From contig CAVUQH010000024.1 in the NCBI GenBank assembly GCA_963743525.1, positions 129,763-193,762 of the forward strand: a stretch of 64,000 nucleotides of DNA. The letters run 5' to 3'. Numbering within the stretch: position 1 is the first letter of the stretch; every line of letters starts with the position of its first letter. Shown in pieces: positions 1-64,000 of the stretch. This stretch comes from an uncultured delta proteobacterium (lineage in GTDB: Bacteria > Myxococcota_A > Polyangia > Haliangiales > Haliangiaceae). Under the pieces are notes generated by a model that was not told where the DNA came from, did not search any database, and was given only the letters and a program-made list of their open reading frames with translations. Both the position numbers and the translations under genes were made by a program.

Positions 1-1329
1 CAACGTCGAGGACGCTGCCGTGGCCGGGACCGACCCAGCGGCTGTTGTTGCCGAGGATCGGCGCGCCGTGCTTCGTGTACGGACCGGTGATCGACGTCGC
101 GCGGGCGACGCCGGTGCGGTAGCGGTAGTCGTAGACGTTGCCGCTGTAGAACAGGTAGTAATAGCCGCCGTGGTGGATGATCCACGGCGCCTCGACCACG
201 CCGCCCTCCCAGGTTGACGCGTCGTTGCGCAGGATCTCCGTCGCCTGGCTGCCGGCGGCAAACGACAGACCGCCGGCGGCCAGCTCGCGGATGTAGATCG
301 GCGTCGGCTTGCCGGTGGCGTTGCCGTCGATCTTGTAGACCAGATACGGGAGGCCGTCGGTGTCGCGGGTGAAGTGGGCATCGATGACGCCCTGTGGATC
401 CTCGACCAGCGGACCGCCGATGTCGGTGTACGGCCCCTCGGGGGTCGTCGCCCACGCGGCGCCGATGCTCAGCACGTTGGCGCCGTTGACCGTGGTGTAG
501 TAGACGACGTAGCGATTGCCGACCCGGTGGATCTCCGGCGCCCAGTTGCGATTGCCGTTGGCCGCCCACGGCGGCTTGCCGGCCGGTAGCACCGAGCTGC
601 CCGTGTCGTCCCAGAAGACCAGGTCTCGCGACGTGCGCAGCGGGAAGCGGCCGCCCGTGCACAACGCATAGAAGACATAGGCGCCGTCGGCGTCGCGGTC
701 GGCCAGCACCCCGGGGTCGGGGCAGTCGTGCGCGATGACCGGGTTGAGATAGGGCGACTGCGGCGCCGGCAGCCCCGGCGACTGCGGCGCGGCCCACAGC
801 GCCTCGGTGGGGATGACGGCCTCGTCGAGCCCGTCGGCGCGCCAGCCGACCCGCGCCTCGGCGGTGAGATCGCGTTCCATGTAATCGACGCGAAACGCCA
901 CGCGGCCAGCGGACAACGTGATCGCGCCCTCGTAGCGGGTGGGTCGCTGCCAGCTCCAGGCGTCGATCACCAGCTGGTCGTCGACCCACACGCGCATACC
1001 GTCGTCGGTGCTGACCCAGAAGGTGTAGTCACCGGCCGCCGGCACGTCGAGGAAGCCGGTCCAGCGCGCCGAGAAGAAGTCGGCCGGAACCTCGGGCGCG
1101 GGCGCCTGATCGGCCCACACGTGGTCGATGTTGGGCTCGACCTGCTCGAGCACGAGGTCGCGGTAGCGGGCGAAATAGTCGCCGCGCAGACCGTGTTCGA
1201 GCGGCACCTCGGCATCGCCGGCGGCGTTAACGAGCGCACCGCCGCCACCGTCGGGGTTGGACGCGGCGCCGTCGCCGCAAGCCGCGCACGCGAGCCCGAT
1301 CGACAACAACAACGGCGAGCAGCAACGCA
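1..1329 (-). CDS. Glycoside hydrolase family 43 protein with N-terminal PA14 domain, lipoprotein; 5' part only (gene continues beyond window start)
   Basis: Minus-strand translation from GTG at 1329 gives lipoprotein signal MRCCSPLLLSIGLACAAC. A PA14-like segment follows (GDYTFWVSTDDGMRVWVDDQLVIDAWSWQ). Then GH43-type motifs (NGNRNWAPEIHRVGNRYVVYY ... GGYYYLFYSG ... RWVGPGHGSV). In-frame stop upstream at 1393-1395. Absent from the ORF track because it runs off the window. Confidence 0.75.
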
Positions 1330-1393
1330 CGACCGCACCGTAGCACGCGCGAACGCCCACGCCTCGCAACCTGTAGGTTGCACACCGGCCACG

Positions 1394-2981
1394 TCACTCG
1401 CCGGCGGGCAACTGATGATCGCGCAAGAACTCGAGCAGCCCCGGATCGCCTACCGACACCGGGCGCATGATCTCCCCGGCCGGCCGACGCACCCACCAGC
1501 CGGGCTCGCCCGGAGCGGTGAAGCGGTAACGGTAGCGCTCGACGCGGATGTAGCGCGGCGGTCGATCGGGAAACGGGTCAACGGCGAACAGCCGCGTGAC
1601 GTCGTCATCTCCGCGCAAGAGCTGATAGACCAGGCTGGCCAGCCACGGGTTGTAGCGGACCGTCGACGGGCCGGCGAACCACATCTGCCAGTCGAGGCGA
1701 AGGTGGTACGGCGTGATCGAACAGGGCCGCCGATCGACCGGCCCCGGCTGGCAGGGCAAGACGTAGCTCTTCCAGTGGGCGTCGTCCGGCGAGGGGTCGT
1801 CGGTGCCCTGGATGATCGCCTGGTAGCGGGCGTGGCCGACCGAGCCGAAGGCGCCGTAGGTATTGACCAGGCTGAAGCGATCGTAGGCGCGGTTCATGCT
1901 CTGGTCGGTCGAACACCAGGTTGAGCGCCGGCTCGATACTGAGCACGGCGATGACCGCGGCCAGCCCCAGCACCACCAGCCGCTGGGCGGTGCTCTGTCG
2001 CACGCCCTGGTGCAGCCGCGCGACCATCGCTCTGACGCGGCGGGGAAACAGCCGACCGATGGCGCCGTCGTCGAAGCAGGCCAGGCAGATGGCGATGGTC
2101 AGCCAGTTGAGGAACGACAGGTTGCCGCTGAGGATGAGTAATACCTGGAAGCCGATGAGGATCGCGGCGGCGATGTGGCGCACCCGCCGCGGCCCGAAGA
2201 TCAGCCACGGCACGACCAGCTCGGCCGCGTGGTTGCCGACGACGCCGGCCCGGTGCACCCACTCGGGCGCGTGGTGCCAGTACCAGCTAAGCGGGCCGGG
2301 CACCGGCTGGGTCTCGTAGTGGTAGTCGAGACAGGTCAGGTCGCGCCAGCAGCTGTCGCCGCGCAGCTTGATCAGCCCAGCGCCGAACATGACCCGGAAC
2401 AGCATCCACCGGTACAGCCACATCACCACCCGCGACGGCGGTGACTCGTGCGGCAGCGGGCGCAGGCTGCCCAGCGGGCAGAGGAAGATGGCCAGGAAGC
2501 CGGCTTCCAGCACCATCAGCTCCCAGCCGTAGCCGTACCAGACCTGGCCGACGTTGACGATCGACGTGTAGAGGATCCACAGCGCCGCCATCACCGGCGC
2601 GTTGGTCACGCCGCACAACACCGCCAGCGACAGCGCTGCGCCCAACCACGCGACCACCAGCAGCGCCGTGTCCGACGAGGTGATCCAGAACAGCGACGGC
2701 ACGTCGGCGGCGCCGTGACCGGCGGCCGACAGACGCGCCAGGTAATCGCCGGCCGGGGTGATCCCGTGGGCGCCGATCAACGGCACCAGCTGCTGCGTCG
2801 CCGACAGGAAGGCGATGAAGTAGATGAAGCCGAGCGCGCGCAGCAGCGCGAAGCGAGTCAGCCAGTAGCCGTGCGCCGGGTGGCCGATGCGCTCATCGGC
2901 CCACTCGATCCAGCGTCGCAGCCGCGGCCGGAAGTCCGGTGCCTCGAGCGACTGCACATCTGGCGCGTCGCGCGCCTCCAT
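1394..2981 (-). pseudogene. Lipase maturation factor (LMF1/LMF2) family membrane protein, interrupted by a +1 frameshift near 1880-1895 (pseudogene or sequencing indel)
   Basis: ORF 1605..2981 carries the multi-TM LMF N-terminal region (HGYWLTRFALLRALGFIYFIAFLS...). ORF 1394..1897 in another frame carries the LMF C-terminal signature (MNRAYDRFSLVNTYGAFGSV ... PYHLRLDWQMWF). Removing one T in ctggtgttcgacc restores NLVSTDQSMNRAYDRF, which matches the conserved LMF junction. Confidence 0.7.
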
Positions 2982-3124
2982 GATGCGGAGTTTATGTCGC
3001 CCAGGCGCACCGCGGGCGCTCGGCTCGCCAAGTTGACACGGCTGGCACGCGCAGGCGACGCGGTTTCGGGCAGTTCAGCGGTGGCCCGGGCCTTGCTGGA
3101 GGAGCCGAGCAAAGGAGACCCCTG

Positions 3125-3541
3125 ATGACGAACCGTAGCTTCCTTCCCGCCACCATCATCCTCGTGACCCTGGGCGCCGCTGCGGCGCCCGCGCTGGCCG
3201 ACAAGCCGCCCAGCAGCGCGCAGGTCAACCTGGTCGAGAGCAGCAAGAGCGGCAGCAAGTCGCTCAGCTTCACCCTGGCGATGGTCAACGACCAGAGCCC
3301 GGCGCAGCTGTCAACGCTGCTCGCCGGCGCCGAGTATCACGTCAAGCTGTGGCGCGACAGCGGCAAGCACAGCAAAGCCGCGCCGTCGCTGACCGTCGAG
3401 CTCGACCGCCACGACGCCAAGGGGCCGGGCGCGCTCAGCTTCCGCGGCACGACCAGTGCGCCGGTCGGCCAGCGAACCACGCTGCTGCACCTCGACCGCG
3501 GCGACGGCACGACCTACGAGGTCGCGGTCACCTTGCGCTGA
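3125..3541 (+). CDS. Secreted hypothetical protein (signal peptide, Ser/Lys-rich)
   Basis: ATG preceded by aaaggagacccctg RBS. N-terminal signal peptide LPATIILVTLGAAAAPALA. No recognisable domain. Confidence 0.65.
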   Translation: MTNRSFLPATIILVTLGAAAAPALADKPPSSAQVNLVESSKSGSKSLSFTLAMVNDQSPAQLSTLLAGAEYHVKLWRDSGKHSKAAPSLTVELDRHDAKGPGALSFRGTTSAPVGQRTTLLHLDRGDGTTYEVAVTLR

Positions 3542-4599
3542 CCGCGGGGCGCGACCACCCCGTACTCGATCATGCTCTCGCCCATCGACGTGACCATCTC
3601 GTCGAGGGGACGAGGATGCCAGCCGAGGATGCGGGTGGCGCGCTCGTGCGACACGTCCTGTCGCTTGCCCAGCTCCTGGACCGCCAGCTTGGCAGTCTTG
3701 TCCCACACCGACACCAGCTTGAGCAGCCAGCCGGGGACCTTGCGGGTGGGCACCTTGAAGCCGCGGCCGCTGAACTTGTCGCGCAGCACGGTGGCGATGT
3801 CGAGCAGCGAGGCGTGCTCGATGGCCAGGACGAACCGCTTGCCCGCGGCATCCGGCGTGGTCATCGCGGCCACCTGGGCGTCGGCGACGTCGCGCACGTC
3901 AACCACCGCCCAGCCGACGTCGGGGCAGCCGGGCATCTCGCGCGAAAGCAGCTTGCGCACCACCTCGCCCGAGGTGCTGAAGTCGTCCGACAGCACCGGG
4001 CCGAGGACCAGGCCCGGGTTGACGGTGACCAGCTCAATCCGCTGCTCCTCTGGCAGGCCTTCGATGTAATCCCAGGCGGCGCGCTCGGCGATGGTCTTGC
4101 TCTTCTCGTAGGCGCCGACCTCGCGGGTCAGCTCCGACCAGTCGCTCTCGTCGTAGGTCTTGCTGCCGTCCCGGGCGTGGCCGTAGAGGACCGCGGCCAC
4201 CGACGAGGTCATGACCACGCGGTCAACCTTCTCGGCGACCGCGGCGGCGAGCACGCGCAGCGCGCCATCGCGAGCCGGGACAATCAACTCGTTCTCGTCT
4301 TTCGGCGGGGTGGTGGGCAGCGGCGAGGCGACGTGGAGGACGAAGCGGCAGCCGCGAACGGCGTCGCGCCAGCCGTCGTCGCTGTTCAGGTTGGCGGCGA
4401 CGAAGTCGACCCGGTCGGCAGCGTCGGAGTGGGCGGCGAGCACCGCGCGCACGTGATCGGCTTTGGCCAGCGAGCGCAGCGTGCCGCGCACGCGATAACC
4501 GGCCTCGAGCAGGCGGAGAATGGTGTGCTCGGCGATGAAGCCGGAGGCGCCGGTGACCAGGACGGTGGTGTCGGCGGGGATGTGATCGGTCGTGGACAT
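3514..4599 (-). CDS. NAD(P)-dependent epimerase/dehydratase (extended SDR; aldehyde reductase/dihydroflavonol-reductase-like)
   Basis: N-terminal Rossmann motif VLVTGASGFIAEHTILRLLEAGYRVRGTLR. SDR catalytic YxxxK (YEKSK). 361 aa. Confidence 0.9.
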   Translation of the reverse strand: MSTTDHIPADTTVLVTGASGFIAEHTILRLLEAGYRVRGTLRSLAKADHVRAVLAAHSDAADRVDFVAANLNSDDGWRDAVRGCRFVLHVASPLPTTPPKDENELIVPARDGALRVLAAAVAEKVDRVVMTSSVAAVLYGHARDGSKTYDESDWSELTREVGAYEKSKTIAERAAWDYIEGLPEEQRIELVTVNPGLVLGPVLSDDFSTSGEVVRKLLSREMPGCPDVGWAVVDVRDVADAQVAAMTTPDAAGKRFVLAIEHASLLDIATVLRDKFSGRGFKVPTRKVPGWLLKLVSVWDKTAKLAVQELGKRQDVSHERATRILGWHPRPLDEMVTSMGESMIEYGVVAPRGQRKVTATS

Positions 4600-4622
4600 G
4601 GAAGGCTCCAGAGAGAAGAAGA

Positions 4623-4656
4623 GAACGTCGGTCTTTTAAATAAAAGACCACCGTTC
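4623..4656. promoter_or_regulatory. Near-perfect 34-bp palindrome (candidate TetR-family operator) in the divergent SDR/TetR intergenic region
   Basis: gaacgtcggtctttta-aa-taaaagaccaccgttc. Sits in an AT-rich island between the divergently transcribed genes at 4599 and 4756. Confidence 0.5.
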
Positions 4657-4755
4657 TTTGGTCAAGAGGGGGTTTTCGGCTTTCTCCTAGATGTCTGTTT
4701 TCAAACGGGAGTTTGACCACGGTGGGTGAATCCGCTATAAGAGACCAGAAGTCTC

Positions 4756-5415
4756 ATGTCGCGCACCGGATTCCAGCGGGCTCGCCAGCCCGAGCAGAAA
4801 GAGCAGCGCCGCCAGGAGTTGCTCGACGCCGCCGCGCGCCTGTTGGCCGACGGCGGGCTCGACGCGGTCACCCTCAGCGCCATCGCCCGCGCTGCCGGCC
4901 TGGCCAAGTCGAACGTCTACCGCTACTTCGGCAGCCGCGAGGAGATCCTGCTCGAGATCCTGGTCGACGACGAACAGTCGTGGGTCGGCGAGCTCGAGCG
5001 AGAGCTGGCGCCGCTGGCCGGCAGCGGCGACGTCGATGCCGTGGCCGCGACGCTGGCCCGCACCATCGCCGCGCGTCCGGTCACCTGCATGCTGATCTCG
5101 GTGGTGGCCAACGTGCTCGAGCACAACACCACGCCCGAGGCGGTGGCGCGGTTCAAGGGCCGCGTGCTCGAGCTGACGATCCGCATCCGCAATGCGCTGC
5201 ACGCCGCGCTGCCCGCCCTGCCCCACGACCAGACCGAGGCGCTGCTCCGCTATCTGCACGCGCTGATCGCCGGGCTGTGGCCGATGGCCAACCCGGCGCC
5301 GCTGGCCGGCGCGCTGATGGAGCAGCCGCAGTTCCGCGGCATGTGCACCGAGCTCGAGCCGGATCTGCGCGGCGCCCTGGCCGCCCTGCTTCACGGCCTC
5401 GCGGCGCAGCGCTGA
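4756..5415 (+). CDS. TetR/AcrR family transcriptional regulator
   Basis: N-terminal HTH region RRQELLDAAARLLADGGLDAVTLSAIARAAGLAKSNVYRYFGSREEIL, typical of TetR. 219 aa. Confidence 0.9.
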   Translation: MSRTGFQRARQPEQKEQRRQELLDAAARLLADGGLDAVTLSAIARAAGLAKSNVYRYFGSREEILLEILVDDEQSWVGELERELAPLAGSGDVDAVAATLARTIAARPVTCMLISVVANVLEHNTTPEAVARFKGRVLELTIRIRNALHAALPALPHDQTEALLRYLHALIAGLWPMANPAPLAGALMEQPQFRGMCTELEPDLRGALAALLHGLAAQR

Positions 5416-7325
5416 CGGCGCAGCAGCGCCGCTGCCAGCAGCACGATCAGTGCGCCCCCGCCCGGCGCACCGCCGCCGCAGCCACAACCGTCGTCAACGG
5501 TGGGCGCCGGACGATCCCACGCGGCCAGGACGTAGAGGCCGGCGCCCAGGCCGATCATCGCCTCACCGTCGGCACCGGCGACGACACCGTCGCGCGCGCC
5601 GGCGCGCTCCGTGACGCCGGCGAAGATGGCCGCGGCGCGGTCGCGATTGCCGGCGGCGGCGTCGGCCATCGACAACCACAGTGCCGCCGTCGGCGACGCC
5701 TCGTCGGGCGCCTCGTCGTTGCGGCGATAGCTGCCGTCCGGCCGCTGCAACCCCCGGTCGATCGCGTCGAGGGTGGCCCGGGCGACGTCGCCGTCGGCCG
5801 GCAGCACGGCCCAGACGAACGCCTGCGTCGCCGCGCTGTCGAGCCGATCACCCTGGAGCGCGCCGGTCAGAACCCCGGCGTCGACCAGCCGCGACGAGAT
5901 GGCGCCGGCGAACAGGCCGGCGGCGGTGCGGTACGAATCGGCCCGCGCATCGCCCGCGGCGAGACGCACCGCCGCGCGCAACCCCCACACGGTCGCCGCC
6001 TGGCTGAAGGTCCATTTGCGCCGGTCGCCGTTCCACACCGAGTTGTCGGGGCGAACCAACAACGTGTCGTCGACATCGATGCGGTGGGTCAGCACCGTGG
6101 CGGTCAGATCGAACAGTGCCTGGGCGCGATCGCTCACGAACGCCGTGTCCCCGCTGGCCTGCACGTATTCGTCGACGGCGCCGAGCACCAGACCAAAGCC
6201 GTCGATGCCGACCAGCGGCCCGCTGCCGTCGTCTTCGCTCTCCTCGCTGCCGTCGCCGCGCTGGCGCAACACGCTGACCGCATACGGCTCGTCGATCTCG
6301 CTCTGGTAGTCGCCTGCGCCGGCATCGACCACGAACGCCAGCGCCGCCCGCGCCTCGTCGACCAGCCCCGCGCGCACCAGCGCTCGGACCGCGTAGGCCT
6401 GGTCGCGCACCCACGCGCGCGATGCCGAGGGCGGATAGAGGGCGGCGACGATCTGACCAAATGGCGGGCCCGGCTCACGCACCTGAGCCATGCGCAACAG
6501 CGCCAGCGAACGTCGATAGACCGCGCGCTCGCCGTCGCCCAGCCCCGGCGGCTCGGCGGCTCGAGCGAAGAAGCCGTCCCAGTCGGCGCGGGCCTCCGCC
6601 AACGCGCGGTCGGGATCCGTCAACACCGCAGCGAGATCGGCCTCCAGCGCGGCGCGATCGCCGTCGTCGCGCACACCGATGACCACACCGACGGTACGCG
6701 AGCTCCCCGGCGCCAGCCCGTCGAGGTCCCATTCGAAGCCGATCGCCAGCGACGCCGCCGGTCCGCCGGCATCGGCATCGACGAGCTCCCCGCCGCCGTC
6801 AACCTGAGCCCGCGGATCGATCGCGTGGTGCACGGGTGAGCCCAGCGGCCGGTGGAGCAGCAACACATCGCCCCGCTCCTCGAACGCACCGCCGGTCCAG
6901 GTCGCGGTCTCGTCGCCGCCGGCAACCGTGTCCTCGAGCGAGAAGATCGCCGCGTCGGCCAACGGCGACGCCCCGGTGTTGGTCGCCTCGATCAACGCCA
7001 CCAGGTGGGGGGCGTCGCTGGCGAACGACGAGAACAGGTACTCGGTCACGCGCAAGCCGTCGCGCTCCCAGGTCACCGTCGCGACGCCGCTGTCACCCAG
7101 GTACCCGCGCTGGTCCGGCGTTTGGCCGTCCAGCCAGACGTTCGCTCCGCCGTTGCGCACCCCGAAGTAGAGCCCGCCCATCCGCTCGACGGTCGGCGTC
7201 GTCGCGTCCCGCTCCGCGAACAAATGCGCGCGCAACGAGTCCACTCGCCCATTCGTGTCGCAGTGCGCCACAGCGACGCCGTTGGACATGACCAGGGACG
7301 CGAGCAACAGCAGCATCCCTGACAT
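5391..7325 (-). CDS. Secreted glycoside hydrolase family 15-like (glucoamylase/glucodextranase-like) protein with C-terminal MYXO-CTERM-type sorting tail
   Basis: Signal peptide MSGMLLLLASLVMSNGVAVA. (alpha/alpha)6-barrel GH15-like region. C-terminus DDGCGCGGGAPGGGALIVLLAAALLRRQRC: Cys-Gly signature, hydrophobic helix, Arg cluster. Confidence 0.7.
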   Translation of the reverse strand: MSGMLLLLASLVMSNGVAVAHCDTNGRVDSLRAHLFAERDATTPTVERMGGLYFGVRNGGANVWLDGQTPDQRGYLGDSGVATVTWERDGLRVTEYLFSSFASDAPHLVALIEATNTGASPLADAAIFSLEDTVAGGDETATWTGGAFEERGDVLLLHRPLGSPVHHAIDPRAQVDGGGELVDADAGGPAASLAIGFEWDLDGLAPGSSRTVGVVIGVRDDGDRAALEADLAAVLTDPDRALAEARADWDGFFARAAEPPGLGDGERAVYRRSLALLRMAQVREPGPPFGQIVAALYPPSASRAWVRDQAYAVRALVRAGLVDEARAALAFVVDAGAGDYQSEIDEPYAVSVLRQRGDGSEESEDDGSGPLVGIDGFGLVLGAVDEYVQASGDTAFVSDRAQALFDLTATVLTHRIDVDDTLLVRPDNSVWNGDRRKWTFSQAATVWGLRAAVRLAAGDARADSYRTAAGLFAGAISSRLVDAGVLTGALQGDRLDSAATQAFVWAVLPADGDVARATLDAIDRGLQRPDGSYRRNDEAPDEASPTAALWLSMADAAAGNRDRAAAIFAGVTERAGARDGVVAGADGEAMIGLGAGLYVLAAWDRPAPTVDDGCGCGGGAPGGGALIVLLAAALLRRQRCAARP

Positions 7326-7445
7326 GGTATCCCGGGGAGCCCCCGCCAGACACAGTCGTCTTCGACGCAGCCGCCGGGCTGGCTCGGCCGATGCATCCGG
7401 ACTATCGTCCCGTCAGTCCCCAACCCGAACTACACGGAGGATTTC

Positions 7446-8231
7446 ATGGCCAATGCGAGCCGTTTTGTCTGGTACGAGCTGATGACCACCGACGTCGAGG
7501 CTGCGAAGGCCTTCTACAGCGAAGTGCTCGGCTGGAAGACCAGGGCGTGGCCGGGGGCGATGGAATACACCACGTTCGACATCGGCGACGAGGGCGTCGC
7601 CGGCCTGATGGCGTTGCCGGAGGAGGCCAAGGCCCACGGCGCCCCGCCGCACTGGATGGGCTACCTCGGTGTCGACGACGCCGACGCCACCAGCAAGCGC
7701 ATCGCCGAGATGGGCGGCACGATCATCGTGCCGCCGCAAGACATCCCCGAGGTCGGCCGCTTCGGCGTTGCCACCGATCCGCAGGGCGCGGTGTTCGCGT
7801 ACATCAAGACGCAACCGCCGGAAGGCGCCAAACCGTACGAGGGCGAGCCGCGCCCCGGCGACGTCTCGTGGCACGAGCTCAACACCACCGACTACGAGGG
7901 CGCGTGGAAGTTCTACGCCGCCCTCGCCGGCTGGAAGCACAGCGACACCTTCGACATGGGCCCGGAGATGGGCAACTACTGGATGTTCACCAGCGGCGAC
8001 GACGTGCGCGCGTCGAAGGGCGGCATGTCGAACATGGCCAAGGCCCACGGCTTCCCGGCCCACTGGCTCTACTACATCACTGTCACCGACGTGGCCGCCG
8101 CCGTTCGCCGCGTCGAATCCCACGGCGGCAAGGTGCTGAACGGCCCGATGGAAGTACCGGACGGCAGCACCATCGCCCAGTGCATGGACCCGCAGGGCGC
8201 CATGTTCGCCCTGAACATGCCAGCCAAGTAG
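7446..8231 (+). CDS. VOC family protein with tandem glyoxalase/bleomycin-resistance domains
   Basis: Two repeats of the motif WYELMTTDVEAAKAFY.../WHELNTTDYEGAWKFY. RBS cacggagg upstream of ATG. Confidence 0.9.
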   Translation: MANASRFVWYELMTTDVEAAKAFYSEVLGWKTRAWPGAMEYTTFDIGDEGVAGLMALPEEAKAHGAPPHWMGYLGVDDADATSKRIAEMGGTIIVPPQDIPEVGRFGVATDPQGAVFAYIKTQPPEGAKPYEGEPRPGDVSWHELNTTDYEGAWKFYAALAGWKHSDTFDMGPEMGNYWMFTSGDDVRASKGGMSNMAKAHGFPAHWLYYITVTDVAAAVRRVESHGGKVLNGPMEVPDGSTIAQCMDPQGAMFALNMPAK

Positions 8232-8333
8232 CAACGCCCCTCCCCCGCGCGCGGGGGAGGGATCTTCTTCCACGATTTCCGAGCGTTCTGCGGCAGGGGC
8301 AACCGCGGGGCGGCTCCTCCCGATAGGTATGTC

Positions 8334-10352
8334 ATGAGCTCGAAGAGCCCCCGCGCCCTGGTCCTTCTGACCGTCCCCCTGCTCGCGGTCGCCTCCGCAC
8401 CTGCCCGCGCGTCCGACTACGACGACGCCATCGCCGCGCGCGACAAACGCATCGCCGACTTCGACGCGCGTGTCGAAGAGGAGCTGTCGCGCGTCGCTCC
8501 CGACGCGCTGCCGCTCCTGCGCAAGGCCGACGCCGAACGCAAAGCGCTGAAGCTGGAGGCAGCCGCCGCCGACTATCGCGCCCTGCTCGACCAGGTCCCC
8601 GGGTTCACTCATGCGCAGCGGCGCCTGTGCGGCATCGAGAGCCACCTGGGACACCGGAACGCCGCACTGGAGCTGTGCAACGCGGCGCTGGCCGCCGACC
8701 ACACCCCGGAGAACGCATCGACCACCGCGGTCGTGTTGCTCACGCCCGGCGATAGCCAGCCGACGGCAGCCGATCGCGCCCGCGCCGACCAGCTGGCCGA
8801 CAATGCTCGCAACGCCGACCCGACCGACGAGCTGGCGTGGTTCGTCCAGTGCGAGCTCGCCGCCGAGCGCAACGACATGTCGACGCTCATCGGCTGCAGC
8901 GCTCGGCTGCGCGACCTCTCCCCCGAAGAGCCGGGCACCTTCCTCTACTCCGCGGTCGCCGCTGGCGCGGCCGGAGAGTGGAGCGATGCCCGCAGCTATG
9001 CCGAGCGCGCCCACTCGCTGGGCCTGGATGACGAGGTCTACGGCCACCTCGACGACGTCATCTCCGATCACGAGCCGCTGTGGCCGACCATCCTGCGCAT
9101 CTCCGGGCTCGTCATCGGCGTCTGGCTCGGCGTGATGCTGCTGATCGTGGTCGCGGGTGGACTGCTCAGCTGGCGGACCTTCCGCGCCGCCAACGCTGCC
9201 GGCGGCGCCAGCGCCGACGCGCCGATCCAGGCCCGGGGCGCGTCGCTCCGGCGGATCTACTCGGCGGTGCTGCACGTGAGCTGCTTCGCCTACTACCTGT
9301 CGATGCCGTTCCTCCTGGGGCTGGTGGTTCTCACCGGCGGCGGCATCATCTACGCCTTCTTCGCCGCCGGCTACATACCGATCAAGCTGGTGCTGCTGAT
9401 CGGCATCGTCACCGTGGTCACCGTCGGCGCGATCTTCAAGTCGATCGTCGTGCGCGGCAAAGACGAGCCGCCGGGTACCCGGCTCGAGCTCGAACACCAG
9501 CCCGAGCTGGCAGCCACGCTGAAGGAGGTCGCAGAGAAGATCGGCACGCGCCCGGTCGACAACGTCTACATGACCCCGGGCACGGACATCGCCGTGCTCG
9601 AGCGGGGCAGCATGGGCAGGCAGCTCCGCCATCGCTCCGAGCGCTGTCTGGTGCTCGGCGCTGCCGTCCTCGACGGCATGCCACTGCCGGCATTCAAGGC
9701 CATCCTCGCCCACGAGTACGGTCACTTCAGCAACCGCGACACCGCCGGCGGCGGCTTCGCCCTGGCCGTGCGGCGGTCGATGATGACCATGGGCATGCGC
9801 CTTGCGCACAGCGGCGCGGCCGCCTGGTACAACCCGGCGTGGTTGTTCTTCCGCGGCTTCTTCGCCGTGTTCCAGCGCATCTCCGGCGGCGCCACGCGGC
9901 TGCAGGAGATCCAGGCCGACCGCTGGGCCGTGCTCGCCTACGGTGCCGACAACTTCGAAACTGGCCTGCGGCACGCCATCGACCGGCAGGTGCGGTTCGG
10001 GCGCCACGTGAACAAGACGCTGGCCGAAGTGACCCAGGAGAAGAGGCCGCTGAGCAACCTCTACAGCTATCGCCCCGAGGATCTCGCCGACGAGGAGCTC
10101 GAGATCGCACCCGAGGTCGATGCCGTGCTCAACCGCGAGCCCAGCGGCTACGACACCCATCCCCGGCCGGTCAACCGCTTCCGCTGGGCCCACGCCATGG
10201 GCGCGCCCGATCCGGAGCTGGCGCCGGGCGAGGCCGACCGCGACGCCTGGTCACTGGTGGTCAATCGCGAGGGGCTGGAACAGCACATGACCGCGAAGAT
10301 CCGCGACAACGTCATGGATCGCTACGGCATCCACATCGCCGCCGCCGACTGA
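8334..10352 (+). CDS. M48 family zinc metallopeptidase, membrane-anchored, with N-terminal TPR-like periplasmic region
   Basis: Signal peptide. Central TM helices. HEYGH (HExxH) zinc motif with downstream E. 672 aa. Confidence 0.85.
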   Translation: MSSKSPRALVLLTVPLLAVASAPARASDYDDAIAARDKRIADFDARVEEELSRVAPDALPLLRKADAERKALKLEAAAADYRALLDQVPGFTHAQRRLCGIESHLGHRNAALELCNAALAADHTPENASTTAVVLLTPGDSQPTAADRARADQLADNARNADPTDELAWFVQCELAAERNDMSTLIGCSARLRDLSPEEPGTFLYSAVAAGAAGEWSDARSYAERAHSLGLDDEVYGHLDDVISDHEPLWPTILRISGLVIGVWLGVMLLIVVAGGLLSWRTFRAANAAGGASADAPIQARGASLRRIYSAVLHVSCFAYYLSMPFLLGLVVLTGGGIIYAFFAAGYIPIKLVLLIGIVTVVTVGAIFKSIVVRGKDEPPGTRLELEHQPELAATLKEVAEKIGTRPVDNVYMTPGTDIAVLERGSMGRQLRHRSERCLVLGAAVLDGMPLPAFKAILAHEYGHFSNRDTAGGGFALAVRRSMMTMGMRLAHSGAAAWYNPAWLFFRGFFAVFQRISGGATRLQEIQADRWAVLAYGADNFETGLRHAIDRQVRFGRHVNKTLAEVTQEKRPLSNLYSYRPEDLADEELEIAPEVDAVLNREPSGYDTHPRPVNRFRWAHAMGAPDPELAPGEADRDAWSLVVNREGLEQHMTAKIRDNVMDRYGIHIAAAD

Positions 10353-12162
10353 CTACGGCATCACGGTATCGACGGTGACGCGATGGTTGACCCAGTCGAA
10401 CTGGATCTCGTAATGGTCGCCGCTCTTGCCGACGGCTTCGAAGCGCGGCGGCGGCTCGGTGGCGATGCCGCCGAGGAAGCGGAACGACTCGAGGATCGGG
10501 CTGGCCGGCACCTCGTCGGTGGGCGCGGTCATCAGGCCGCGCGGGCTGGCGGGCGCGGCGGCGCCGGCCAGATCGAGCAACGCGGGATCCAGGGCGGCAG
10601 CCAGGCGGTCGGCGGGTAGCGTGGTCAGGTCGTCACCCAGTGCATAGGCGGGACCAGCCAGGGCGGCGGCCGCCGCCGACGCGGCGGCTTCGTCGGCGGT
10701 GTACGGCGCGCGCAGCTGGGTCTGGTCCGCGTCGGGCCAGATCGCCGGGAACAGGTAGTAGCGCGCCGCCAGGTTGCGCGCGGCGGCGGCGACCAGCGAC
10801 CAGCTGAGGGTGAAGCCGTCGAACGCCGTGTCGGGGCCGATGCGCAGCGAGTCGGCGATAGCCACCACCGGCAGTGTCGGCGCACCGCAGGCGTTGATGA
10901 TGGCGCCGTCGCCGGCTGCCTGGCGGATCAGTGTCAGGCCGGCGCGCATCGCCTCGATGCCGGTCGTGCTCCGGCTGCGCTGACCGGCGAGCGCCCCGGC
11001 GTAGAGGAAGTCGAGCTTGAAGTAGGTGAAGCCCGCGGCGGCCAGGGCAGTGACGGCATCGGTGACCAGGCTCATCGACTCCGGGTTGGTGCCGTCGAGG
11101 ACGTAGTAGCGCTTCTGGCTGCCCGACAGCTGATGGACGATCGGCTGGCCGCTGGCGTCGCGGACGAACAGCTCCGGCGCCCGCTGCGCGGCTTGCGAGA
11201 TCGACGTTGACCAGGAACGGCGCCATCCACACCCCGGCGACCAGCCCGCGGTCGGTGATGGCGGCGCCGACCGCGTCCATGCCGCCGGGGAACTGGGCGT
11301 TGGCCTGCCAGTCGCCCCACGCCAGCTCCCAGCCGTCGTCAACTTCGACCAGCGGCATGCCGACCGGATCGAGCGACGTAGCCACGGCGTCGACGTGGTC
11401 GGTGATCAGCGTGGCGTCGATATCGGCGAAATGTTCGTTCCACGAGTACCAGCCGCCCGGCGGGCGCTGTGGCGCCACGTCCGGGTGGGCGGCGGCGACC
11501 TGCGCCGACAAGAGATCCATCGCCGACACCGGCGTCGGCGCCGCACCGAGGAAGATCGGCTCGCTGGTGGCGCCGTCACCCAGCGGCTCGCGCGCAGCGT
11601 CGTAGATGACGTTGACATCGACGAGATCGTCGTCGCGACGGTGCGCGGCGAAACCGGTGACCGCGTGCTTGGCCGAAACCGCGCCGGCGACGAGCACCGG
11701 ATCGGTGTCGCCGTCGCGCCACAGCGCCGCGTGATACGACACGCCGATGGTCTCGTCGATCGGATCGCCGCTGGCGGCCGCGAGCATCGCCGGAGCGCCG
11801 TCGTCGGCGATGTCGAGGACCCGCGGAAGCTCCACCGTGCCGGAGAAACCCCACGACTGGTAGCCCTGCTGGTGCATCGCCGTGGCCGACAGCCCCGGCA
11901 GCCGCAGGCGCAAGCCGCTCGACGTCCCCGGTGCGGTCATCGTCACCAGCACGCCGCCGTCGACCTCGGTCAGCGACAGCTCGGCGTCAACCCAGCCGCC
12001 CTCGTAACTCTCGGCGCGCACGTCCTCGAGACAGAAGCCGTCGAGGGCGATGCGCCAGCTGCCGTCGGCCCGCTGGCCGGTCGCGCACGTCCCGCCGCCA
12101 CCGCCGCAGCCGGCAGCCAGCCACGACACGACGCAGATCACAGCCAGGCTCGAGCGACGCAT
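10353..12162 (-). pseudogene. Alpha-galactosidase (melibiase, GH27/GH36-like) lipoprotein, interrupted by a 1-bp frameshift near 11180-11200
   Basis: ORF 10633..12201 N-terminal 335 aa carry alpha-galactosidase motifs (GGWYSWNEHF, VEVDDGWELAWGDW, GLVAGVWMAPFLVNVDLA). ORF 10353..11342 in another frame continues with ELFVRDASGQP...FTYFKLDFLYAGA (KLD catalytic region). Lipoprotein signal MRRSSLAVICVVSWLAAGC. Confidence 0.75.
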
Positions 12163-13050
12163 GGACGCCAGTATGCCCGATTCGCCCCGGGGCGCGGGCA
12201 CCCCGGTCGCGACCTCCCCGGAAAGCGATCCGGGGCATCGGCGCCCCGGCGGCCCCCGCGATTCCGCGCCTCTCCGCCGGCACGGCGCTCGCTCTATGGC
12301 CGGGCATGAAGCTCTTCTCCACCGCCTGCACCCACATCGGACGACGCGACAACAACGAGGACGCCCTCGCCTGCGAGCCCGAGCTCGGCCTGTTCGCCGT
12401 GGCCGACGGCATGGGCGGCTACGAGGGCGGCGAGGTCGCCAGCCGCCTGGCCGTCTCCGCGCTGACCGACTTCATCGGCCGCAACGCCGCCGACGACGAC
12501 GTCACCTGGCCGTACGCCATCGACCCCGCGCTGACGTTCGACGAGAACATGGCGCGCATCGCCGCGCGCATCGCCGACGATCAGATCGCGGCCCGGCGGG
12601 TCGGCGACCTGCGACAGATGGGCGCGACCCTGGCGATGATGCTGACCCGCGGCGAGCAAGCGGTCATCGCTCACGTCGGCGACAGCCGCATCTACCGGCT
12701 GCGCGGCGGCCGGCTCGAGCAGCTGACCCGCGACCACTCCGCGTACGAAGAGCTGCTGGCCGCCGGCGCCGACCTGCCGCCGCGCGACGAGTTTCCTCAC
12801 TCCAACATGATCACCCGCGCGCTGGGCATCGGCGGCCAGGCCGAGGTCACGACCCTGTCGCTGCGTCCAGGCGACCGCTATCTCTTGTGCACCGACGGCC
12901 TGACCGACGCGGTGCCGGACGAGGTCATCGCCCAGCGGCTGGTTGCCGGCGGCGCCAACGACGCGACCTGTCGCGCGCTGGTCGACGAGGCCTATCGCCG
13001 CGGCGGCCGCGACAACATCACCGCGGTGCTGGTCAACGTCGCCGCCGAGG

Positions 13051-14385
<1,335 letters not shown>

Positions 14386-14390
14386 CGGTG

Positions 14391-15299
14391 ATGCGCGTGG
14401 AACGCCTGGGACGCTACAAGATCGTGCGCCTGCTCGGCGAAGGTGGGATGGCACGAGTCTATCTGGCGCGCGCGTTCGGCGCGAGCGGCTTCGAGGCGCT
14501 GGTCGCGCTCAAGCTGCTGCGCCCCGAGCTGCGCGGTGCCGGCGAGCCGCAGCGGCTGCTGATCGAGGAGGCGCGCCTGGGCGCCCGCCTGCGCCACCGC
14601 AACCTGGTGGCCGTCCACGATCTGGCCGTCGACGACGGCGCCTACTACGCGGTCATGGAGTACGTCGACGGCGCCGACCTGGCGTCGCTGCTGCGCGCCG
14701 CACCGATCCCGCTCGAGCTGGCGCTGCTGTGCGTCGAGGAGGTGGCGCTGGCGCTCGAGCACGTCCACGCGGCGACCGACGAGCGCGGCCGCCCGCTCGG
14801 CCTGGTCCACCGCGACGTCAGCCCGGCCAACATCCTGGTGTCGCGCGCGGGCGAGGTGAAGCTGGCCGACTTCGGCATCGCCAAGGCGACTGCGCTGGCC
14901 GACCAGACGCTGACCAACGTGCGCAAGGGCAAATACGCGTACATGTCACCGGAGCAGGTCGCGGCCGATCGGCTCGACGCCAGCAGCGATCAGTTCGGCC
15001 TGGGCGTGACCCTGGTCGAGCTGATCTGCGGCCGCCGCCCGTTCGACGGTGCCTCGGTGATCGACACCATGGACAACATCAAGGCGGCCGCGCCGCCGCC
15101 GTGGCTGACCGAGCTGCCCGGCGACCTGGAGGCGATCGCCCGGCGCTGCCTGGCCCGCGACCCGGCCGCGCGCTTCCCTTCGGCCGCAGCGCTCCGCCGC
15201 GCGCTGTCGGACGCCCGGCGCACGCGGACGCCGGTATCGGCCCCGGATCTGGGCGCCTGGCTGCGCGGGGTTGCCTCCGGCGCCGCCGCCGGCGTATGA
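14391..15299 (+). CDS. Hanks-type Ser/Thr protein kinase (soluble, about 300 aa)
   Basis: [18 protein letters not shown] (Gly loop). [21 protein letters not shown]. Start 14391 (alternative 14367). Confidence 0.9.
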
Positions 15300-15306
15300 A
15301 CCGGCG

Positions 15307-15959
15307 ATGTCCGAGCAGACGACCCGCGTTCGCGATGTGTTCGACGACTGGGCCCGCCGCGGCCGCGCCGAGGGGATGGAGCGAGGCCACGGCCCGACCG
15401 CCCGCCAGGGGTTCGACCGGCTCGAGGTCGGCGCCGGCACCCGCTACCTGGATATCGGCTGCGGCAACGGCTACACCGTCCGCTGGGCGGCGGCCGCGGG
15501 CGCCCGCGCCACCGGGCTGGACGTGTCGGCGGAGATGATCACCCGCGCGCGCGACGGCGGCGGCGTCGGCTGGGCGGTGTCGACTTCGTCTGCGACGCCT
15601 TCCCGTCGTCGCAGCTGCCCGACGACACGTTCGACGCCGTCTTCTCGATGGAGGTCTTCTACTACCTCGACGATCTGGCCGCCGGGCTGGCGGCGGTGAC
15701 GTCGCTGCTCCGCCCCGGCGGACGCTTCGCCTGCGTGGTCGACTTCTACGGCGAGAACGAGGCCAGCCACAGCTGGCCGGAAGAGATGAACCTGCCCTTG
15801 CAGCTCCTGTCGGAGGCCGACTGGCGCGCGGCCATGGAAGGTGCCGGGCTGCGGGTCGTCGATCAGGCGCGGCTGCGCGCCCCGCTCGCGGCCGGCGAGA
15901 CGCCGACGTGGAAGCACCGCGAGGGCAGCTTGCTGACCCTGTCCACGCGCGACGCCTGA
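15307..15959 (+). pseudogene. Class I SAM-dependent methyltransferase, interrupted by a 1-bp frameshift near 15565-15580
   Basis: ORF 15271 frame gives the SAM-binding motif YLDIGCGNGYTV...GLDVSAEMI. ORF 15648 frame gives the C-terminal part FPSSQLPDDTFDAVFSMEVFYYLDD...LLRPGGRF. Inserting one base in ggcggcgtcggctgggcggtgtcgac restores continuity. Confidence 0.7.
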
Positions 15960-15980
15960 TTCGGCTACCCTCGGCCGTCG

Positions 15981-17234
<1,254 letters not shown>

Positions 17235-17237
17235 AGG

Positions 17238-20200
17238 TCACGCGAGCGCCGCCCGCAACCGGGCCAGACTGTCGTCCATGAGCCGGGCGTCGGCCGCTTC
17301 GATGTGACTCGCCAGCGTGTCGGTGTGGCGGCGAGCGGTTTCGCGATCGCCGGCCGCGACCATCGCCTGGGCAGCGCTGCGGTAGAACAGCAGGTGGTTG
17401 AACCGGGCCGAGCCGGCGGCCAGGAGCGCCTGTCCTTCGGCCAGCGCCGCGTCCCGCTCGTCGGCGTCGGCAGTCGCCTGCGCGAGCACGCCCAGCGCCC
17501 ACGGACCGCAGTATCCCATGCCGACCTCGCGCCCCAGCGCCACAGCGGCGCGCGCGCGCTCGACCGCGTCGATCCCGAGCTGCAGCTCGACGCCAGCGAG
17601 CTGGGTCATGAACTCGTACTCGAACCGCGGCATGTCCAGCTCGCGGACGAGCCCCAGCACGAAGGTGATCTGCTCGCGAGCTCCCTCCGGGTCGCCCGCA
17701 TACTCGAGCACGAACGCATGGGTGTGGCGGCCGAACATCTCGCCAAAGCGGTTGCGCATTTCGACCGATTCGGCGACCACCCGTTCCACTTCGTACGCGG
17801 CTTCGGCCTGTTCGCCCAGCCACATCAGCGTGTGCGCGAGCATCAGTCGGTTGGGCACGGCCAGCCGAGCCAGACCATAGGTCTCGCACAGCTCCACGCA
17901 CCGCTCGAAGTGGGAACGCGAGCGGGCGATGCTGCCGGCGCCCCACTCGAAATCTCCGAGCGCGCTGTGGGCGCGCACCAGCAACTCGGGCGCGCCCAGC
18001 CGCTCGGCGATCCCCAGCGCCGCGCGGGCTTCCTCGCCGGACTCGTCGAGACGCGCCATCGAGAACAGCACCGAGGCGCGCTGGTAGCTAATCTCGGCCC
18101 GCTCGCGATCGCCGCCGCCGAGCCCGGCAGCCTGCTCGAGCAGTGCCAGCGCCTCGTCGTAGCGGGACACCGCGCGGTGCGCGGCGGCGCCACCGATCAG
18201 CGCACGACAGCGCGCGAGCTCATCGGGCGCGGCCTCGGCGGCGGTCGCATACGCAGCTATTGCCGCGCGCGCGTCGTCGATCTCGCGCAGCAGGGCGCCG
18301 CGAGTCATCTCCGCTTCGTAGCGCTCGTCGCCCGACGACAGGGCACACGCGCGCTCCGCCAGCTCGCGCGCGCTCTCGTAGTGCATGACCGCGGTGCTGG
18401 CGGCAACGGCATCCAGATAGGCCCGCGCCGCCCCCGGCGCCCCGGCCTGGTCCAGGTGATGAGCGCGCAGCGCGATGTCGCCACCGCCCAACCGCTCGGC
18501 CGCGTCGGCGTGAATCTCGCGCCGCCGCGCTCGCGTCAGCGACGCGTAGACACCGTCGCGGATGAGGGCGTGACGAAACGCCATCTGATCGCCCTGTCGC
18601 CGCAGGAGCCCGCGGCGCAGCGGCTCCTCGCAGTCGTAGTCGCCGCCGAGCAGCGCGCGCAAGGTCGCGCCGTCGAAGCGCTGGCCCAACACCGAGGCGA
18701 CCTGCAGTGCCGAGCGGTCGCGCGGAGACAACCGGTCGAGCCGGGCCAGGATCAGGCTCTGCACGCTGGCCGGCACCTCGCCGGTATTGGCGGTCTCGGC
18801 CGAGGCCGCCACCAGCTCTTCGAGGAACAGCGGATTGCCGCCGGCGCGCTGAGCCGCGGCGCGGGCGACGTCGGCGCTGGCGCCCAGCCCGGCGGCCAGT
18901 GCGCTGGCCGCGTCGGCCGGCAGCGGCGCCAGATCGATCACGTTGACGGCGGCCCCGGACACCCCGTCCCACGGCGCGCTCGACTCGTCGTCCTCGGGGC
19001 GGGTGGTCACCACGACGACGACGGGAGCCTGCGCTGTCGCCCGCGCCAAGCCCGCGATCAGCGCCCGCTCTTCCGGGTTCGCCCAGTGGGCATCCTCGAC
19101 CACCAGCAGCCGCGCGACCTCGCGCGACGCCGTGCTCACCGCGGACGCGGCCGCGGCCTGCCGGGCCATGCGGCGGGCGGCGTTGTCCTGCGCCTGGTAG
19201 CGCTGCTGCAGCGCCTCGGGAATCTCCTCGCCGAGGATGTCGCGCAGCGCCGCCTGATCGGTGGGGCTCACGGTGGTTGCGGCGGCATCCGTGCCGACGA
19301 CGTCGCGGACGAGACCACCGATCGCGCTGCCGGTGTGACCAAAATCGACGAAGCCGGCGCGGTGACAGGCGAACCCGATCGCGCGCGCGATCTCCTCGCC
19401 CTCTAGCGCCAGGCGCGACTTGCCGATGCCGGCCTCGCCGCGCAGCACGACCACACCGCCGCGGCCGCGCTCGATGCAGGCGTCGAGGCGCGCGCGCAGC
19501 CGGGCCAGCTCGTCGGCGCGCCCGACCATCGGCCGCTGCGCCGTCGACCGCCCGGCGCGAAGCCCGCACACACGCCACGCCCGGACCGGCTGGTCGATCC
19601 CCTTGAGCGCGAGCCCGTCGACCAGCTCGGCGTTGACCAGCTCGCCGACGACGTGATGGACGGTGTCATCGATCAGCGTCTCTCCGGCGCCGGCACGCCC
19701 CTGCAGCCGCGCAGCCAGGTTGACGGAGCTGCCGATCACCGTGTACTCGCGGTGGTGCGCGCTGCCCAGACCGCTGGCCATCACCTGGCCGGCGGCGATG
19801 CCGACGTGCAGCCGCAGCTCGAGCGACACCTCGGCGCCCAGTGCAGCCATGCCCTCGTGGACGGCCGCTGCCGCGCGAACCGCCCGCTCGGCGTCGTTGC
19901 CGTGGGCGACCGGCGCACCGAACAGCGCCATGACGTTGTCGCCGATGTGCTTGTCGATGGTGCCGCCGTGACTCGCGACGATGCCATCGACCACCTCGAA
20001 GAAGCGCACCAGCAGGCGGTGCACGTCCTCCGGATCGAGCCGCGCCGACAGCCGGGTGTAGTCGGCCAGGTCGGCGAACAACACCACGACCTGGCGGAGC
20101 TCCCCTTCGGCCGGGCCGCGCAGGCCAGCGCCACAGCCGCCACAGAAGCGCTCGTCCGCCTCATTGACGAAGCCGCAGAGCACGCAGCTCGACGCCAGTG

Positions 20201-20267
20201 GTGCCCCACACTGGCCGCAAAACCGCCGACCCTCCCGGTTCGTGGCCCGGCACCCGCCACAGTCCAT
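17238..20267 (-). CDS. Multidomain signalling protein: double zinc-ribbon, adenylate/guanylate cyclase catalytic domain, AAA/NACHT-like ATPase, TPR repeats
   Basis: CGGCRATNREGRRFCGQCGAPL...CVLCGFVNEADERFCGGCG zinc ribbons. Class III cyclase motifs VVVLFADLADYTRLS...HGGTIDKHIGDNVMALFG. P-loop GEAGIGKS. C-terminal TPR-like helices. ATG at 20267; the 73 upstream codons of the track ORF are likely not coding. Confidence 0.85.
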   Translation of the reverse strand: MDCGGCRATNREGRRFCGQCGAPLASSCVLCGFVNEADERFCGGCGAGLRGPAEGELRQVVVLFADLADYTRLSARLDPEDVHRLLVRFFEVVDGIVASHGGTIDKHIGDNVMALFGAPVAHGNDAERAVRAAAAVHEGMAALGAEVSLELRLHVGIAAGQVMASGLGSAHHREYTVIGSSVNLAARLQGRAGAGETLIDDTVHHVVGELVNAELVDGLALKGIDQPVRAWRVCGLRAGRSTAQRPMVGRADELARLRARLDACIERGRGGVVVLRGEAGIGKSRLALEGEEIARAIGFACHRAGFVDFGHTGSAIGGLVRDVVGTDAAATTVSPTDQAALRDILGEEIPEALQQRYQAQDNAARRMARQAAAASAVSTASREVARLLVVEDAHWANPEERALIAGLARATAQAPVVVVVTTRPEDDESSAPWDGVSGAAVNVIDLAPLPADAASALAAGLGASADVARAAAQRAGGNPLFLEELVAASAETANTGEVPASVQSLILARLDRLSPRDRSALQVASVLGQRFDGATLRALLGGDYDCEEPLRRGLLRRQGDQMAFRHALIRDGVYASLTRARRREIHADAAERLGGGDIALRAHHLDQAGAPGAARAYLDAVAASTAVMHYESARELAERACALSSGDERYEAEMTRGALLREIDDARAAIAAYATAAEAAPDELARCRALIGGAAAHRAVSRYDEALALLEQAAGLGGGDRERAEISYQRASVLFSMARLDESGEEARAALGIAERLGAPELLVRAHSALGDFEWGAGSIARSRSHFERCVELCETYGLARLAVPNRLMLAHTLMWLGEQAEAAYEVERVVAESVEMRNRFGEMFGRHTHAFVLEYAGDPEGAREQITFVLGLVRELDMPRFEYEFMTQLAGVELQLGIDAVERARAAVALGREVGMGYCGPWALGVLAQATADADERDAALAEGQALLAAGSARFNHLLFYRSAAQAMVAAGDRETARRHTDTLASHIEAADARLMDDSLARLRAALA

Positions 20268-20415
20268 CCAGCCCCAGTATACCCGGCACTGGCGCTGTCT
20301 TTGCAAAGGCTCAGGGTATGCGCGCAACCTGCCGTTCCGCCGCGTCGATCCCGAAGGATTTGCGCCGGCGTGCAACTGCCTTCCCCCACCGTGCGCGAGA
20401 AAGGCCGCGGCGGCG

Positions 20416-21737
<1,322 letters not shown>

Positions 21738-21741
<4 letters not shown>

Positions 21742-22394
21742 TGCCGGCGCCGGCGTCCGATGGCGACCAGCGCGATGCCCAGCAACACCGCGGCACTGCC
21801 GCCGCCGTGTCCGCCCGCAGCACAGCCGCCGACGCCAGTCGCCGCACCGCCGCCGATGCCGGCGTCGTCGCCGCCACCAGTCGCGCCGGCGTCGACATCA
21901 CCGCCGGTCGCGCCGGCGTCGGGCAACGGCACACCGGCGTCGGGAATCTCCGAGGCATCGACGAGATCGACGTCGGCGCACGAGAAGTACGGCGAGTACG
22001 GCGCCGCGGTGCCCATGAACTGGATGATCTGCAGCGCGCAGCCCTGACACTTCTGGTCGGGCACGGTCACGTCGGCGCGGTACTCACACGGCGGCGAGGT
22101 GCACACCTGATCGGGGATGTTGTCGAGGAGGACGTTCTCCTCGAAGCCCTGGTCACCGGGCGGCGACCAGGCGATGCGGAAGTAGCCCGGATGATCGATG
22201 GTCTCGTTCCACACCACGGTGATGGTCGAGCCAACCGCGATCAGGTTCGGGGTGCCGGGCGGGACGCCACCACACGGGCCGGACTTGAGACCGTCGCTGG
22301 GGCTGCGCGGGGCCGGATAGGTCAAGCGCGTGTGCGCCCAGGCCGACGAGCCAAGGAGACAGGACAGAGCGATGGCGACACCCGCGCGAAGCAT
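21738..22394 (-). CDS. Secreted protein with N-terminal His immediately after the signal peptide (LPMO-like/histidine-brace candidate) and C-terminal MYXO-CTERM-type tail
   Basis: Signal MLRAGVAIALSCLLGSSAWA, then HTRLTYPAPR...GPCGG...IDHPGYFRIAWSPPG. Gly/Asp-rich linker. C-terminus GVGGCAAGGHGGGSAAVLLGIALVAIGRRRRH. Function tentative. Confidence 0.7.
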
Positions 22395-22502
22395 GGGGAA
22401 CCGTAGTGCGACCTTGAGGCCAACTTTGGCCCATGCGATTTCGGCGAGTTGCGCATGCTTCGCTGGGAGCCTGCCCCCCGCCTGTGGTCGCTCGGCCCCG
22501 CT

Positions 22503-23390
22503 TCAGTCGCGGCGCGCGCGATCGACGCGACGGTGGGCACTGGCCAGCACCCACCGGTACGCCGGATATCGCGAGGCGATTTCGCCCAGCGCCTCGAGCG
22601 CGGCCTCGGCGCGCTCGGAACGAGACACCGCCAGCCGCTCGGCCAGGCCGCCCAGGGCCAGCGTCGCGAAGTAGAGCCCGCGTTCGGAGGTCGCCGGCGA
22701 GCGCAGCGACGCGACCACGGCATCGAACGCCTCGCCGGCCAACTGCAAGTCGACGGTTGGTGCCCGCGCCACCTCTGCGGCGCCGCGCAACAACACGATC
22801 GACAGCAGCTCGGCCTCGTCGGGATGCTCGTCGGCGTAATCGCGGAGCTGCTCGAACGAGATCGATGCCAGCTCGAACGACTCGCCGTCGAGCGACTGCT
22901 CGAGCTTGCCCAGCTCGTCCGACGCGACGACCGCGGTCGGGTAGCGGCGGCGAAAACGCAGCAGCGCCAGCGCCGCGCTGGCGACGACGACTCCTCCGCC
23001 GGCCGCCAGCCCCAGGAGGAACAGCTGCACCACCCGCCCCAGCTGCAGGAACAGCGGACCGATCAGCGCCAGCGTCAGCCCGCCGCCGCCCAGCACCAGC
23101 GGCAACAGCACCGGCCAGCTGGGAGATTGCGCCGGAACGTGGGCGCGAATCAACGCCCGCGCCGCGCTGGTGTTGCCGAACTCGAGCTGCCGGCGGATAC
23201 GCGCGGCCAACACGTCGGCCCCGGGCGAACCCGACAGCCGGGCGTCGGCGAGCCGGCGCATTACCGCGTTGACGCAACCGTCGATCTCTTGCTCCGTGGC
23301 CACCGGCGACGACGCGGCCACCGCCTCGAGCAGCCCGTCGCACTCGCGCAGCAGCGGTCGCTGATCGATGAGCAACAGCCGGCGCAACAC
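22503..23390 (-). CDS. Hypothetical membrane protein, 3-4 TM helices
   Basis: Hydrophobic helices (WPVLLPLVLGGGGLTLALIGPLFL; LFLLGLAAGGGVVVASAALALL). Start 4 bp downstream of the upstream enoyl-CoA hydratase stop (operon-like). No known domain. Confidence 0.6.
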   Translation of the reverse strand: MLRRLLLIDQRPLLRECDGLLEAVAASSPVATEQEIDGCVNAVMRRLADARLSGSPGADVLAARIRRQLEFGNTSAARALIRAHVPAQSPSWPVLLPLVLGGGGLTLALIGPLFLQLGRVVQLFLLGLAAGGGVVVASAALALLRFRRRYPTAVVASDELGKLEQSLDGESFELASISFEQLRDYADEHPDEAELLSIVLLRGAAEVARAPTVDLQLAGEAFDAVVASLRSPATSERGLYFATLALGGLAERLAVSRSERAEAALEALGEIASRYPAYRWVLASAHRRVDRARRD

Positions 23391-23392
23391 CG

Positions 23393-24139
<747 letters not shown>

Positions 24140-24181
24140 ATCGCTAGCTTACTCGATGCGCCCCGGCTCGGGTCGCCGAGA

Positions 24182-24391
24182 CTACTCGGCGTCGAGCTCG
24201 TCGGCCCAGGGCACCGGCTGCGGGCCGGGCACGATTCCCGCGATATCGGGATCGACACCGGGAGGGGCGTCGGGGACCGTGCTGTCCTTCTCGGACTTGC
24301 GCATCGCGCGGCGCTTGGCCTTTTCCTTGCGCTTTTGCTGTTTCTGCAGCTCGCGCTGCCGCTTTGCGAATGTTGCTGGGTTTCTTGCCAC
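24182..24391 (-). CDS. Small basic hypothetical protein (about 70 aa, Lys/Arg-rich)
   Basis: GTG start at 24391 with aggaa RBS 9 nt upstream. KRQRELQKQQKRKEKAKRRAMRKSEK. Weak support. Confidence 0.45.
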   Translation of the reverse strand: MARNPATFAKRQRELQKQQKRKEKAKRRAMRKSEKDSTVPDAPPGVDPDIAGIVPGPQPVPWADELDAE

Positions 24392-24562
24392 TAGTGAATT
24401 CCTCGTTGGTTGCGTGTGATGTTCAAAGCTTCCTTTCTCCCGCGGGAGCGGGCGTCCCGGACGTGGGCACACCGTAGCACGTGAGGCCGACTCTCGCCCA
24501 ACCGCGCGAGCGTCTCCAGGCAATTGTGGGAGAGATCGGCAATTCGGCCCTGGATGCCCGAA

Positions 24563-25351
24563 TCACGGCGTTGCGCCGCCAAATCCGACGGCGCAATGGT
24601 ACGCGCCGCTACCTTCGGGCCAGACCGTCTGGCGGACGGCGTGGGCCACGCACGCGATCGCCGCGGCATCGGTCACGCCGGTGACCTGGACCTTGCTGAC
24701 CAACCCGGCGCCGTCGAAATCGATCCGGATTTGCGCGACGCCCGACGGCTGCGCGGTCTGGGCGCCGAAGCAGACACCGAGATCGAGCGGCGCGAGCGGG
24801 TTGTCCACCGTTCTTGCCGCCGGCGGCTCGGGCGCCGGGCCAGCGTCGCCGGCCGGCGGCGCAGCAGGCGCCACCGGCGGCCGCAGGACGAGCTCGATGT
24901 GCAGCGTCGGCGCCACGGCCTTGTCCGCCGGCGCGAACGCCATCTGCATGCGCATCCGCCTGGCCACGCAGGCATCGACAGCGGCATCGATCCCGCGCGC
25001 GTCGAGCCTGGCGATGTCGCCGTTGGCGTCGAGCCTGGCGTCGATGGTGAGCGTGCCGCCAAGAGTGGGGCTGGTCGCCAACTCGGCCTCGTAGCAGCCC
25101 TTGAGCGCGCCCGCCTGCTCGCGGAAGAAGCGGCGCACGGTCTCCAGGTCGAGCCCGCTGACCTTCGGCTCGCCCAGCTCGATGCTGGCCCGCGATCCCG
25201 GCCCGCCCGGCACCACGGCCGGCGGCGGATCCACCGTGCAGCGGCCCAGCGCCACCGGCACCGGCCGCGGCGGCGCCGCCTTCTTCTCCTCGTGTGCCTT
25301 CTTGCACCCGGCCAGCGCGAGCAGGGCGCCGAGCGCGATTCCCGCGCGCAT
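24563..25351 (-). CDS. Lipoprotein with AgmX/PglI-type (TonB-C-like) C-terminal domain
   Basis: Internal ATG at 25351 gives lipoprotein signal MRAGIALGALLALAGC. ATGA overlap with the upstream M3 peptidase stop. Ala/Pro-rich linker, then C-terminal GCYEAELA...IDARLDANGDIARLD domain. Confidence 0.65.
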   Translation of the reverse strand: MRAGIALGALLALAGCKKAHEEKKAAPPRPVPVALGRCTVDPPPAVVPGGPGSRASIELGEPKVSGLDLETVRRFFREQAGALKGCYEAELATSPTLGGTLTIDARLDANGDIARLDARGIDAAVDACVARRMRMQMAFAPADKAVAPTLHIELVLRPPVAPAAPPAGDAGPAPEPPAARTVDNPLAPLDLGVCFGAQTAQPSGVAQIRIDFDGAGLVSKVQVTGVTDAAAIACVAHAVRQTVWPEGSGAYHCAVGFGGATP

Positions 25352-27375
25352 CAGTCGGCCAACCCCAGCCGTACGAGCAGCGCCTCGAGCGCCGGCTCGC
25401 GGCCCATGAACGAGCGGTACAGCTCCATCGGATCGCGCGTGTCTCCCGGCGCCAGCACCTCGTGGCGGAACGCCTGGCCGACCTCGCGATTGAACACTCC
25501 CTCGTCGCGGAAGCGGGTAAAGGCGTCGGCGTCGAGCACTTCGGCCCACTTGTACGAGTAGTAGCCGGCGGCGTAGCCGACCGGGCTGGAGAACAGGTGG
25601 CCGAACGAGCAGATCATCGCGTAGCTCTCGGGCAACGGCGTCGGCGTGTGGGCCTGCAGCACGTCGCGCGCATAACCGACCACGTCGCCGTCGCGCGCCG
25701 GGTCGTAGTCACAGTGCAGCGCCAGGTCGACCGAGGCGAAGCCGATCTGGCGCATCTGCGCGTTGCCGGCCCGGTAGGTGCGCGCGCGCTGCATCTTTTC
25801 GAACAACTCGGCGGGGATGGTCTCGCCGGTCTTCCAGTGGCGCGCAAACAGGTCGAGCGCCTCGCGCTCCCAGCACCAGTTCTCCATGATCTGCGACGGC
25901 AGCTCGACGAAGTCCCAGGCCACGTTCATCGCCCCGCGGCTGCGCACCGGCGAGTTGCCGACACAGTGATGCACCAGGTGGCCGAACTCGTGGAAGATGG
26001 TCTCGACTTCGCGGTGGGTGAGCAGCGCCGGCGTGTCGCCGACCGGCCGGTTGACGTTGGCGCAGAACAGGCCCAGGTGCGGCGACGGCCGCACGCCGGT
26101 GATCAGTCCGTTCATCCACGCCCCGCCGCGCTTGTTCTCGCGCGGGTACAGGTCGACGTAGAACGACGCCAGGTGGCTGCCGTCGGCGTCGACCATGCGA
26201 TAGGCGGTCACCTCCGGATCCCAGGTGGGGGCGCCGTCGTCCTTCTCCACGCCGATGCCGTACAGGCGCTGGACGGTGTCGAAGACGCCGCGCAGCACGG
26301 CGTCAGCGGGGAAGTACGGGCGCACCTCCTCCTCGTCGAAGGCGTACAGCGCCTTGCGCTGCTTCTCCGACCAGTAGCCGACGTCCCAAGCTTGCATCTC
26401 GCCGTCGTCGCCGGCGGCGCGGCGGAAGTCGATCAGCTCGCGGTTCTCGCGCTCGAAGGCGGCGCCGGTCTTGTCGCGCAGCTCGTCGACGAACGACCGG
26501 GCGCGGGCGGCGTTGCCGGCCATCCGGTCGGCGAGGACGAAGTCGGCCCAGTCGCCGTAGCCGAGCAGCCTGGCCTTCTGCCCGCGCAGCTCCAGCACCC
26601 GGGCGATGATCGCCGCGTTGTCCAGCGCGCCGCCGTTGGCGCGGCCGTTGTAGGCGCGCCAGACCGCCTCGCGCGTGGACGCGTCATCCATATAGGTGAG
26701 CACCGGGATGACGCTGGGCGCCTGCAGGGTGAAGCGCCAGCCCTCGACGCCCTTCTTCTTGGCGCTCTCGCGGGCGGCAGCGCGCGCCGATTCGGGCAGG
26801 CCGGCCAGGCGCGCCTCGTCGGTGACGACCAGCTCGAAGGCATTGGTCGCGTCCAGGGTGTGCTGGGAAAACTTGGTGGTCAGCGTCGACAGCTCGACGT
26901 CGATGGCCGCCAGCTTTTCCTTGCCGGCATCGTCGAGCTCGGCGCCGTGGCGGCGAAACTCGTCCAGCGTCTTGTCCAGGTGGCGCTTGCGCGCCCCGGT
27001 CAGCGCGCGGGCCTCGTCGGTCTCGGCGAAGTCGCGCAGCGCCTGCCACAGACCGGCGTGCATCGGGATCTTCGACCAGAACGCGCTGACCCGCGGCTGC
27101 ACCGCGTTGTAGGTCGCGCGCAGCGCCGGAGTCGTGGCCACCGACTCGAGGTGGCCGACCACGGTCATCGCCCACTCCAGGGGCTCGGTCGCCCGCTCGA
27201 GCGCGCCCAGCGTACTGTCGTAGGTGCGCGGCGCGGTGTCGGCGGCGATCGCTTCGATCGCTGCCTGACCGGCGGCGATCAGCTCGTCGACCGCCGGCTC
27301 GACGTGCTCTGCGGTGATGCGGTCGAACGGGACCGCGAACTTCACGGTGGTGAGGGGATTGGGCGAATTGGCCAT
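25351..27375 (-). CDS. M3 family metallopeptidase (oligopeptidase A / dipeptidyl carboxypeptidase Dcp-like)
   Basis: 674 aa. HEFGHLVHH zinc motif with downstream E. Thimet-oligopeptidase-like architecture. Confidence 0.9.
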   Translation of the reverse strand: MANSPNPLTTVKFAVPFDRITAEHVEPAVDELIAAGQAAIEAIAADTAPRTYDSTLGALERATEPLEWAMTVVGHLESVATTPALRATYNAVQPRVSAFWSKIPMHAGLWQALRDFAETDEARALTGARKRHLDKTLDEFRRHGAELDDAGKEKLAAIDVELSTLTTKFSQHTLDATNAFELVVTDEARLAGLPESARAAARESAKKKGVEGWRFTLQAPSVIPVLTYMDDASTREAVWRAYNGRANGGALDNAAIIARVLELRGQKARLLGYGDWADFVLADRMAGNAARARSFVDELRDKTGAAFERENRELIDFRRAAGDDGEMQAWDVGYWSEKQRKALYAFDEEEVRPYFPADAVLRGVFDTVQRLYGIGVEKDDGAPTWDPEVTAYRMVDADGSHLASFYVDLYPRENKRGGAWMNGLITGVRPSPHLGLFCANVNRPVGDTPALLTHREVETIFHEFGHLVHHCVGNSPVRSRGAMNVAWDFVELPSQIMENWCWEREALDLFARHWKTGETIPAELFEKMQRARTYRAGNAQMRQIGFASVDLALHCDYDPARDGDVVGYARDVLQAHTPTPLPESYAMICSFGHLFSSPVGYAAGYYSYKWAEVLDADAFTRFRDEGVFNREVGQAFRHEVLAPGDTRDPMELYRSFMGREPALEALLVRLGLAD

Positions 27376-27557
27376 GACGGCAGGAGCCTACCAGGCTCCC
27401 AGAGCGCCGACCGGCTTACGACCGCTCGCCAAATCGCGTAGCTGCGTCGCATGGCGGCGTCGCTCATCAGTCGCTGGCGCCCACCCAACTCCTTCTTCGC
27501 TCCTTGCCCTGCTCGCATCTACGCGATTTCGCTTCGCATCGCAAACCGATCGGCGCT

Positions 27558-28169
27558 CTAGCGGCCGCGCTCGCGCACCTCCCAGGCGATGAAGTCGTCC
27601 TCGACCCGGGTGTCGAAATCGACCTGTCCGCCGGGCAGGCGCATGCCGCTCAGGTGGTCCACCACGCACGCCGTCAGTGGATCCGCGGGATCGCCGTCGA
27701 TGGCGCGGAGATCGGCCACCGTGGCCCAGCCCCCGCGCACCTGCAGGCGAAAGTCGACGCGCACGTGGTCGTCGTCGGGGCGTCCTTCGAAGCAGCTGCG
27801 CACGGTGGCGACGAACATCGGTCGGACCGTCCCCATCAACTGATCCCAGTCGACGCCGGCGGGCACGTCGTCCGGGCGCCAGGCTCTGCCAGCGTCGAAC
27901 CGCGCCGCCACAGCGACGGCGGCGTCGGCGATCGGCCGGCGCCGCACCACGACGCGCGGAGCGACCGGCGCGGCATCGGCGGGAGTGGGCGTCGCCACAG
28001 CGTGGTCGGCCAACTGCCGCGACTGGACCAACAGCGTGACGATCCCCGCGAGCAACACGAGTGCGGCCACGGCAAAGGCGATGGTGCGGCTGCGCGACAC
28101 GTGCCGCCAGCGTACCAGCAGGTAGCAACCGAAAATCCGCTGCCCACGAATGTGGGCAGCCCGGGTCAT
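27558..28169 (-). CDS. Hypothetical single-pass membrane protein
   Basis: TM helix TIAFAVAALVLLAGIVTLLV, then Ala/Pro linker and C-terminal domain. Start uncertain: the ATG at 28169 overlaps a hairpin at 28140-28159. Confidence 0.5.
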   Translation of the reverse strand: MTRAAHIRGQRIFGCYLLVRWRHVSRSRTIAFAVAALVLLAGIVTLLVQSRQLADHAVATPTPADAAPVAPRVVVRRRPIADAAVAVAARFDAGRAWRPDDVPAGVDWDQLMGTVRPMFVATVRSCFEGRPDDDHVRVDFRLQVRGGWATVADLRAIDGDPADPLTACVVDHLSGMRLPGGQVDFDTRVEDDFIAWEVRERGR

Positions 28170-28266
28170 CCCATGCCGTACGCATGTATCCGGGATCACG
28201 CGCGTGGCCCCATGGAACAGCGGTTGCAGCTCGTGTGACCTGCAAACGACGAGGGGAGGGTTACGA

Positions 28267-28986
28267 ATGATACGGACGATGATCGTCGCCGTGGCACTCG
28301 CGTCGGTGGCGTGTACCCCGCCGCCGAGCGACCTCACCGCGAATCAGAAGGGGCTGACCATTGCGGCTCACGACGACACCGAGCTGTCGGGCAGCTACCG
28401 CGCGTTTGGTGTCGACCTGGAGTTCGCGTTCATCGAGAGCGAGCCGAACGTGGTCGACGTAACCTACGACTTCGGCGACCAGGTGATCGCGTTCCGCCTC
28501 GACTACGCCCGGGGCCAGGGCGACTTCGATCCCAGCGCGGCGACGTTGCGCGAGGATCAGAAGTCGGCGATCGAAGGCTTCTACCAGGCGCTTCAGCCGC
28601 AGCTGGCAGCGACCTCCGACGACCGCCCGCTGGTCGAGGATGTCGCGGTACGCATCACCAGCCTGATGCACATCGTTCCCGCGGGCGAGCAGCTCGAGGC
28701 CGGCACCTTCGTCGCGCAGCGCGGCTGGGTGCACATCTCGTGCAGCTGCAAGACCCAGTACATCGGCAGCGGCTACTACCGCAAGGCGGGCAAGGGCAGC
28801 TGGTGCACCGGCGGCAGCGGCCGCGGATGCAAGGGACGCTGCGGCGTCGGCTGTGGCTACGACAACCTCTGTTGGGGCTACGCCACCGGCACCTACACCC
28901 GCGACTGCGCCAAGCACGACTACGGGCTGGGCAGCTGGTGGAGCGCGAGCGACGACTATTCGTTCTCCAGCTACAACTGCTGCTAG
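28267..28986 (+). CDS. Lipoprotein with Cys-rich C-terminal module
   Basis: RBS gaggggaggg. MIRTMIVAVALASVAC lipobox. C-terminal ISCSCKTQYIGSGYYRKAGKGSWCTGGSGRGCKGRCGVGCGYDNLCWGY...YNCC. Confidence 0.65.
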   Translation: MIRTMIVAVALASVACTPPPSDLTANQKGLTIAAHDDTELSGSYRAFGVDLEFAFIESEPNVVDVTYDFGDQVIAFRLDYARGQGDFDPSAATLREDQKSAIEGFYQALQPQLAATSDDRPLVEDVAVRITSLMHIVPAGEQLEAGTFVAQRGWVHISCSCKTQYIGSGYYRKAGKGSWCTGGSGRGCKGRCGVGCGYDNLCWGYATGTYTRDCAKHDYGLGSWWSASDDYSFSSYNCC

Positions 28987-28990
28987 CGTC

Positions 28991-30367
28991 ATGACCGCGC
29001 TCGTAGCCATGACGCCGGCGTGTCAGCGCCAACCGCAGTCGGTGCGCGCTGCCATCGTCGGCGGCGCGCCGTCGACCGCGGACGTGGCCGTGGTCGCGCT
29101 GGTAGCGCCACCGCTGGCGTGCGGCGACGACGAGCAGCTACTGTGCAGCGGCGCCCTGGTCGGGCCGCGCGCCGTGCTGACCGCCGCCCATTGTGTCAAC
29201 CTGGCGCCTCCCGGCACGTTGCGGCTGTTCGCCGGCAGCGAGGTGGGCGGCACCGGCATGCACCTCGAGGTCAACCGCGCGTGGACGCACCCCGACTACG
29301 ACGGCGTCGATCACGACCTGGCGATCCTGTCGCTGCGCGCGCCCGTCGACGACATCGCGCCGCTGGCCATCGACGACCGCACCATCGACGACTCGTTCGT
29401 CGGCGAGTCGGTGCGCGTGGCCGGCTTCGGTGCCGATGACGATGGCGTCGTGGGCGCCCGCCGGCAGGGCACGTCACGAGTGTCGGAGGTCGGGCCGCTG
29501 ACCTTCGTGTCCACGCCGGCGCCGGGCAACAGCTGCGAGGGCGACAGCGGCGGACCGGTCGTGCGCGCCAGCGACAGCGGTGATGCCATCGCCGGCGTCA
29601 CCGTCTCGGGCGATCCCGGGTGCGCGCTGACCGGCGTCAATGCGCGGGTCGACGTCGAGCTCGCCTGGATCGATGACACGCTCGCGGCGATCGACAGCCG
29701 CCCCGCGCCCGGCAACGAACCGCCGAGCGCCGACGACTGCACCGACGGTGGCTGCAGCGCCGGCGGCCGCGGGGCGTGGTGGCTGCTCCTCGTGCTGGTG
29801 GCGCTGCTGGTCGGCTGCGGCCGCACCGGCGCCGCCGAGCGAGCGTCTGGCCCCTGCCCCGCCGGCACCACGCTGCGCGGCGCGCCGCCCCCGGACGGCC
29901 GCGCCCAGTGGTGCGAGCGCCGCGGCGCCAAGCACGGCCCGTGGACCGAGTGGTACGCCGACGGTCGGGTGAAGTCGCGCGGCGCCTTCGCCGACGGACA
30001 GATGACCGGCCGCTGGGTGCACTACCAGCCCGACGGCGCCGTCGCCGACGAAGGCAACTACGTCGCCGGCGTCAAAGACGGTCCGTGGAAGAGCTTCGAA
30101 GACGGCCGCGTGGTTCGCGCGACCACCTACTCCAGGCGCGGCGCCGAGGCGCGCTTCACCGCCTATCGCGACGACGGCTCGCGCTGGGCCGAAGGGGTGT
30201 TCCTCGACCAGAAGGAGAACGGCCCCTACCGCGAGTGGCACGCCAACGGTCAGCTCGCGGCCGAAGGCAGTTACCGCGACGGCGAACGCGTCGGCAGCTG
30301 GCACTACTGGGAGCCGGACGGCACGCCGACCGACGTCGAACAGGGCGCCTTCGCCGGCCAGGACTGA
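28991..30367 (+). CDS. Trypsin-like (S1) serine protease fused through a hydrophobic segment to a MORN-repeat domain
   Basis: IVGG...TAAHC...DLAIL...GDSGGP catalytic triad context. Then CTDGGCSAGGRGAWWLLLVLVALLVGC (MYXO-CTERM-like or TM). Then MORN-type repeats GPWTEWYADGRVKSRGAFADGQMTGRWVHYQPDG. Confidence 0.8.
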   Translation: MTALVAMTPACQRQPQSVRAAIVGGAPSTADVAVVALVAPPLACGDDEQLLCSGALVGPRAVLTAAHCVNLAPPGTLRLFAGSEVGGTGMHLEVNRAWTHPDYDGVDHDLAILSLRAPVDDIAPLAIDDRTIDDSFVGESVRVAGFGADDDGVVGARRQGTSRVSEVGPLTFVSTPAPGNSCEGDSGGPVVRASDSGDAIAGVTVSGDPGCALTGVNARVDVELAWIDDTLAAIDSRPAPGNEPPSADDCTDGGCSAGGRGAWWLLLVLVALLVGCGRTGAAERASGPCPAGTTLRGAPPPDGRAQWCERRGAKHGPWTEWYADGRVKSRGAFADGQMTGRWVHYQPDGAVADEGNYVAGVKDGPWKSFEDGRVVRATTYSRRGAEARFTAYRDDGSRWAEGVFLDQKENGPYREWHANGQLAAEGSYRDGERVGSWHYWEPDGTPTDVEQGAFAGQD

Positions 30368-30371
30368 CCAG

Positions 30372-30815
30372 CTAGCCGCGCGCGTAGCAGGTGGCGTCGA
30401 GCAGCCACCGCTGTTCTTCCATGCGCGCGCGGCGCCAGGTCTCGACGACGTACTCGCGCAGCATGCGCTTGTGCCGCGACGCCGCGGACACGATCTCGAT
30501 CCCGGTGGTGCGGACGACGCCCGACAGCCCGCCGTCGGCGCGCCGCGGCAGCCGCCAGATCTCGTCGAAGCGGACCGCGCCCTGCGCCCACATCACCTCG
30601 TCGACTTCCGGCAGCTCGAGCTCGAGGCGCACCAGCCTGGGCGTCCGGCCGAGCAGTGGCCGCTGGATGCGCAGGCCGTCGGCGGACAGGTCGACGACCA
30701 GCCCGTGACGGAGCGCTTCAGTCCCATCATCCTCGGCAATCTCGGTGCAGAACGTCTCCACAGGGATGCGCGGATTGATGCGTTTCTGCGAACTTACGTC
30801 GAAAATGCCGAGCAT
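30372..30815 (-). CDS. PilZ domain protein (c-di-GMP-binding receptor candidate)
   Basis: Internal ATG at 30815. QKRINPRIPVE (RxxxR-like) and DLSADGLRIQ (DxSxxG) PilZ motifs. Confidence 0.7.
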   Translation of the reverse strand: MLGIFDVSSQKRINPRIPVETFCTEIAEDDGTEALRHGLVVDLSADGLRIQRPLLGRTPRLVRLELELPEVDEVMWAQGAVRFDEIWRLPRRADGGLSGVVRTTGIEIVSAASRHKRMLREYVVETWRRARMEEQRWLLDATCYARG

Positions 30816-30985
30816 GTAGGATATTGTAGGTACAAACCGCTGGGGGCGGCAAGAAAACCGCCGGTGCTGCTCCGCGACGGCACAGGCTGCTCCGGCGCGA
30901 ACCACGCCCGCCACGCGGGTTCGCCCACTTGCCCGCGGCACGGACGTTGCTCTTCTCCGCGATGAACAGCCGGAGGAGACGCCGC

Positions 30986-33016
30986 ATGAGTGAACGCGAA
31001 GTCCGTGAGCGCGACATCCTGGTCGCCCCCAACGAGTACGCCTACGTCCAGGACCTGACCAAGGGCGACATCGTCCTCTACGTCGGGCCGACCAAGATCA
31101 GCCTGTCCAACACCGAGCGCATGGTCATCCTGCGCGACGGCCGGTTCGTGCCGGTGCGTGGGGACGAGGCCGGTCTCGGCGTGCACCCGTTCGTCGAGGC
31201 CAGCTCGTCGCAATACATCATCCTCGACAACCCGGCCGCCGACGCCGAGGCCAGGCCGGTCAAGGGCGCCTGCTCGGCAGTGCCGCTGAGCATGGGCCGC
31301 ACGATCGTCGTGCCCGGTCCCGCCCGCTTTCCCCTGTGGCCGGGGCAGCGCGCCCAGGTGATCGACGGCCACCAGCTGCGCGACGACGAATACCTGGTGG
31401 TGCGCGTCTACGACGACGACGGCTCGGGCGCACCGATCGGCACCGAGCAGATCATCCGCGGCAGCGACGTGTCGTTCTACGTGCCGCCCAGCGGACGCGA
31501 AGTGGTGCCCAACGCCGGCGGCCGCTACGAACGCCAGGCCTGGCGACTCGACGGCCGCGGCGGTCTGCACCTGCGCGTGACTGCGCCGTTCGAGGCCGGT
31601 GACGGTGACCAGGTGCCGGCGGGCAGCTACCAGCCTGGGCAGGATCTGTTCCTGCGCGGGCGCGAGGGCTACTTCTTCCCCACCGATTCGCTCGAGGTGC
31701 TGGGCGCCGTCGAGCCGATCGCGCTGGCCGAGCGCGAGGCGATCTACGTGCGCGACCACGCCACCGGACGGATCGCCACCGTCGCCGGGCCGCGCACCTT
31801 CCTCCTCGATCCGATCCGCGAAGAGCTGGTGCGCCGCCGCCTGGATCCGGCGACCCGCGTCCATTATCACGTCGCCGCGGCCGGCGACGATCGCGCACCC
31901 ACCATCTATGTGCCGCCCAGCACCGCGGTCATGGTCACCGCGCGCGACCGCCGCGAGGTGGTAATCGGCCCGACGACCCGCGTGCTCGCCTACGACGAAG
32001 AGCTGGAGACCCTGACGCTGTCGACCGGCCGGCCCAAGTCCGACGACCATCTGTTGCCCACCTGCTTCTTGCGCATCCAGGGCAACAAGGTGTCGGACCG
32101 GGTCACGGTCAAGACCGCCGACCACGTGGAGCTGGAGGTCAACCTGTCGTATCGAGTGTCGTTCGCCGGCGACAGCGAGCGCTGGTTCAACGTCAAGGAC
32201 TACGTCGGCCTGCTGTGCGACCACCTGGCGTCGATCATCCGCGCCGCCGCACGGGCGACGCCGATCGAGTCGTTCCACGCCCGGTCAACCGACGTTCTGC
32301 GCACGGCGATCCTCGGACCGCGTGCCGACGGCGGCGAGCGCGAGGGACGCCACTTCGTCGAGAACGGCATGTGGGTCTACGACGTCGAGGTGCTCGACGT
32401 GCGCATCCTCGACGACGACGTCAACGAGCTGTTGTGCGACGCCCAGCGCGTGGCCATCGTCTCCGACATCACCCGCAAGCAGGCCGAGCTGCGCCTCGGC
32501 GACCAGGCGCTGGAGCAGCGGGTCGAGCGCGAGATCCTCCAGGCCCGCGCCGAGACCGACGCCGCCCGCGCCGCGCTCGAGGCCCGCACCCGCGAGCTGG
32601 CACTGGCCGAGGCCGGCACCCGCGTCGAGGTCGATCGCCTCGAGCGAGTCGGCCGCGCCGCCGCCGAAGCCGACGCCCTCGAGCGCGTCGAGCGAACCCG
32701 CCTGGCTCTGGCCGCAGACGAGAGCGAGGTCGAGCGCCGCCGCCTGGAAGCCCGCGCCGCCGCCTTCCGCTCCGAGATGGAAGCGATCGCCCCCGAGCTG
32801 ATCGCCACGCTCAAGAGCGTCGCCGGGCAGAAGCTCGCCGGTGAGCTGTCGCGCAACCTCTCTCCGCTGGCGATCCTCGGCGGCGACAGCGTCGCCGACG
32901 TCGCCTCACGCCTGCTCGCCCACCTGCCGCTCGGCCCTGGCCGGACCAATGGCAGCGTCGACCTCCGCGCCCTGCTCGGCCTGGGAGACGACCCCGACGA
33001 GCCCGCGGACGCATAG
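30986..33016 (+). CDS. Major vault protein (MVP) homolog: N-terminal MVP repeats, shoulder domain and coiled-coil cap-helix region
   Basis: Strong RBS ccggaggagacgccgcATG. ILVAPNEYAYVQDLTKGDIVLYVGPTKISLSNTERMV resembles MVP repeat 1 ([37 protein letters not shown]). LSTGRPKSDDHLL...TADHVELEVNLSYRVSF...DYVGLLCDHLASIIRAAARATPIESFHARSTDVLRTAILG aligns to the MVP shoulder region (SAGRPK...TADHARLQLQLAYNWHF...[40 protein letters not shown]). Long Glu/Arg/Ala coiled coil as in the cap-helix domain. Confidence 0.85.
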   Translation: MSEREVRERDILVAPNEYAYVQDLTKGDIVLYVGPTKISLSNTERMVILRDGRFVPVRGDEAGLGVHPFVEASSSQYIILDNPAADAEARPVKGACSAVPLSMGRTIVVPGPARFPLWPGQRAQVIDGHQLRDDEYLVVRVYDDDGSGAPIGTEQIIRGSDVSFYVPPSGREVVPNAGGRYERQAWRLDGRGGLHLRVTAPFEAGDGDQVPAGSYQPGQDLFLRGREGYFFPTDSLEVLGAVEPIALAEREAIYVRDHATGRIATVAGPRTFLLDPIREELVRRRLDPATRVHYHVAAAGDDRAPTIYVPPSTAVMVTARDRREVVIGPTTRVLAYDEELETLTLSTGRPKSDDHLLPTCFLRIQGNKVSDRVTVKTADHVELEVNLSYRVSFAGDSERWFNVKDYVGLLCDHLASIIRAAARATPIESFHARSTDVLRTAILGPRADGGEREGRHFVENGMWVYDVEVLDVRILDDDVNELLCDAQRVAIVSDITRKQAELRLGDQALEQRVEREILQARAETDAARAALEARTRELALAEAGTRVEVDRLERVGRAAAEADALERVERTRLALAADESEVERRRLEARAAAFRSEMEAIAPELIATLKSVAGQKLAGELSRNLSPLAILGGDSVADVASRLLAHLPLGPGRTNGSVDLRALLGLGDDPDEPADA

Positions 33017-33069
33017 TCGGCGGGGCGGATTGGGCTTGGACTCCTTCGGCATCTCGCGTATGTGAAGGT

Positions 33070-34653
33070 GTGCGTACCCGGCCAGTCCTCGCGCTCTCCG
33101 CCCTGCTCTTGGCCTCCGGCTGTGGCAACGACCCGCCGCCGACCATCGACTTCGCCGCGCCGGGCTCGATCTCGGCGCCGTCGGGCAAGGGCAGCTTTCG
33201 CTTCGGCGCGTCGACGGCGGCGACGCAGATCGAAGACATGGACGAGCACACCGACTGGTGGGCGTGGACCGCGCCGGAGGCGATGGGCGGGCTGGGCAGG
33301 GACACCTTCGTCGGCGACGCGACGATGGGCTACAGCAAGGCGATCGACGACATCGACCTGCTCGAGGCGATGCACCTCGACTCGTATCGCTTCAGCATCG
33401 AGTGGGCGCGCATCGAGCCGCAGCCGGGGGTGATCGACGAGGCCGCCCTGGCCCACTACGACGCGCTGATCGACGCGCTGGTCGAGCGCGGCATCAAGCC
33501 GATGGTCACCATCCACCACTTCTCCAACCCGACCTGGGTCGCCGATCCGCGGGTCACCGGCTGCCCCGACGGCGTCACCGCCGACTACCTGTGCGGTTGG
33601 AACTATCCCGACGGCGCCGACGCCATCGTCGCGGCGATGGCGGCCCACGCCCAGCTGCTGGCCGAGCGCTACGGCGACCGGGTCGACGAGTGGGCCACGG
33701 TCAACGAGCCGGTCAACTACCTCATCGCCAGCTACGGCGTCGGCTTCATGCCGCCGGGGCGCAGCCTGCTGATCAGCGACTTCCCCCGCTTCATGGACGT
33801 CTTCCGCGGCTACGTGCGCGGGCACGTGGCCATGTACGACGCGCTCAAGCAGTACGACACCATCGACGCCGACGGCGACGGCGTGGCCGCCAGCGTCGGC
33901 CTCACCCTGAGCGTGGCCGAGTGGGTGCCGGCGCGCGACAACCTGCCCAGCGACAACCCGGACGACATCGCCGCCGTCAACCGGGTGCGCAACGCCTATC
34001 ACTACGAGTTCGTCGAAGCGCTGCGACAGGGCGCCTTCGACGCCAACCTCGACGGCACCTACGAGGAGAGCCACCCGGAATGGGCGGGCAAGCTCGACTG
34101 GCTGGGCGTGCAGTACTACAGCCGCATCAGCGTGTCGGCCGACCGCGCCATCATCCCCGGCGTCAACGCGATGGTCTGTTTCGGCGGCTTCGACCTCGGC
34201 TCGTGCCTGGCGCCCGAGGATCCCACCCACTGGGTTCCGACCATGAGCTACGAGTATTACGAGCCGGGGCTGTACAACGTGCTGACCGACTTCTCCCAGC
34301 GCTGGCCCGACCTGCCGCTGATGGTCACCGAGTCGGGCATCGCCACCGATGTCGGCAAGCGGCGCGCCGAGCACGTGGTCCGCTCGCTGGAGCAGATCCA
34401 GAAGGCGATCGACGCCGGCGTCAACGTGCGCGGCTACTACCACTGGAGCCTGACCGACAACTTCGAGTGGAACCAGGGCTTCGCGCCTCACTTCGGCCTG
34501 TACCGGGTCGACTACGACACCTACGAGCGGACGGCGACCGAGGGCGCCACAGTGCTGGGCGATATCGCCGGCGCGCGCCAGCTGACCGGCGACCAGCGCA
34601 AGGAGTACGGCGGCCTCGGACCGATGACTCCGGAAGACGGCGCCGGCCAGTAG
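33070..34653 (+). CDS. GH1 family beta-glucosidase, lipoprotein
   Basis: GTG start with gaagg RBS. Lipobox LLLASGC. GH1 motifs YRFSIEWARIEP, TVNEP (acid/base), VTESGIA (nucleophile region), YYHWSLTDNFEW. Confidence 0.9.
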   Translation: MRTRPVLALSALLLASGCGNDPPPTIDFAAPGSISAPSGKGSFRFGASTAATQIEDMDEHTDWWAWTAPEAMGGLGRDTFVGDATMGYSKAIDDIDLLEAMHLDSYRFSIEWARIEPQPGVIDEAALAHYDALIDALVERGIKPMVTIHHFSNPTWVADPRVTGCPDGVTADYLCGWNYPDGADAIVAAMAAHAQLLAERYGDRVDEWATVNEPVNYLIASYGVGFMPPGRSLLISDFPRFMDVFRGYVRGHVAMYDALKQYDTIDADGDGVAASVGLTLSVAEWVPARDNLPSDNPDDIAAVNRVRNAYHYEFVEALRQGAFDANLDGTYEESHPEWAGKLDWLGVQYYSRISVSADRAIIPGVNAMVCFGGFDLGSCLAPEDPTHWVPTMSYEYYEPGLYNVLTDFSQRWPDLPLMVTESGIATDVGKRRAEHVVRSLEQIQKAIDAGVNVRGYYHWSLTDNFEWNQGFAPHFGLYRVDYDTYERTATEGATVLGDIAGARQLTGDQRKEYGGLGPMTPEDGAGQ

Positions 34654-34734
34654 TCGGCGTGACCGCGCGCACGCCAGGCGGCAAGCCGATTGTTGCCGGC
34701 ATGAACCGGCGTCGCGCCGTGATAGCGTCAACCC

Positions 34735-35370
34735 ATGCGCTGGGTCAGCCGGGTTGCGGTGGTGGTGGGTCTCCTCGGGTCGCTCGCAGGCGTGGCGTCG
34801 GCGCAGCCGGGCCGCACCTACCCGCAACCGCAGCCGCGCCCCACCTATCCGCAACCGACACCGTACGCACCCGCGGCGCCGCCGTGCGCGTACACTCCGA
34901 GCTGCCAGCGACCGACCTACCAGCTCACGCCACACGAGCAGGCGCTGCTCATGCACGGCGAATACACCCAGGGCGAGATCGTCGGCGGCGGTCTGCTCGG
35001 CACCTTCTTCGGCTTCGGCCTCGGCCACGCCGTGCAGGGCCGCTGGGGCGACAACGGCTGGATCTTCACCGGCGGTGAGATCGGCGCGATGGCGGTGATG
35101 TTCTCGACCATGGCCGACTGCATCGACGAGACCCTCGACGGTCCGCAGACCTGCCACGAGGAGTGGCTGGCGTTCAGCGCCATCGCCTTCGGCGTGCTCC
35201 GGCTGTGGGAGATCGTCAACGTCTGGTCCGGGCCCGCCCGCTACAACTCCGAGCTGCGGCAGCTGCGCTACCGTCTGGGTATGCAGCCGCCGCAACCGCG
35301 CTGGGGCTTGCAGCTGGCGCCCGCCAGGCACGGCTCCGGCGGCACCGTCGGCGTGACCTACCGGTTCTAG
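34735..35370 (+). CDS. Secreted hypothetical protein (Pro/Gln-rich N-region, Gly-rich hydrophobic core)
   Basis: Signal peptide MRWVSRVAVVVGLLGSLAGVASA. No known domain. Confidence 0.65.
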   Translation: MRWVSRVAVVVGLLGSLAGVASAQPGRTYPQPQPRPTYPQPTPYAPAAPPCAYTPSCQRPTYQLTPHEQALLMHGEYTQGEIVGGGLLGTFFGFGLGHAVQGRWGDNGWIFTGGEIGAMAVMFSTMADCIDETLDGPQTCHEEWLAFSAIAFGVLRLWEIVNVWSGPARYNSELRQLRYRLGMQPPQPRWGLQLAPARHGSGGTVGVTYRF

Positions 35371-36440
35371 TCCCGGCCCTGCTCTTTGAGCTTGGCCAGG
35401 ATCATCTCGCCCAGGTTGACCTTGCCCTCGCTGAGGAACTTCTTGACCGCGGGCGAGTTGGACTTGTCGCGACGGTCGTCGTTGGGACGACCACTGCTGC
35501 CGCCGCCAGCGCGGCGGTTGCCCTTGTTGTTGCCGCTGCGGTCGCGACGGTCGTTGCGGTCGCCGCCCTGGCGGGGCGGCTTGGGCAGCTTGCGGCGCAG
35601 ATCGTAGAGACGATCGCGCGTGGCGTGGATGTGCCGGCGAACCTTGGGCGCGTCCTCGCGCAGGCCGTCGCGAAGCAGTTGCTCGGCTTCGCCGAGGAGC
35701 TTGCGCGCCTGCGGCGGCTTGGTCTCGGCCTTCTCCGCGCGGTCAACCAGCACCTGCGCCAGGTTGTGCATCAGCAGCGCGCTGTGCGGCTCGACCTCGA
35801 GGCCGCGGCGATAGGCGCGCTCGGCGGCGGCGCCATCCTTCTCCGCCTCCTTGTACCAGGTGCCGCGGGCGTTCCAGGTCAGCTCGGCGTTGGCCAGCTC
35901 GGCGGCGCGGTCCCACTCGGCTTCGCTGCGCTCGCGATCGGCGAACCACGCCTGCTGCGCCACCAACGTGCGGAAGAACGGATCGCTGCCCAGCTCGTCC
36001 TCGAGCCTGGGGAAGATTTCGCCGAGGGCGTCGACGAACCACGGCTCGCCGCGCACGTCGCCGACCTCGAACAGCAGCGTGGCAAAGCCGAGCCGCACCA
36101 GGTGCAACAGGCGCCCCTGATCCTCTTCGCTGCGGGCCTCGGCCGGAGCATCGAGGTAGGCGCGCGCCGCGTCGACCGTGGCGCGCATGGCGTCGGCCCA
36201 GCGCTTCTCGCGCCGCGCGGCGTGAGCGGTGACGAAGTAGAACTCGACGCCCGGAGCGTCTCCCTCGGTGCCCAGCTTGACCACGCGCTCGCCAATCTCG
36301 GCGAAGCCGAGCTTGAACGCCAGCTCCGCCACCGGCGGGCCGATCTCGGGGTATTTCGTCGCCAGCTCGAGGAGCTTGCGCAGCTCCGGGGTCGGGTCCC
36401 CGCGTCCATCGGAGCGGCGGGAGTCGCCTGCGTTGTCCAT
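35367..36440 (-). CDS. Hypothetical cytoplasmic protein with helical (TPR-like) body and Arg/Asp/Gly-rich disordered tail
   Basis: 357-aa ORF with coherent composition. Convergent 4-bp overlap with the upstream gene. Tail PRQGGDRNDRRDRSGNNKGNRRAGGGSSGRPNDDRRDK. Confidence 0.65.
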   Translation of the reverse strand: MDNAGDSRRSDGRGDPTPELRKLLELATKYPEIGPPVAELAFKLGFAEIGERVVKLGTEGDAPGVEFYFVTAHAARREKRWADAMRATVDAARAYLDAPAEARSEEDQGRLLHLVRLGFATLLFEVGDVRGEPWFVDALGEIFPRLEDELGSDPFFRTLVAQQAWFADRERSEAEWDRAAELANAELTWNARGTWYKEAEKDGAAAERAYRRGLEVEPHSALLMHNLAQVLVDRAEKAETKPPQARKLLGEAEQLLRDGLREDAPKVRRHIHATRDRLYDLRRKLPKPPRQGGDRNDRRDRSGNNKGNRRAGGGSSGRPNDDRRDKSNSPAVKKFLSEGKVNLGEMILAKLKEQGRD

Positions 36441-36540
36441 GGCGCCGTTTTTAGCGCATAACGCCCCCGGGAGGGCAATTGCAGTGGCGGCCGGGGCCTC
36501 GTTCCTTTAGATTCGCACCGCCGTCCGGAAAGGGACCACC

Positions 36541-36946
36541 CGTGCGCACAGCCGCCTCCATCCTCACCGTCGCCCTCATCCTCACCGCCGCCGTCGGCCT
36601 GATCCGCGCCGAGAGCAAGGTCGGACCGCTGAAGGCCGGCTACCGGGCCTGGTCGGGCGACGACTGCAAAGCCCTGGTCCGGGGCAACGATGCCTACTGC
36701 AAGACCGGCGACTGCAAGGCGCTGGTCCGCAACAACGACGCCTACTGCGACACCGACGACTGCAAGGCGGTGGTCCGGGGCAACGACGCCTACTGCAAGA
36801 CCGGCGACTGCAAGGCGGTGGTGCGCAAGAACGACGCCTACTGCAAGACCGGCGACTGCAAGGGCTACGTGCGCAAGAACGACGCCTACTGCTCGAGCGA
36901 CGCGTGCAAGGCCATCGTCCGCGGCAACGACGCCTACTGCCGCTGA
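36541..36946 (+). CDS. Secreted tandem-repeat protein: signal peptide plus six 16-aa double-Cys repeats (DCKALVRGNDAYCKTG consensus)
   Basis: GTG start with ggaaaggg RBS. Signal ILTVALILTAAVGLIRA. Repeats DCKALVRGNDAYCKTG / DCKALVRNNDAYCDTD / DCKAVVRGNDAYCKTG / DCKAVVRKNDAYCKTG / DCKGYVRKNDAYCSSD / ACKAIVRGNDAYCR. Confidence 0.7.
36661..36946 (+). repeat. Six tandem copies of a 48-bp coding repeat (gactgcaaagccctggtccggggcaacgatgcctactgcaagaccggc consensus)
   Basis: Period-48 repetition visible in the DNA with mostly synonymous or conservative variation. Lies within the CDS above. Confidence 0.8.
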
Positions 36947-37710
36947 CGCTGGCAGTGGCGACGCTGGCCGGTGCCTGCTCCGGCCAGTCGCCGGCGACCG
37001 ACGCCGGCGTCGGGGGTGCCGACGCCGCGCGCACCACCGACGCCACACCGCCGGCCGACGCCGGCCCCTGCCCCGCCGACATGGCGCTGGTCGGCGCGAC
37101 CTGCATGGACTACTACGAGGCGCCCAACCTGCCCGGCGCCCTGCCGCTGGTGATGTACTCGTTCCACGAGGCCGAGGCGTGGTGCAGCGCGCGGCAAAAG
37201 CGCCTCTGCTTCGAAGACGAGTGGCTGACCGCCTGCGCCGGTGCCGATGGCAACGCCTATCCGTACGGCAACACCCGCGTTCCCGGCCTGTGCAACGACG
37301 AAGAGACCTGGCTCACCTACGATCAGACTCTGCTCAATGGCTGGCCCGACGGCGTCTCGGCCCCCGACGTGACCTCCCTCGACGATCTGCTGGCGCGAGC
37401 GCGCGCGGTATCGCCGGCGGCAAAGGCAGCGGCCGACCACGTCGCCGCCCTCTACCAGGGTGAAGGCAGCGGTGACAACGCCGACTGTCAGGGCGCCGCC
37501 GGTGTGCTCGACCTGGTCGGCAACGTCGAGGAGTGGACGCGGCGACGCACCAGCGGCGGGACCGAATACGACGGCAACCTCAAGGGCCGCTACTGGGCCG
37601 AGTCGCGCACCTGCCAGAGCAACGTCACCGTGCACGCCGATCCGTTCCGTTTCTACGAGATCGGCTTCCGCTGCTGCCGCGACGCTTACCCCGACGCCGC
37701 GTCGGACTGA
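36904..37710 (+). CDS. Formylglycine-generating-enzyme (FGE-sulfatase / SUMF1 / EgtB / PvdO) family protein, lipoprotein
   Basis: Lipobox LTLAVATLAGAC. FGE-sulfatase signatures AEAWCSARQKRLCFEDEWLTACAG, AYPYGN, VLDLVGNVEEWT, YEIGFRCCRD. Start overlaps the last 43 nt of the repeat-protein gene. Confidence 0.8.
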   Translation: MQGHRPRQRRLLPLTLAVATLAGACSGQSPATDAGVGGADAARTTDATPPADAGPCPADMALVGATCMDYYEAPNLPGALPLVMYSFHEAEAWCSARQKRLCFEDEWLTACAGADGNAYPYGNTRVPGLCNDEETWLTYDQTLLNGWPDGVSAPDVTSLDDLLARARAVSPAAKAAADHVAALYQGEGSGDNADCQGAAGVLDLVGNVEEWTRRRTSGGTEYDGNLKGRYWAESRTCQSNVTVHADPFRFYEIGFRCCRDAYPDAASD

Positions 37711-39752
37711 TCGAGCAGGTCGCGTACGCGACCGGCCAGGTCATCGATGGTGAACGGCTTGGCCACGAAGGCGACACCGTGGCCAAGCTCGTCGGCGGCC
37801 ACCAATCCGGCCGGCGCGTAGCCGGAGACGAAGATGACCCGCAGCTCCGGGTCCGAGGCGCGCATCCGCCGAGCGAGCTCGTCGCCGCGTATCCCCGGCA
37901 TGGCGACGTCGGTGATCAGCAGAGCGATCGGATGACGGCCACCGTCCATCGCCGCCAGTGCCTCTTCGCCGTGCGCGGCGGCGACGACCTCGTAGCCGCG
38001 CGCCCGCAGCCCTTCGGAGACCACGCGGCGCAAAATTCGCTCATCCTCGACCACCAGAATGCGCTCGGTGCCGTCAAAGGACCGGCGACTGACGGGCACC
38101 TCGCTGGCGCTGGCTCCCTCGCCCTCGCGGTAGGGCAGGTAGACGGTGAAACGCGCACCGCCGGTCGGCCCCGCCTCGACGTCGATGAAGCCACCGCTCT
38201 GGCGGACGATGCCGTAGACCGTGGACAGTCCGAGGCCGGTTCCCTGCCCCGGCTCCTTGGTGGTGAAGAACGGCTCGAAGATGTGCGGGCGAACCTCGTC
38301 GGAGATGCCATCGCCCTGATCGGTCACTTCGATGCCGACGTAGGTGCCGGCCGTGGCCTCGCGCTCCTCGTCGTCAGGAAGCTGAACTATGAAGGTGCGC
38401 ACGTCGAGCCGCCCGCCCCGAGACATGGCGTCGCGCGCGTTGACCACCAGGTTGACGATCACCTGTTCGAGCTGGGCCGGGTCGGCGACCACCACACAAC
38501 GCCGGTCGTCCAGGGACACTTCGAGCTGAATGTCGTCGCCGAGCAAGCGGCCGAGCAGCGTCTGCAACTCGGAGACGATGTCGTTGACGTTCAGCTCGCG
38601 CGGCTCGAGCACCTGACGGCGACTGAACGCCAGCAGTTGGCGGGTCAGCGTGGCCGCGCGCTCACCGGCGGCGCAGACGTCGTCCAGATCGCCGGCCAGC
38701 GCGGCATCGGTGGCACGTCGCCGCGCCCGGGTACCCAGCATCAGGATGATCGTGAGCAGATTGTTGAAGTCGTGCGCGATGCCGCCAGCCAGGCGGCCGA
38801 TGCTCTCCAGCCTGCGCGCCCGCTGCAGCTGCGCCTCGCTGCGCAACAGCGCTTCCTGCGCCCGCTCGCGCTCGGCGTGCTCGGCCTCGATGCGCCCGGT
38901 TGCCAGTCGCACTTTGCGCCGCAGCGACCACGACCAGGCCAGCGCCAACCCGGCGGCCGCGGCGAGCATGGCGCCGGCGAACAGCAAATACCGCGGCAGC
39001 GACGTCGAATCGCGCGGCTCGCCGAACCAGCGGTCGTAGATGACCTCGTACTCGCCGTTGGCCTTGATCGTGGCCAACCCGTGCTCGAGCCCAACCGCCA
39101 GATTGTGACGACCCGCGCGCACGGCGAACGCGTGCGGTCGGGGGTTGAGCGGCGCGCCGACACCGATCACGTTATCGATGCCCAGGCGTCGCAGGGCTGC
39201 TCGCCCGGTGACCTCGGACACCAGGGCGCAATCAGCCTCCCCGTCCGACAGCCGCGTCAGCGCCTCCGGCTGGCTGAGCGCGGGCAGCGGAATGACCCCT
39301 CGTTCCAGGTGCTCCCCGGTGTACGAGGCCGCCTGGAACAGCACCTTCTTGCCCGACATGTGCCCGGGAATGCAAGCAGTGGTCTCGCCGCGGCGGACGA
39401 AGATCTGGTCGTGCGCCATGCCGAACGTGGCAGCGAAATCGACCACCTCGGCGCGCTTGGCCGATACACACATGTCCGAGAGGTCGATGCCCTCGCCGTT
39501 GTCGAGCCGATCGCGGATGGTCGGCCACGGCCCCAGCTCGACCTGGATGTCCCAGCCCGCGGCGTCGCCGATGGCCCGCACCAGGTTGACGGTGAACCCG
39601 TGAGCGTGGCCGTCCGGGTCCTTCCACGAGTACGGCGGGAAGTCCTCGTTGGCGCCGAAAACGACCACAGGCCGCTTCTCCGAGCGCGCGTCATCGGCCG
39701 CAATGGAGAAGGCAGCAATAGCAGCAACCCCCAGCAGTCCGCCTTTACCCAC
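37686..39752 (-). CDS. Hybrid sensor histidine kinase: periplasmic solute-binding (SBP_bac_3-like) sensor, TM, HisKA, HATPase_c, receiver domain
   Basis: Signal peptide [22 protein letters not shown]-box [13 protein letters not shown]1 (DQGDGI), G2 (GTGLGLS) boxes. Receiver ILVVEDE...DVAMPG...K. Start set at an internal GTG; the track ORF starts at a TTG at 39947. Confidence 0.85.
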
Positions 39753-39888
39753 TGCGCACAATGTAGCAGGTTCCAGGACAACCTTCGACCAGGGTACAGC
39801 TTCCCGGTTCTCAGGGGAGAACCCTGCCGACTCAGCCAGGCCTGGTCGTTGACCACGGCTGCGCCCTTCTGCCAAGGTGCGCAGCCCG

Positions 39889-40939
39889 ATGACGTCGCGC
39901 AATCTATCGATCACGCTGCTTGCTGCTGCGCTGTCGGCCTGTGGCAATCATGGCGCGATCGGCACGGACGGCGGCGACGGTGGACGGGTCGGCGACGATC
40001 GCCAGATCGACGTCTTCTCCGCCGAGCCGATCTACTTCGGCGATCCAGATCGGCGCACGGTCGACACCGAGGTGACCCTGCCCGGGGCCAATCTCTGGTA
40101 CGAAAACGTCTCGCTCCACCTGGGCCTCTCCTGTCCGACCGGCGGCTGCGACTGGTGGGATCGAGTCGGGCGCGTCTCCGTGGTCGACAACCCCGGCAGC
40201 GCCGACGAGCGAGAGATCGAGATCGCCCGGTTCGTCACGCCGTATCGCATCGGCGGCGACTTCGACATCGACGTCACCGATGTGTCGCCTCTGCTCCGCG
40301 GCACGCGCACCATTCGGCTGTTCATCGACACCTGGGTCGGTCCCGGCGACGCGCAAGGAGCCGGCTGGCTGGTCGACGTGTCGCTCGACTACACCGGGGG
40401 CATTGCCACGCCCGAGCCGTACGCGGTGATCCCGATTCTGGTCGCCCGAGAGCGTCGTCTACGGCGACCCGGCGCAACCGACCGCCCGCCGGACCACGGT
40501 CACGGTGCCCGCCGGCGCCGGCGACGTGGCCTTGCGCGGCATCGTCACCGGTCACGGCCAGGGCAACGCCGAGAACTGCGCCGAGTTCTGCTCGCGCGAG
40601 CACACCTTCCGCGTCGGCAGTGTCAACGACACCCGCACCATCTGGCGCGACGACTGCCTGACCACCGCGGTCCCCGATCAGCAAGGCACCTACACCCTGG
40701 CGCGCGCGGGCTGGTGTCCGGGGGCCACCGTTCACTACTGGTTCGGCCTGGTCTCGGCCGGCGTGCCCGCCGGCGGCGGCGACGTCGACGTCTCCTACGA
40801 CGTGGCGGCCTACGAGAACACCTGCCGCCCCGACGCCACGTCGTGCACCGGCTGCGTCGGTGGCAGCTGCGACTACGACGGCGGCTCCCACACCGAGCCG
40901 CACTACCTGGTTTCGGCCCTGCTGGTCCTGTACCGCTGA
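39889..40939 (+). pseudogene. Peptide-N4-(N-acetyl-beta-glucosaminyl)asparagine amidase F (PNGase F) homolog, lipoprotein, interrupted by a 1-bp frameshift near 40440-40460
   Basis: Lipobox LLAAALSAC. CDWWDRVGRVSVVDN...EIARFVTPYRIGGDFDIDVTDVSPLLRG...LFIDTWV aligns to PNGase F (CDEWDRYANVYVKN...EIGRFITPYWVG...EIDVTDFKSLLSG...IYTETWL). C-terminal half continues in the ORF 40505 frame (LRGIVTGHGQGNAENCAEFCSREHTF...AGWCPGATVHYW vs TTISGWGHAKPYDAGSRGCAEWCFRTHT...AGWCPGMAV). Confidence 0.75.
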
Positions 40940-40972
40940 GCCGCCTGGCCCGGGTCGAGCTATGCTCTGCAG

Positions 40973-41464
40973 ATGTCCGGCGAGGACGACGAGGATCTGT
41001 TCAGCCAGGCGATGCAGGGCGTCGACCGAATCGAGAATCGCGACCGCGTCGGCCCCAAGCGCAAGCGCACCGGCGCGAAACGGATCGCGTCCCCGCCTCG
41101 GCTGAAGCCCGACGGCGACGGCGACGGCGGTCGCGTCGCCAGCGTCAACGACAAGCGAATGGCCGACCTGCGCGCGGGACGGATCGCGCCCGACGAACGC
41201 CTGGACATGCACGGTCTGCGCGCCGACGACGCCCGCGCGGTGCTGGCCGAACGCGTACGCGCGGCGGCCGAGCGCGGTGCCCGCTGCCTGCTGGTGATCC
41301 ACGGGCGCGGCGCCCACTCCGGCGGCGCCGGCGTCCTGCCCGAGCTGGCGGCCGACGAGCTGATGGGCGGCCGCGCCGCCGCCCACGTGCTCGCGTTCTG
41401 TCGCGCGCAGCCGAAAGACGGCGGCGCCGGAGCGCTGTACGTGCTGCTCCGGCGCCGGCGCTAG
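40973..41464 (+). CDS. Smr domain protein (MutS2-related small nuclease)
   Basis: LDMHGLRADDARAVLAERVRAAAERGARCLLVIHGRGAHS matches the Smr signature (LDLHG...IHGKG). Confidence 0.8.
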   Translation: MSGEDDEDLFSQAMQGVDRIENRDRVGPKRKRTGAKRIASPPRLKPDGDGDGGRVASVNDKRMADLRAGRIAPDERLDMHGLRADDARAVLAERVRAAAERGARCLLVIHGRGAHSGGAGVLPELAADELMGGRAAAHVLAFCRAQPKDGGAGALYVLLRRRR

Positions 41465-41482
41465 ACTGCGGGTTGACTCAGC

Positions 41483-42265
41483 TCAGTGGCAACCGCCGCA
41501 GTCGCCGCCGAAGCAGCCCGGGCAGCAGTCCCAGCCGCAGTACCAGTGGTCGCAGTAGACGCAGGCCTCGTCGTGGAGGCAGCAGACGTCGTACCACGAG
41601 CAGCCGAGGTCGCACTTCTCCACTTCGGCCTGTCCGTCCACCGGCATCGTGCGGTAGTGCTGGACGTACGGCGCGACCATCAGGTTGGTGTGGACCAGGC
41701 CGTTGGGATCGTCGAGGTTGTAGACCTGGTCGTCCCACCAGGTGTCGCGGGTGCTGTCGGTGGCGTTGGGATCCTGCAGCTCGCGGATCAGCACTTCCTC
41801 CTGCCACATCAGGGCAAAGCGCACCGTTGACCGATCCATCTTGTTGGTGGCGTCGAACAGCTGCTGCAGCGCCTTGCTGTAGTGGGGCAGAAGCGTGTTG
41901 ACCGGCAGCGCCGACGGCTGCTGCGCGGCCGCGCGGGCGAGCATCCCCAACGAGGCGCCGACGTCCTGATCGGTGCCGAGCGGCACCGTCAGGCTGGTGA
42001 CCAGCTTGTTGTCCTCGGTGCGCACGGTGGCCTGGACCTCGTCGCCCACGACCTTCGACTCCAGCCGCAACGCCACGTCGCCGTCGCGATAGGTCGCGTA
42101 GATGCCGTTGACCGTGTCGCCCTCATACAGGTTGAAGCCGTTGACAATTGGCTCGTTGTGCACCGTGTCGCCCGTGGGCGGGCTGGAGATGTCGGTGGTG
42201 CAGGCGCCCGCGAGCAGAGCCCCGAACGCAAACGTCACAACTTGCAGTCCTACGAAACGCTTCAT
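41483..42265 (-). CDS. Lipoprotein with extreme Cys-rich C-terminal tail
   Basis: Lipobox ALLAGAC. C-terminus CDLGCSWYDVCCLHDEACVYCDHWYCGWDCCPGCFGGDCGGCH (16 Cys in the last 42 aa). Confidence 0.7.
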   Translation of the reverse strand: MKRFVGLQVVTFAFGALLAGACTTDISSPPTGDTVHNEPIVNGFNLYEGDTVNGIYATYRDGDVALRLESKVVGDEVQATVRTEDNKLVTSLTVPLGTDQDVGASLGMLARAAAQQPSALPVNTLLPHYSKALQQLFDATNKMDRSTVRFALMWQEEVLIRELQDPNATDSTRDTWWDDQVYNLDDPNGLVHTNLMVAPYVQHYRTMPVDGQAEVEKCDLGCSWYDVCCLHDEACVYCDHWYCGWDCCPGCFGGDCGGCH

Positions 42266-42411
42266 CTTGGTCCTCTTCTCCGGCGCGCAACGCGGCGTGT
42301 CACGCCGCTAAACCCTCTTGAAGCGGATGTAAGAGCAATCACCATGCCATCGGACAGAACTTGTTATCCGACCAGTTTCGTTGAAGGAATTGTGAGTGTG
42401 GCCTCCCGCGC

Positions 42412-42487
42412 TACGTTCAAATCGTCAAAGCTTTGAACAAGATCCGTTCAAACATTGGATCTTGAACAATGCGTTATTCTGAACGGC
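42412..42487. promoter_or_regulatory. AT-rich upstream region with a cluster of GTTCAAA/TTTGAAC inverted half-sites (candidate operator/promoter for the S1 protease gene)
   Basis: gttcaaatcgtcaaagctttgaacaagatccgttcaaacattggatcttgaacaatgcgttattctgaacgg: at least five TGAAC/GTTCA half-sites in alternating orientation, immediately 5' of the GTG at 42488. Confidence 0.45.
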
Positions 42488-43699
42488 GTGGGGCGGCGAC
42501 AGCGGCTACGGGCAGCGCTCGCGCTCGCGGGTTGGGTGGCGGTTTGCGCCGGCGGCTGCGGCGACAGCGACCCGGGCGCCGACACTTGCGGCGACGTTCG
42601 ATCGATCCTGCCCATCTACAACGGCACCACGGCGCCGCAGTACGTGCCGCTGTCGGCGGGACAGATCGAGGCCATCGGCACCTTCGGTCCGTGCAGCGGC
42701 ACGCTGGTCGCGCCGACCTGGGTGCTGACGGCGGCCCACTGCGGTGTTCCCGTGGGAACGGAGTTCTGTGTCGGCGCCCAGCCCGACACCCCCGATCAGT
42801 GCGTGGCCGCGACCCGCGTGGTCGATGCGCCGGACGCCGACCTGGAGCTGGTCGAGCTGGCCAGCGACCCGCGCCAGCTGCTGCCGTCGCTCGAGCCGCT
42901 GCCGATCGGAACCGCGGCGATCAATTCGAACTGGATCGGACGCACTGCCGAGGCCTCGGGCTACGGCCGCACGGAGACCGGCACCACCGGCACGCGGCTG
43001 TTCACCGCCGAGCCGATCGTCGCGGTCAACGACACCAGCATCTCCATCGACGGCGAGGGCGCCCGCGGCACTTGCGTGGGCGACTCCGGCGGGCCGCTGC
43101 TGGTGATGGCCGGCGACGGCACCATCCGCGTGGCCGGCGCGCTGAGCACCGGCGCCGAGAGCTGCCTGGGCGTCGATCACTTCACCCGCACCGACGCCAA
43201 CCGCATCTGGATCGAGGGCTATACCGGACCGACCATCGTCAACGGCGCCGGCTGCGACACCGTTGACCCGGTTGGGCGCTGCTTCGACGGCACGGCCATT
43301 TACTGCGCCGGCGACGCGGTCCGCGCCGACCCGTGCACCGCCAGCGACCCCTGCGGCTGGGACCCGACCGCCGGCGGCTACCGCTGCATCTCCGGACCGG
43401 ATCCGTGCGGCGGCGTCAACGGCTACGGCAGCTGCGACGGCGACGTCGCCCGCTGGTGCGAACAGGGCCAGCCGCGCAGCCGCGACTGCGCCGCGTGCGA
43501 GCAGCGCTGCGACCTGGTGGAAGCTCGCCTGGGCGTCTACTGTGTCGACGACCCGTGCCCGGGGCTGGACTTCTTCGGCCGCTGCGACGGCCAGGTCGCG
43601 CACTGGTGCGAGGCCGGGCAGGAGCGCACCCGCGACTGCGCCGCCGACGGCCTGACCTGCCAGTGGGCGGGCGACACCATCGGCTACTACTGCCAGTGA
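42488..43699 (+). CDS. Trypsin-like (S1) serine protease lipoprotein with C-terminal Cys-rich repeat modules
   Basis: Lipobox LALAGWVAVCAGGC. TAAHC, DLEL, GDSGGP catalytic motifs. Two Cys-rich repeats at the C-terminus: GSCDGDVARWCEQGQPRSRDCAACEQRCDL and GRCDGQVAHWCEAGQERTRDCAADGLTCQW. The track ORF starts at an upstream TTG at 42455. Confidence 0.85.
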   Translation: MGRRQRLRAALALAGWVAVCAGGCGDSDPGADTCGDVRSILPIYNGTTAPQYVPLSAGQIEAIGTFGPCSGTLVAPTWVLTAAHCGVPVGTEFCVGAQPDTPDQCVAATRVVDAPDADLELVELASDPRQLLPSLEPLPIGTAAINSNWIGRTAEASGYGRTETGTTGTRLFTAEPIVAVNDTSISIDGEGARGTCVGDSGGPLLVMAGDGTIRVAGALSTGAESCLGVDHFTRTDANRIWIEGYTGPTIVNGAGCDTVDPVGRCFDGTAIYCAGDAVRADPCTASDPCGWDPTAGGYRCISGPDPCGGVNGYGSCDGDVARWCEQGQPRSRDCAACEQRCDLVEARLGVYCVDDPCPGLDFFGRCDGQVAHWCEAGQERTRDCAADGLTCQWAGDTIGYYCQ

Positions 43700-43702
43700 T
43701 CG

Positions 43703-45008
43703 CTACGGGATCGTCGCCGCCGGCGAGATGATCGAGGTCGTGCCCACCATCGGGGTCTTGGGCGAGTACAGGACGATGAAGCCGGCGCCGCCGCCGCCGC
43801 CGCCGCCGCCCCGCGCCGCGACCGTCGAGCTCGAGCCGGCGAGCGTGCCCGCCGCCGAGCCGTCGCCGCCGGCGCTGCCGTTGCCCTGCTGGGCTCCGCC
43901 CGCGGCTGCCTGCGCGCTGGGCTTGCCGTCCTCACCCGCGGTCGCCGCGGACTGATCGCTGCCGCCGCCGCCGCCGCCGCCGTTGGCCGCCAGCACGGCG
44001 CCGTTGTCGATCGAGATGGTGTCGGCTTCCAGACCGATCATGCCGCCACTGCCGCCGCCGCCGGCGCCGGCGCGAGTGCCGCCGCCGGGTCGCCCCCGGC
44101 ACCGCCCGCGTGCACGGTGCCGCTGACCGTGAGGTTGGCGCGCGCGGCCACGTGCACGGCGCCGCCGCCGGGTGCGCCGGGGCCCTGCAAATCGGCGGCG
44201 TTGTTGGGCGCGCCGTCGCGCCCCGCGCATCCGCCGCGGATCGCCGCCGGCGCGGCGCCAAGGTGACGCCGCCGGCGCCGCCGGGGATGCCGCTGGTGTT
44301 GACGGTGTCGCCGCAGTCGTGGCCGTCGCCGCCTTCAGTCCGCCGTCGCCACCGTCGCCGGCGAACGCGCCGGCGCCGCCGCCGCTGCCGCCGTGCTGCG
44401 CGCAGGTCGCCCCCGGATCGGGCGGCGAGGCCGGGCACGCCGACGGGTCGGCGCCGGCGCCCTGGGTGTAGAAGAAGCCGGGTATCTCGATCCAGCTACT
44501 GCTGGCGTCGAGGTGCCACTCGATGGTGGCGTCGTTGGTCAACACGATGATCAGCGGGTGGCTTCCGGTGACGCGCAGCGTGGAGCTCGACGCCCAGCGA
44601 GAAACCGCTGGTGAGGATGCGGCGGGCGTCTCCGACCATGGTGCTGGGCGGCATGGTCGCCGGACCGAACGGCGGCTGCAGCCCGCCGGTGTCGGTGTCG
44701 TAGAGGTAGAGCCCGGTGCCGCTGAGGTCGAGGGACGGACCGGGCGCCGGCTCTCCGCCGCTGCACGGATCGTAGTAGAGCGGGTCGTAGTCCCAGGCGC
44801 AGTTGGCGTCGGGGCTGCCCGGCGCAGCATCGGCGCTGGCCGGCCGCGCGTCGGGGCTGCCCGTCGCGGCGTCAACGCTGCCCGGTCGAGCATCGATCGA
44901 CGAGCCGCCGCCGTCGTCGCCGCCGAAGCCGACGCCGGATGGATCGAAGCGGCAGGCGGCCAGCGCCAGCGCCAGCGCCAATACGGTGAGTCCCGTGCGG
45001 ACGATCAT
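43703..45008 (-). pseudogene. Gly-rich secreted lipoprotein fragmented by several frameshifts (pseudogene or error-prone GGx-repeat region)
   Basis: Lipoprotein start MIVRTGLTVLALALALAAC at 45008 (ATGA overlap with GNAT stop). Coherent segments recur in three frames: ...NCAWDYDPLYYDPCSGGEPAPGP... (frame A); ...LRVTGSHPLIIVLTNDATIEWHLDASSSWIEIPGFFYTQGAG... (frame B); ...MIGLEADTISIDNGAVLAANGGGGGGG...GAGFIVLYSPKTPMVGTTSIISPAATIP (frame B/C end). Segments are separated by Arg-rich nonsense. Confidence 0.55.
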
Positions 45009-45436
45009 CCGCGGCGGCCCAGCGCCGCGCGGAGCAAGCAGCCGTCCTCGGACGGACGGAACCCGCGCTCGACCAGCCACGCGGTCACGTGCGATGCGTC
45101 GGGGTGGGTCGGCCGGACGACGTTGTAGAGGTAGGCCAGGCCGCGCGCCCGCGCCTCTTCCTCGAGCTTCTCCAGCACGAACGAGCCGACGCCGTGGCGC
45201 TGGACACCCGGCGCCACCGCCAGGAGGATCTCGGCGTCGCCCCAGACCACGTCCAGCCAGCCGTAGGCGACCACGCGCCCGTCCTCCTCGACCCGCCACC
45301 ACTCACCGGGAACGATCGCGCCAGGGGCCAGCTCGCGAAACCGCCGGTCGAACACGCCGGTCGGCGCCTCCCCGACGATCCCCTGCTTGCCCTCGTCCCA
45401 CACCGGTAGCTTCTCTCGGATCCAGGTAAGCGCCAC
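45005..45436 (-). CDS. GNAT family N-acetyltransferase
   Basis: GTG at 45436 with aaggaggggg RBS 7 nt upstream. Acetyl-CoA motif region AVAPGVQRHGVGSFVLEKLEEEARARGL. Confidence 0.8.
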   Translation of the reverse strand: MALTWIREKLPVWDEGKQGIVGEAPTGVFDRRFRELAPGAIVPGEWWRVEEDGRVVAYGWLDVVWGDAEILLAVAPGVQRHGVGSFVLEKLEEEARARGLAYLYNVVRPTHPDASHVTAWLVERGFRPSEDGCLLRAALGRRG

Positions 45437-45605
45437 GTGCCCCCTCCTTCGGCTGCTCCTGTCAACGGTATCCGGGCCGGGAACGCGAATCAACGAACAC
45501 CGTTCCGCGGCCGGCCCGGTCGGTCCGGAACCGCCCGATTCAGCAGCGAAATCGCCGTTCGGCGGCCGCTGGGGCTCGCCATCGGCGGGCCCGGCATGGT
45601 ATGCG

Positions 45606-45782
45606 ATGGCCATGGTCGACAAGATGTTCGGCAAGCCGCCCGAGGACATGACCGAGGGCATGTGGACGCGCCACTGGGTCCTCGCGCTGGGCGCGATGGG
45701 GGCGCTGATGGTGATCATCGCCCTCGTCTACGGAATGTGGGTCGTGAGCGACGGTCTGTCGTCCGGCCACATCCGCATGTAG
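45606..45782 (+). CDS. Small hypothetical membrane protein (about 58 aa)
   Basis: MAMVDKMFGKPPEDMTEGMWTRHWVLALGAMGALMVIIALVYGMWVV single TM. Weak support. Confidence 0.35.
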   Translation: MAMVDKMFGKPPEDMTEGMWTRHWVLALGAMGALMVIIALVYGMWVVSDGLSSGHIRM

Positions 45783-45784
45783 CG

Positions 45785-46111
45785 CTAGTTGATCGTCGGC
45801 CGCACCACGCGGAACCACAGGCTGCGGTGCACGTGGCAGCGCGTGCAGACCACCTGGATGTCGCGCAGGATGCTGCCGTCTTCTTGCGGCACCGCCGCCT
45901 GATCCTCGATCCGCAGGCGTCCGCCGCACTGTGGGCATGGCGCCCGCCGCGCGCGCCCCTCGATCACCGCCGGCGTCGGCACCTCGATCGGGTGCTCGGG
46001 CGCACCGCCGGGCAGCTGCGCGGCCAGGTCCTCGCGTTCGCGAACCTCCTTGCGCATGCGGCGCTCGCCCACGCGCCGGGTGACGCGTGGGCGTTTGGGT
46101 TTCTTGGTCAT
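45785..46111 (-). CDS. Small zinc-ribbon protein (two CxxC pairs), last gene of the beta-oxidation operon
   Basis: MTKKPKRPRV... CPQCGG ... CTRCH. Immediately downstream of the thiolase gene on the same strand. Confidence 0.6.
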   Translation of the reverse strand: MTKKPKRPRVTRRVGERRMRKEVREREDLAAQLPGGAPEHPIEVPTPAVIEGRARRAPCPQCGGRLRIEDQAAVPQEDGSILRDIQVVCTRCHVHRSLWFRVVRPTIN

Positions 46112-46143
46112 CGGCAGCGCGAAGGCTACCCGAGGCGACGCCG

Positions 46144-47424
<1,281 letters not shown>

Positions 47425-47433
47425 TGCGGGCTC

Positions 47434-49401
<1,968 letters not shown>

Positions 49402-49540
49402 GGGGCGCACATTATGCTGCCGGTCGGGAGCAGTAAAGTGCGCATCGACGCGGGCGGCCCGGCGGTCCGGATCCGGTCCCGCGACCCGAATGATTCCCGT
49501 GTCTTGTCGATTGAATCGGCGGCCGGGTATGGTGCATGCG

Positions 49541-50979
49541 TGGCGAGGTGGCAGCGGCTCTCTGCGTTGGACGCGTCCTTTCTCGGGATCGAGACCGAAC
49601 GTGCGCACATGCACGTCGGCGCGCTGGTGGTGCTCGAGGCCGGCCCGCTGGCCACCGCCGACGGCGGCATCGACTTCCCGACGTTGAATCGCTACTTCGA
49701 GGCGGTCATCGCCAAGCTGCCGCGCTACCGGCAGAAGCTGGCGTGGGTGCCCGGCCTGCATCACCCGGTGTGGGTCAACGACGAAGATTTCAACATCAAC
49801 TATCACGTGCGCCACACCGCGCTGCCCGGCCCCCGCGACGAGCGCGTGCTCAAGCGGCTGGCCGGCCGCATCTTCTCCCAGCGCCTCGACCGCACCCGCC
49901 CGCTGTGGGAGGTGTGGATCGTCGAAGGCCTGACCGGCGGACGCTTCGCGCTGATCTCCAAGATCCACCACGCGATGATCGACGGCGTCGCCGGCGTCAA
50001 CCTGATGGCTGCGCTCCTGCGCGGCACGCCCGATCGAACCCTGCCGCCGGCGCCCGCGCCGTGGGAGCCGGCACCACCGCCGTCGTCGGCCGAGCTGCTG
50101 GCCGCCGAGCTCGAGCACCGCGCGCGCGGCTCGCGCACCGTGTTCGATCGCCTGCGCGCCGCCGCCCGCGATCCACTCGGCTGGTGGGAAGAGACCAAGG
50201 ACACGGCGATGGGACTGGCCGACTCGCTGGCCGCGGGCATCGTCCCGGCCTCGCCCACGCCGATCAACCCGCGCAAGATCGGACCGCACCGCCGCTTCGA
50301 CGTCTGGAGCGTCAACCTCGAGCGGGTCAAGGCGGTGAAGACCGCGCTGGGCGCCAAGCTCAACGACGTAGTGCTGGCCACCGCCACCGGCGCCCTCGCC
50401 CGCTTCCTCGAGCGGCGCGGCGCCGACGTGCGCAACCTGTCCGACTTCCGCGCGCTGGTACCGGTGAGCATTCGCAAGGAGGGCGAGCACGCCAGCGGCG
50501 GCAACCGCGTGGCGATGATGCTCGCCCACCTGCCGATCGAGGTCGCCGACCCGCAGCTCCGCCTCGAGCGCGTGTGCGAGGTGATGACCCACCTCAAGAC
50601 CCAGTCGCGCCAGGTCGAGAGCACCGCGCTGATCGAAGAGCTCAGCGATCTGACGGCGACCTCTCTGGTCAAGCAGGTGCTGCGCACCGCCGGCCGCCAG
50701 CGCGCCTACAACGTGGTCATCACCAACGTGCCCGGCCCGCCGTTCCCGCTCTATCTGCTCGGCGCGCGCATCCAGTCGGTCTACCCGCTGGTGCCGCTGC
50801 TCGAGAACCAGGCCCTGGGCATCGCGCTGTTCAGCTATGCCGGCAGCCTGTGCTGGGGCATCGTCGGCGACTGGCAGTCGATGCCCGACCTCCACGACTT
50901 CGTCGATGACCTCGAGGCGTCGTTCGCCGCGCTCGAGGCGGCCGCCGGTCGCGACCGCGCTGCCGAGAGCATCGCGTGA
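49541..50979 (+). CDS. Wax ester synthase / acyl-CoA:diacylglycerol acyltransferase (WS/DGAT) family protein
   Basis: LSALDASFLGIETERAHMHVGAL N-terminus. HHAMIDGVAG catalytic motif (HHxxxDG). About 480 aa. Confidence 0.85.
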
Positions 50980-52448
50980 GACGACCGCGTCGCCCCGACC
51001 TGTGGCTGGGCCTGGGGCTGGTGGCGCTGTTCGCGAGCGCTCTACCTGGCGACCATGTGTCGCGCCGTCTACTGGTACGACAGCGCCGAGTACGTCGCCG
51101 CGGCGGTGACCATCGGCATCCCCCACCCGCCCGGCTACCCGCTGTACACGCTGATCGCGCACACCTTTACCTGGCTGCCGGTCAACCCCGCGATCGCGGT
51201 CAACGCGGTGAGCGCGGTGTTCGGCGCCGTCGCCGTCGGGCTGTCGTTCGGCGCCGGGCGCGCGCTCGGCCTGCAGCGGGCGCCCGCGCTGTTCGCCGCC
51301 GCGCTGCTCGGCGCCGGCACCGTGTTCTGGGGCAACGCGGTGGTCGCCGAGGTCTACACCCCGGGGCTGGCGGTCTTCTTCACCGTCGTCTGGCTGCTGG
51401 CCCGCGGCGTGCGCGAGGACCGGCCGCTCCTGCTGGTCGGTGCCAGCGCGCTGGCCGGCGCCGGCATGGGCGTGCACATGTCGATCGCCACCACCGGGCT
51501 GGGGCTCGGCCTCCTGGTCTTCGCCACCGGCCTGCCGATCGAAGCGCCCGCGCGATCTGGCGCGACTGTTCTCGCGCGAGCAGCTTCGCCGTCGCCTGCT
51601 GGTGGCCGGCGGCTGCCTGCTGGCCGCCGCCGCCGCCGCCGCGCTGGTGTTCGCCTGGCTGCCGCTGCGCGCGTCGATGCACCCGAAGCTCAACTTCGGC
51701 GATCCGGAGACGTGGCAGCGCTTCGTCTGGCACGTCACCGGCGGCAACTACAAGCACTGGTTCGACGTGCCGACCACCGGTGGCCGCGTCGCCCGCATCG
51801 CCACCACGCTGGGCGAGCAGCTCGGCTGGGTCGGCCTGGCGCTGGCCGCCGCGGGTGTCGGCGCTGGGCCTGCGCCGCCGCCCGCTGATCACCGCCGCGC
51901 TGATCGCGATGGCCGCCGGCAACCTGTACTTCTTCTTCGACTACAAGGTGCACGACGTCGAGGTCTTCTTCCTGCCGACCACCGCGACGCTGTGCCTGCT
52001 GGCCGGCTTCGGCGTGCAGGAGATCGCCGGCCTGCTTCGTCCCGGCCTGTCGCGCGGCATCGCCGTGGCGCTGGGCGTGCTGCCGCTGGCGCTGGCGGTC
52101 GCCAGCTTTCGCCAGAACGATCTGTCCGACTACACCGCCGCGCGCGACTACGGCGAGGCGCTGACCCGCGAGCTGCCGCGCGGCGCCGTCATCGCCAACT
52201 TCACCACGCCGCCCGAGTGGCAGCGCGACGCGGTCTTCCACGACTACTTTCAGATCGTCCGCGGCGACCGCCCCGACGTCACGGTGCTGACCCGGCCGCC
52301 CGCGCAGCGGCTGGGCGAGCTGGTCGCCAGCGGCCGACCGGTCTACCTCTACTACCCGGTCGATCTAATGATGAGCGGCAGCTTCGCCCTGGCGCCCGAA
52401 GGGCACCTGGTCCGCGTCCGCCTCAGCGGCGGTCCGGGCGCACGATGA
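50976..52448 (+). pseudogene. DUF2723 / TMEM260-like polytopic membrane protein (putative glycosyltransferase), interrupted by at least three 1-bp frameshifts
   Basis: GTGA overlap with WS/DGAT stop. Frame A gives MRRPRRPDLWLGLGLVALFASAL. Frame B gives LYLATMCRAVYWYDSAEYVAAAVTIGIPHPPGYPLYTLIAH... (DUF2723 signature) to about 51535. Frame C gives RDLARLFSREQLRRRLLVAGG...WHVTGGNYKHWFDVPTTGG...LALAAAGV. Frame A again gives PLITAALIAMAAGNLYFFFDYKVHDVEVFFLPT...YLYYPVDLMMSG to 52448. Confidence 0.7.
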
Positions 52449-52734
52449 CGTAAGGCGCCAGATCGGCGACCGAGCGCGCGCCCAACCCGCGGATGAAGCG
52501 CAGGTCTTCGAGGCTCTCGAACGGGCCGCTCTGGTTGCGCCAGGCGATGATGCGGCGGGCGCGAAGGGGCCCCAACCCGGGCAAGAGCTCGAGCTCTTCC
52601 ACGGAGGCGCGGTTGAGGTCGAGCTTCTCGACCGGCTCGGTGCCGGCGCGGCGGCGCCGCGGCTCGCGCGGGATGACGGCTTCGTCGCCCAGCTCTTCGA
52701 TGTCGATCCGGGCAAATGGCTCACTGCTCTGCAT
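52423..52734 (-). CDS. ComEA-like helix-hairpin-helix DNA-binding protein
   Basis: DLNRASVEELELLPGLGPLRARRIIAWRNQSGPFESLEDLRFIRGLGARSVADL matches the ComEA HhH signature. Confidence 0.8.
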   Translation of the reverse strand: MQSSEPFARIDIEELGDEAVIPREPRRRRAGTEPVEKLDLNRASVEELELLPGLGPLRARRIIAWRNQSGPFESLEDLRFIRGLGARSVADLAPYVIVRPDRR

Positions 52735-52851
52735 AGCGACGGCAAAAGCCTACGCTTCCCCCCGGATCTGGCGAACGCGGCACAGCTAACAACAGGTGGC
52801 AGGGGATCCCCCGGGCCTGCGATTTTCGCATGAACTTACGTCGCAACTGAC

Positions 52852-53490
52852 GTGCTCCGTCCTCGCGGCTACCATCGCGGCGTGCAGCTCGACGTCCTCA
52901 TCGACGATCCCTCCGCGCGCATCGACGCTATCGCCGCCTTCCTGGATCCGCTGGACCCGGGCGGCCGCTGGGAACAGGTCCGCCATCTGTCCCGCGCGCG
53001 CCAGCGCATGCTCTACGAAAAGGCCGCCGAATCGGCGCCGATCGATCTGTCTCACTTCGTCGGCGACGCGCCTGCGGTCACCGAGGTGATCCACGACGGC
53101 CTCAACACGCTGCCGCTGCCGCCGCCGCTGCGCCGCTTTCAGAAGCGCTTCAGTCGACCCGACGACGGCAGCGATCGACTGTTCGGCTACAACGAAGGAC
53201 CGACCCGGCGCATGGTCGGTCCCGGCTTCTTCGTCGCCATCCCCACCGCCGGGCGCCCGCACTGGGAGTCGCGCGGCGCCGTCGTCATCGACTACTTCCA
53301 GGTGCCCGACGGCCCGGTGCCCGACGGCTGGCCCAGGGTGGTGCCCAACAGCCGCGGCGCCCAGCATTTCGTCTACGACGGCACCCGCGACTTCATGCGC
53401 CGGGTGTCGGCGCACGTCTCCATCGGCGCCGCCTTCAAGGGCGAGCGGCCGATGGATCACTACTTCGTGCTGGCGCGACGAGGCGCGTGA
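52852..53490 (+). CDS. Hypothetical protein
   Basis: 212-aa ORF with balanced composition. No recognised motif. Start may be an internal GTG. Confidence 0.55.
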   Translation: MLRPRGYHRGVQLDVLIDDPSARIDAIAAFLDPLDPGGRWEQVRHLSRARQRMLYEKAAESAPIDLSHFVGDAPAVTEVIHDGLNTLPLPPPLRRFQKRFSRPDDGSDRLFGYNEGPTRRMVGPGFFVAIPTAGRPHWESRGAVVIDYFQVPDGPVPDGWPRVVPNSRGAQHFVYDGTRDFMRRVSAHVSIGAAFKGERPMDHYFVLARRGA

Positions 53491-54392
53491 ACATCCGCGG
53501 GCTTGCGCGACGAGAGTTCGCTTCAGCGCGCCCGCCTGTCATGATGTGAAGCCCCCTCTGTTCCCGCCATGTGGATCCTCCTCGCCCTCCTCACCGCCGG
53601 GGCGGTCGCCCTGCTGGCGCTGCTCGCCCGGCGCCGGCGCCGCGCCCCGACCGCGCCGCCGTATCCGATCGTGCTCGTCCACGGCTTCCTCGGCTGGGGA
53701 GAGATCGAGCTGTTCGGCCGCCGCCACCGCTACTTCCGCGGCGTCGGCGAGGCGATGGAAGAGGTCGGCGCGCCGGTGCACGTGGTCACGATGCCGCCGG
53801 CGGCCTCCGTCGAGGAGCGCGCCGCAGCGCTGGCGCGCGCCGTCCACGGGCTCGAGGCGCCGCGGGTCCATCTGGTCGCCCACAGCATGGGCGGCATCGA
53901 CGCGCGCTACGCCATCACCCACCTGGGTCTCGCCGATCGCGTCGCGTCGCTGGTGACCATCGGCTCGCCCCACCGCGGCACGCCGCTGGCGCTCCTGGGC
54001 AACCTGGCGCCGGTGGCCGGCCTGCGCCGCGCCATCGCCCGCGCCGGCATCTCCGCCGACGCCAGTGAGTGGCTCACCCCCGAGCGGATGGCGCGCTTCA
54101 ACGACGACGTCCCCGATCACCCGGCCGTCTACTACGCCAGCGTCGTCGGCCGGGCGCCGCCGGTCGGCGCCAACCCGATCCTCCGCGCCGGCCGCCGCCT
54201 CATGGCCCGGCGCGCCGGCTCGAGCGACGGCATCGTGCCGGTCGATTCGCAGCGCTGGGGCGAGGTGATCGCCGAGCTCGACGCCGACCACTGGGCGCAG
54301 ATCGGCTGGTCGCGCGCGTTCGACGCCCGGCCGTTGTACCGAGAGATCGCCGGCCGGCTGCGCGCGCGCGAGCGCCCGATTAGAATGCGCCG

Positions 54393-55883
<1,491 letters not shown>

Positions 55884-55912
55884 CGCGCCGCGACTCCGAG
55901 CCCACGACCGGC

Positions 55913-56101
55913 TCAGTTCAGCGTCTCGGCTTCGACATCATCGAGCGCGTCGAAGCTTCCGGTTTCGACGATCGCATGGGCTACGACCCACGTAGCCAGC
56001 TCGGCCGCCACTTCCGGATTCTTCGTGAGCTCGTTCGCGGCATCGAATGCCGCCGCTACGAGCTCACCCAGACTCGCGTGCAGTTTGTGCGTTCCTTGCA
56101 T
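55913..56101 (-). CDS. Small hypothetical protein (62 aa)
   Basis: ATG at 56101 preceded by aagggggcaaagccg RBS. Weak support. Confidence 0.45.
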   Translation of the reverse strand: MQGTHKLHASLGELVAAAFDAANELTKNPEVAAELATWVVAHAIVETGSFDALDDVEAETLN

Positions 56102-56252
56102 CGGCTTTGCCCCCTTGGCAACTAGCTGATGCACACCCCGGGCCAGCCTTTGAACGCGACTCGACGCGGCGCACGAGCCACGCCCACACGCGGCTCGCCA
56201 CATTCAGCTTCGTTCCGTCCGCCTCGTTGCGGCGACGCTGGCCCTGACGCAG

Positions 56253-57884
56253 CTAGCGCGCGCCGGGGATGGGAGCCAGGCGGGCAGTGAACGAACCGCC
56301 GCGCTTGGACACACGGATGCGCTTCGACCACGGCTTGTAGCCGTCCAACGAAGCCGTCACCCAGACGGAGGTGTAGGCCTTGATGGTCGCTCGCGCGGGG
56401 GCGTGGCCGACGATGTCGCCGTCGATCGCCATGGTGGCGCCCGGCGGCACCGACGACAGCTTGATCTTGACGTCGGGCCGCACCAGGGTGACGTCGACTT
56501 CGGCGGGATTGCCTGGCTCCGGTACGACGGTGCGCTCGACCTCTTCGTAGCGCGGATGCTTGATGGCAACCTTGATCGGGGTGCCGCACGGCACCTCGCG
56601 ATCCACCGGTGGGTGACCAATGCGCTCTTCGTCGAAGTAGACGCGCGCGTCTGCGTACGACTTCACGGACACGTGGCAACTGCCGTCGCCTTCGACCGCG
56701 CCCGTCGAATCGTCGGCCGGCGCCGGGTCGGCAGGCGGGTCGGCGACGGCGTCATCGGCTGCGGGCTGCTCTGCGCTGTCGGCGCCGGTGTCCGAGCTGG
56801 AGCCCGGGGCGGTTGCCGGCGGATCGTCAGCAACCTGTGGATCAGCCGCTGTCGGTGAATCGGCCGGATCGGCCGCGACGTCGGGGGCCGGATCGGCGAC
56901 CGCGGGGCGGTCGTGCTCGACCGGCCGCTGCGGGGCGGGCGCCGACTTTGCCGCCAGGAGCGGACCGTCGGACGCGCGCGGGGCAGGCGACACCGCGGCC
57001 ACCTGGTCGCCGCGGTGGAGGTAGAAGTAGGTGCCGAAGATGCCGGCCGCGCCCGCGAGCAGCGCGATGAGCAGATTGGTGCCCAGCCCGTTCTTCACCA
57101 CCGGTTGTGGCGGCGGAACCACCGGGGCGGGCTCGTCGGCGGCCGGCACCGGCGTGGGTTCCGGGGCTGGAGCCGGTGTCGGCGCGCGAACGGCGACCAG
57201 TCGCGGCGAACCGGCCGGTCTCACCTCGGGCTCGTCGTCGCTCCACGGCGCGGCCTCGTCGTCGCCAGCGTGCGCCGCATCGTCACGCTCGGCGGGAACC
57301 GGCTCGTAGTCCTCGTGCAGCACGCACTCGACGAATCCCTCGAGCGTCTCGTCGGTGATTTGACTGAGTGGGTTGGCCGGGAGCGTGTCGCTGGCCCGAG
57401 GCGCCCGCGCTTCCGCGGCCGCCTCGGCCAACGCCTTCACGGCTGCTCCGACGGAATCGCCGCTCGCCGACTTGGCGGCCTGCGGGCCGGGTGGTGGTGG
57501 CGGCAGCGGTGGTGTCGCCGCCATCGCGCGCCGTTTGCGCTCCAAGAGCTCCGCCATCACCTCGTCGCCCCCCGGATCGAGCTTGACGATGTTGAGCCGC
57601 ATCTTGGCCGGCCGGTTGGTGCCGTCGGTCCGCGGCGCCCGCTCCGCGACGATGCCTACCCCGGCAACGATCACATCGCCGTTCTTCAGATGGATCGAGA
57701 AGCGTTGCCGCGAGCCCTTGGGCGGAAGCTCACGACTGAAGACGACCACCGAGTCCGCGTCGACGAACGCCTGGTACGCGTCGAGGAACGAATCCCGATC
57801 CTCGAGCTTCGACACCATCTTGACCACGGTCAACGGTCGTCCGGCTGGCATATCCCCAGCGCCCCCCCGGAGCACTACTTCCAT
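56253..57884 (-). CDS. PilZ-like N-domain / Pro-Ala-Asp-rich linker / TM / C-terminal PEGA-domain protein
   Basis: N-terminal MEVVLRGGAGDMPAGRPLTVVKMVSKLEDRDSFL...FSIHLKNGDVIVAG (PilZ-like beta-barrel). Single TM LLIALLAGAAGIFGTYFYL. C-terminal PEGA-type repeats (KIKLSSVPPGATMAIDGDIVGHAPARATIKA...WSKRIRVSKRGGSFTARL). Confidence 0.7.
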   Translation of the reverse strand: MEVVLRGGAGDMPAGRPLTVVKMVSKLEDRDSFLDAYQAFVDADSVVVFSRELPPKGSRQRFSIHLKNGDVIVAGVGIVAERAPRTDGTNRPAKMRLNIVKLDPGGDEVMAELLERKRRAMAATPPLPPPPPGPQAAKSASGDSVGAAVKALAEAAAEARAPRASDTLPANPLSQITDETLEGFVECVLHEDYEPVPAERDDAAHAGDDEAAPWSDDEPEVRPAGSPRLVAVRAPTPAPAPEPTPVPAADEPAPVVPPPQPVVKNGLGTNLLIALLAGAAGIFGTYFYLHRGDQVAAVSPAPRASDGPLLAAKSAPAPQRPVEHDRPAVADPAPDVAADPADSPTAADPQVADDPPATAPGSSSDTGADSAEQPAADDAVADPPADPAPADDSTGAVEGDGSCHVSVKSYADARVYFDEERIGHPPVDREVPCGTPIKVAIKHPRYEEVERTVVPEPGNPAEVDVTLVRPDVKIKLSSVPPGATMAIDGDIVGHAPARATIKAYTSVWVTASLDGYKPWSKRIRVSKRGGSFTARLAPIPGAR

Positions 57885-57986
57885 GGTCCGCCCAGACGCG
57901 CCGCTGATCAACCGTACGTCTGTCCTTTACGCACTTTCGGTCGAGCAGTATGATCGTGCTCGTTGCAGTCCTGGATCGTCAGGGGA

Positions 57987-58823
57987 ATGCGGCTGCTGGC
58001 GGTGACGATGTGTGTGTTGGTAGGCGCGCCAGCCACCGCGCATGCGGACCGCCACAAACAGGCGCGCGCCGCTCGCACCAATCTGAAAGCCGGCATCAAG
58101 CTGTTCGAAAAGGGCGAGCACGACCTCGCCATCGAGAAGCTCAAGATCGCGCTGGCGCTCGGTGGCGACGCCTCTGCCAACTACTACCTCGGCCGCGCCT
58201 ACGAAGCCAAAGACGAGCTGGCGCAGGCCGTCTACTACCTGCAGACCTTCCTCGACGCCAAATCGCGCAAACACAGGCACCTGCGCAACGATGCCGAAAA
58301 GCGCGTCGCCGCACTGAAGAAGAAGCTCGACGACGCCGCCGATACCACGACCGAGCCAGCGCCCGAGCCGCCGCCCGAACCACCGCCGCCGGCCCCCGCG
58401 CCCAAGCCAGACGTCGCGCCCGCGCCTGCGCCCGTGGTCACCCCCGAGCCAGAGCCCAGCCCCGGCCCCCGGCAGGATCAGCCGCACGGAATGACCGGCA
58501 TGCGCATGGCCGGCCTCGCCACTCTCGGCGCCGGCGTGCTGCTCGCCGGCACCGGCGGCTACTTCGCCTACGTCGCCCACGATCGCTCGAACCAGCTGTC
58601 GGATCTGTTCGCCGGCGGCGCCACCTGGGACAACAGCTACAACGACCTCTACGACCAGGGGAAAGCCGCCCAGCGCAACGCGCGCATCCTCATCGGCATC
58701 GGCGGCGCGGCCGCGATCACCGGCGCCGTCCTGGTCGTTCTCGGCCATCGCGACTCCCCGCCTCCGGTCACCGTCTCCGCCCTCCCCGGCGGCGCAAGCG
58801 TGAACGTATGGTGCGACTTCTAG
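57987..58823 (+). CDS. Secreted TPR-like protein with Pro-rich linker and C-terminal TM helices
   Basis: Signal MRLLAVTMCVLVGAPATAHA. TPR-like helices (AIEKLKIALALGGDASANYYLGRAYEAKDELAQAVYYLQTF). PEPAPEPPPEPPPPAPAPKP linker. Two hydrophobic segments. Confidence 0.65.
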   Translation: MRLLAVTMCVLVGAPATAHADRHKQARAARTNLKAGIKLFEKGEHDLAIEKLKIALALGGDASANYYLGRAYEAKDELAQAVYYLQTFLDAKSRKHRHLRNDAEKRVAALKKKLDDAADTTTEPAPEPPPEPPPPAPAPKPDVAPAPAPVVTPEPEPSPGPRQDQPHGMTGMRMAGLATLGAGVLLAGTGGYFAYVAHDRSNQLSDLFAGGATWDNSYNDLYDQGKAAQRNARILIGIGGAAAITGAVLVVLGHRDSPPPVTVSALPGGASVNVWCDF

Positions 58824-59314
58824 CCAGCTTCTCCGTCGTCCTCGCCACCGCGTGGACGGTCTCCTGCTTCTCGCCCAAGCAGAGCGACGGCACCGTGGCA
58901 TGTGGCGCCGGCGGCGCCTGCCCGCCCGGCTTCACCTGCGCCGGCAACAACCTGTGCTACCGCCAGCCGCCCGGCGTCGACGCCGCCGCCAGCATCGACG
59001 CGCGCCCCGGCCAGGACACCGGCACCATCGATGCCACCAGTGGTGACGACGCCACCATCTTCGACGCCACCTCCGGCATCGACGCGCTCGTCGGCGAGTG
59101 CAACGACGGCATCGACAACGACTGCGACGGCGAGGTCGACTATCCCAACGATCCCGGCTGCACCAGCGCCCTCGATCCCAGCGAGCACGGCACCAAGCAG
59201 TGCGACGACGGCATCGACAACGACGGCGACAACGGCATCGACTACCACCTGGGGAATTGCCCGCTCGGCCCCACCGACCCGCAGTGCAGCGGGCCGAACG
59301 ATCCCCAGGAATAG
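58808..59314 (+). CDS. Cys-rich lipoprotein with Asp-rich calcium-binding-like repeats
   Basis: MVRLLASFSVVLATAWTVSC lipobox. GECNDGIDNDCDGEVDYPNDPGC and KQCDDGIDNDGDNGIDYHLGNC repeats. Confidence 0.6.
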   Translation: MVRLLASFSVVLATAWTVSCFSPKQSDGTVACGAGGACPPGFTCAGNNLCYRQPPGVDAAASIDARPGQDTGTIDATSGDDATIFDATSGIDALVGECNDGIDNDCDGEVDYPNDPGCTSALDPSEHGTKQCDDGIDNDGDNGIDYHLGNCPLGPTDPQCSGPNDPQE

Positions 59315-59339
59315 CAGCTGGATCCCTCAGCGGGCGGAT

Positions 59340-59520
59340 CGCACCGGGCCGCTGCCGCCCAATCGCGTCGTCTTCGTCACCCGCATCGGCGGCGAACAAG
59401 ATTTCCTCAAAGTCCTCGACTTCACTCGTTCGGCGCCATCATGTACTTCCTCTTGACCGGACAGCCGCCCTTCAACGTCGCCTGCGACTGCGACTGGCAG
59501 CCGAGCACGACGACGAAGTG
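59340..59520 (+). pseudogene. Remnant of a Ser/Thr protein kinase gene (internally deleted, frame-broken copy related to the kinase at 62383)
   Basis: Translations NRVVFVTRIGGEQDFLKVLDF and SFGAIMYFLLTGQPPF match kinase subdomains VIb-VII and IX of the downstream paralog (ANLFLTTAGGEDDFLKVLDFG; SLGAVMYFLLTGQPPF). About 45 codons between them are missing, and the two halves are in different frames. Confidence 0.6.
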
Positions 59521-59532
59521 AACCAGCATGTC

Positions 59533-61113
59533 CTATTCCTCGTAGGTCAGCGTGTCGCCGGGTGGCAGTGTGACCGGTATCGTCGGCGACATGCTGCTCA
59601 GCTTGCTGAAGTCGACCTCGCCCAGCGCCTCAGCCACTTCCTCGCAACTCGGGAACCGATGAGCCGGGTCCTTTTCCAGGCAGCGAACGATGACTACTTC
59701 CAGGTCCGTGGGCAGGGGCGCACCGATACGAATGGAGGGTGAGACCAGGGGCTTCGCCCCGTGCGCGCGCAACACCGCGAAGGTCGACTCTGATGGAAAT
59801 GGCGCATCCCCGGTGACGGCGAAGTACATAGTGGCGCCAAATGAATAGACGTCGGATCGAGCGTCCGCCTCCTTGCCCTGAATCACCTCTGGTGCCATGT
59901 AGGACGGAGTCCCTCCGGTCCAGCCCTCGACCGTCAGCGTGGTGGCGGAGCCCGCGGCCATCTTCACGAGGCCAAAGTCGACGAGCTTGACCTGATGGTT
60001 CTTGCCGCCGATCTGGGAAACCATGATATTGCCCGGCTTGACGTCGCGGTGGACCAGCGACATCGAGTGCGCTTCCGCCAACGCGGCAGCGATCTGGCTG
60101 AACAGGCGCTGGGCGAGCGCCGGTGACAGCGGGCCCGATTCGGCCACGAGCTCGCGGAGGGTCTTGCCGCGGATGTACTCCATCGCGTAGTAGGGGAACC
60201 CATCCTCGGTCCAGCCAAAGTCGAATACCCGGATCGTGTTCGGGTGTGACAGACGCGACGTTGCTCGCGCTTCGCGCTCGAACCGCGCCACGCCGGGACC
60301 ATCGAGACGGTTGTGCATGAGGAACTTGAGCGCGACGTCGGTCTTCAAGGAGCGGTCGTAGGCGCGCCAGACCTCTCCCATCCCGCCAGCGCCCAACTTC
60401 TCGGACAAGCGGTACCGACCGATCATCTTGGCCTCGAAGAGCTGGCGCCGGAGCCTCCACGCCGCATCGCTGGCGAGCACGACCAGACCAAGACATCCGT
60501 AGATCCCGGCCATGTCAACGAGGAACAATGTGCGAGTGTCGTGATCCGCGAACTGTGCCGCCACCCGCGGCATGAAGAAGGACGCCACCAACATCGTCAG
60601 CGGATAGAGCGTAGCGGGAATCCCGGAAAGAATGAGCCCCCTCTTCCAGTGGGCCGGAAGTGCCGCGGCCCGAACGGTCAGCACCTGGATCACGCCGACG
60701 AAGTAAGGGCTACGAACTCCACCTACCCCGAGAGCCATCACGCTGATCAGCAAGCCGGCCGAACCGAACGCCACCACGTTGACCGTTACGGCGACCGCTC
60801 GCGCTGGCCAGCGGCGCAGAGTCGCAATCGAGGCAACCAGCACGGCTGCTCCGGCCGCGCGACAAATCAGAAAGAACGAGAGCGGTGCTGCGTCGAGCTG
60901 CGACACGACGATGGCGTCCAGCCCAACGAACGCGATCCAACAACCCAAGCCAATCCGCAACACCTGTCGCAAGCGCAGCAGCTCCCAGGCGAAGTCACTC
61001 TGCTTCGCGGAGCGAATCCGCAAATCGCCGCTGTTGAGCTTGCGCGCGGTCCCGTCCGCTCCGCCGGAGGCCCCATCTCCCACCGTCCCAATCGGCGATT
61101 CCACCGCATCCAT
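59533..61113 (-). CDS. Membrane-anchored Hanks-type Ser/Thr protein kinase (N-terminal polytopic domain, C-terminal kinase)
   Basis: Six or more TM helices, then GRYRLSEKLGAGGMGEVWRA, ALKFL, HRDVKPGNIMV, DFGLVK, GTPSYMAPE. ATG at 61113. Confidence 0.9.
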   Translation of the reverse strand: MDAVESPIGTVGDGASGGADGTARKLNSGDLRIRSAKQSDFAWELLRLRQVLRIGLGCWIAFVGLDAIVVSQLDAAPLSFFLICRAAGAAVLVASIATLRRWPARAVAVTVNVVAFGSAGLLISVMALGVGGVRSPYFVGVIQVLTVRAAALPAHWKRGLILSGIPATLYPLTMLVASFFMPRVAAQFADHDTRTLFLVDMAGIYGCLGLVVLASDAAWRLRRQLFEAKMIGRYRLSEKLGAGGMGEVWRAYDRSLKTDVALKFLMHNRLDGPGVARFEREARATSRLSHPNTIRVFDFGWTEDGFPYYAMEYIRGKTLRELVAESGPLSPALAQRLFSQIAAALAEAHSMSLVHRDVKPGNIMVSQIGGKNHQVKLVDFGLVKMAAGSATTLTVEGWTGGTPSYMAPEVIQGKEADARSDVYSFGATMYFAVTGDAPFPSESTFAVLRAHGAKPLVSPSIRIGAPLPTDLEVVIVRCLEKDPAHRFPSCEEVAEALGEVDFSKLSSMSPTIPVTLPPGDTLTYEE

Positions 61114-61239
61114 CCTGTCAAGGATCACACAGCGGCAGCAAAGAGACAGGGTTAGATTTCTGGCCGATTTTCGCAAACCCGCGCGGCCAGCACTCTGCCG
61201 CCCGTGTGTTACACTGAGCGCCTCCTGCTTCCTCGCACG

Positions 61240-62331
61240 ATGGGCATGCCTGGACGTTCATCTGTTCTCATCGTTGATGACGAACGAGAACATTGCGACC
61301 TGCTGGCGCTGATCCTGCGCCGTCGCTACGACGTGCACACGTCCACGTCGCCGACGAAGGCGCTCGAGATGGCGCGCAGCACCAGCTTTGCGGTGGTACT
61401 CGCTGACTACCGCATGCCTGAGATGACCGGAACCGACTTTCTCTCCGCACTCGCCGAGATTCAGCCGGACTGCATGCGTCTGCTTGTCACCGCGTACGGT
61501 GACACCGGCGTGCTGGGCAAGGCGATCAACCAGGCCCGAGTCTACCGCTTCATTCCCAAGCCAGTGGACCCGGAGCAGCTCCAGCTCGACATCCAGCGAG
61601 CCATCGAACACAGACAGGCGCAACTGGACCTGGGCCGCGCCCAGGGGATGGCCTTGGTCGGCAGTCTCGTCGGCTCGGTCATCCACGACCTGCGAAACTA
61701 CATGGTGGTCCTGCGGACCACGCCCGATCTCCTCGAGGAGGCCGATCCCGAAGGCGTTCGCGAGCTGGCGCACAGGCTCCGGCGAGTCGAGCAAAACATC
61801 GGTGACCTGGTGGAGGAGTTGCTGGCGATCGCACGCGGGCGCCCGCCGCGCTACGAGCTGACACCGTGCAACTTCGAGGAGATCGTCAGATCAGCGATTT
61901 CCCTGGCGCAGCACGATCCACAGCTCGCCCAGCGCGCCATCGCCGTGCAGATCGATGAAGGTCTTCCCGAGATTCCGCTCTCCCGAAGCCGCTGTGACCG
62001 AATGATCGGCAACCTCCTGCGCAATGCTCGGGAGGCGACGGCCAAGGACGGACACATCGCGGTACGCCTCCACAAGGGCCCGAACGAAACTCTCGAGCTC
62101 GAAATCGAAGACGACGGTCACGGGATTGCACCTGAAATCGTCGATCGAATCTTCGACCCGATGTTCTCGACCAAGGCTGATTCCGGCGGCTCTGGTTTCG
62201 GCCTTGCGATCTGCAAGACGGTGGTCGAAGGCCACGGCGGCACGATTTCCTGCGAGAGCCAGCCCGGGCGAACGGTCTTCTCTCTTCGTCTCCCCATGAG
62301 GCCGTCCGCCAGCCCCATCATCAGTGATTGA
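61240..62331 (+). CDS. Response-regulator receiver fused to histidine kinase (REC-HisKA-HATPase_c)
   Basis: SVLIVDDEREHCDL...VLADYRMPEMTG...K (REC). H-box VIHDLRNYM. N-box NLLRNAREA. G-boxes DDGHGI and GGSGFGLAI. Confidence 0.85.
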   Translation: MGMPGRSSVLIVDDEREHCDLLALILRRRYDVHTSTSPTKALEMARSTSFAVVLADYRMPEMTGTDFLSALAEIQPDCMRLLVTAYGDTGVLGKAINQARVYRFIPKPVDPEQLQLDIQRAIEHRQAQLDLGRAQGMALVGSLVGSVIHDLRNYMVVLRTTPDLLEEADPEGVRELAHRLRRVEQNIGDLVEELLAIARGRPPRYELTPCNFEEIVRSAISLAQHDPQLAQRAIAVQIDEGLPEIPLSRSRCDRMIGNLLRNAREATAKDGHIAVRLHKGPNETLELEIEDDGHGIAPEIVDRIFDPMFSTKADSGGSGFGLAICKTVVEGHGGTISCESQPGRTVFSLRLPMRPSASPIISD

Positions 62332-62382
62332 GCCCGGTCGTGAACCGAAGTACGGTGGAGCGCTTCCACCGCCGGCAAGACC

Positions 62383-64000
62383 GTGGCCGACCAGAACGAC
62401 AATCCTGACATCTCGGCGCTCACGTCCACGCTGACGGCGCCGTCCGTCGAGTCCGCTCCGTTCACGCCGCCCCGGCCGAAGCCGAGCCCCGCGTTGGTCC
62501 AAGCCGCGGCGGAGCCCGCCGCCCAAGCGACAGCGAGGGATCGCGCGGGCGAAGCTTCTAACGCTCCCGAGCGCGTCGAGGGCCTGTCGATCGGTCCGAT
62601 CGAGTCCAGCGCAGACGAGGACCACCGGACGAACCTCGCCCGATTCCGCTTCGCGATGGGAGGCGGGCTAGTCGTCTGCATACTGTTCGGTGCGGTCGAC
62701 TGGCTGGTGGTCGCTCACATTCATCCCGCCGCTTTCATACCGTTCCTCACGTTGCGACTCGGGATCATCGCTGCCCCAGCTATCTCGCTGATCGCGACGC
62801 GACGGCTGCCAAACATGTCGCGACGCACGCTCAAGGCGTTCGATCTCGTCACGTTCACATCCGTCGCCGGAATGATCTCGCTGATGTGCGTCTGGTTCCG
62901 CGGCATCGTTAGCCCGTACTACGCCGGAGTCATCGTGGTAGTCGTTTGTCGAGGTGCGGCAATGCCCACCAACTGGCGCTCCGGTGTGCTGTACTTCGGG
63001 CTGCCGGCAGCCACCTTCCCCGGCATCATGCTGACCCTCGCACCGTTCGATCAGCAAATCGCGCGACAGCTGCAGAACCCTCCGCAGTTGGCGCTGTTCG
63101 CCCTGAACACAATCTTCATCGCCAGCTCGCTGTTGCTGGTCATCCTCGGAAGCCACGCCGTCTGGGCGCTGCGCCGACAACTCTATGCGACCCGAAGTCT
63201 GGGACGATATCGGCTACAGAGCCGCCTCGGCGCAGGCGGCATGGGCGAGGTTTGGCGGGCGCATCACCCCGGGATCAAGCGGGATGTCGCAATCAAGATT
63301 CTCCGTCCGGACCGCTCCAACCAGGAGATGGGGATCGCGCGTTTCGAGCGTGAAGTCGCCGCGACGGTCCGGCTAACCCATCCCCACACCGTACGCGTGT
63401 TCGATCACGGAGTGACCCACGACGGCCTTTGGTACTACGCCATGGAGTTGCTCGACGGGCGAGATCTTAGAACGCTGGTGAAGCAGGAAGGACCGCTCCC
63501 GCCACAGCGCGTCGCCTATCTGGCTGGCCAAGCAGCACGTGCGCTTGCCGAAGCGCACGCTATCGGGATTGTTCACCGCGACATCAAGCCCGCGAATCTG
63601 TTTCTCACGACAGCCGGTGGTGAAGACGATTTCTTGAAAGTCCTCGATTTCGGAATCGCCAAATTCTCGGAAGGGGCCAACGACCCAACGTTGACCAGAA
63701 GCGGCTGGCTTGGCGGAACCCCCGACTACATGTCTCCGGAGCTGGTCCTTGGGCATCCAGTGGACGCGCGAACGGACATCTACTCGCTTGGCGCCGTCAT
63801 GTACTTTCTGCTCACCGGACAACCTCCATTCGTCGGCAAGAGCTCTGCCGAAGTCATGAACGCCCAGGTCAACAAGCCCCTGCGCTACCCATCGCATCTG
63901 CTCGGCAGTCCCGTCCCAACCGAACTCGAGGAGATCGTTGTTCGGTGCCTGGCGAAGGACCGCGAGGAGCGATTCCCCGATGCCAAGTCGCTTGCAGTGG
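62383..64000 (+). CDS. Membrane-anchored Hanks-type Ser/Thr protein kinase, paralog of the kinase at 59533-61113; 3' end beyond window
   Basis: GTG at 62383 after in-frame TGA at 62341. Low-complexity N-region, polytopic membrane domain (GIVSPYYAGVIVVVVCRGAAMPTNWRSGVLYFGLPAATFP parallels GVRSPYFVGVIQVLTVRAAALPAHWKRGLILSGIPATLYP). Then LGRYRLQSRLGAGGMGEVWRA, AIKIL, HRDIKPANLFL, DFGIAK, GTPDYMSPE. Not in the ORF track because it lacks a stop inside the window. Confidence 0.85.
   Translation, partial: MADQNDNPDISALTSTLTAPSVESAPFTPPRPKPSPALVQAAAEPAAQATARDRAGEASNAPERVEGLSIGPIESSADEDHRTNLARFRFAMGGGLVVCILFGAVDWLVVAHIHPAAFIPFLTLRLGIIAAPAISLIATRRLPNMSRRTLKAFDLVTFTSVAGMISLMCVWFRGIVSPYYAGVIVVVVCRGAAMPTNWRSGVLYFGLPAATFPGIMLTLAPFDQQIARQLQNPPQLALFALNTIFIASSLLLVILGSHAVWALRRQLYATRSLGRYRLQSRLGAGGMGEVWRAHHPGIKRDVAIKILRPDRSNQEMGIARFEREVAATVRLTHPHTVRVFDHGVTHDGLWYYAMELLDGRDLRTLVKQEGPLPPQRVAYLAGQAARALAEAHAIGIVHRDIKPANLFLTTAGGEDDFLKVLDFGIAKFSEGANDPTLTRSGWLGGTPDYMSPELVLGHPVDARTDIYSLGAVMYFLLTGQPPFVGKSSAEVMNAQVNKPLRYPSHLLGSPVPTELEEIVVRCLAKDREERFPDAKSLAV

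Follow-up and report, generated by a model that had tools for sequence, protein, structure and literature searches.

To our knowledge the vault, discovered in 1986, still has no known function almost 40 years on, and its origin is debated. Eukaryotic major vault protein (MVP; human and rat, PDB 4V60, 9BW5 and others) consists, in order, of beta repeats, an SPFH-like shoulder, a long cap helix and a C-terminal cap region. The waist contact between the halves of the eukaryotic vault is formed by the N-terminus (PMC12280208), and eukaryotic MVP expressed alone self-assembles, even in E. coli (PMC9778704). As in MVP, the shoulder fold of the SPFH/Band 7 cage proteins (HflK/C, QmcA, stomatin, flotillin, prohibitin, erlin) leads into a long, dome-bundling helix; these proteins are membrane-anchored and have no MVP repeats. 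Bacterial MVP homologs have been reported in silico by Daly et al. 2013 (Corallococcus coralloides H8MNI3, Plesiocystis pacifica A6FXM1/A6FXE2 and others; PMC3762200) and by Sokolskyi 2019 (Enhygromyxa salina; bioRxiv 10.1101/872010). A 2026 paper argued for an Asgard archaeal link and described the known prokaryotic homologs as confined to a few bacteria (PMC12962969).

The window analysed here, a 64,000-nucleotide stretch of DNA from an uncultured relative of Haliangium/Kofleriaceae, encodes a protein with the same domain order as eukaryotic MVP (Table 1). An exact look-up of the window protein returned no record. Genes were called by third-position GC content (GC3), which is 0.91 in the MVP-homolog gene and similar in adjacent bacterial genes. 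The assigned start agrees with the N-termini of the family (MxERDVRERDILV), and in a close relative, L001, GTG takes the place of an alternative in-frame ATG that lies six codons farther upstream. A reading made earlier from the sequence alone had noted a strong ribosome-binding site, which is indeed present, and had given the product as 677 aa, a figure that includes the stop codon. The gene is under purifying selection, since dN/dS against the L001 ortholog is 0.13. The product is a soluble, cytoplasmic protein: its N-terminus is charged (MSEREVRERD), and a 19-residue Kyte-Doolittle scan of the whole protein found no membrane anchor or hydrophobic segment, the maximum mean being 1.04 at aa 627-645.

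Table 1. Features of the MVP-homolog locus (window coordinates).
Feature	Position	Strand	Residues	Remarks
MVP-homolog gene	30986..33016	+	676 aa plus stop	ATG 30986, stop 33014-33016
Shine-Dalgarno-like GGAGGAGA	30972..30979	+		Direct sequence reading; six bases 5' of ATG; kept in L001
All-beta repeat region	31010..32080	+	aa 9-365	About six MVP-type repeats
Repeat 1	31010..31165	+	aa 9 to ~60	Most conserved part of the protein
Shoulder (SPFH-like) domain	32081..32413	+	aa 366-476	Preceded by an invariant G-x-P-K loop, aa 348-351
Cap-helix equivalent	32414..32788	+	aa 477 to ~601	Single long alpha helix; AF2 helix 477-598
C-terminal cap-ring-like region	32789..33013	+	aa 602-676	Conserved PELIATL and SPLAILGG-S motifs

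The protein is almost certainly a member of the major vault protein family. The Pfam search proposed by the sequence-only reading placed two models above their cut-offs: MVP_shoulder (PF11978) scored 105.9 bits (cut-off 25) over aa 367-476 (116 of 118 profile positions), and Vault_3 scored 33.6 bits (cut-off 28.8). MVP_shoulder was found in all 28 aligned homologs, and Pfam Band_7 (PF01145) was not matched by the window protein. Against the PDB, phmmer retrieved human MVP with E 4e-31 (query 145-602/674 to MVP 291-783/859) and a family profile aligned with human and rat MVP from R6 through the cap helix with E 2e-55; the Foldseek match has E 4.6e-28. By hhalign, query 125-653 aligned with human 270-855 at 99.9% probability and 29% identity, a region comprising the last four repeats together with shoulder and helix. 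The window protein and eukaryotic MVP have in common the G-R-P-K loop that precedes the shoulder, as well as the TADH and DYVG motifs, and the motifs quoted by the earlier reading (S-x-GRPK, TADH, DYVG..C..LAS) were all located. That reading had also named beforehand, as the case against itself, similarity restricted to the SPFH-like shoulder; the repeats and cap helix align too, and Pfam, phmmer, the family profile and the AF2 model agree on a genuine bacterial MVP homolog with repeat, shoulder and cap-helix regions, followed by a putative C-terminal cap region. Its phrase 'near-complete' was an overstatement, as about six repeats stand against nine and the cap helix is ~31 residues shorter. 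Its alignment over the first MVP repeat holds as a pattern and is weak statistically, and the strongest repeat homology lies in R6-R9, which it did not mention.

MVP-type beta repeats precede the shoulder, with units beginning near aa 17, 76, 135, 193, 252 and 314. We put their number at about six, possibly seven, which would fall short of the nine (R1-R9) of eukaryotic MVP. This count is drawn from the alignment to the human repeats and from the strand pattern of the AF2 model, because tests of periodicity were uninformative. Comparison by hhalign of sub-alignments of the putative repeats yielded a single weak signal, which linked repeat 1 with the fifth unit (E 0.001). A ~59-residue period in hydrophobicity autocorrelation over aa 9-365 was not significant, being equalled by 408 of 500 block shuffles. 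Among 120 homologs the mean top-residue frequency in repeat 1 is 0.90 (aa 9-52), rising to 0.98-0.99 at aa 21-40. The likeness of this repeat to eukaryotic R1 is real in pattern, though statistically weak: the alternative hhalign alignment pairs query 11-260 with human 8-234 (P ~4e-4, probability 34%). At the positions of the human waist residues R9, N22, D39 and N40 the window protein has L, T, N and T.

In human vaults an NAD+/ADP-ribose pocket lies between adjacent shoulders and comprises R504, K506, R507, P508, H509, R511, L517, D521, F522 and W545 (PMC12280208). K506 is kept as K351 in all 120 homologs and R504 as R349 in most (83/120); P505, which adjoins the listed pocket, is invariant as P350. 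Human R507, P508, H509, R511, L517, D521, F522 and W545 correspond to S, D, D/E, L, Q/R, N, K and V, so that most pocket residues differ from those of eukaryotic MVP. The comparison is a sequence alignment of the ten listed positions and P505, R437, P565 and K573 lying outside the mapped set. As judged by these residues, the human pocket would be mostly not conserved in the window protein, and nucleotide binding of the human kind was rejected as a likely property of its shoulder.

The cap helix has ~125 residues, unlike the 156 of the eukaryotic helix (~80%), and its alignment to human 647-802 requires three gaps of 33 residues in all; A602-P603 of the window protein then stands opposite human G803-P804. 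Of 120 homologs, 117 have the same 154-aa length in the region aa 477-630. Hydrophobic or coiled-coil periodicity of the helix was not significant, 87 of 1000 shuffles reaching the observed peak. The C-terminal region contains a short helix (636-645) and a variable tail from ~aa 651, conservation falling from 0.76-0.77 up to aa 650 to 0.26 in the tail. P603, P627, L628, A629, I630, G632, G633 and S635 are invariant in short and long bacterial forms. Alignments of this region run to human residue 855-859, at low similarity to the eukaryotic cap ring. The final AF2 model was computed from 66 short- and long-form sequences and has pLDDT 80, with low confidence (below 55) in the C-terminal region; an initial model from 28 close homologs, poor in the N-terminal repeats (pLDDT 67), was discarded.

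Orthologs occur in 62 species-level genomes, mostly Myxococcota; the window protein, which is the short form typical of Myxococcota, shares 53-58% identity with those from Myxococcaceae and Archangium MAGs. The bacterial family amounts to 1,154 clusters at 50% identity. Long forms of ~820-900 aa, from MAGs of Eremiobacterota, Riflebacteria, Desulfobacterales, Anaerolineae and Bacteroidia, account for more than 6,000 proteins at 90% clustering. They share 35-40% identity with the window protein and are longer by ~150 residues, which lie in insertions following query positions 149, 184 and 299. Many residues of repeat 1 are invariant between the two forms, as is the C-terminal SPLAILGG-S motif. 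Long forms are farther from eukaryotic MVP (E 7e-18) than the window protein (E 4e-31). The implied novelty of a bacterial MVP homolog does not hold: such proteins were published in 2013 (PMC3762200) and 2019 (bioRxiv 10.1101/872010), and thousands exist in metagenomes, several already labelled 'major vault protein'. The published examples, whose named UniProt entries we compared by description, have the same phylum and MVP-like fold assignment as the window protein and differ in source organism. Asgard archaeal homologs, likewise compared by description, are shortened prokaryotic MVPs with a cap helix, shoulder and five repeats; they belong to another domain of life, and half of them group with eukaryotic MVPs in the published tree (PMC12962969). 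The window protein is thus one ordinary representative of an already-noted myxobacterial group, a good test case and not a discovery.

The neighbours of the gene encode a PilZ protein, a trypsin-like protease (upstream) and a GH1 lipoprotein (downstream); no terminator was found between it and the GH1 gene, and the spacer has no unusual structure. As the sequence-only reading had stated, no TEP1- or PARP4-like partner lies nearby: Pfam domains of TEP1 (TROVE/NACHT/WD40) and PARP4 (PARP/VIT/vWA) are absent from the 34 ORFs scanned (13-58 kb). Neither a vault RNA nor any other Rfam family was matched across the whole window. PADLOC defence-system models matched neither the MVP homolog nor its immediate neighbours, apart from the trypsin-like protein, which has generic protease-domain similarity to LmuA and Avs1b. 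A conserved partner was sought by BLAST of the window ORFs against 62 related loci and by de novo clustering of all their ORFs, and none was found. The largest non-MVP clusters were antisense shadow ORFs within the MVP gene, artefacts of high GC. The real neighbours are common to close relatives only, and their Pfam assignments are to unrelated functions (CxxCxxCC protein, cytochrome c, hydrolases, GH31).

We propose a shell because homology to MVP spans all the regions that determine assembly. The protein would most likely act, by analogy with eukaryotic MVP, as a vault-like shell that assembles itself in the cytoplasm. Its many copies would pack laterally through their shoulders and cap helices into a dome, and two such domes would probably meet at the highly conserved repeat 1, enclosing a hollow particle that resembles a vault but is smaller. 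Such a shell would need no TEP1, PARP4 or vault RNA, and no cargo gene would be encoded alongside it. The extreme conservation of repeat 1 is consistent with a lattice, the N-terminus being the waist contact in eukaryotic vaults, and so are the fixed helix length and the low dN/dS. The lack of a conserved neighbour in the 62 loci and of a hydrophobic segment suits a protein able to assemble on its own. With three fewer repeats and a shorter cap helix, the particle may depart from the eukaryotic vault in copy number and closure. We infer oligomerisation, closed-cage geometry, the joining of the halves through repeat 1, and any cargo; experimental assembly or characterisation of a bacterial MVP homolog was not found in the literature searched, and the PDB matches include no solved bacterial MVP assembly. 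The weak similarity to R1, the replaced waist residues, the non-conserved pocket, the lack of helix periodicity and the low-confidence C-terminus, taken from alignments and the model, would tell against a cage. On balance we judge a self-sufficient MVP shell protein, forming a smaller vault-like hollow particle, to be the best explanation and a reasonably probable one; that the protein forms a cage is slightly favoured over the contrary.

A chance ORF might be suspected, as spurious long ORFs are common in GC-rich DNA and several shadow ORFs overlap the gene, and one might equally invoke eukaryotic contamination or a recent, decaying eukaryote-to-bacterium transfer. These are practically out of the question, being ruled out by a GC3 like that of the adjoining genes, a setting among typical myxobacterial genes on a contig recorded as 422 kb, the spread of orthologs over 62 species-level genomes, the dN/dS value and an identity to human MVP of only ~29%. 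It is unlikely that the protein forms a single SPFH-type dome, a half-vault capping an inner-membrane patch or other surface, and not a closed two-halved vault. HflK/C, flotillin, stomatin and prohibitin cages do work in this way; the window protein, however, lacks a transmembrane or hydrophobic anchor, no gene for an NfeD- or FtsH-type partner was found near it, and its ~360 residues of MVP repeats are absent from SPFH membrane scaffolds. Homotypic contact at the waist would also explain the conservation of repeat 1 more easily.

Very doubtful, in our view, is a protein that makes no cage and works in soluble form as an elongated scaffold or a small oligomer, perhaps one that binds a ligand or partner protein through its repeats or shoulder. 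This would accommodate a repeat number and helix length unlike those of the cage-forming eukaryotic protein, the absence of assembly data for bacterial MVP homologs, and the published multimer modelling of a five-repeat Asgard homolog, which returned a low-confidence decamer (ipTM 0.525; PMC12962969). Yet all characterised proteins with a shoulder or SPFH domain and a long helix among the PDB matches form large rings or cages, a helix of fixed length and a sequence well conserved across phyla speak for constraints imposed by a lattice, and the human ligand pocket is not conserved. The vault-like shell remains our preferred reading.

Going by the searches made here, the bacterial MVP family is large, and the myxobacterial short form is nearer to eukaryotic MVP in sequence than the common long form. 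A compact bacterial MVP without known partners would offer a simple way to study what the shell does by itself, and could serve as an engineerable protein cage; neither prospect is particular to this window. It is possible, though we hold the chance to be somewhat less than even, that real, closed vaults are built from a compact six-repeat MVP, without TEP1, PARP4 or vault RNA, by uncultured Myxococcota and, extending this further, by many bacterial phyla and some huge phages. If true, this would be a widespread bacterial protein organelle not yet seen by anyone, and its minimal form could reveal the role of the shell itself and whether the vault of eukaryotes originated in bacteria.

The window encodes a bona fide major vault protein (MVP) family member, of a compact myxobacterial type. 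Two Pfam models exceed their curated cut-offs, MVP_shoulder (E 1.7e-30, aa 367-476) and Vault_3 (E 4.5e-8, aa 322-357); Vault_4 matches below threshold at aa 245-287, and no NCBIfam model matches. In a phmmer search of all PDB sequences, only MVP chains gave significant E-values; none of these matches is a bacterial MVP structure. Human MVP was found at E 4e-31 (query 145-602 on human 291-783), the alignment to rat MVP chains reaches residue 859, and a profile of 28 homologs improves the PDB MVP match to E 2e-55. By hhalign, query 125-653 aligns with human MVP 270-855 at 99.9% probability and 29% identity; the human sequence used was checked at five anchor positions against the HMMER alignment and the residue numbers of PMC12280208. 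The sequence-only reading, which had identified an MVP homolog and suggested the Pfam search, was correct in that identification. The similarity it saw to the first MVP repeat is plausible on weak statistics: query 11-133 falls on human repeats R1-R2 in an alternative, co-linear alignment (P about 4e-4, probability 34%), with the motifs VGP, ER, Y..+.NP and FPL(W/Y)PG in common. Homology to the last four eukaryotic repeats, absent from that reading, is strong.

Structure prediction recovered the repeat strands, the shoulder and the long helix. An initial AlphaFold2 model built on 28 close homologs was of middling quality (pLDDT 67); a second, built on 66 homologs of the bacterial short and long forms, had pLDDT 80.1 and pTM 0.56, with the repeat region mostly at pLDDT 80-97. 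It comprises about 32 beta strands in six groups (aa 9 to 365), an alpha/beta shoulder (aa 366-476), a single unbroken helix (aa 477-598) and, after a low-confidence stretch, a short helix (aa 636-645). No hydrophobic segment was found in the protein.

Several features depart from eukaryotic MVP. The hhalign alignment and the model indicate about six repeats rather than nine; we state the count as 6, possibly 7, because two objective counting attempts gave no answer. Query A602-P603 aligns with human G803-P804 at the end of the cap helix, and the query gaps before it total 33 residues, so the bacterial helix is shorter, about 125 residues against 156. At the human waist, R9, N22, D39 and N40 are replaced by invariant L12, T25, N42 and T43, whereas E41-R42 is conserved as E44-R45. 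In the human shoulder, NAD+, ADP and ADP-ribose bind in a pocket whose lining residues are R504, K506, R507, P508, H509, R511, L517, D521, F522 and W545 (PMC12280208). Among 120 bacterial homologs only K506 (K351) is an invariant pocket residue; the adjacent P505 is also kept (P350), R504 (R349) is present in 83, and the remaining positions hold S/T, D, E/D, L, Q, N, K and V. Since the pocket residues are mostly replaced, a human-type nucleotide pocket would not be expected in the bacterial proteins.

Conservation across these 120 homologs (54-100% identity) is uneven. Repeat 1 is the most conserved segment (mean top-residue frequency 0.90, rising to 0.98-0.99 at aa 21-40) and the mid-helix is the least conserved structured part (0.54); values recover to 0.76-0.77 at the helix end and C-terminal motif, and the final 26 residues are variable. 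The segment aa 477-630 hardly varies in length, with exactly 154 residues in 117 of the 120. Residues of repeat 1 and the SPLAILGG-S motif stay invariant when long-form proteins of other phyla are added.

The best 120 matches are 645-762 aa long and, without the window's own sequence, 54-95% identical. Their named sources are Haliangium, Kofleriaceae, Polyangiales, Labilithrix, Archangium and other Myxococcota MAGs, with a few Planctomycetota. Scanning genomes for two peptide patterns from the N-terminus gave 62 loci, all in MAGs. Of these, 54 are titled Myxococcota or 'delta proteobacterium'; the others comprise Planctomycetota and Acidobacteriota, with single MAGs of 'Clostridia' and Methanosarcinales. 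The homolog in the MAG labelled Methanosarcinales archaeon (L061, 37% identity) and those in MAGs labelled Clostridia, Blastocatellia and Acidobacteriota (L017, L024, L050) could be real transfers or binning errors.

Members of this family have been noticed before. Daly et al. 2013 predicted ten bacterial proteins to fold and dock like MVP, including those of the myxobacteria Corallococcus coralloides and Plesiocystis pacifica, the latter with two (PMC3762200); Sokolskyi 2019 analysed homologs of Myxococcales, Cytophagales and Oscillatoriales (bioRxiv 10.1101/872010), and Santos et al. 2023 described MVPs in phages. A 2026 paper reported five-repeat Asgard homologs and placed prokaryotic homologs in 'only a few Bacteria' (PMC12962969). 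A long form of about 820-900 aa is far commoner than this. Exhaustive HMMER searching of cluster representatives gave 1,154 clusters at E <=1e-3, of which 525 reach E <=1e-30, the top matches being mostly 820-950 aa, and the long-form homolog P0133 (relatives P0274-P0392) has 6,495 relatives at E <=1e-10, with named sources in Eremiobacterota, Riflebacteria, Desulfobacterales, Anaerolineae, Bacteroidia and others. Several already go by the name 'major vault protein' (JGI) or 'SPFH domain-containing protein' (NCBI). Compared with the window protein, the long form has about 150 additional residues, inserted after query 149, 184 and 299, and by E-value is further from eukaryotic MVP (7e-18 versus 4e-31). 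Three huge uncultured phage genomes (462-735 kb) each encode a full-length 809-aa long-form homolog with the conserved repeat 1 motif, STGKPK loop and shoulder, unannotated in the records. A 'prohibitin domain-containing protein' of the giant virus Harvfovirus sp. (A0A3G5A4K1, BFVD, 802 aa) aligns to the model over ~800 columns (Foldseek E 2.7e-13) and may be MVP-like instead of a plain SPFH protein.

Features of the MVP-homolog gene, its surroundings and related loci
Feature	Coordinates	Strand	Remarks
MVP-homolog ORF	30986..33016	+	ATG start; 676 residues + stop
Shine-Dalgarno-like GGAGGAGA	30972-30979	+	six bases 5' of the MVP-homolog ATG
Repeat-start motifs	near aa 17, 76, 135, 193, 252, 314		in the window protein
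Antisense shadow ORF	31078-31407	-	within the MVP gene
Trypsin-like protease with MORN repeats	28853..30367	+	upstream of MVP; terminator-like hairpin after
PilZ-domain gene (c-di-GMP receptor type)	30372..30830	-	152 aa; divergent from MVP
Promoter-like TTGCCG-18-TACAAT	30852-30823		accompanies the PilZ gene
GH1 (glycoside hydrolase family 1) gene	33070..34653	+	starts 53 bases 3' of MVP
Thiolase gene	46144-47424		follows the 1,437-aa ORF
1,437-aa ORF	47434-51747	-	dehydrogenase/hydratase domains
Homolog in archaeon-labelled MAG	L061 8001-10283		labelled Methanosarcinales
Phage long-form homolog	L063 1507-3936		LR756501.1, 735,411-bp uncultured phage; also LR756503.1, LR756500.1

MVP behaves like a gene that stands on its own. 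In the 62 related loci, which come from species-representative genomes, neighbouring gene families are common to close relatives only. GH1 alone recurs, lying within 8 kb downstream in 6 of the 48 loci where MVP was recovered as an ORF; this exceeds the expectation from its rarity, yet shared synteny could explain it. No terminator was found between the two genes. The GH1 N-terminus is a lipoprotein signal (…LLLASGC…), so its product would be exported, which makes a partnership with a cytoplasmic MVP homolog unlikely. The PilZ assignment is borderline (Pfam score 22.6, cut-off 22.5); its region is 91% identical in L001, the closest related locus, and in other clades a CxxCxxCC-domain gene was found beside MVP instead. 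The upstream protease has weak PADLOC matches to the protease domains of LmuA (E 1.8e-5) and Avs1b (E 2.3e-3), and these most likely reflect similarity common to proteases rather than a defence system; PADLOC gave no match on MVP. The other 24 ORFs scanned, from 13 to 58 kb, encode ordinary myxobacterial functions, among them Ser/Thr kinases, a sigma-54 activator, an adenylate cyclase-STAND protein, beta-oxidation enzymes and a hybrid histidine kinase. In the 1,437-aa ORF the 3-hydroxyacyl-CoA dehydrogenase and enoyl-CoA hydratase domains are confined to the C-terminal half (aa 785-1346), and about 780 N-terminal residues are free of Pfam matches; the ORF is either an unusual fusion or an over-extended call. 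No TROVE, NACHT/WD40, PARP, VIT or vWA domain occurs among the scanned ORFs, upholding the earlier remark that TEP1- or VPARP-like partners are not nearby, and Rfam gave zero matches over the window. Neither neighbourhood nor pocket analysis gave a lead on cargo or physiological role.

Contamination or a spurious ORF can be excluded as the source of the MVP homolog. Its L001 ortholog is 92% identical in amino acids with a dN/dS of 0.13, which marks a real gene under purifying selection. G+C is about 70% along the whole window, and the third-position GC of the gene (0.91) is similar to that of its neighbours. The chosen ATG yields the family N-terminus MxERDVRERDILV; an in-frame ATG six codons 5' is GTG in L001. 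No second copy was found by tblastn of the protein against the 64-kb window. Antisense 'shadow' ORFs, with equivalents in 47 loci, form the biggest 'neighbour' clusters; they were rejected as genes, being conserved only because the sense gene is. At the right end (58000-64000) G+C falls to 0.63-0.68 from about 0.70-0.74 and ORF calls become ambiguous; this segment may be foreign or rich in non-coding DNA.

We propose that in the cytoplasm the protein most likely assembles to form either a hollow dome or a vault-like particle of two halves, by analogy with all solved SPFH-domain/long-helix proteins and with eukaryotic MVP, which alone yields vault shells on expression, even in E. coli (PMC9778704). 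Lateral contacts between subunits would come from the cap helices and shoulders, and repeat 1 would join the halves. As each subunit has three fewer repeats and a shorter helix, the particle would be shorter than the eukaryotic vault, judged from the domain count. A single dome sitting on a membrane, as in other SPFH cages, is the main alternative; a scaffold role without a cage is less likely. The conserved ends, fixed lengths and lack of a hydrophobic segment are compatible with constraint by a repetitive lattice, a fit and not a proof.

Full-text literature searching found no experimental characterisation of any bacterial MVP. The window gene, not a discovery by itself, adds to a family repeatedly noticed and abundant in public data, and is a handy subject for testing a bacterial vault experimentally for the first time.

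Follow-up and report, generated by a model that had tools for sequence, protein, structure and literature searches.

The window, the 64 kb stretch of DNA analysed here, carries on its plus strand a PNGase F-family gene that starts at an ATG (39889), ends at a TGA stop (40937-40939) and changes reading frame on the way. The frame opened by the ATG begins with MTSRNLSITLLAAALSACGN... and leads through a Gly/Asp-rich stretch into sequence that can be aligned to PNGase F. Three-frame translation placed the N-terminal ~183 codons in this frame and the C-terminal 166 codons in the +1 frame, where no stop intervenes between 40430 and the TGA; downstream of the shift, the original frame continues as an Arg-rich, meaningless sequence that extends to 41901. 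Removal of one T restores a product of 349 amino acids. The C-terminal part has a GC3 of 0.94, and three-frame translation revealed no further stops or indels in either half of the gene. Its parts are listed in Table 1, together with the two flanking genes and the other genes of the window in which a change of frame was detected. Residues are numbered from the ATG at 39889, those of the structural model from a GTG at 39877.

Table 1. Coordinates of the PNGase F-family gene, its neighbours and further frame-shifted genes (positions in the 64 kb window)
Feature	Position	Strand	Basis
Lipoprotein signal peptide MTSRNLSITLLAAALSA|C, lipobox L-S-A-C, Cys18 predicted to be lipidated	39889..39942	+	read from sequence
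Gly/Asp-rich flexible linker, ~20 residues, between lipid anchor and catalytic module	39943..40005	+	model pLDDT <50
First jelly-roll domain, N-glycanase_N	40006..40435	+	Pfam PF09112, 1PGS alignment, column counts
Frameshift site, one of two T's extra, shift +1	40436..40437	+	DNA alignment, three-frame translation, tblastn
Second jelly-roll domain, N-glycanase_C, +1 frame, including stop	40438..40939	+	Pfam PF09113, 1PGS alignment, column counts
4-Cys/His loop CRPDATSCTGCVGGSCDYDGGSH, residues 312-334, ahead of the last strand	40822..40891	+	column counts
Hybrid sensor kinase (SBP_bac_3, HisKA, HATPase_c, Response_reg), divergent neighbour	37686..39761	-	Pfam
Smr-domain gene, 33 bp past the PNGase stop, same strand	40973..41464	+	Pfam Smr 1.2e-19
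Lipase maturation factor gene, LMF1 and LMF1_C in different frames, junction 1913	3074..1394	-	Pfam
Melibiase (alpha-galactosidase)-like lipoprotein gene, insertion GAT[C]TCG near 11199	12201..10353	-	Pfam
SAM-dependent methyltransferase gene, -1 type shift near 15530 in a G/C-rich stretch	~15307..15959	+	Pfam
TMEM260-like/DUF2723 membrane glycosyltransferase-like gene, three frames	50980..52448	+	coding signal, translation

No PNGase F paralogue was found elsewhere in the 64 kb window. An Rfam scan of the whole window and a promoter and terminator scan of 39600-41600 returned no match. Scanning the protein against NCBIfam yielded no family-specific model, the sole match being a weak, LptM-like one to the signal peptide.

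The initial annotation had proposed a PNGase F homologue that the Pfam N-glycanase models should recognise, with four motifs and a catalytic Asp/Glu/Arg set in place, and our analyses bear out each of these points. The repaired protein scores 60-62 bits with N-glycanase_C (PF09113; cut-off 25) and 28-31 bits with N-glycanase_N (PF09112; 28.2 in the repaired protein, cut-off 22.4), and each unrepaired half on its own also exceeds the cut-off of its model. When PDB sequences were searched with phmmer, the PNGase F entries 1PGS, 3PMS and 1PNF were matched (1PGS at E=1.5e-23, with PNGase F residues 11-259 aligned), followed by zebrafish Ngly2 (9LWG) and the Bacteroides entry 3KS7. AlphaFold2, given an alignment of 46 sequences, produced a model with a mean pLDDT of 86.4 and a pTM of 0.84, in which only the signal peptide and linker (model residues 1-32) have a pLDDT below 50; it predicts a double jelly-roll fold of two eight-stranded beta-sandwiches side by side. 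Foldseek placed 1PGS at the top of its PDB matches (E=5e-19, target-normalised TM 0.79), ahead of 9LWG, 3KS7, 7ZGN and 4R4Z, and the top 18 matches were all PNGases or PNGase-fold entries.

The motifs CDWWDR and EIARFVTPY align with CDEWDR and EIGRFITPY of crystal PNGase F, IDVTDVSPLLRG pairs with IDVTDFKSLLSG, and RAGWCPG is present at the aligned position. Residue by residue, C51-C56, W59, D60 and R61 of PNGase F correspond to C82-C87, W90, D91 and R92 of the window protein; E118 and W120 to D147 and W149; W191 to H222; C204, E206, W207 and C208 to C230, E232, F233 and C234; and C231, R248, W251 and C252 to C256, R272, W275 and C276. The catalytic Asp60, Glu206 and Arg248 are matched by the identical D91, E232 and R272, and the chitobiose-binding set (W59, R61, W120, W191-or-His, W251) is retained as W90, R92, W149, H222 and W275. 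All six disulfide cysteines have aligned counterparts (C82/C87, C230/C234, C256/C276), and the three PNGase F disulfides C51-C56, C204-C208 and C231-C252 are predicted to be kept.

These positions are also well conserved across 268 relatives, with the catalytic Asp found in 248 and the Glu in 257; the Arg (261) and the His (264) occur in all relatives that align at those two columns. A His at the W191 position has been described as the rule in most members outside PNGase F itself (PMC12381499), and in Ngly2 the corresponding Asp and Glu are indispensable (PMC12753239). One family member from Sorangium sp. So ce381 (P0103) has CDPWAR in place of CDWWDR, so that the catalytic Asp is missing; this protein may be a paralogue without catalytic activity.

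The proposal that the protein is a lipoprotein was likewise borne out as a prediction. Its N-terminus fits the lipobox pattern [LVI][ASTVI][GAS]C with L-S-A-C, a textbook lipoprotein signal, and the lipobox Cys is conserved at 90% or more in the 46-sequence alignment of close relatives and is a Cys in 175 of the 268 relatives. Lipidation at Cys18 and a location at the cell surface would follow from this signal. The layout consists of the lipobox Cys, a linker of ~20 residues and the catalytic module, with no accessory domain. An extra loop containing C312, C319, C322, C327 and H334 precedes the last beta-strand; it is common to ~77% of the 268 relatives and was modelled at a pLDDT of only 55-71. 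To our knowledge, PNGase F has no such loop, as judged from its sequence and the three disulfides known in it. The four cysteines and the histidine could form two extra disulfides or a metal site, and the loop could alter specificity.

The closest known system is the type I PNGase F of Elizabethkingia meningoseptica (1PNG/1PGS/1PNF/3PMS), the best PDB match both by sequence and by structure. The two proteins share the two-domain double jelly-roll without accessory domain, the residues Asp60, Glu206, Arg248, Trp59, Arg61, Trp120 and Trp251, and the three disulfides, and PNGase F is secreted, as the window protein is predicted to be. They differ in that identity is only ~22-30%, that Glu118 is replaced by Asp, Trp191 by His and Trp207 by Phe, that the window protein would carry a lipoprotein anchor and linker where PNGase F has a plain signal peptide, and that the 4-Cys/His loop is additional. 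Other enzymes of the superfamily, namely PNGase F-II (4R4X/4R4Z), B. fragilis 3KS7, P. massiliensis 7ZGN, zebrafish Ngly2 (9LWG) and PNGaseL, contain the same catalytic module (Foldseek E 1e-16 to 1e-17). In contrast to the window protein, which has none of these features, they come with an N-terminal bowl-like domain, a PA domain, T9SS signals or glycan-utilisation operons.

In family and architecture the window protein matches the Myxococcota proteins named 'peptide-N-glycosidase F-related protein' by NCBI (Sandaracinus amylolyticus, Sorangium spp., Kofleriaceae MAGs); the Myxococcota relatives listed are 50-89% identical to it and are encoded by stand-alone ('orphan') genes. A HMMER scan of 1.84 billion cluster representatives returned 1541 clusters at 50% identity with E<=1e-3, 825 with E<=1e-10 and 179 with E<=1e-30. 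In a word-indexed search, at least 581 of the 8000 candidates scored were family proteins; nearly all of the best 120 of these have 300-425 amino acids and nearly all have both Pfam domains, and the named sources among these 120 are Kofleriaceae, Myxococcales, Polyangiaceae, Sorangium, Sandaracinus and Byssovorax. When genomes were scanned, members also turned up in Nannocystales, Haliangiales and several Oligoflexus MAGs, and the clusters with a named source are mostly from Myxococcota or Oligoflexus. The closest loci lie in Kofleriaceae and other Myxococcota MAGs, in agreement with the myxobacterial origin first suggested for this DNA. On the other hand, the accompanying statement that PNGase F-type amidases are phylogenetically restricted does not stand against the 825 clusters at E<=1e-10, the 1897 sequences of InterPro IPR015197 used for a tree in the PNGaseL study (PMC12381499) and the description of PNGase F as widespread in bacteria (PMC8812541). 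The window gene is a further member of a known, already annotated family.

The position of the frame change could be fixed by comparison with the two nearest loci, the Logan contig L025 (product 89% identical to the window protein) and the MAG L001 (product 77% identical). Where these read CCCGG-TCTGG and CCCGA-TCTGG, respectively, the window reads CCCGATTCTGG, so that in the DNA alignment one T is extra at 40436/40437. Without this T the translation becomes ...AVIPIWSPESVVYGDP..., which fits the family consensus AVIP(V/I)WSPxxVVYGDP. The two T's that include the extra base form a dinucleotide; there is no long homopolymer at the site. The shift is confined to the window copy: in 25 of 25 related loci, tblastn matched the N-terminal and C-terminal parts side by side without a change of frame. 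Otherwise, of the positions without variation in 45 relatives the window copy has retained all 55, and of the 46 conserved at 90% or more it has retained 42; its dN/dS against the Logan contig is 0.23 (Smr 0.26, kinase 0.13, thiolase 0.07). Metagenome contigs searched for the exact sequence around the frameshift, with either one or two bases permitted, gave 0 matches. Likewise, no record of an identical product was found for three window proteins (Smr, the 260-residue neighbour and the C-terminal ORF), by which a second assembly of this organism might have been recognised.

A scan of codon-position GC phase across the 64 kb window flagged further frame switches on the same strand (Table 1). 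Merging the frames of the Melibiase-like gene raised its Pfam Melibiase score from 24.7 to 43.5 bits, with a match that spans the junction, and the LMF1 and LMF1_C frames are joined by removing one T at 1913 (GTG[T]TCG). The merged methyltransferase gene matches the full Methyltransf_11 profile (1-95 of 95, 75.5 bits), compared with 1-36 and 33 bits when unmerged. The TMEM260-like gene appears to change frame near 51560 and near 51850, which would imply two +1 shifts; Pfam supports its N-terminal domain only. Altogether, the window contains at least four single-base frameshifts, and probably six, in ~55 genes, two of them in one gene. Its density of indel-type frameshifts is about one per 10-15 kb. 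Two other candidates were rejected. A split of a GNAT gene (45005..45727, minus strand) seen in tblastn is not a frameshift, the window having two extra G's relative to both nearest loci (~45350..45400) in the spacer upstream of this gene; these indels are intergenic and lie upstream of its GTG start. An apparent minus-strand frameshift at 14870-13054 was the mirror signal of a plus-strand kinase gene.

The initial annotation had stated that the gene carries a frameshift. The single extra T is confirmed in the sequence as given; as a feature of the gene it is not supported, given at least four such shifts in the window and 25 intact relatives out of 25. Several single-base shifts within one window, each in an otherwise well-preserved gene, favour an artefact, as do the two G's inserted in the non-coding GNAT spacer, and we consider it likely that the extra T is an assembly indel error and that the gene is intact in the organism. 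The isolate name of the L001 MAG starts with 'MFD', from which one might guess at a long-read soil metagenome survey as its source and at a like origin for the window. If the shift were real, the gene would be a pseudogene inactivated very recently in this strain, and its product would be an authentic N-terminal fragment of 183 residues followed by ~487 out-of-frame, Arg-rich residues (ORF 39889..41901). This reading, which we regard as rather unlikely, draws on the unambiguous shift outside any long homopolymer, on the lack of conserved partners, which makes an orphan gene plausibly dispensable, and on the Sorangium protein with CDPWAR, which indicates that function can be lost within the family. 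Moreover, tblastn over the ~15 kb comparable with L001 revealed no frame-shifted gene other than the PNGase gene, which speaks against an extreme local error rate. Against a pseudogene stand the absence of a second lesion, the 55 of 55 invariant residues, the high GC3 beyond the shift, a dN/dS that differs little from the Smr value and the intact state of all 25 relatives. In addition, at least three other genes of the window bear a like single-base lesion, one of them probably two, a pattern that would not be expected of natural pseudogenes in a free-living bacterium with a large genome.

Programmed +1 ribosomal frameshifting at AUU-C-UGG would account for two halves that are both intact and adjacent, which is its sole support. 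It can be effectively excluded: the shift is common to no relative, all 25 loci being in frame, no known +1 slippery or stall motif is present, and the next codon in the 0 frame is the common CUG rather than a stop or a rare codon. For transcriptional slippage the run is too short. Under an assembly indel, the full 349-residue protein would probably be made. More generally, 'pseudogene' or 'split gene' calls from this assembly need confirmation at the level of reads.

As for the genomic context, the divergent neighbour is indeed a hybrid sensor kinase with a solute-binding sensor, as first annotated. Its start is uncertain (TTG 39761, GTG 39752 or TTG 39875), and the spacer to the PNGase gene measures ~130 bp if TTG 39761 is used. 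In a synteny test, in which thirteen window proteins were compared with the 25 related loci by tblastn, synteny of the kinase, Smr and the other neighbours was limited to L001 and L025; none of these neighbours adjoins the PNGase gene in the remaining 22 loci, whose PNGases are at most 61% identical. All-against-all clustering of ORFs from 24 genome loci yielded no neighbour common to the family, and conserved co-location with glycosidases, transporters or a regulator was not found across these 24 loci. The window gene is an orphan, stand-alone gene. SBP_bac_3 is a periplasmic family that binds polar amino acids and opines, and not a sugar binder. Since the adjacency is limited to the two nearest loci and the sensor is of the amino-acid type, the kinase provides no evidence for glycan sensing, and the suggestion that its proximity points to N-glycan scavenging is not sustained.

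Considering all the above results, the gene probably encodes a PNGase F-type N-glycan amidase lipoprotein whose frame has been split by an assembly error. It would be the local ortholog of the stand-alone Myxococcota/Oligoflexia family, tethered to the cell surface through its lipobox Cys and carrying the PNGase F-type double jelly-roll module on a flexible linker of ~20 residues. By homology, the enzyme would release N-glycans by hydrolysing the amide bond through which their reducing-end GlcNAc is attached to Asn, with D91 and E232 (Asp60 and Glu206 of PNGase F) as the catalytic pair and with R272, W90, R92, W149, H222 and W275 holding the chitobiose core. The released glycan may serve as a nutrient obtained from soil glycoproteins of eukaryotic type, whether of fungi, plants, protists or invertebrates. 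Enzymatic activity, substrate range and nutritional role are all deduced from the sequence, and growth on soil glycoproteins would be the simplest role to propose; one linked to predation is possible.

Prior work on this group of enzymes gives some idea of what such a protein might do. [quoted passage not shown] Specificity was narrow in five of the six new PNGases, and one of them showed little activity on standard substrates (PMC12381499).

The latter finding also bears on the idea that the fold is retained without a role as an amidase for eukaryote-type N-glycans, the protein acting instead as a lectin or adhesin, or as an amidase for another glycoconjugate, which could be a bacterial N-linked glycan met during predation. 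The concentration of the family in predatory lineages (Myxococcota, Oligoflexus), the fact that bacterial prey mostly lack GlcNAc-Asn glycans and the presence in ~77% of relatives of a 4-Cys/His loop absent from PNGase F would fit such a role. We nevertheless judge it improbable, as the structural neighbours found by Foldseek are all PNGases, and as the nearly invariant catalytic Asp/Glu/Arg and chitobiose-contact aromatics argue for catalysis on the GlcNAc-GlcNAc-Asn core. We give similarly little credence to the combined view that the Myxococcota/Oligoflexia clade with the 4-Cys/His loop is a distinct subfamily, with a specificity tuned to glycoproteins of eukaryotic microbes or bacterial prey and deployed at the predator surface, of which the window copy is a genuine strain-specific loss.

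In practice, we suggest that the gene be annotated as a PNGase F-family lipoprotein, the significance beyond annotation being small. The myxobacterial/Oligoflexus clade as a whole is a possible source of deglycosylation enzymes with different specificities; the sourcing of such enzymes from PNGases of this kind is already being pursued (PMC12381499).

Some other features of the window may be recorded. A 728-residue MVP-like ORF (30830..33013, plus strand; MVP_shoulder 1.8e-30, Vault_3 repeat) lies directly upstream of a GH1 beta-glucosidase gene (~33025..34653), and is a bacterial example of such an ORF. A Gly/Ala/Arg-rich ORF of 396 residues (43703..44893, minus strand) has no Pfam match, and with such a composition its frame cannot be called reliably; conservation in L001 and L025 is limited to the two ends and does not extend to the central part. 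Finally, from ~59500 to 64000 the GC content falls from ~70% to 63-64% and the GC3 coding signal is weaker; this part of the window contains a Ser/Thr kinase gene (59533..61176, minus strand) and a receiver-histidine kinase gene (61204..62331, plus strand), and may be recently acquired DNA.

Follow-up and report, generated by a model that had tools for sequence, protein, structure and literature searches.

The array of TGAAC half-sites that abuts an S1 protease gene is probably, to judge from its sequence and its distribution, an enhancer (UAS) serving a sigma-54 promoter of the divergent gene on its other side, and an enhancer-binding protein (bEBP) would be its ligand. The array and a conserved -24/-12 element occur together upstream of every homologue of the divergent gene that could be retrieved. 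A bEBP enhancer combined with a sigma-54 promoter is a standard bacterial regulatory architecture; the recognition motif is new. The coordinates of the features are collected in Table 1, where they refer to the window, that is, the whole 64-kb stretch of DNA that was analysed.

Table 1. Half-sites, promoter elements and genes discussed in the text. Centres are relative to the predicted sigma-54 start site; positions are those of the window.
Feature	Position	Strand	Sequence or type	Centre	Remarks
Half-site 1	42415-42421		GTTCAAA	-94.5 (hexamer)	hexamer identical in L001
Half-site 2	42432-42438		TTTGAAC	-112.5	left arm of central dyad; identical in L001
Half-site 3	42446-42452		GTTCAAA	-125.5	right arm of central dyad; GTACAAG in L001
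Half-site 4	42462-42468		TTGAACA	-141.5	20-26 bp 5' of protease GTG
Half-site 5	42480-42484		TGAAC (core only)	~-158.5	weakest member of the array
Central dyad	42433-42451		TTGAAC-N7-GTTCAA	-118.5	arrangement most often common to the loci
Sigma-54 type -24/-12 element	42349-42334	-	TGGCATGGTGATTGCT		GG at 42348/42347, GC at 42336/42335
Predicted transcription start, divergent gene	42323-42324	-			12 nt past GC, from sigma-54 promoter geometry
Divergent gene	41483-42265	-	260-aa Cys-rich probable lipoprotein		candidate regulated gene
S1 protease gene	42488-43699	+	trypsin family (PF00089)		lipoprotein-type signal peptide, Cys-rich C-terminal repeats
bEBP gene	13051-14508	-	FHA + Sigma54_activat + HTH_8		sole bEBP in the Pfam-scanned window ORFs
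Sigma-54-like element, L007			TGGCACGTCGACTGCA
Sigma-54-like element, L008			TGGCGCACTCGTTGCA
Sigma-54-like element, L009			TGGCACCCGCGCTGCA
Sigma-54-like element, L011			CGGAACCTTCGTTGCA		weak -24 (CGGAAC), 9/12
Sigma-54-like element, L013			TGGCACACAGAGTGCT
Sigma-54-like element, L014			TGGCATCTCCGTTGCT

Half-sites and a putative sigma-54 promoter between two divergent genes

The protease gene is divergent from its left neighbour, a minus-strand gene, across a shared intergenic region of 222 bp (42266-42487). The initial annotation had described within this region five TGAAC cores in alternating orientation, separated by n10, n7, n9 and n11, in DNA that is AT-rich for the genome and directly upstream of the protease start. 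This description is accurate: the cores and spacers match the sequence exactly over 42415-42484, the GC content is 49.5% over 42300-42499 as against 70.4% for the window, and the array ends 4 bp 5' of the GTG at 42488. A repeat finder reports as units the 8-mers CGTTCAAA (two copies, 31 bp apart) and TTGAACAA (two copies, 29 bp apart).

The heptamer GTTCAAA occurs five times on the two strands of the window against an expectation of 0.95, a count that none of 100 shuffles reached, and three of the five copies belong to the array. The hexamer TTGAAC, with 12 occurrences against 7.8 expected, is not over-represented window-wide; four of the 12 are packed into 53 bp of the array. When the 140-bp zone was shuffled with its dinucleotide composition preserved, the four hexamers observed there compared with a mean of 0.115, and none of 2000 shuffles reached four. 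A search of the window for a second copy of either GTTCAA-N12-TTGAAC or TTGAAC-N7-GTTCAA returned nothing beyond chance-level matches with three mismatches.

Sigma-54 promoters were scored against the consensus TGGCAC-N5-TTGCW (also written TGGCACG-N4-TTGCW), the GG-N10-GC spacing being obligatory. The element TGGCATGGTGATTGCT has a single mismatch to this consensus (11 of 12) and the correct spacing; it is intergenic, lies about 66 bp to the left of the array and faces the divergent gene. Because this element would set the transcription start near 42323, the half-sites fall at -94 to -158, which is the classical position of the UAS bound by enhancer-binding proteins of the NtrC family. For the divergent gene, the element predicts a 5' UTR of about 58 nt, with the start codon at +59; in seven other loci (see below) the start codon lies at about +27 to +106 from the predicted start site. 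This putative leader also contains a perfect palindrome with 8-bp arms, GCGGCGTG-T-CACGCCGC (42292-42308), in a segment that is missing in the closest orthologous locus. A recurrent false positive of the promoter scan was encountered within the coding sequence of the divergent gene: the codons for WYDVCC (TGGTACGACGTCTGCT; window 41581-41596(-)) score 10-11 of 12 against the sigma-54 consensus, and this mimic recurs at the equivalent place in L001, L002, L007, L011 and L013 (six loci with the window).

The scan of a genome collection yielded a single orthologous locus, L001, from a delta-proteobacterial MAG, in which both proteins are about 79% identical to those of the window and have the same divergent arrangement. 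Its sigma-54 element is identical to the window copy. Between the two genomes, the 25-bp sigma-54 block (42327-42351) is 96% identical and the stretch with half-sites 1-3 (42409-42452) 84%, as compared with 41% for the predicted 5' UTR, 54% for the spacer between promoter and array and 57% for the stretch with half-sites 4 and 5 (42453-42487). There are hence two conserved footprints, the sigma-54 block and half-sites 1-3, amid otherwise diverged intergenic DNA. Half-sites 1-3 are the only ones that L001 retains: it has TCGGACA at the place of half-site 4, with a TTTGAAC displaced by about 7 bp instead, and TGGCG at the place of half-site 5. Conservation in orthologous upstream regions, which the initial annotation had named as a check on its proposal, is thus borne out. 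The annotation had also taken the overlapping palindromes to suggest cooperative binding by a dimer; the array is non-random, conserved and dyad-symmetric, properties that would fit an oligomeric regulator acting at multiple sites.

Distribution of the array in the divergent-gene family

In a database of 5.8 billion proteins, a profile search started from the divergent protein recovered only nine clusters. Eight independent loci were compared (the window, L001, L007, L008, L009, L011, L013 and L014), after duplicates had been merged (L010 with L009, L012 with L011) and with the remote homologues P0128 and P0129 left out. Apart from L001, the proteins of the other loci are 39-65% identical to that of the window (BLASTP). 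All eight loci carry a GG-N10-GC element, matching the consensus at 10-11 of 12 positions in seven of them and at 9 of 12 in L011, and all eight have three to five half-sites with the TGAAC core, whose centres range from -72 to -180 relative to the predicted start. Taken together, the eight zones from -200 to -60 (1120 bp in total) hold 26 TTGAAC/GTTCAA hexamers where dinucleotide shuffles predict 1.22, an enrichment of about 20-fold. In the whole of the 143 kb of sequence examined there are 46 such hexamers, and clusters of at least three per 100 bp occur solely upstream of members of the divergent-gene family. The same 143 kb contains 24 sigma-54-like matches; at least two hexamers accompany only those that lie upstream of a family member.

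The half-site consensus is T-TGAAC-R: among 34 sites, 26 have T at -1 and 29 have a purine (A or G) at +5. The variants TTGTAC/GTACAA recur in L007, L008 and L014, and L007 has a single full TTGAAC/GTTCAA hexamer. The dyad TTGAAC-N6/7-GTTCAA is present in six loci (window, L001, L007, L008, L009 and L013), and the half-sites of L009 and L011 are mostly direct repeats that recur about every 12 bp. Since spacing and orientation vary in this way between loci, the geometry is looser than that of a single fixed operator.

The genomic neighbourhoods of these loci have little in common. The divergent gene has as neighbours a GST and an M36 peptidase in L008, an FG-GAP protein in L009, a TPR protein in L011 and a luciferase-like protein in L013. 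Since the flanking genes differ among these four loci, the array travels with the divergent gene. In six loci (L007, L008, L009, L011, L013 and L014) the visible flanks contain no adjacent protease, although the contigs of L007 and L014, at about 1.2 kb, show little flank.

The S1 protease and competing readings of the array

The start of the protease is most likely the GTG at 42488, which gives a signal peptide, is kept in L001 and leads into the reading frame of the trypsin domain; it is on account of this start that the array abuts the protease gene. An ATG at 42469 belongs to a different frame. A scan of 42200-42560 for a sigma-70 consensus promoter gave no match, and a plus-strand sigma-54 promoter for the protease was rejected on its spacing, which is incorrect in the candidate TTGG-N12-GC (42455-42472). 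By eye, a -10-like hexamer (TATTCT/TATCCT) can be seen 7 nt 5' of the GTG in the window and in L001; it would fit a leaderless protease transcript whose -35 region would lie inside the array.

Many Myxococcota, Haliangium and Sandaracinus among them, have homologues of the protease (42-59% identity). A TGAAC array is absent upstream of three independent homologues of 53-56% identity (P0003, P0006 and P0010; L003, L004 and L005, with L006 a duplicate of L005), whose loci are not syntenic with the window. Two of these loci have features of their own: in L004 a sigma-54-like element, TGGCACCCGCCTTGCG (2985-3000), stands immediately 5' of the start of P0003 (56% identity), and in L005 a gene for Trypco1 (trypsin co-occurring domain 1; 2326-2793) lies directly upstream of the protease homologue, a gene for which the window has no counterpart. 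The single locus from a metagenome scan, L002, is on a contig about 90% identical to the window at the DNA level. It lacks the 709 bp that correspond to 41772-42480, a deletion that takes with it 165 codons from the 5' end of the divergent gene, the sigma-54 promoter and all but one of the five half-sites; its protease ORF is intact, with 95% amino-acid identity. A second deletion in L002, of about 700 bp (window 40085-40769), has removed part of a PNGase-F-like gene. The deletions may be genuine, or they may have arisen during assembly.

The initial annotation had assigned the array to the protease promoter, which would make the half-sites operator or activator sites for a cooperative dimeric regulator of sigma-70 type. 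The position of the array at the very edge of the protease gene invites this interpretation, as do the adjacency of protease and divergent gene in both the window and L001 and the -10-like hexamer that both genomes have before the GTG. It nevertheless appears improbable, and the comparison does not support the assignment: in all eight independent loci the array tracks the divergent gene and its sigma-54 promoter, and it follows that gene to the six loci whose visible flanks have no adjacent protease. Of the protease loci, L001 is the only other one in which the array is conserved, and there the divergent gene occurs as well; half-sites 4 and 5, those nearest the protease, are precisely the ones that L001 has not kept. 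Because the distant proteases are without an array, the L002 protease is intact without one and there is no sigma-70 consensus promoter in 42200-42560, we attribute the array to the divergent gene. That it touches the protease start is a consequence of the short intergenic region shared by the two genes in the lineage of the window. An intermediate possibility is that the bEBP, once bound, switches on the divergent sigma-54 promoter while also repressing or gating an overlapping protease promoter, in the manner of PexR at ahpC, where repeats that serve a sigma-54 promoter down-regulate the sigma-A promoter that they overlap (PMC12754779). Half-sites 3-5, at -42 to -4 from the protease GTG, have a geometry that would suit such a role. 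We regard this as possible but somewhat unlikely, given that the two genes adjoin in two close relatives only, that the distal half-sites are poorly conserved, and that no protease promoter was located.

The inverted repeats could also be thought to act as RNA, forming a leader hairpin or attenuator in either transcript, and the window sequence 42405-42490 does fold well (z = -4.1 for the plus strand and -3.2 for the minus strand). The fold is, however, not conserved (z = -0.14 for the orthologous segment of L001 and -0.7 for L011), the mostly direct repeats of L009 and L011 are unable to pair, and no compensatory changes preserving a common hairpin are seen across the eight loci. Moreover, the array is upstream of the predicted sigma-54 start site, and an Rfam scan of 41800-43000 found no family, its one snoRNA match (E = 0.43) being meaningless. 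A role in RNA structure is therefore very improbable. Least credible of all, to the point of being negligible, is that the half-sites have clustered by chance in AT-rich intergenic DNA and have no function; the ordinary window-wide frequency of TTGAAC could be cited in its favor, but the local clustering was not matched by any of the 2000 shuffles and in eight independent loci the hexamer is enriched roughly 20-fold at one and the same place.

Proposed mechanism, related systems and the divergent protein

If the array is the bEBP enhancer of the sigma-54 promoter of the divergent gene, as we consider probable, sigma-54 RNA polymerase would sit on the -24/-12 element as a closed complex, while dimers of a bEBP (an AAA+ ATPase with a C-terminal HTH) would occupy the TTGAAC(A/G) half-sites. 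The central dyad would be the core site, flanked by further half-sites. The bound dimers would form an active oligomer some 95-160 bp upstream of the start, which would reach the polymerase via DNA looping and bring about the open complex through ATP hydrolysis. As the array covers the last 75 bp upstream of the protease GTG, binding of the bEBP may also, as a secondary effect, hinder or modulate transcription of the protease.

Several known systems resemble this arrangement to a greater or lesser extent. The LexA SOS boxes (the Cheo box GAAC-N4-GTTC and the alphaproteobacterial GTTC-N7-GTTC) have GAAC/GTTC cores in common with the array; unlike them, the array has GAAC-N6/7-GTTC, comprises three to five sites always accompanied by a sigma-54 promoter, and has a target without a link to DNA repair. 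Spacing and context thus rule out its being an SOS box. The UAS of the XylR/DmpR family have TTGATCAA-like half-sites, a consensus for which the literature searched gave no confirmation. They share with the array an A/T-rich core of the TTGA-CAA type and inverted repeats about 120-180 bp 5' of a sigma-54 promoter, but they belong to another host phylum and to an aromatic-catabolic context that is absent here. Enhancers of the NtrC type (for example glnAp2 of E. coli) have dyad sites about 70-160 bp 5' of the -24/-12 element and 10-30 bp apart, which are needed for oligomer assembly. In Myxococcus xanthus, the bEBP NmpR has at least two GCGCA-N5-TGCGC sites per promoter (PMC11841059). With both of these the array shares several dyad-symmetric sites upstream of a -24/-12 promoter, whereas its motif, TTGAAC(A/G) with the dyad TTGAAC-N6/7-GTTCAA, is different and its orientation and spacing are less regular; in addition, the only bEBP seen in the window is an FHA-domain protein and not a receiver-domain NtrC. 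PexR, also of M. xanthus, recognizes CACCG-n6-CGGTG at peroxide-defence targets; at katB and ahpC it has arrays of three to six interrupted (pseudo)palindromes 5' of sigma-54 promoters, and at ahpC these repeats also overlap and repress a second promoter, of the sigma-A type (PMC12754779). The likeness here extends to the multi-repeat array, the sigma-54 promoter and the myxobacterial host, and the overlap at ahpC parallels that of our array with the upstream region of the protease. Unlike the PexR targets in peroxide defence, the predicted target of the array is an uncharacterised Cys-rich lipoprotein.

The FHA-containing bEBP gene of the window is a candidate, located 28 kb from the array and with no TTGAAC sites nearby; nothing ties its product to the motif. 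No bEBP gene was found to adjoin any member of the divergent-gene family among the visible neighbours, and a literature search did not find a TTGAAC-type bEBP site or enhancer. The genome, bacterial and Myxococcota-like, also has a major-vault-protein-like gene: the window ORF 30830-33016(+) matches Pfam MVP_shoulder (E = 1.8e-30) and Vault_3.

The 260-aa product of the divergent gene begins with a signal peptide, has an invariant cysteine at position 22 and ends in a tail with 13 cysteines. In the family alignment this tail has the invariant pattern C-x-L-x-C-x-W-x-D-x-C-C-x-H-D-x-x-C-x-x-C-x-x-W-x-C-x3-C-x2-G-C-F-G-G-x-C-G. An exact-sequence look-up of the window protein returned no record, Pfam gave no family (nothing at E up to 10) and a sequence search of the PDB no match. 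The AlphaFold model has a mean pLDDT of 69, with a confident core of a five-stranded sheet and helices (residues 40-165) and a Cys-rich tail that is disordered (pLDDT below 50); Foldseek against the PDB found nothing significant for it (best E = 0.08). The CC-x-HD element recalls the catalytic motif of phospholipase A2, a likeness that is unsubstantiated because the Pfam, PDB and fold searches gave nothing significant; the identity of the protein as a secreted phospholipase A2 is accordingly not supported. Two further genes near the divergent gene deserve mention. One, 2.3 kb away (37686-39947(-)), encodes a hybrid histidine kinase that senses through a periplasmic SBP_bac_3 domain and ends in a receiver. 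The PNGase-F-like gene of the window (39877-40939(+)) extends over two frames, with N-glycanase_N in the frame of ORF 39877-41901 and N-glycanase_C in that of 40430-40939, which suggests a frameshift or a pseudogene.

A more far-reaching scenario, which we think distinctly unlikely, is that the TTGAAC(A/G) arrays define the regulon of an uncharacterised Myxococcota bEBP with a novel family of secreted Cys-rich CC-x-HD lipoproteins as conserved primary target, and that in the lineage of the window the enhancer has been co-opted as a bidirectional switch, turning the lipoprotein on and the S1 protease off or gating it. If true, one DNA element would couple two extracellular, possibly predation-related, factors. 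As it stands, a conspicuous repeat array has been re-assigned from the gene that it touches to the gene on its other side, and a tiny uncharacterised family has gained a testable cis-regulatory module consisting of a -24/-12 promoter and an enhancer centred on TTGAAC-N6/7-GTTCAA. Myxococcota have dozens of enhancer-binding proteins, few of them with known binding motifs; a conserved motif together with a conserved target provides a handle on one more myxobacterial activator-regulon pair.

Follow-up and report, generated by a model that had tools for sequence, protein, structure and literature searches.

Background

In receptor-type Ser/Thr kinases of bacteria, the kinase domain is usually N-terminal, and a single transmembrane (TM) helix connects it to an extracellular sensor, for example PASTA. 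The erosion of bacterial pseudogenes by deletional bias is established and is reported in Mira, Ochman and Moran 2001. The Hanks-type (eukaryotic-like) Ser/Thr kinases of Myxococcota have been reviewed (PMC6213207), and in the Esp system of Myxococcus xanthus the hybrid histidine kinases EspA and EspC work with the Ser/Thr kinases PktA5 and PktB8 (PMC4320627). Hexahelical membrane anchors are known from class III adenylyl cyclases (Rv1625c/Cya, mammalian AC5/AC9) and from the diguanylate cyclase ImcA (PMC4821796, PMC9433096, PMC10904736).

Here we describe a locus in a 64,000-nt stretch of DNA from an uncultured delta proteobacterium (hereafter "the window"), in which two Hanks kinases with six TM helices, minusK and plusK, bracket a gene for a putative REC-HisKA-HATPase protein (REC-HK), and in which the 218-bp spacer located 3' of the minusK stop codon contains the relic of a further kinase. 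Like the Hanks kinases of Myxococcota in general, minusK and plusK are membrane-anchored, belong to an abundant class of genes and have a canonical Pkinase domain in which no catalytic motif is missing. They differ from the usual receptor kinase in that the order is reversed, i.e. an N-terminal six-helix domain with very short loops is followed by the kinase.

Organization of the locus

The features of the locus are collected in Table 1. Altogether, the window contains four intact Hanks kinase genes and one relic. The relatives used for comparison are metagenomic contigs, among which L054 served as a proxy for the source contig, including the region past position 64000. The window can be aligned with L001/L054 up to position 56148 and then again from 59515 (85-90% identity), with no alignment between these points; the place of the intervening lineage-specific segment is taken in the closest relative by an unrelated sequence of 423 bp. 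The Cys-rich protein of the window and the small ORF in the 423-bp segment of L054 show no significant similarity to each other.

Table 1. Positions of the kinase genes, the pieces of the relic and the adjacent lineage-specific segment, numbered from the first nucleotide of the window
Feature	Position	Strand	Description
Lineage-specific segment	56149..59332		stands in place of the 5' two thirds of K-up and the upstream region
PEGA-domain protein, in lineage-specific segment	56253-57911	-	Pfam PEGA match
TPR/TM protein, in lineage-specific segment	57963-58823	+	Pfam TPR_16 match
Cys-rich secreted protein, in lineage-specific segment	about 58808-59314	+	
Relic piece 1	59333..59372	+	…DRTGPLPPNRVV; boundary of kinase subdomains V/VIa; K560 nt 1107-1146
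Relic piece 2	59373..59416	+	FVTRIGGEQDFLKVL; end of subdomain VIb and VII, before DFG; K560 nt 1231-1274
Relic piece 3	59417..59486	+	DF, then SFGAIMYFLLTGQPPFNVAC; subdomain IX; K560 nt 1404-1474
Relic piece 4	59487..59527	+	C-terminal tail DCDWQPSTTTK, TGA and ~6 nt of 3' flank; K560 nt 1646-1690
minusK	59533..61113	-	intact, 523-526 aa; N-terminal 6-TM and C-terminal Hanks Ser/Thr kinase domain
REC-HK	61243..62331	+	soluble hybrid two-component protein, 362 aa: REC, DHp with H-box (IHDLRN), HATPase_c
plusK	62383..64000 (window end)	+	6-TM Hanks kinase, 539 of 555 codons within the window

The kinases and their membrane domain

The Pkinase model (PF00069, cut-off 31.7 bits) matches the C-terminal half of both proteins, with 154.4 bits for minusK and 150.9 bits for plusK (62383-63999). 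The two kinases share 43.6% identity over 466 aa including the membrane region, and 34% in the membrane region alone. All invariant catalytic columns of a 54-sequence family alignment (G285, K305, E324, H398-R399-D400, N405, D422-F423-G424, E453, D465 and R530) are present in minusK as well as in plusK, and both kinase domains are, judged by their motifs, catalytically complete. These columns cover the Gly-rich loop, the Lys of VAIK, the Glu of alpha-C, HRD, the Asn, DFG, APE, the Asp of subdomain IX and the Arg of subdomain XI. The database entry for minusK (P0221) starts at the GTG at position 61104; its orthologs exhibit 90% (L001/L054), 77% (L002) and 61% (L003) identity, and dN/dS against L054 is 0.14. 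The full-length plusK protein corresponds to P0008 (555 aa, 100% identical), only 16 aa of which lie beyond the window. Because plusK starts 51 nt after the stop codon of REC-HK on the same strand, these two genes are probably co-transcribed.

Hydropathy analysis and AlphaFold2 models reveal six TM helices in the N-terminal part of both kinases (residues 74-113, 118-141, 147-171, 180-193, 198-219 and 233-269 in the model), connected by a long helix to the kinase domain; for plusK the pLDDT is 85 overall and exceeds 90 in the TM domain. Thus Pfam matches, the 466-aa alignment and the six TM helices agree with the preliminary description of this DNA, in which two kinases of like architecture (N-terminal TM region, then Hanks domain) were said to flank REC-HK. 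Residues ~1-230/270 of both proteins are matched by no Pfam or NCBIfam model. The bundle adopts the fold known from the hexahelical anchors of ImcA and class III adenylyl cyclases, with six TM helices and short loops placed ahead of a cytosolic catalytic domain, but the output is a nucleotide cyclase in those proteins and a Hanks kinase here. A search of all PDB sequences with the family profile returned 8wcn at a non-significant E=0.4, and identity to the cyclase and ImcA anchors is 7-19%; since significant sequence homology is lacking, we regard the proteins as alike in fold and putatively in mode of action rather than as members of one family.

The six-helix domain of the kinases has a homolog at the N-terminus of a neighboring hybrid histidine kinase (HK870/HK888), and the C-terminal half of the latter (REC, DHp, HATPase) is a counterpart of the free-standing REC-HK. 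Residues R125, S177-P-Y, G182, R190, W198 and Q229 are conserved among the 6-TM kinases, which form 732 clusters at 50% identity (profile E<=1e-3) and belong mostly to Myxococcota among the loci with a named organism. Our search of the literature returned nothing specific on Hanks kinases whose N-terminal domain is polytopic.

REC-HK and its possible link to the kinases

In REC-HK, Pfam detects Response_reg with 69.4 bits (cut-off 30.2) and HATPase_c with 94.6 bits (cut-off 26.4); the HisKA match of 20.3 bits is below the cut-off of 26.9, and the H-box SVIHDLRNY is found in the right place. The translation exhibits the receiver residues (DD in VDDE, D in VLADYRMP, T in LVTAYG and K in FIPKP) and the N, G1, F and G2 boxes (LLRNAREA, DDGHGI, FDPMFSTK and GSGFGLAI). 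REC-HK has neither a sensor nor a TM domain. Its orthologs exhibit 90% (L001/L054), 80% (L004) and 77% (L053/L055) identity, and dN/dS is 0.10. NCBIfam yields sub-threshold matches to histidine kinases only, with EspC in rank 2 (141 bits) and EspA in rank 4 (116 bits). The equivalog cut-offs are 1200-1400 bits, and orthology to the Esp proteins is ruled out by scores so far below them; the domain order also differs from that of the Esp kinases, as the REC domain of REC-HK is N-terminal and no sensor domain is present. What the Esp system does provide is a myxobacterial precedent for Hanks kinases and REC-containing hybrid histidine kinases acting in one pathway.

The adjacency of the kinase and REC-HK genes is kept in four genomes of the close clade but is for the most part missing outside it, as a full-length REC-HK-like neighbor occurs in only 1 of 49 loci of the wider kinase family. 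The activity of the kinases may be controlled by a signal from the membrane or lipid phase that the 6-TM bundle reads, and REC-HK, being adjacent and probably co-transcribed, would be their likely partner or substrate. PlusK and REC-HK form a candidate kinase/two-component pair. It is conceivable, but in our estimation doubtful, that the cluster functions as a dual-output sensory unit, in which the Hanks kinases and HK870/HK888 would read the same membrane signal through like 6-TM modules and converge on REC-HK by Ser/Thr and Asp phosphorylation, while kinase-less 6-TM proteins would persist as heterodimerizing regulators and not as dead genes.

Structure and decay of the relic

The relic extends from 59333 to 59527 and consists of four abutting, collinear pieces of one gene (~190 nt in total), for which the best match is K560, an intact kinase gene from L053/L055. 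Identical nucleotides number 35 of 40 in piece 1 (blastn E=1e-7, in a small database), 39 of 44 in piece 2, 64 of 70 with one 1-nt gap in piece 3 (E=4e-20) and 28 of 32 in piece 4. The first ~1106 nt of the parent gene are absent. Three deletions separate the pieces: the first is in-frame, comprises 84 nt and has removed the HRD catalytic loop; the second, of ~130 nt (129 + 1), shifts the frame and is bounded by the imperfect direct repeats CGACTTC/CGACGTC; the third, again in-frame, comprises ~171 nt between imperfect 10-nt repeats (G(G/T)CGCC(A/T)GCG / GTCGCATGTG). The stop codon TGA (59519-59521) is retained, 11 nt from the convergent stop codon of minusK (59533-59535). Missing from the relic are the start codon, the Gly-rich loop, VAIK, HRD, the G of DFG, and APE. 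Without a start codon, the HRD loop and the DFG-APE segment, and with a broken frame, it therefore cannot encode a kinase.

An alignment of the relic, minusK and plusK by MAFFT was uninformative because of the deletions, hence local and deletion-tolerant alignments were used. Judged against 200 dinucleotide shuffles, the deletion-tolerant alignment of the spacer gives z=28 with K560, 12.6 with K552 (the corresponding gene of L004), 9.8 with plusK and 3.2 with minusK. The value for plusK supports the earlier proposal of a third, decayed member of the kinase family beside minusK, and a chance match confined to the DFG/APE motifs, the outcome that would have spoken against that proposal, is not what we observe. 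The pieces from subdomains VII and IX noted earlier are real, although they belong to a remnant of four pieces rather than of two pieces in 160 bp; the frame is indeed broken between them, with a deletion amounting in plusK coordinates to ~130 nt, i.e. 43 codons and 1 nt instead of 45 codons.

Over 57 codons the relic differs from K560 at 7, 6 and 9 first, second and third codon positions, respectively, and its dN/dS of 0.61, compared with 0.08-0.21 for the intact genes of the locus, indicates, within the limits of so small a sample, what is probably relaxed constraint. Homology to an intact gene in the same position, loss of coding capacity and relaxed constraint together characterize it as a pseudogene. 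Nothing suggests recruitment as an RNA element or terminator: the spacer as a structured RNA gives a fold z-score of -0.10, and a consensus scan of it reported no promoter-like or terminator-like site. No more fragments of the parent gene were found in 56000-59540, in the intergenic region between minusK and REC-HK or to the left of the inserted segment.

Origin of the relic

K560 (P0011) is 89% identical to the relic at the nucleotide level (166/186), compared with 80% for plusK and 79% for K552. This placement depends on few sites, as only ~186 nt are comparable. Among 222 family proteins, the peptides of the relic are most similar to P0011/P0219 (K560), then to P0007 (K552), and then to plusK. 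The C-terminal tail of the relic, VACDCDWQPSTTTK followed by the stop, resembles that of K560 (VACDCEWQPQTTATS, stop) and K552, unlike the tail of plusK (...ALTAFANMPRSYSPAS); in a tblastn match, VACDCDWQP of the relic is aligned with VACDCEWQP of K560. The states RVV, FVTR, SFGA and PPFN are common to the relic and K560/K552. Our results differ here from the preliminary description, in which the remnant was most similar to the plus-strand paralog: the closest sequence lies outside the window.

K560 and K552 are intact genes located upstream of the orthologous REC-HK in the same orientation, the gene order being conserved flank, K560, REC-HK, K358 in L053/L055, and PLP-decarboxylase, K552, REC-HK in L004. 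The flank of L053/L055 is also present in the window, up to position 56148 (95% identity), and the relic precedes REC-HK on the same strand. The linkage of K560 to this flank rests on an overlap, as L053 starts at a branch of the assembly graph with 136-141 nt common to L001/L054. With its best match in this position, the relic would therefore be what is left of an old third paralog, termed here K-up, to which it is orthologous by position. K-up and plusK proteins are only ~65-69% identical and both types are found together in L053, which argues that the duplication giving rise to them is old and that the relic represents an ortholog lost in this lineage. We estimate at roughly 85% the probability that the relic is an eroded K-up ortholog beside a living pair of 6-TM kinases and REC-HK. 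K-up, intact in related Polyangiaceae-like genomes directly upstream of REC-HK, would have lost its function in this lineage and been whittled down by truncation or replacement at the 5' end (~1106 nt) and by the internal deletions of 84, ~130 and ~171 nt. Short imperfect direct repeats bound at least two of the deletions, as is typical of slippage or illegitimate recombination.

Simple vertical loss, however, cannot on these distances be the whole history, because dS between the relic and K560 is ~0.2 (~7 synonymous differences), compared with 1.16 between the REC-HK genes of the window and L053. The mosaic locus, together with the position of the relic at the right-hand edge of the 3.2-kb lineage-specific segment that is absent from the closest relative, and a dS to K560 below that of neighboring genes between the window and L054 (0.36-0.59), could mean that an L053-like K-up fragment was brought in by recombination or horizontal transfer with or next to that segment, and that K-up was never a functional resident. 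We consider this unlikely, as the relic retains the ancestral position and orientation relative to REC-HK and still ends in its own stop codon. It has both relaxed substitutions and three separate deletions within it, which implies a time of residence as a pseudogene; a 64-nt block from upstream of K560 persists in L054, suggestive of ancestral K-up territory in the clade; and the dS estimate is based on so few differences.

It is less probable still that the relic is a recent local duplicate of plusK that decayed in place. As proposed earlier, plusK is indeed the best match within the window (59387-59423 corresponds to 63615-63651 with 31/37 identical nt, and 59424-59473 to 63782-63831 with 41/50), and the copies are less than 3 kb apart on the same strand; but the higher identity to K560, the C-terminal tail with its stop context and the four shared states all place the relic with K560/K552, and L053/L055 and L004 each have an intact K-up ortholog at the corresponding site. 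Of the scenario of local duplication followed by decay, the decayed family member thus stands, while the recent copying of plusK does not. A chimeric or collapsed assembly, or similarity due to conserved kinase motifs only, can practically be dismissed: although the source is apparently a metagenome-assembled contig, P0008 being recorded on one of 422,503 bp from NCBI/ENA, and a strain with intact K-up co-occurs in at least one other sample, the z-score of 28, the extension of similarity into the non-conserved tail and 3' flank, the perfect collinearity of the pieces, three clean internal deletions flanked by microhomology (not a normal assembler output) and 20 substitutions relative to K560 speak against chance, artefact and contamination by the K560 strain.

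Turnover of the kinase cluster

Comparison with the relatives suggests that the cluster turns over quickly, with a different kinase lost in each and mosaic sequence distances. In the closest relative the relic is missing and plusK has lost its catalytic core through an in-frame deletion of 603 nt; in another relative the downstream kinase is truncated. Such deletions leave kinase-less 6-TM proteins, which exhibit dN/dS of 0.08, i.e. purifying selection. No single inversion or transposition fits the gene orders of window/L054, L053, L004 and L002.

Comparison with known systems

Two aspects of the locus extend beyond the relic. First, the loss of different paralogs in sister lineages and the presence of deeply divergent alleles beside near-identical flanks illustrate the turnover of a myxobacterial kinase cluster, in which the relic would record the loss of an old paralog and not a fresh duplication. 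Second, the more useful by-product of the analysis is a family that combines a six-helix bundle of the adenylyl cyclase/ImcA type with a Hanks kinase, with the same module present on the adjacent histidine kinase; the 6-TM Hanks kinases provide another output domain for asking what such 6-TM "anchors" sense.

The relic itself is a case of ordinary gene decay in a kinase-rich cluster. As in the erosion of bacterial pseudogenes by deletional bias, it exhibits several small or medium deletions, some of them between short direct repeats, fragments left in an intergenic spacer, relaxed substitutions (dN/dS 0.61) and an intact ortholog in relatives, and nothing essential differs. Somewhat unusual are the clean tiling of the four pieces with the stop codon retained, and the fact that sister genomes have eroded different kinases of the cluster. 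Among eroded bacterial pseudogenes, the relic thus offers a clean and datable example.

Intact genes of the cluster

The preliminary description of the intact genes was correct, as judged by the Pfam domains, the alignment of the paralogs and the complete set of catalytic columns. Two Hanks kinases with six transmembrane (TM) helices, minusK and plusK, flank a gene for a REC-DHp-HATPase_c protein, here called REC-HK. Pfam detects Response_reg (69 bits) and HATPase_c (95 bits) in REC-HK, with HisKA at a sub-threshold 20.3 bits (cut-off 26.9), and NCBIfam returned for it histidine-kinase matches only, all far below threshold. The first ~230-270 residues of minusK and plusK have no Pfam match, and NCBIfam holds no family for these N-terminal regions. 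The two kinases share 43.6% identity over 466 residues in an alignment that includes the membrane region, which on its own is 34% identical, and both possess all the invariant catalytic columns of a 54-sequence family alignment. The full-length plusK is available in the protein database (P0008, 555 aa, 100% identical), with 16 codons outside the window. Two further Hanks kinases, both without the 6-TM domain, are encoded at 14367-15299(+) (310 aa, kinase domain only) and 20164-21741(+) (525 aa, kinase domain N-terminal), so that the 64-kb window contains four intact Hanks kinases and one relic.

Table. Features of the kinase cluster and comparisons with related loci (coordinates without prefix refer to the window; Pfam Pkinase cut-off 31.7 bits)
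Feature	Position	Strand	Counterpart	Remarks
Pro/Ala-rich protein	56253-57911	-		552 aa; C-terminal PEGA domains
TPR protein	57963-58823	+		C-terminal TM region
Cys/Asp-rich secreted protein	about 58808-59314	+		
Relic piece 1	59333-59372		K560 nt 1107-1146	35/40
Relic piece 2	59373-59416		K560 nt 1231-1274	39/44
Relic piece 3	59417-59486		K560 nt 1404-1474	64/70, one 1-nt gap
Relic piece 4	59487-59519		K560 nt 1646-1678	28/32
Relic, whole	59333-59527		K560, L053:1405-1990	89% nt; dS about 0.2
minusK	59533-61113	-		intact; 523-526 aa by start codon; Pkinase in C-terminal half, 154 bits (Pfam)
REC-HK	61243-62331	+	L053:2135-3226	intact; 362 aa; REC-DHp-HATPase_c; 74-75% nt; dS 1.16
REC-HK of L053			REC-HK of L004	dS 0.82
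plusK	from 62383	+	K358	intact, extends past window end; Pkinase in C-terminal half, 151 bits (Pfam); 69-74% nt
Flank, window			L053	95% over ~120 nt
Flank, L053/L055	L055:1-136		L001/L054, L054:1-136	99% over 136-141 nt (assembly-graph overlap)
6-TM hybrid histidine kinase	L054:4486-7098	-		
6-TM hybrid histidine kinase	L004:12985-15651	-		
6-TM hybrid histidine kinase	L002:2467-5046	+		

Extent and nearest relative of the relic

The reported kinase remnant in the 218-bp spacer past the minusK stop codon is real: both pieces named earlier were recovered in local alignment to plusK (59387-59423 vs 63615-63651, 31/37; 59424-59473 vs 63782-63831, 41/50), with ~130 nt absent between them. Its extent, however, had been underestimated. 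A protein search with plusK identified a 560-aa kinase, K560 (P0011), on ENA contig k141_1112750 (locus L053), with a near-identical copy on JGI contig Ga0114931_10044390 (L055), and 59333-59519 is covered by four abutting, collinear pieces of this gene. The similarity runs on past piece 4, through the stop codon TGA at 59519-59521 and about six more bases. Piece 4 encodes VACDCDWQPSTTTK followed by the stop, while the C-termini of K560 and of K552, a kinase from locus L004, are VACDCEWQPQTTATS and AACECEWQAGAKAD, respectively; the C-terminus of plusK is very unlike all three tails.

Overall the relic is 89% identical to K560 (166/186), ~80% to plusK and ~79% to K552. In a deletion-tolerant alignment, the z-scores of the spacer from 200 dinucleotide-preserving shuffles were 28 for K560, 12.6 for K552, 9.8 for plusK and 3.2 for minusK. 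The relic peptides, compared with 222 family proteins, gave the same ranking for K560 (best), K552 (second) and plusK (third). K560 and K552 are intact copies of an upstream kinase type, which we term K-up.

Decay of the relic

In K560 numbering, nt 1-1106 are gone, and with them the entire 6-TM domain, the Gly-rich loop, the VAIK lysine and the alpha-C helix. Three internal deletions follow: the first (84 nt, in frame) removed the HRD loop, the second (~130 nt) shifted the frame and removed the G of DFG, the activation loop and APE, and the third took out another ~171 nt without a frameshift. The second is bounded by the imperfect repeats CGACTTC / CGACGTC and the third by G(G/T)CGCC(A/T)GCG / GTCGCATGTG, consistent with slippage or illegitimate recombination. 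Over 57 comparable codons, the relic differs from K560 by 7/6/9 changes at the three codon positions (dN/dS 0.61), compared with dN/dS of 0.08-0.21 for the intact genes of the locus. The spacer has no excess of RNA structure (z=-0.10), and a consensus scan of it reported no promoter-like or terminator-like site. Only 11 nt separate the stop codon of the relic from the convergent one of minusK. The relic is an ordinary, though unusually tidy, case of deletional erosion.

Position and ancestry of K-up

Analysis of related loci from metagenomic contigs reveals a variable gene order. L053/L055 carry the conserved flank, K560, a REC-HK with 77% amino acid identity to that of the window, and K358, a plusK-like gene whose N-terminus is similar but which breaks off after kinase subdomain IV. 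K358 (L053:3290-4366 = L055:3285-4361; P0129/P0222) encodes 358 aa ending in THPHTVRVFDRDISRSRGSRS and keeps the 6-TM domain; the JGI and ENA assemblies yielded identical copies of it. The MAG contig L004, from an uncultured deltaproteobacterium, carries a PLP-dependent decarboxylase, K552, REC-HK (80% aa identity) and the convergent hybrid histidine kinase HK888. The flank is shared with the window up to 56148, and the relic lies on the REC-HK strand, ahead of REC-HK; because of this common flank, strand and position, we regard it as the positional ortholog of K-up. K-up and plusK share 65-69% protein identity and occur together in L053, therefore their duplication is old. Our findings support the decay proposed in the preliminary description but not a recent local duplication: the relic is an old, positionally orthologous paralog.

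The closest relative, L001/L054 (two assemblies, 99.95% identical), is 85-90% identical to the window at the nucleotide level and carries minusK, REC-HK and plusK in an unchanged order. The region 56149-59514 is wholly missing from it, with 423 unrelated bp there instead. Within the window, 56149-59332 is a ~3.2-kb segment with three genes, in place of which L001/L054 has these 423 bp; the right edge of the segment is also the point at which the relic is truncated 5'. The 423-bp segment shares a 64-nt block (L054:278-342 vs L053:162-226, ~80% identity) with the region upstream of K560; in L054 it reads as a lipoprotein-like signal peptide (…LVATLATSSC…), and it may be an additional relic marking the ancestral K-up neighbourhood.

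In this relative, 603 nt (window 63271-63873; residues ~297-497) have been deleted in frame from the plusK ortholog (L054:3500-4474), which takes away almost all of its catalytic core; the ortholog still reads in frame through its 6-TM part and its C-terminal tail. Its 6-TM part shows dN/dS of 0.08 against the window, and a frame change is also found in the low-complexity N-terminal leader. The gene may have become a pseudogene recently, or it may encode a kinase-less membrane protein that is functional. The subset of kinases kept differs from genome to genome, as evidenced by the relic in the window, the truncated K358 in L053 and the core-deleted plusK in L054. The gene order around minusK is different in each relative examined: in L002 a hybrid histidine kinase lies on either side of the minusK ortholog (HK859 on its upstream side, an HK888-like gene on its downstream side; L002:7207-8229(+) vs L004:14625-15886), with no REC-HK or plusK adjoining.

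Mosaic divergence across the locus

The left flank is 95-99% identical across the window, L053/L055 and L001/L054, although the 136-141 nt common to L053 and L001 represent an assembly-graph overlap and linkage there is only that good. The groupings conflict: the window pairs with L053 for K-up, while for REC-HK it is L004 that pairs with L053. Such a pattern points either to exchange within the locus, by recombination or cassette replacement, or to ancient alleles having persisted. Judging by the discordant divergence, strains that co-occur in one metagenome may have recombined or replaced cassettes within the locus. We sought a single rearrangement path linking the four gene orders, L002 included, and none could be derived.

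The six-helix membrane domain

The 6-TM Hanks kinase family, with its shared sensor module, is a more useful lead than the relic. Hydropathy and AlphaFold2 agree on six TM helices joined by short loops, after which a long helix leads into the kinase (full-length model: pLDDT 85, above 90 in the TM region; domain-only model: pLDDT 91.9, pTM 0.87). Conserved positions of the membrane domain include R125, G174, S177 (in an S-P-Y motif), G182, R190, W198, Q229 and W261. Hexahelical anchors are described in published work as dimeric modules, for which a regulatory or receptor role has been proposed or demonstrated (PMC4821796, PMC9433096, PMC10904736, PMC12414865).

A profile of the domain, searched against 1.84 billion representatives, matched 732 clusters at 50% identity (E<=1e-3); the best 150 are mostly ~500-570 aa long, which fits the 6-TM-plus-kinase layout. 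Members with a named organism come mostly from Myxococcota (Polyangiaceae, Kofleriaceae, Nannocystaceae, Haliangium). The architecture is therefore not rare, yet it is without a curated model. Four database matches outside the window (P0121, P0123, P0236, P0259; ~690-840 aa) have the 6-TM domain in mid-protein (e.g. residues 345-541), 46-48% identity to plusK over 83% of its length, and precomputed Pfam matches to kinase families only; they may be longer variants in which an additional N-terminal region precedes the 6-TM-kinase unit.

The domain is also homologous to the N-termini of the neighbouring hybrid histidine kinases HK870 (L054) and HK888 (hhalign probability 93%, E=2.6e-7, 160 columns), which are arranged as 6-TM, HisKA, HATPase, REC, (DHp), HATPase. 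A G-S-P-Y-Y-A-G motif occurs within the 6-TM domain of the hybrid kinases from L054, L004 and L002. The C-terminal half of these hybrid kinases is laid out like the free-standing REC-HK, suggestive of domain fusion as a link between components of the cluster.

Possible cross-talk of REC-HK and the kinases

In all four related genomes REC-HK directly adjoins a co-oriented kinase of the K-up or plusK type, with spacers of 51-153 nt. This constant adjacency and co-orientation supports a putative functional link between kinase and REC-HK within the close clade. Among 49 loci of the wider family (GTDB genomes), L004 alone has a full-length REC-HK-like gene at a distance of up to 1.5 kb (1/49), therefore the pairing is no hallmark of that family. 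Cross-talk of the Hanks kinases with REC-HK, raised in the preliminary description, is a reasonable hypothesis. In M. xanthus, the Esp system (PMC4320627) provides an example of Hanks kinases that work together with hybrid histidine kinases. REC-HK itself is not an Esp ortholog (141 bits vs the 1200-bit NCBIfam cut-off).
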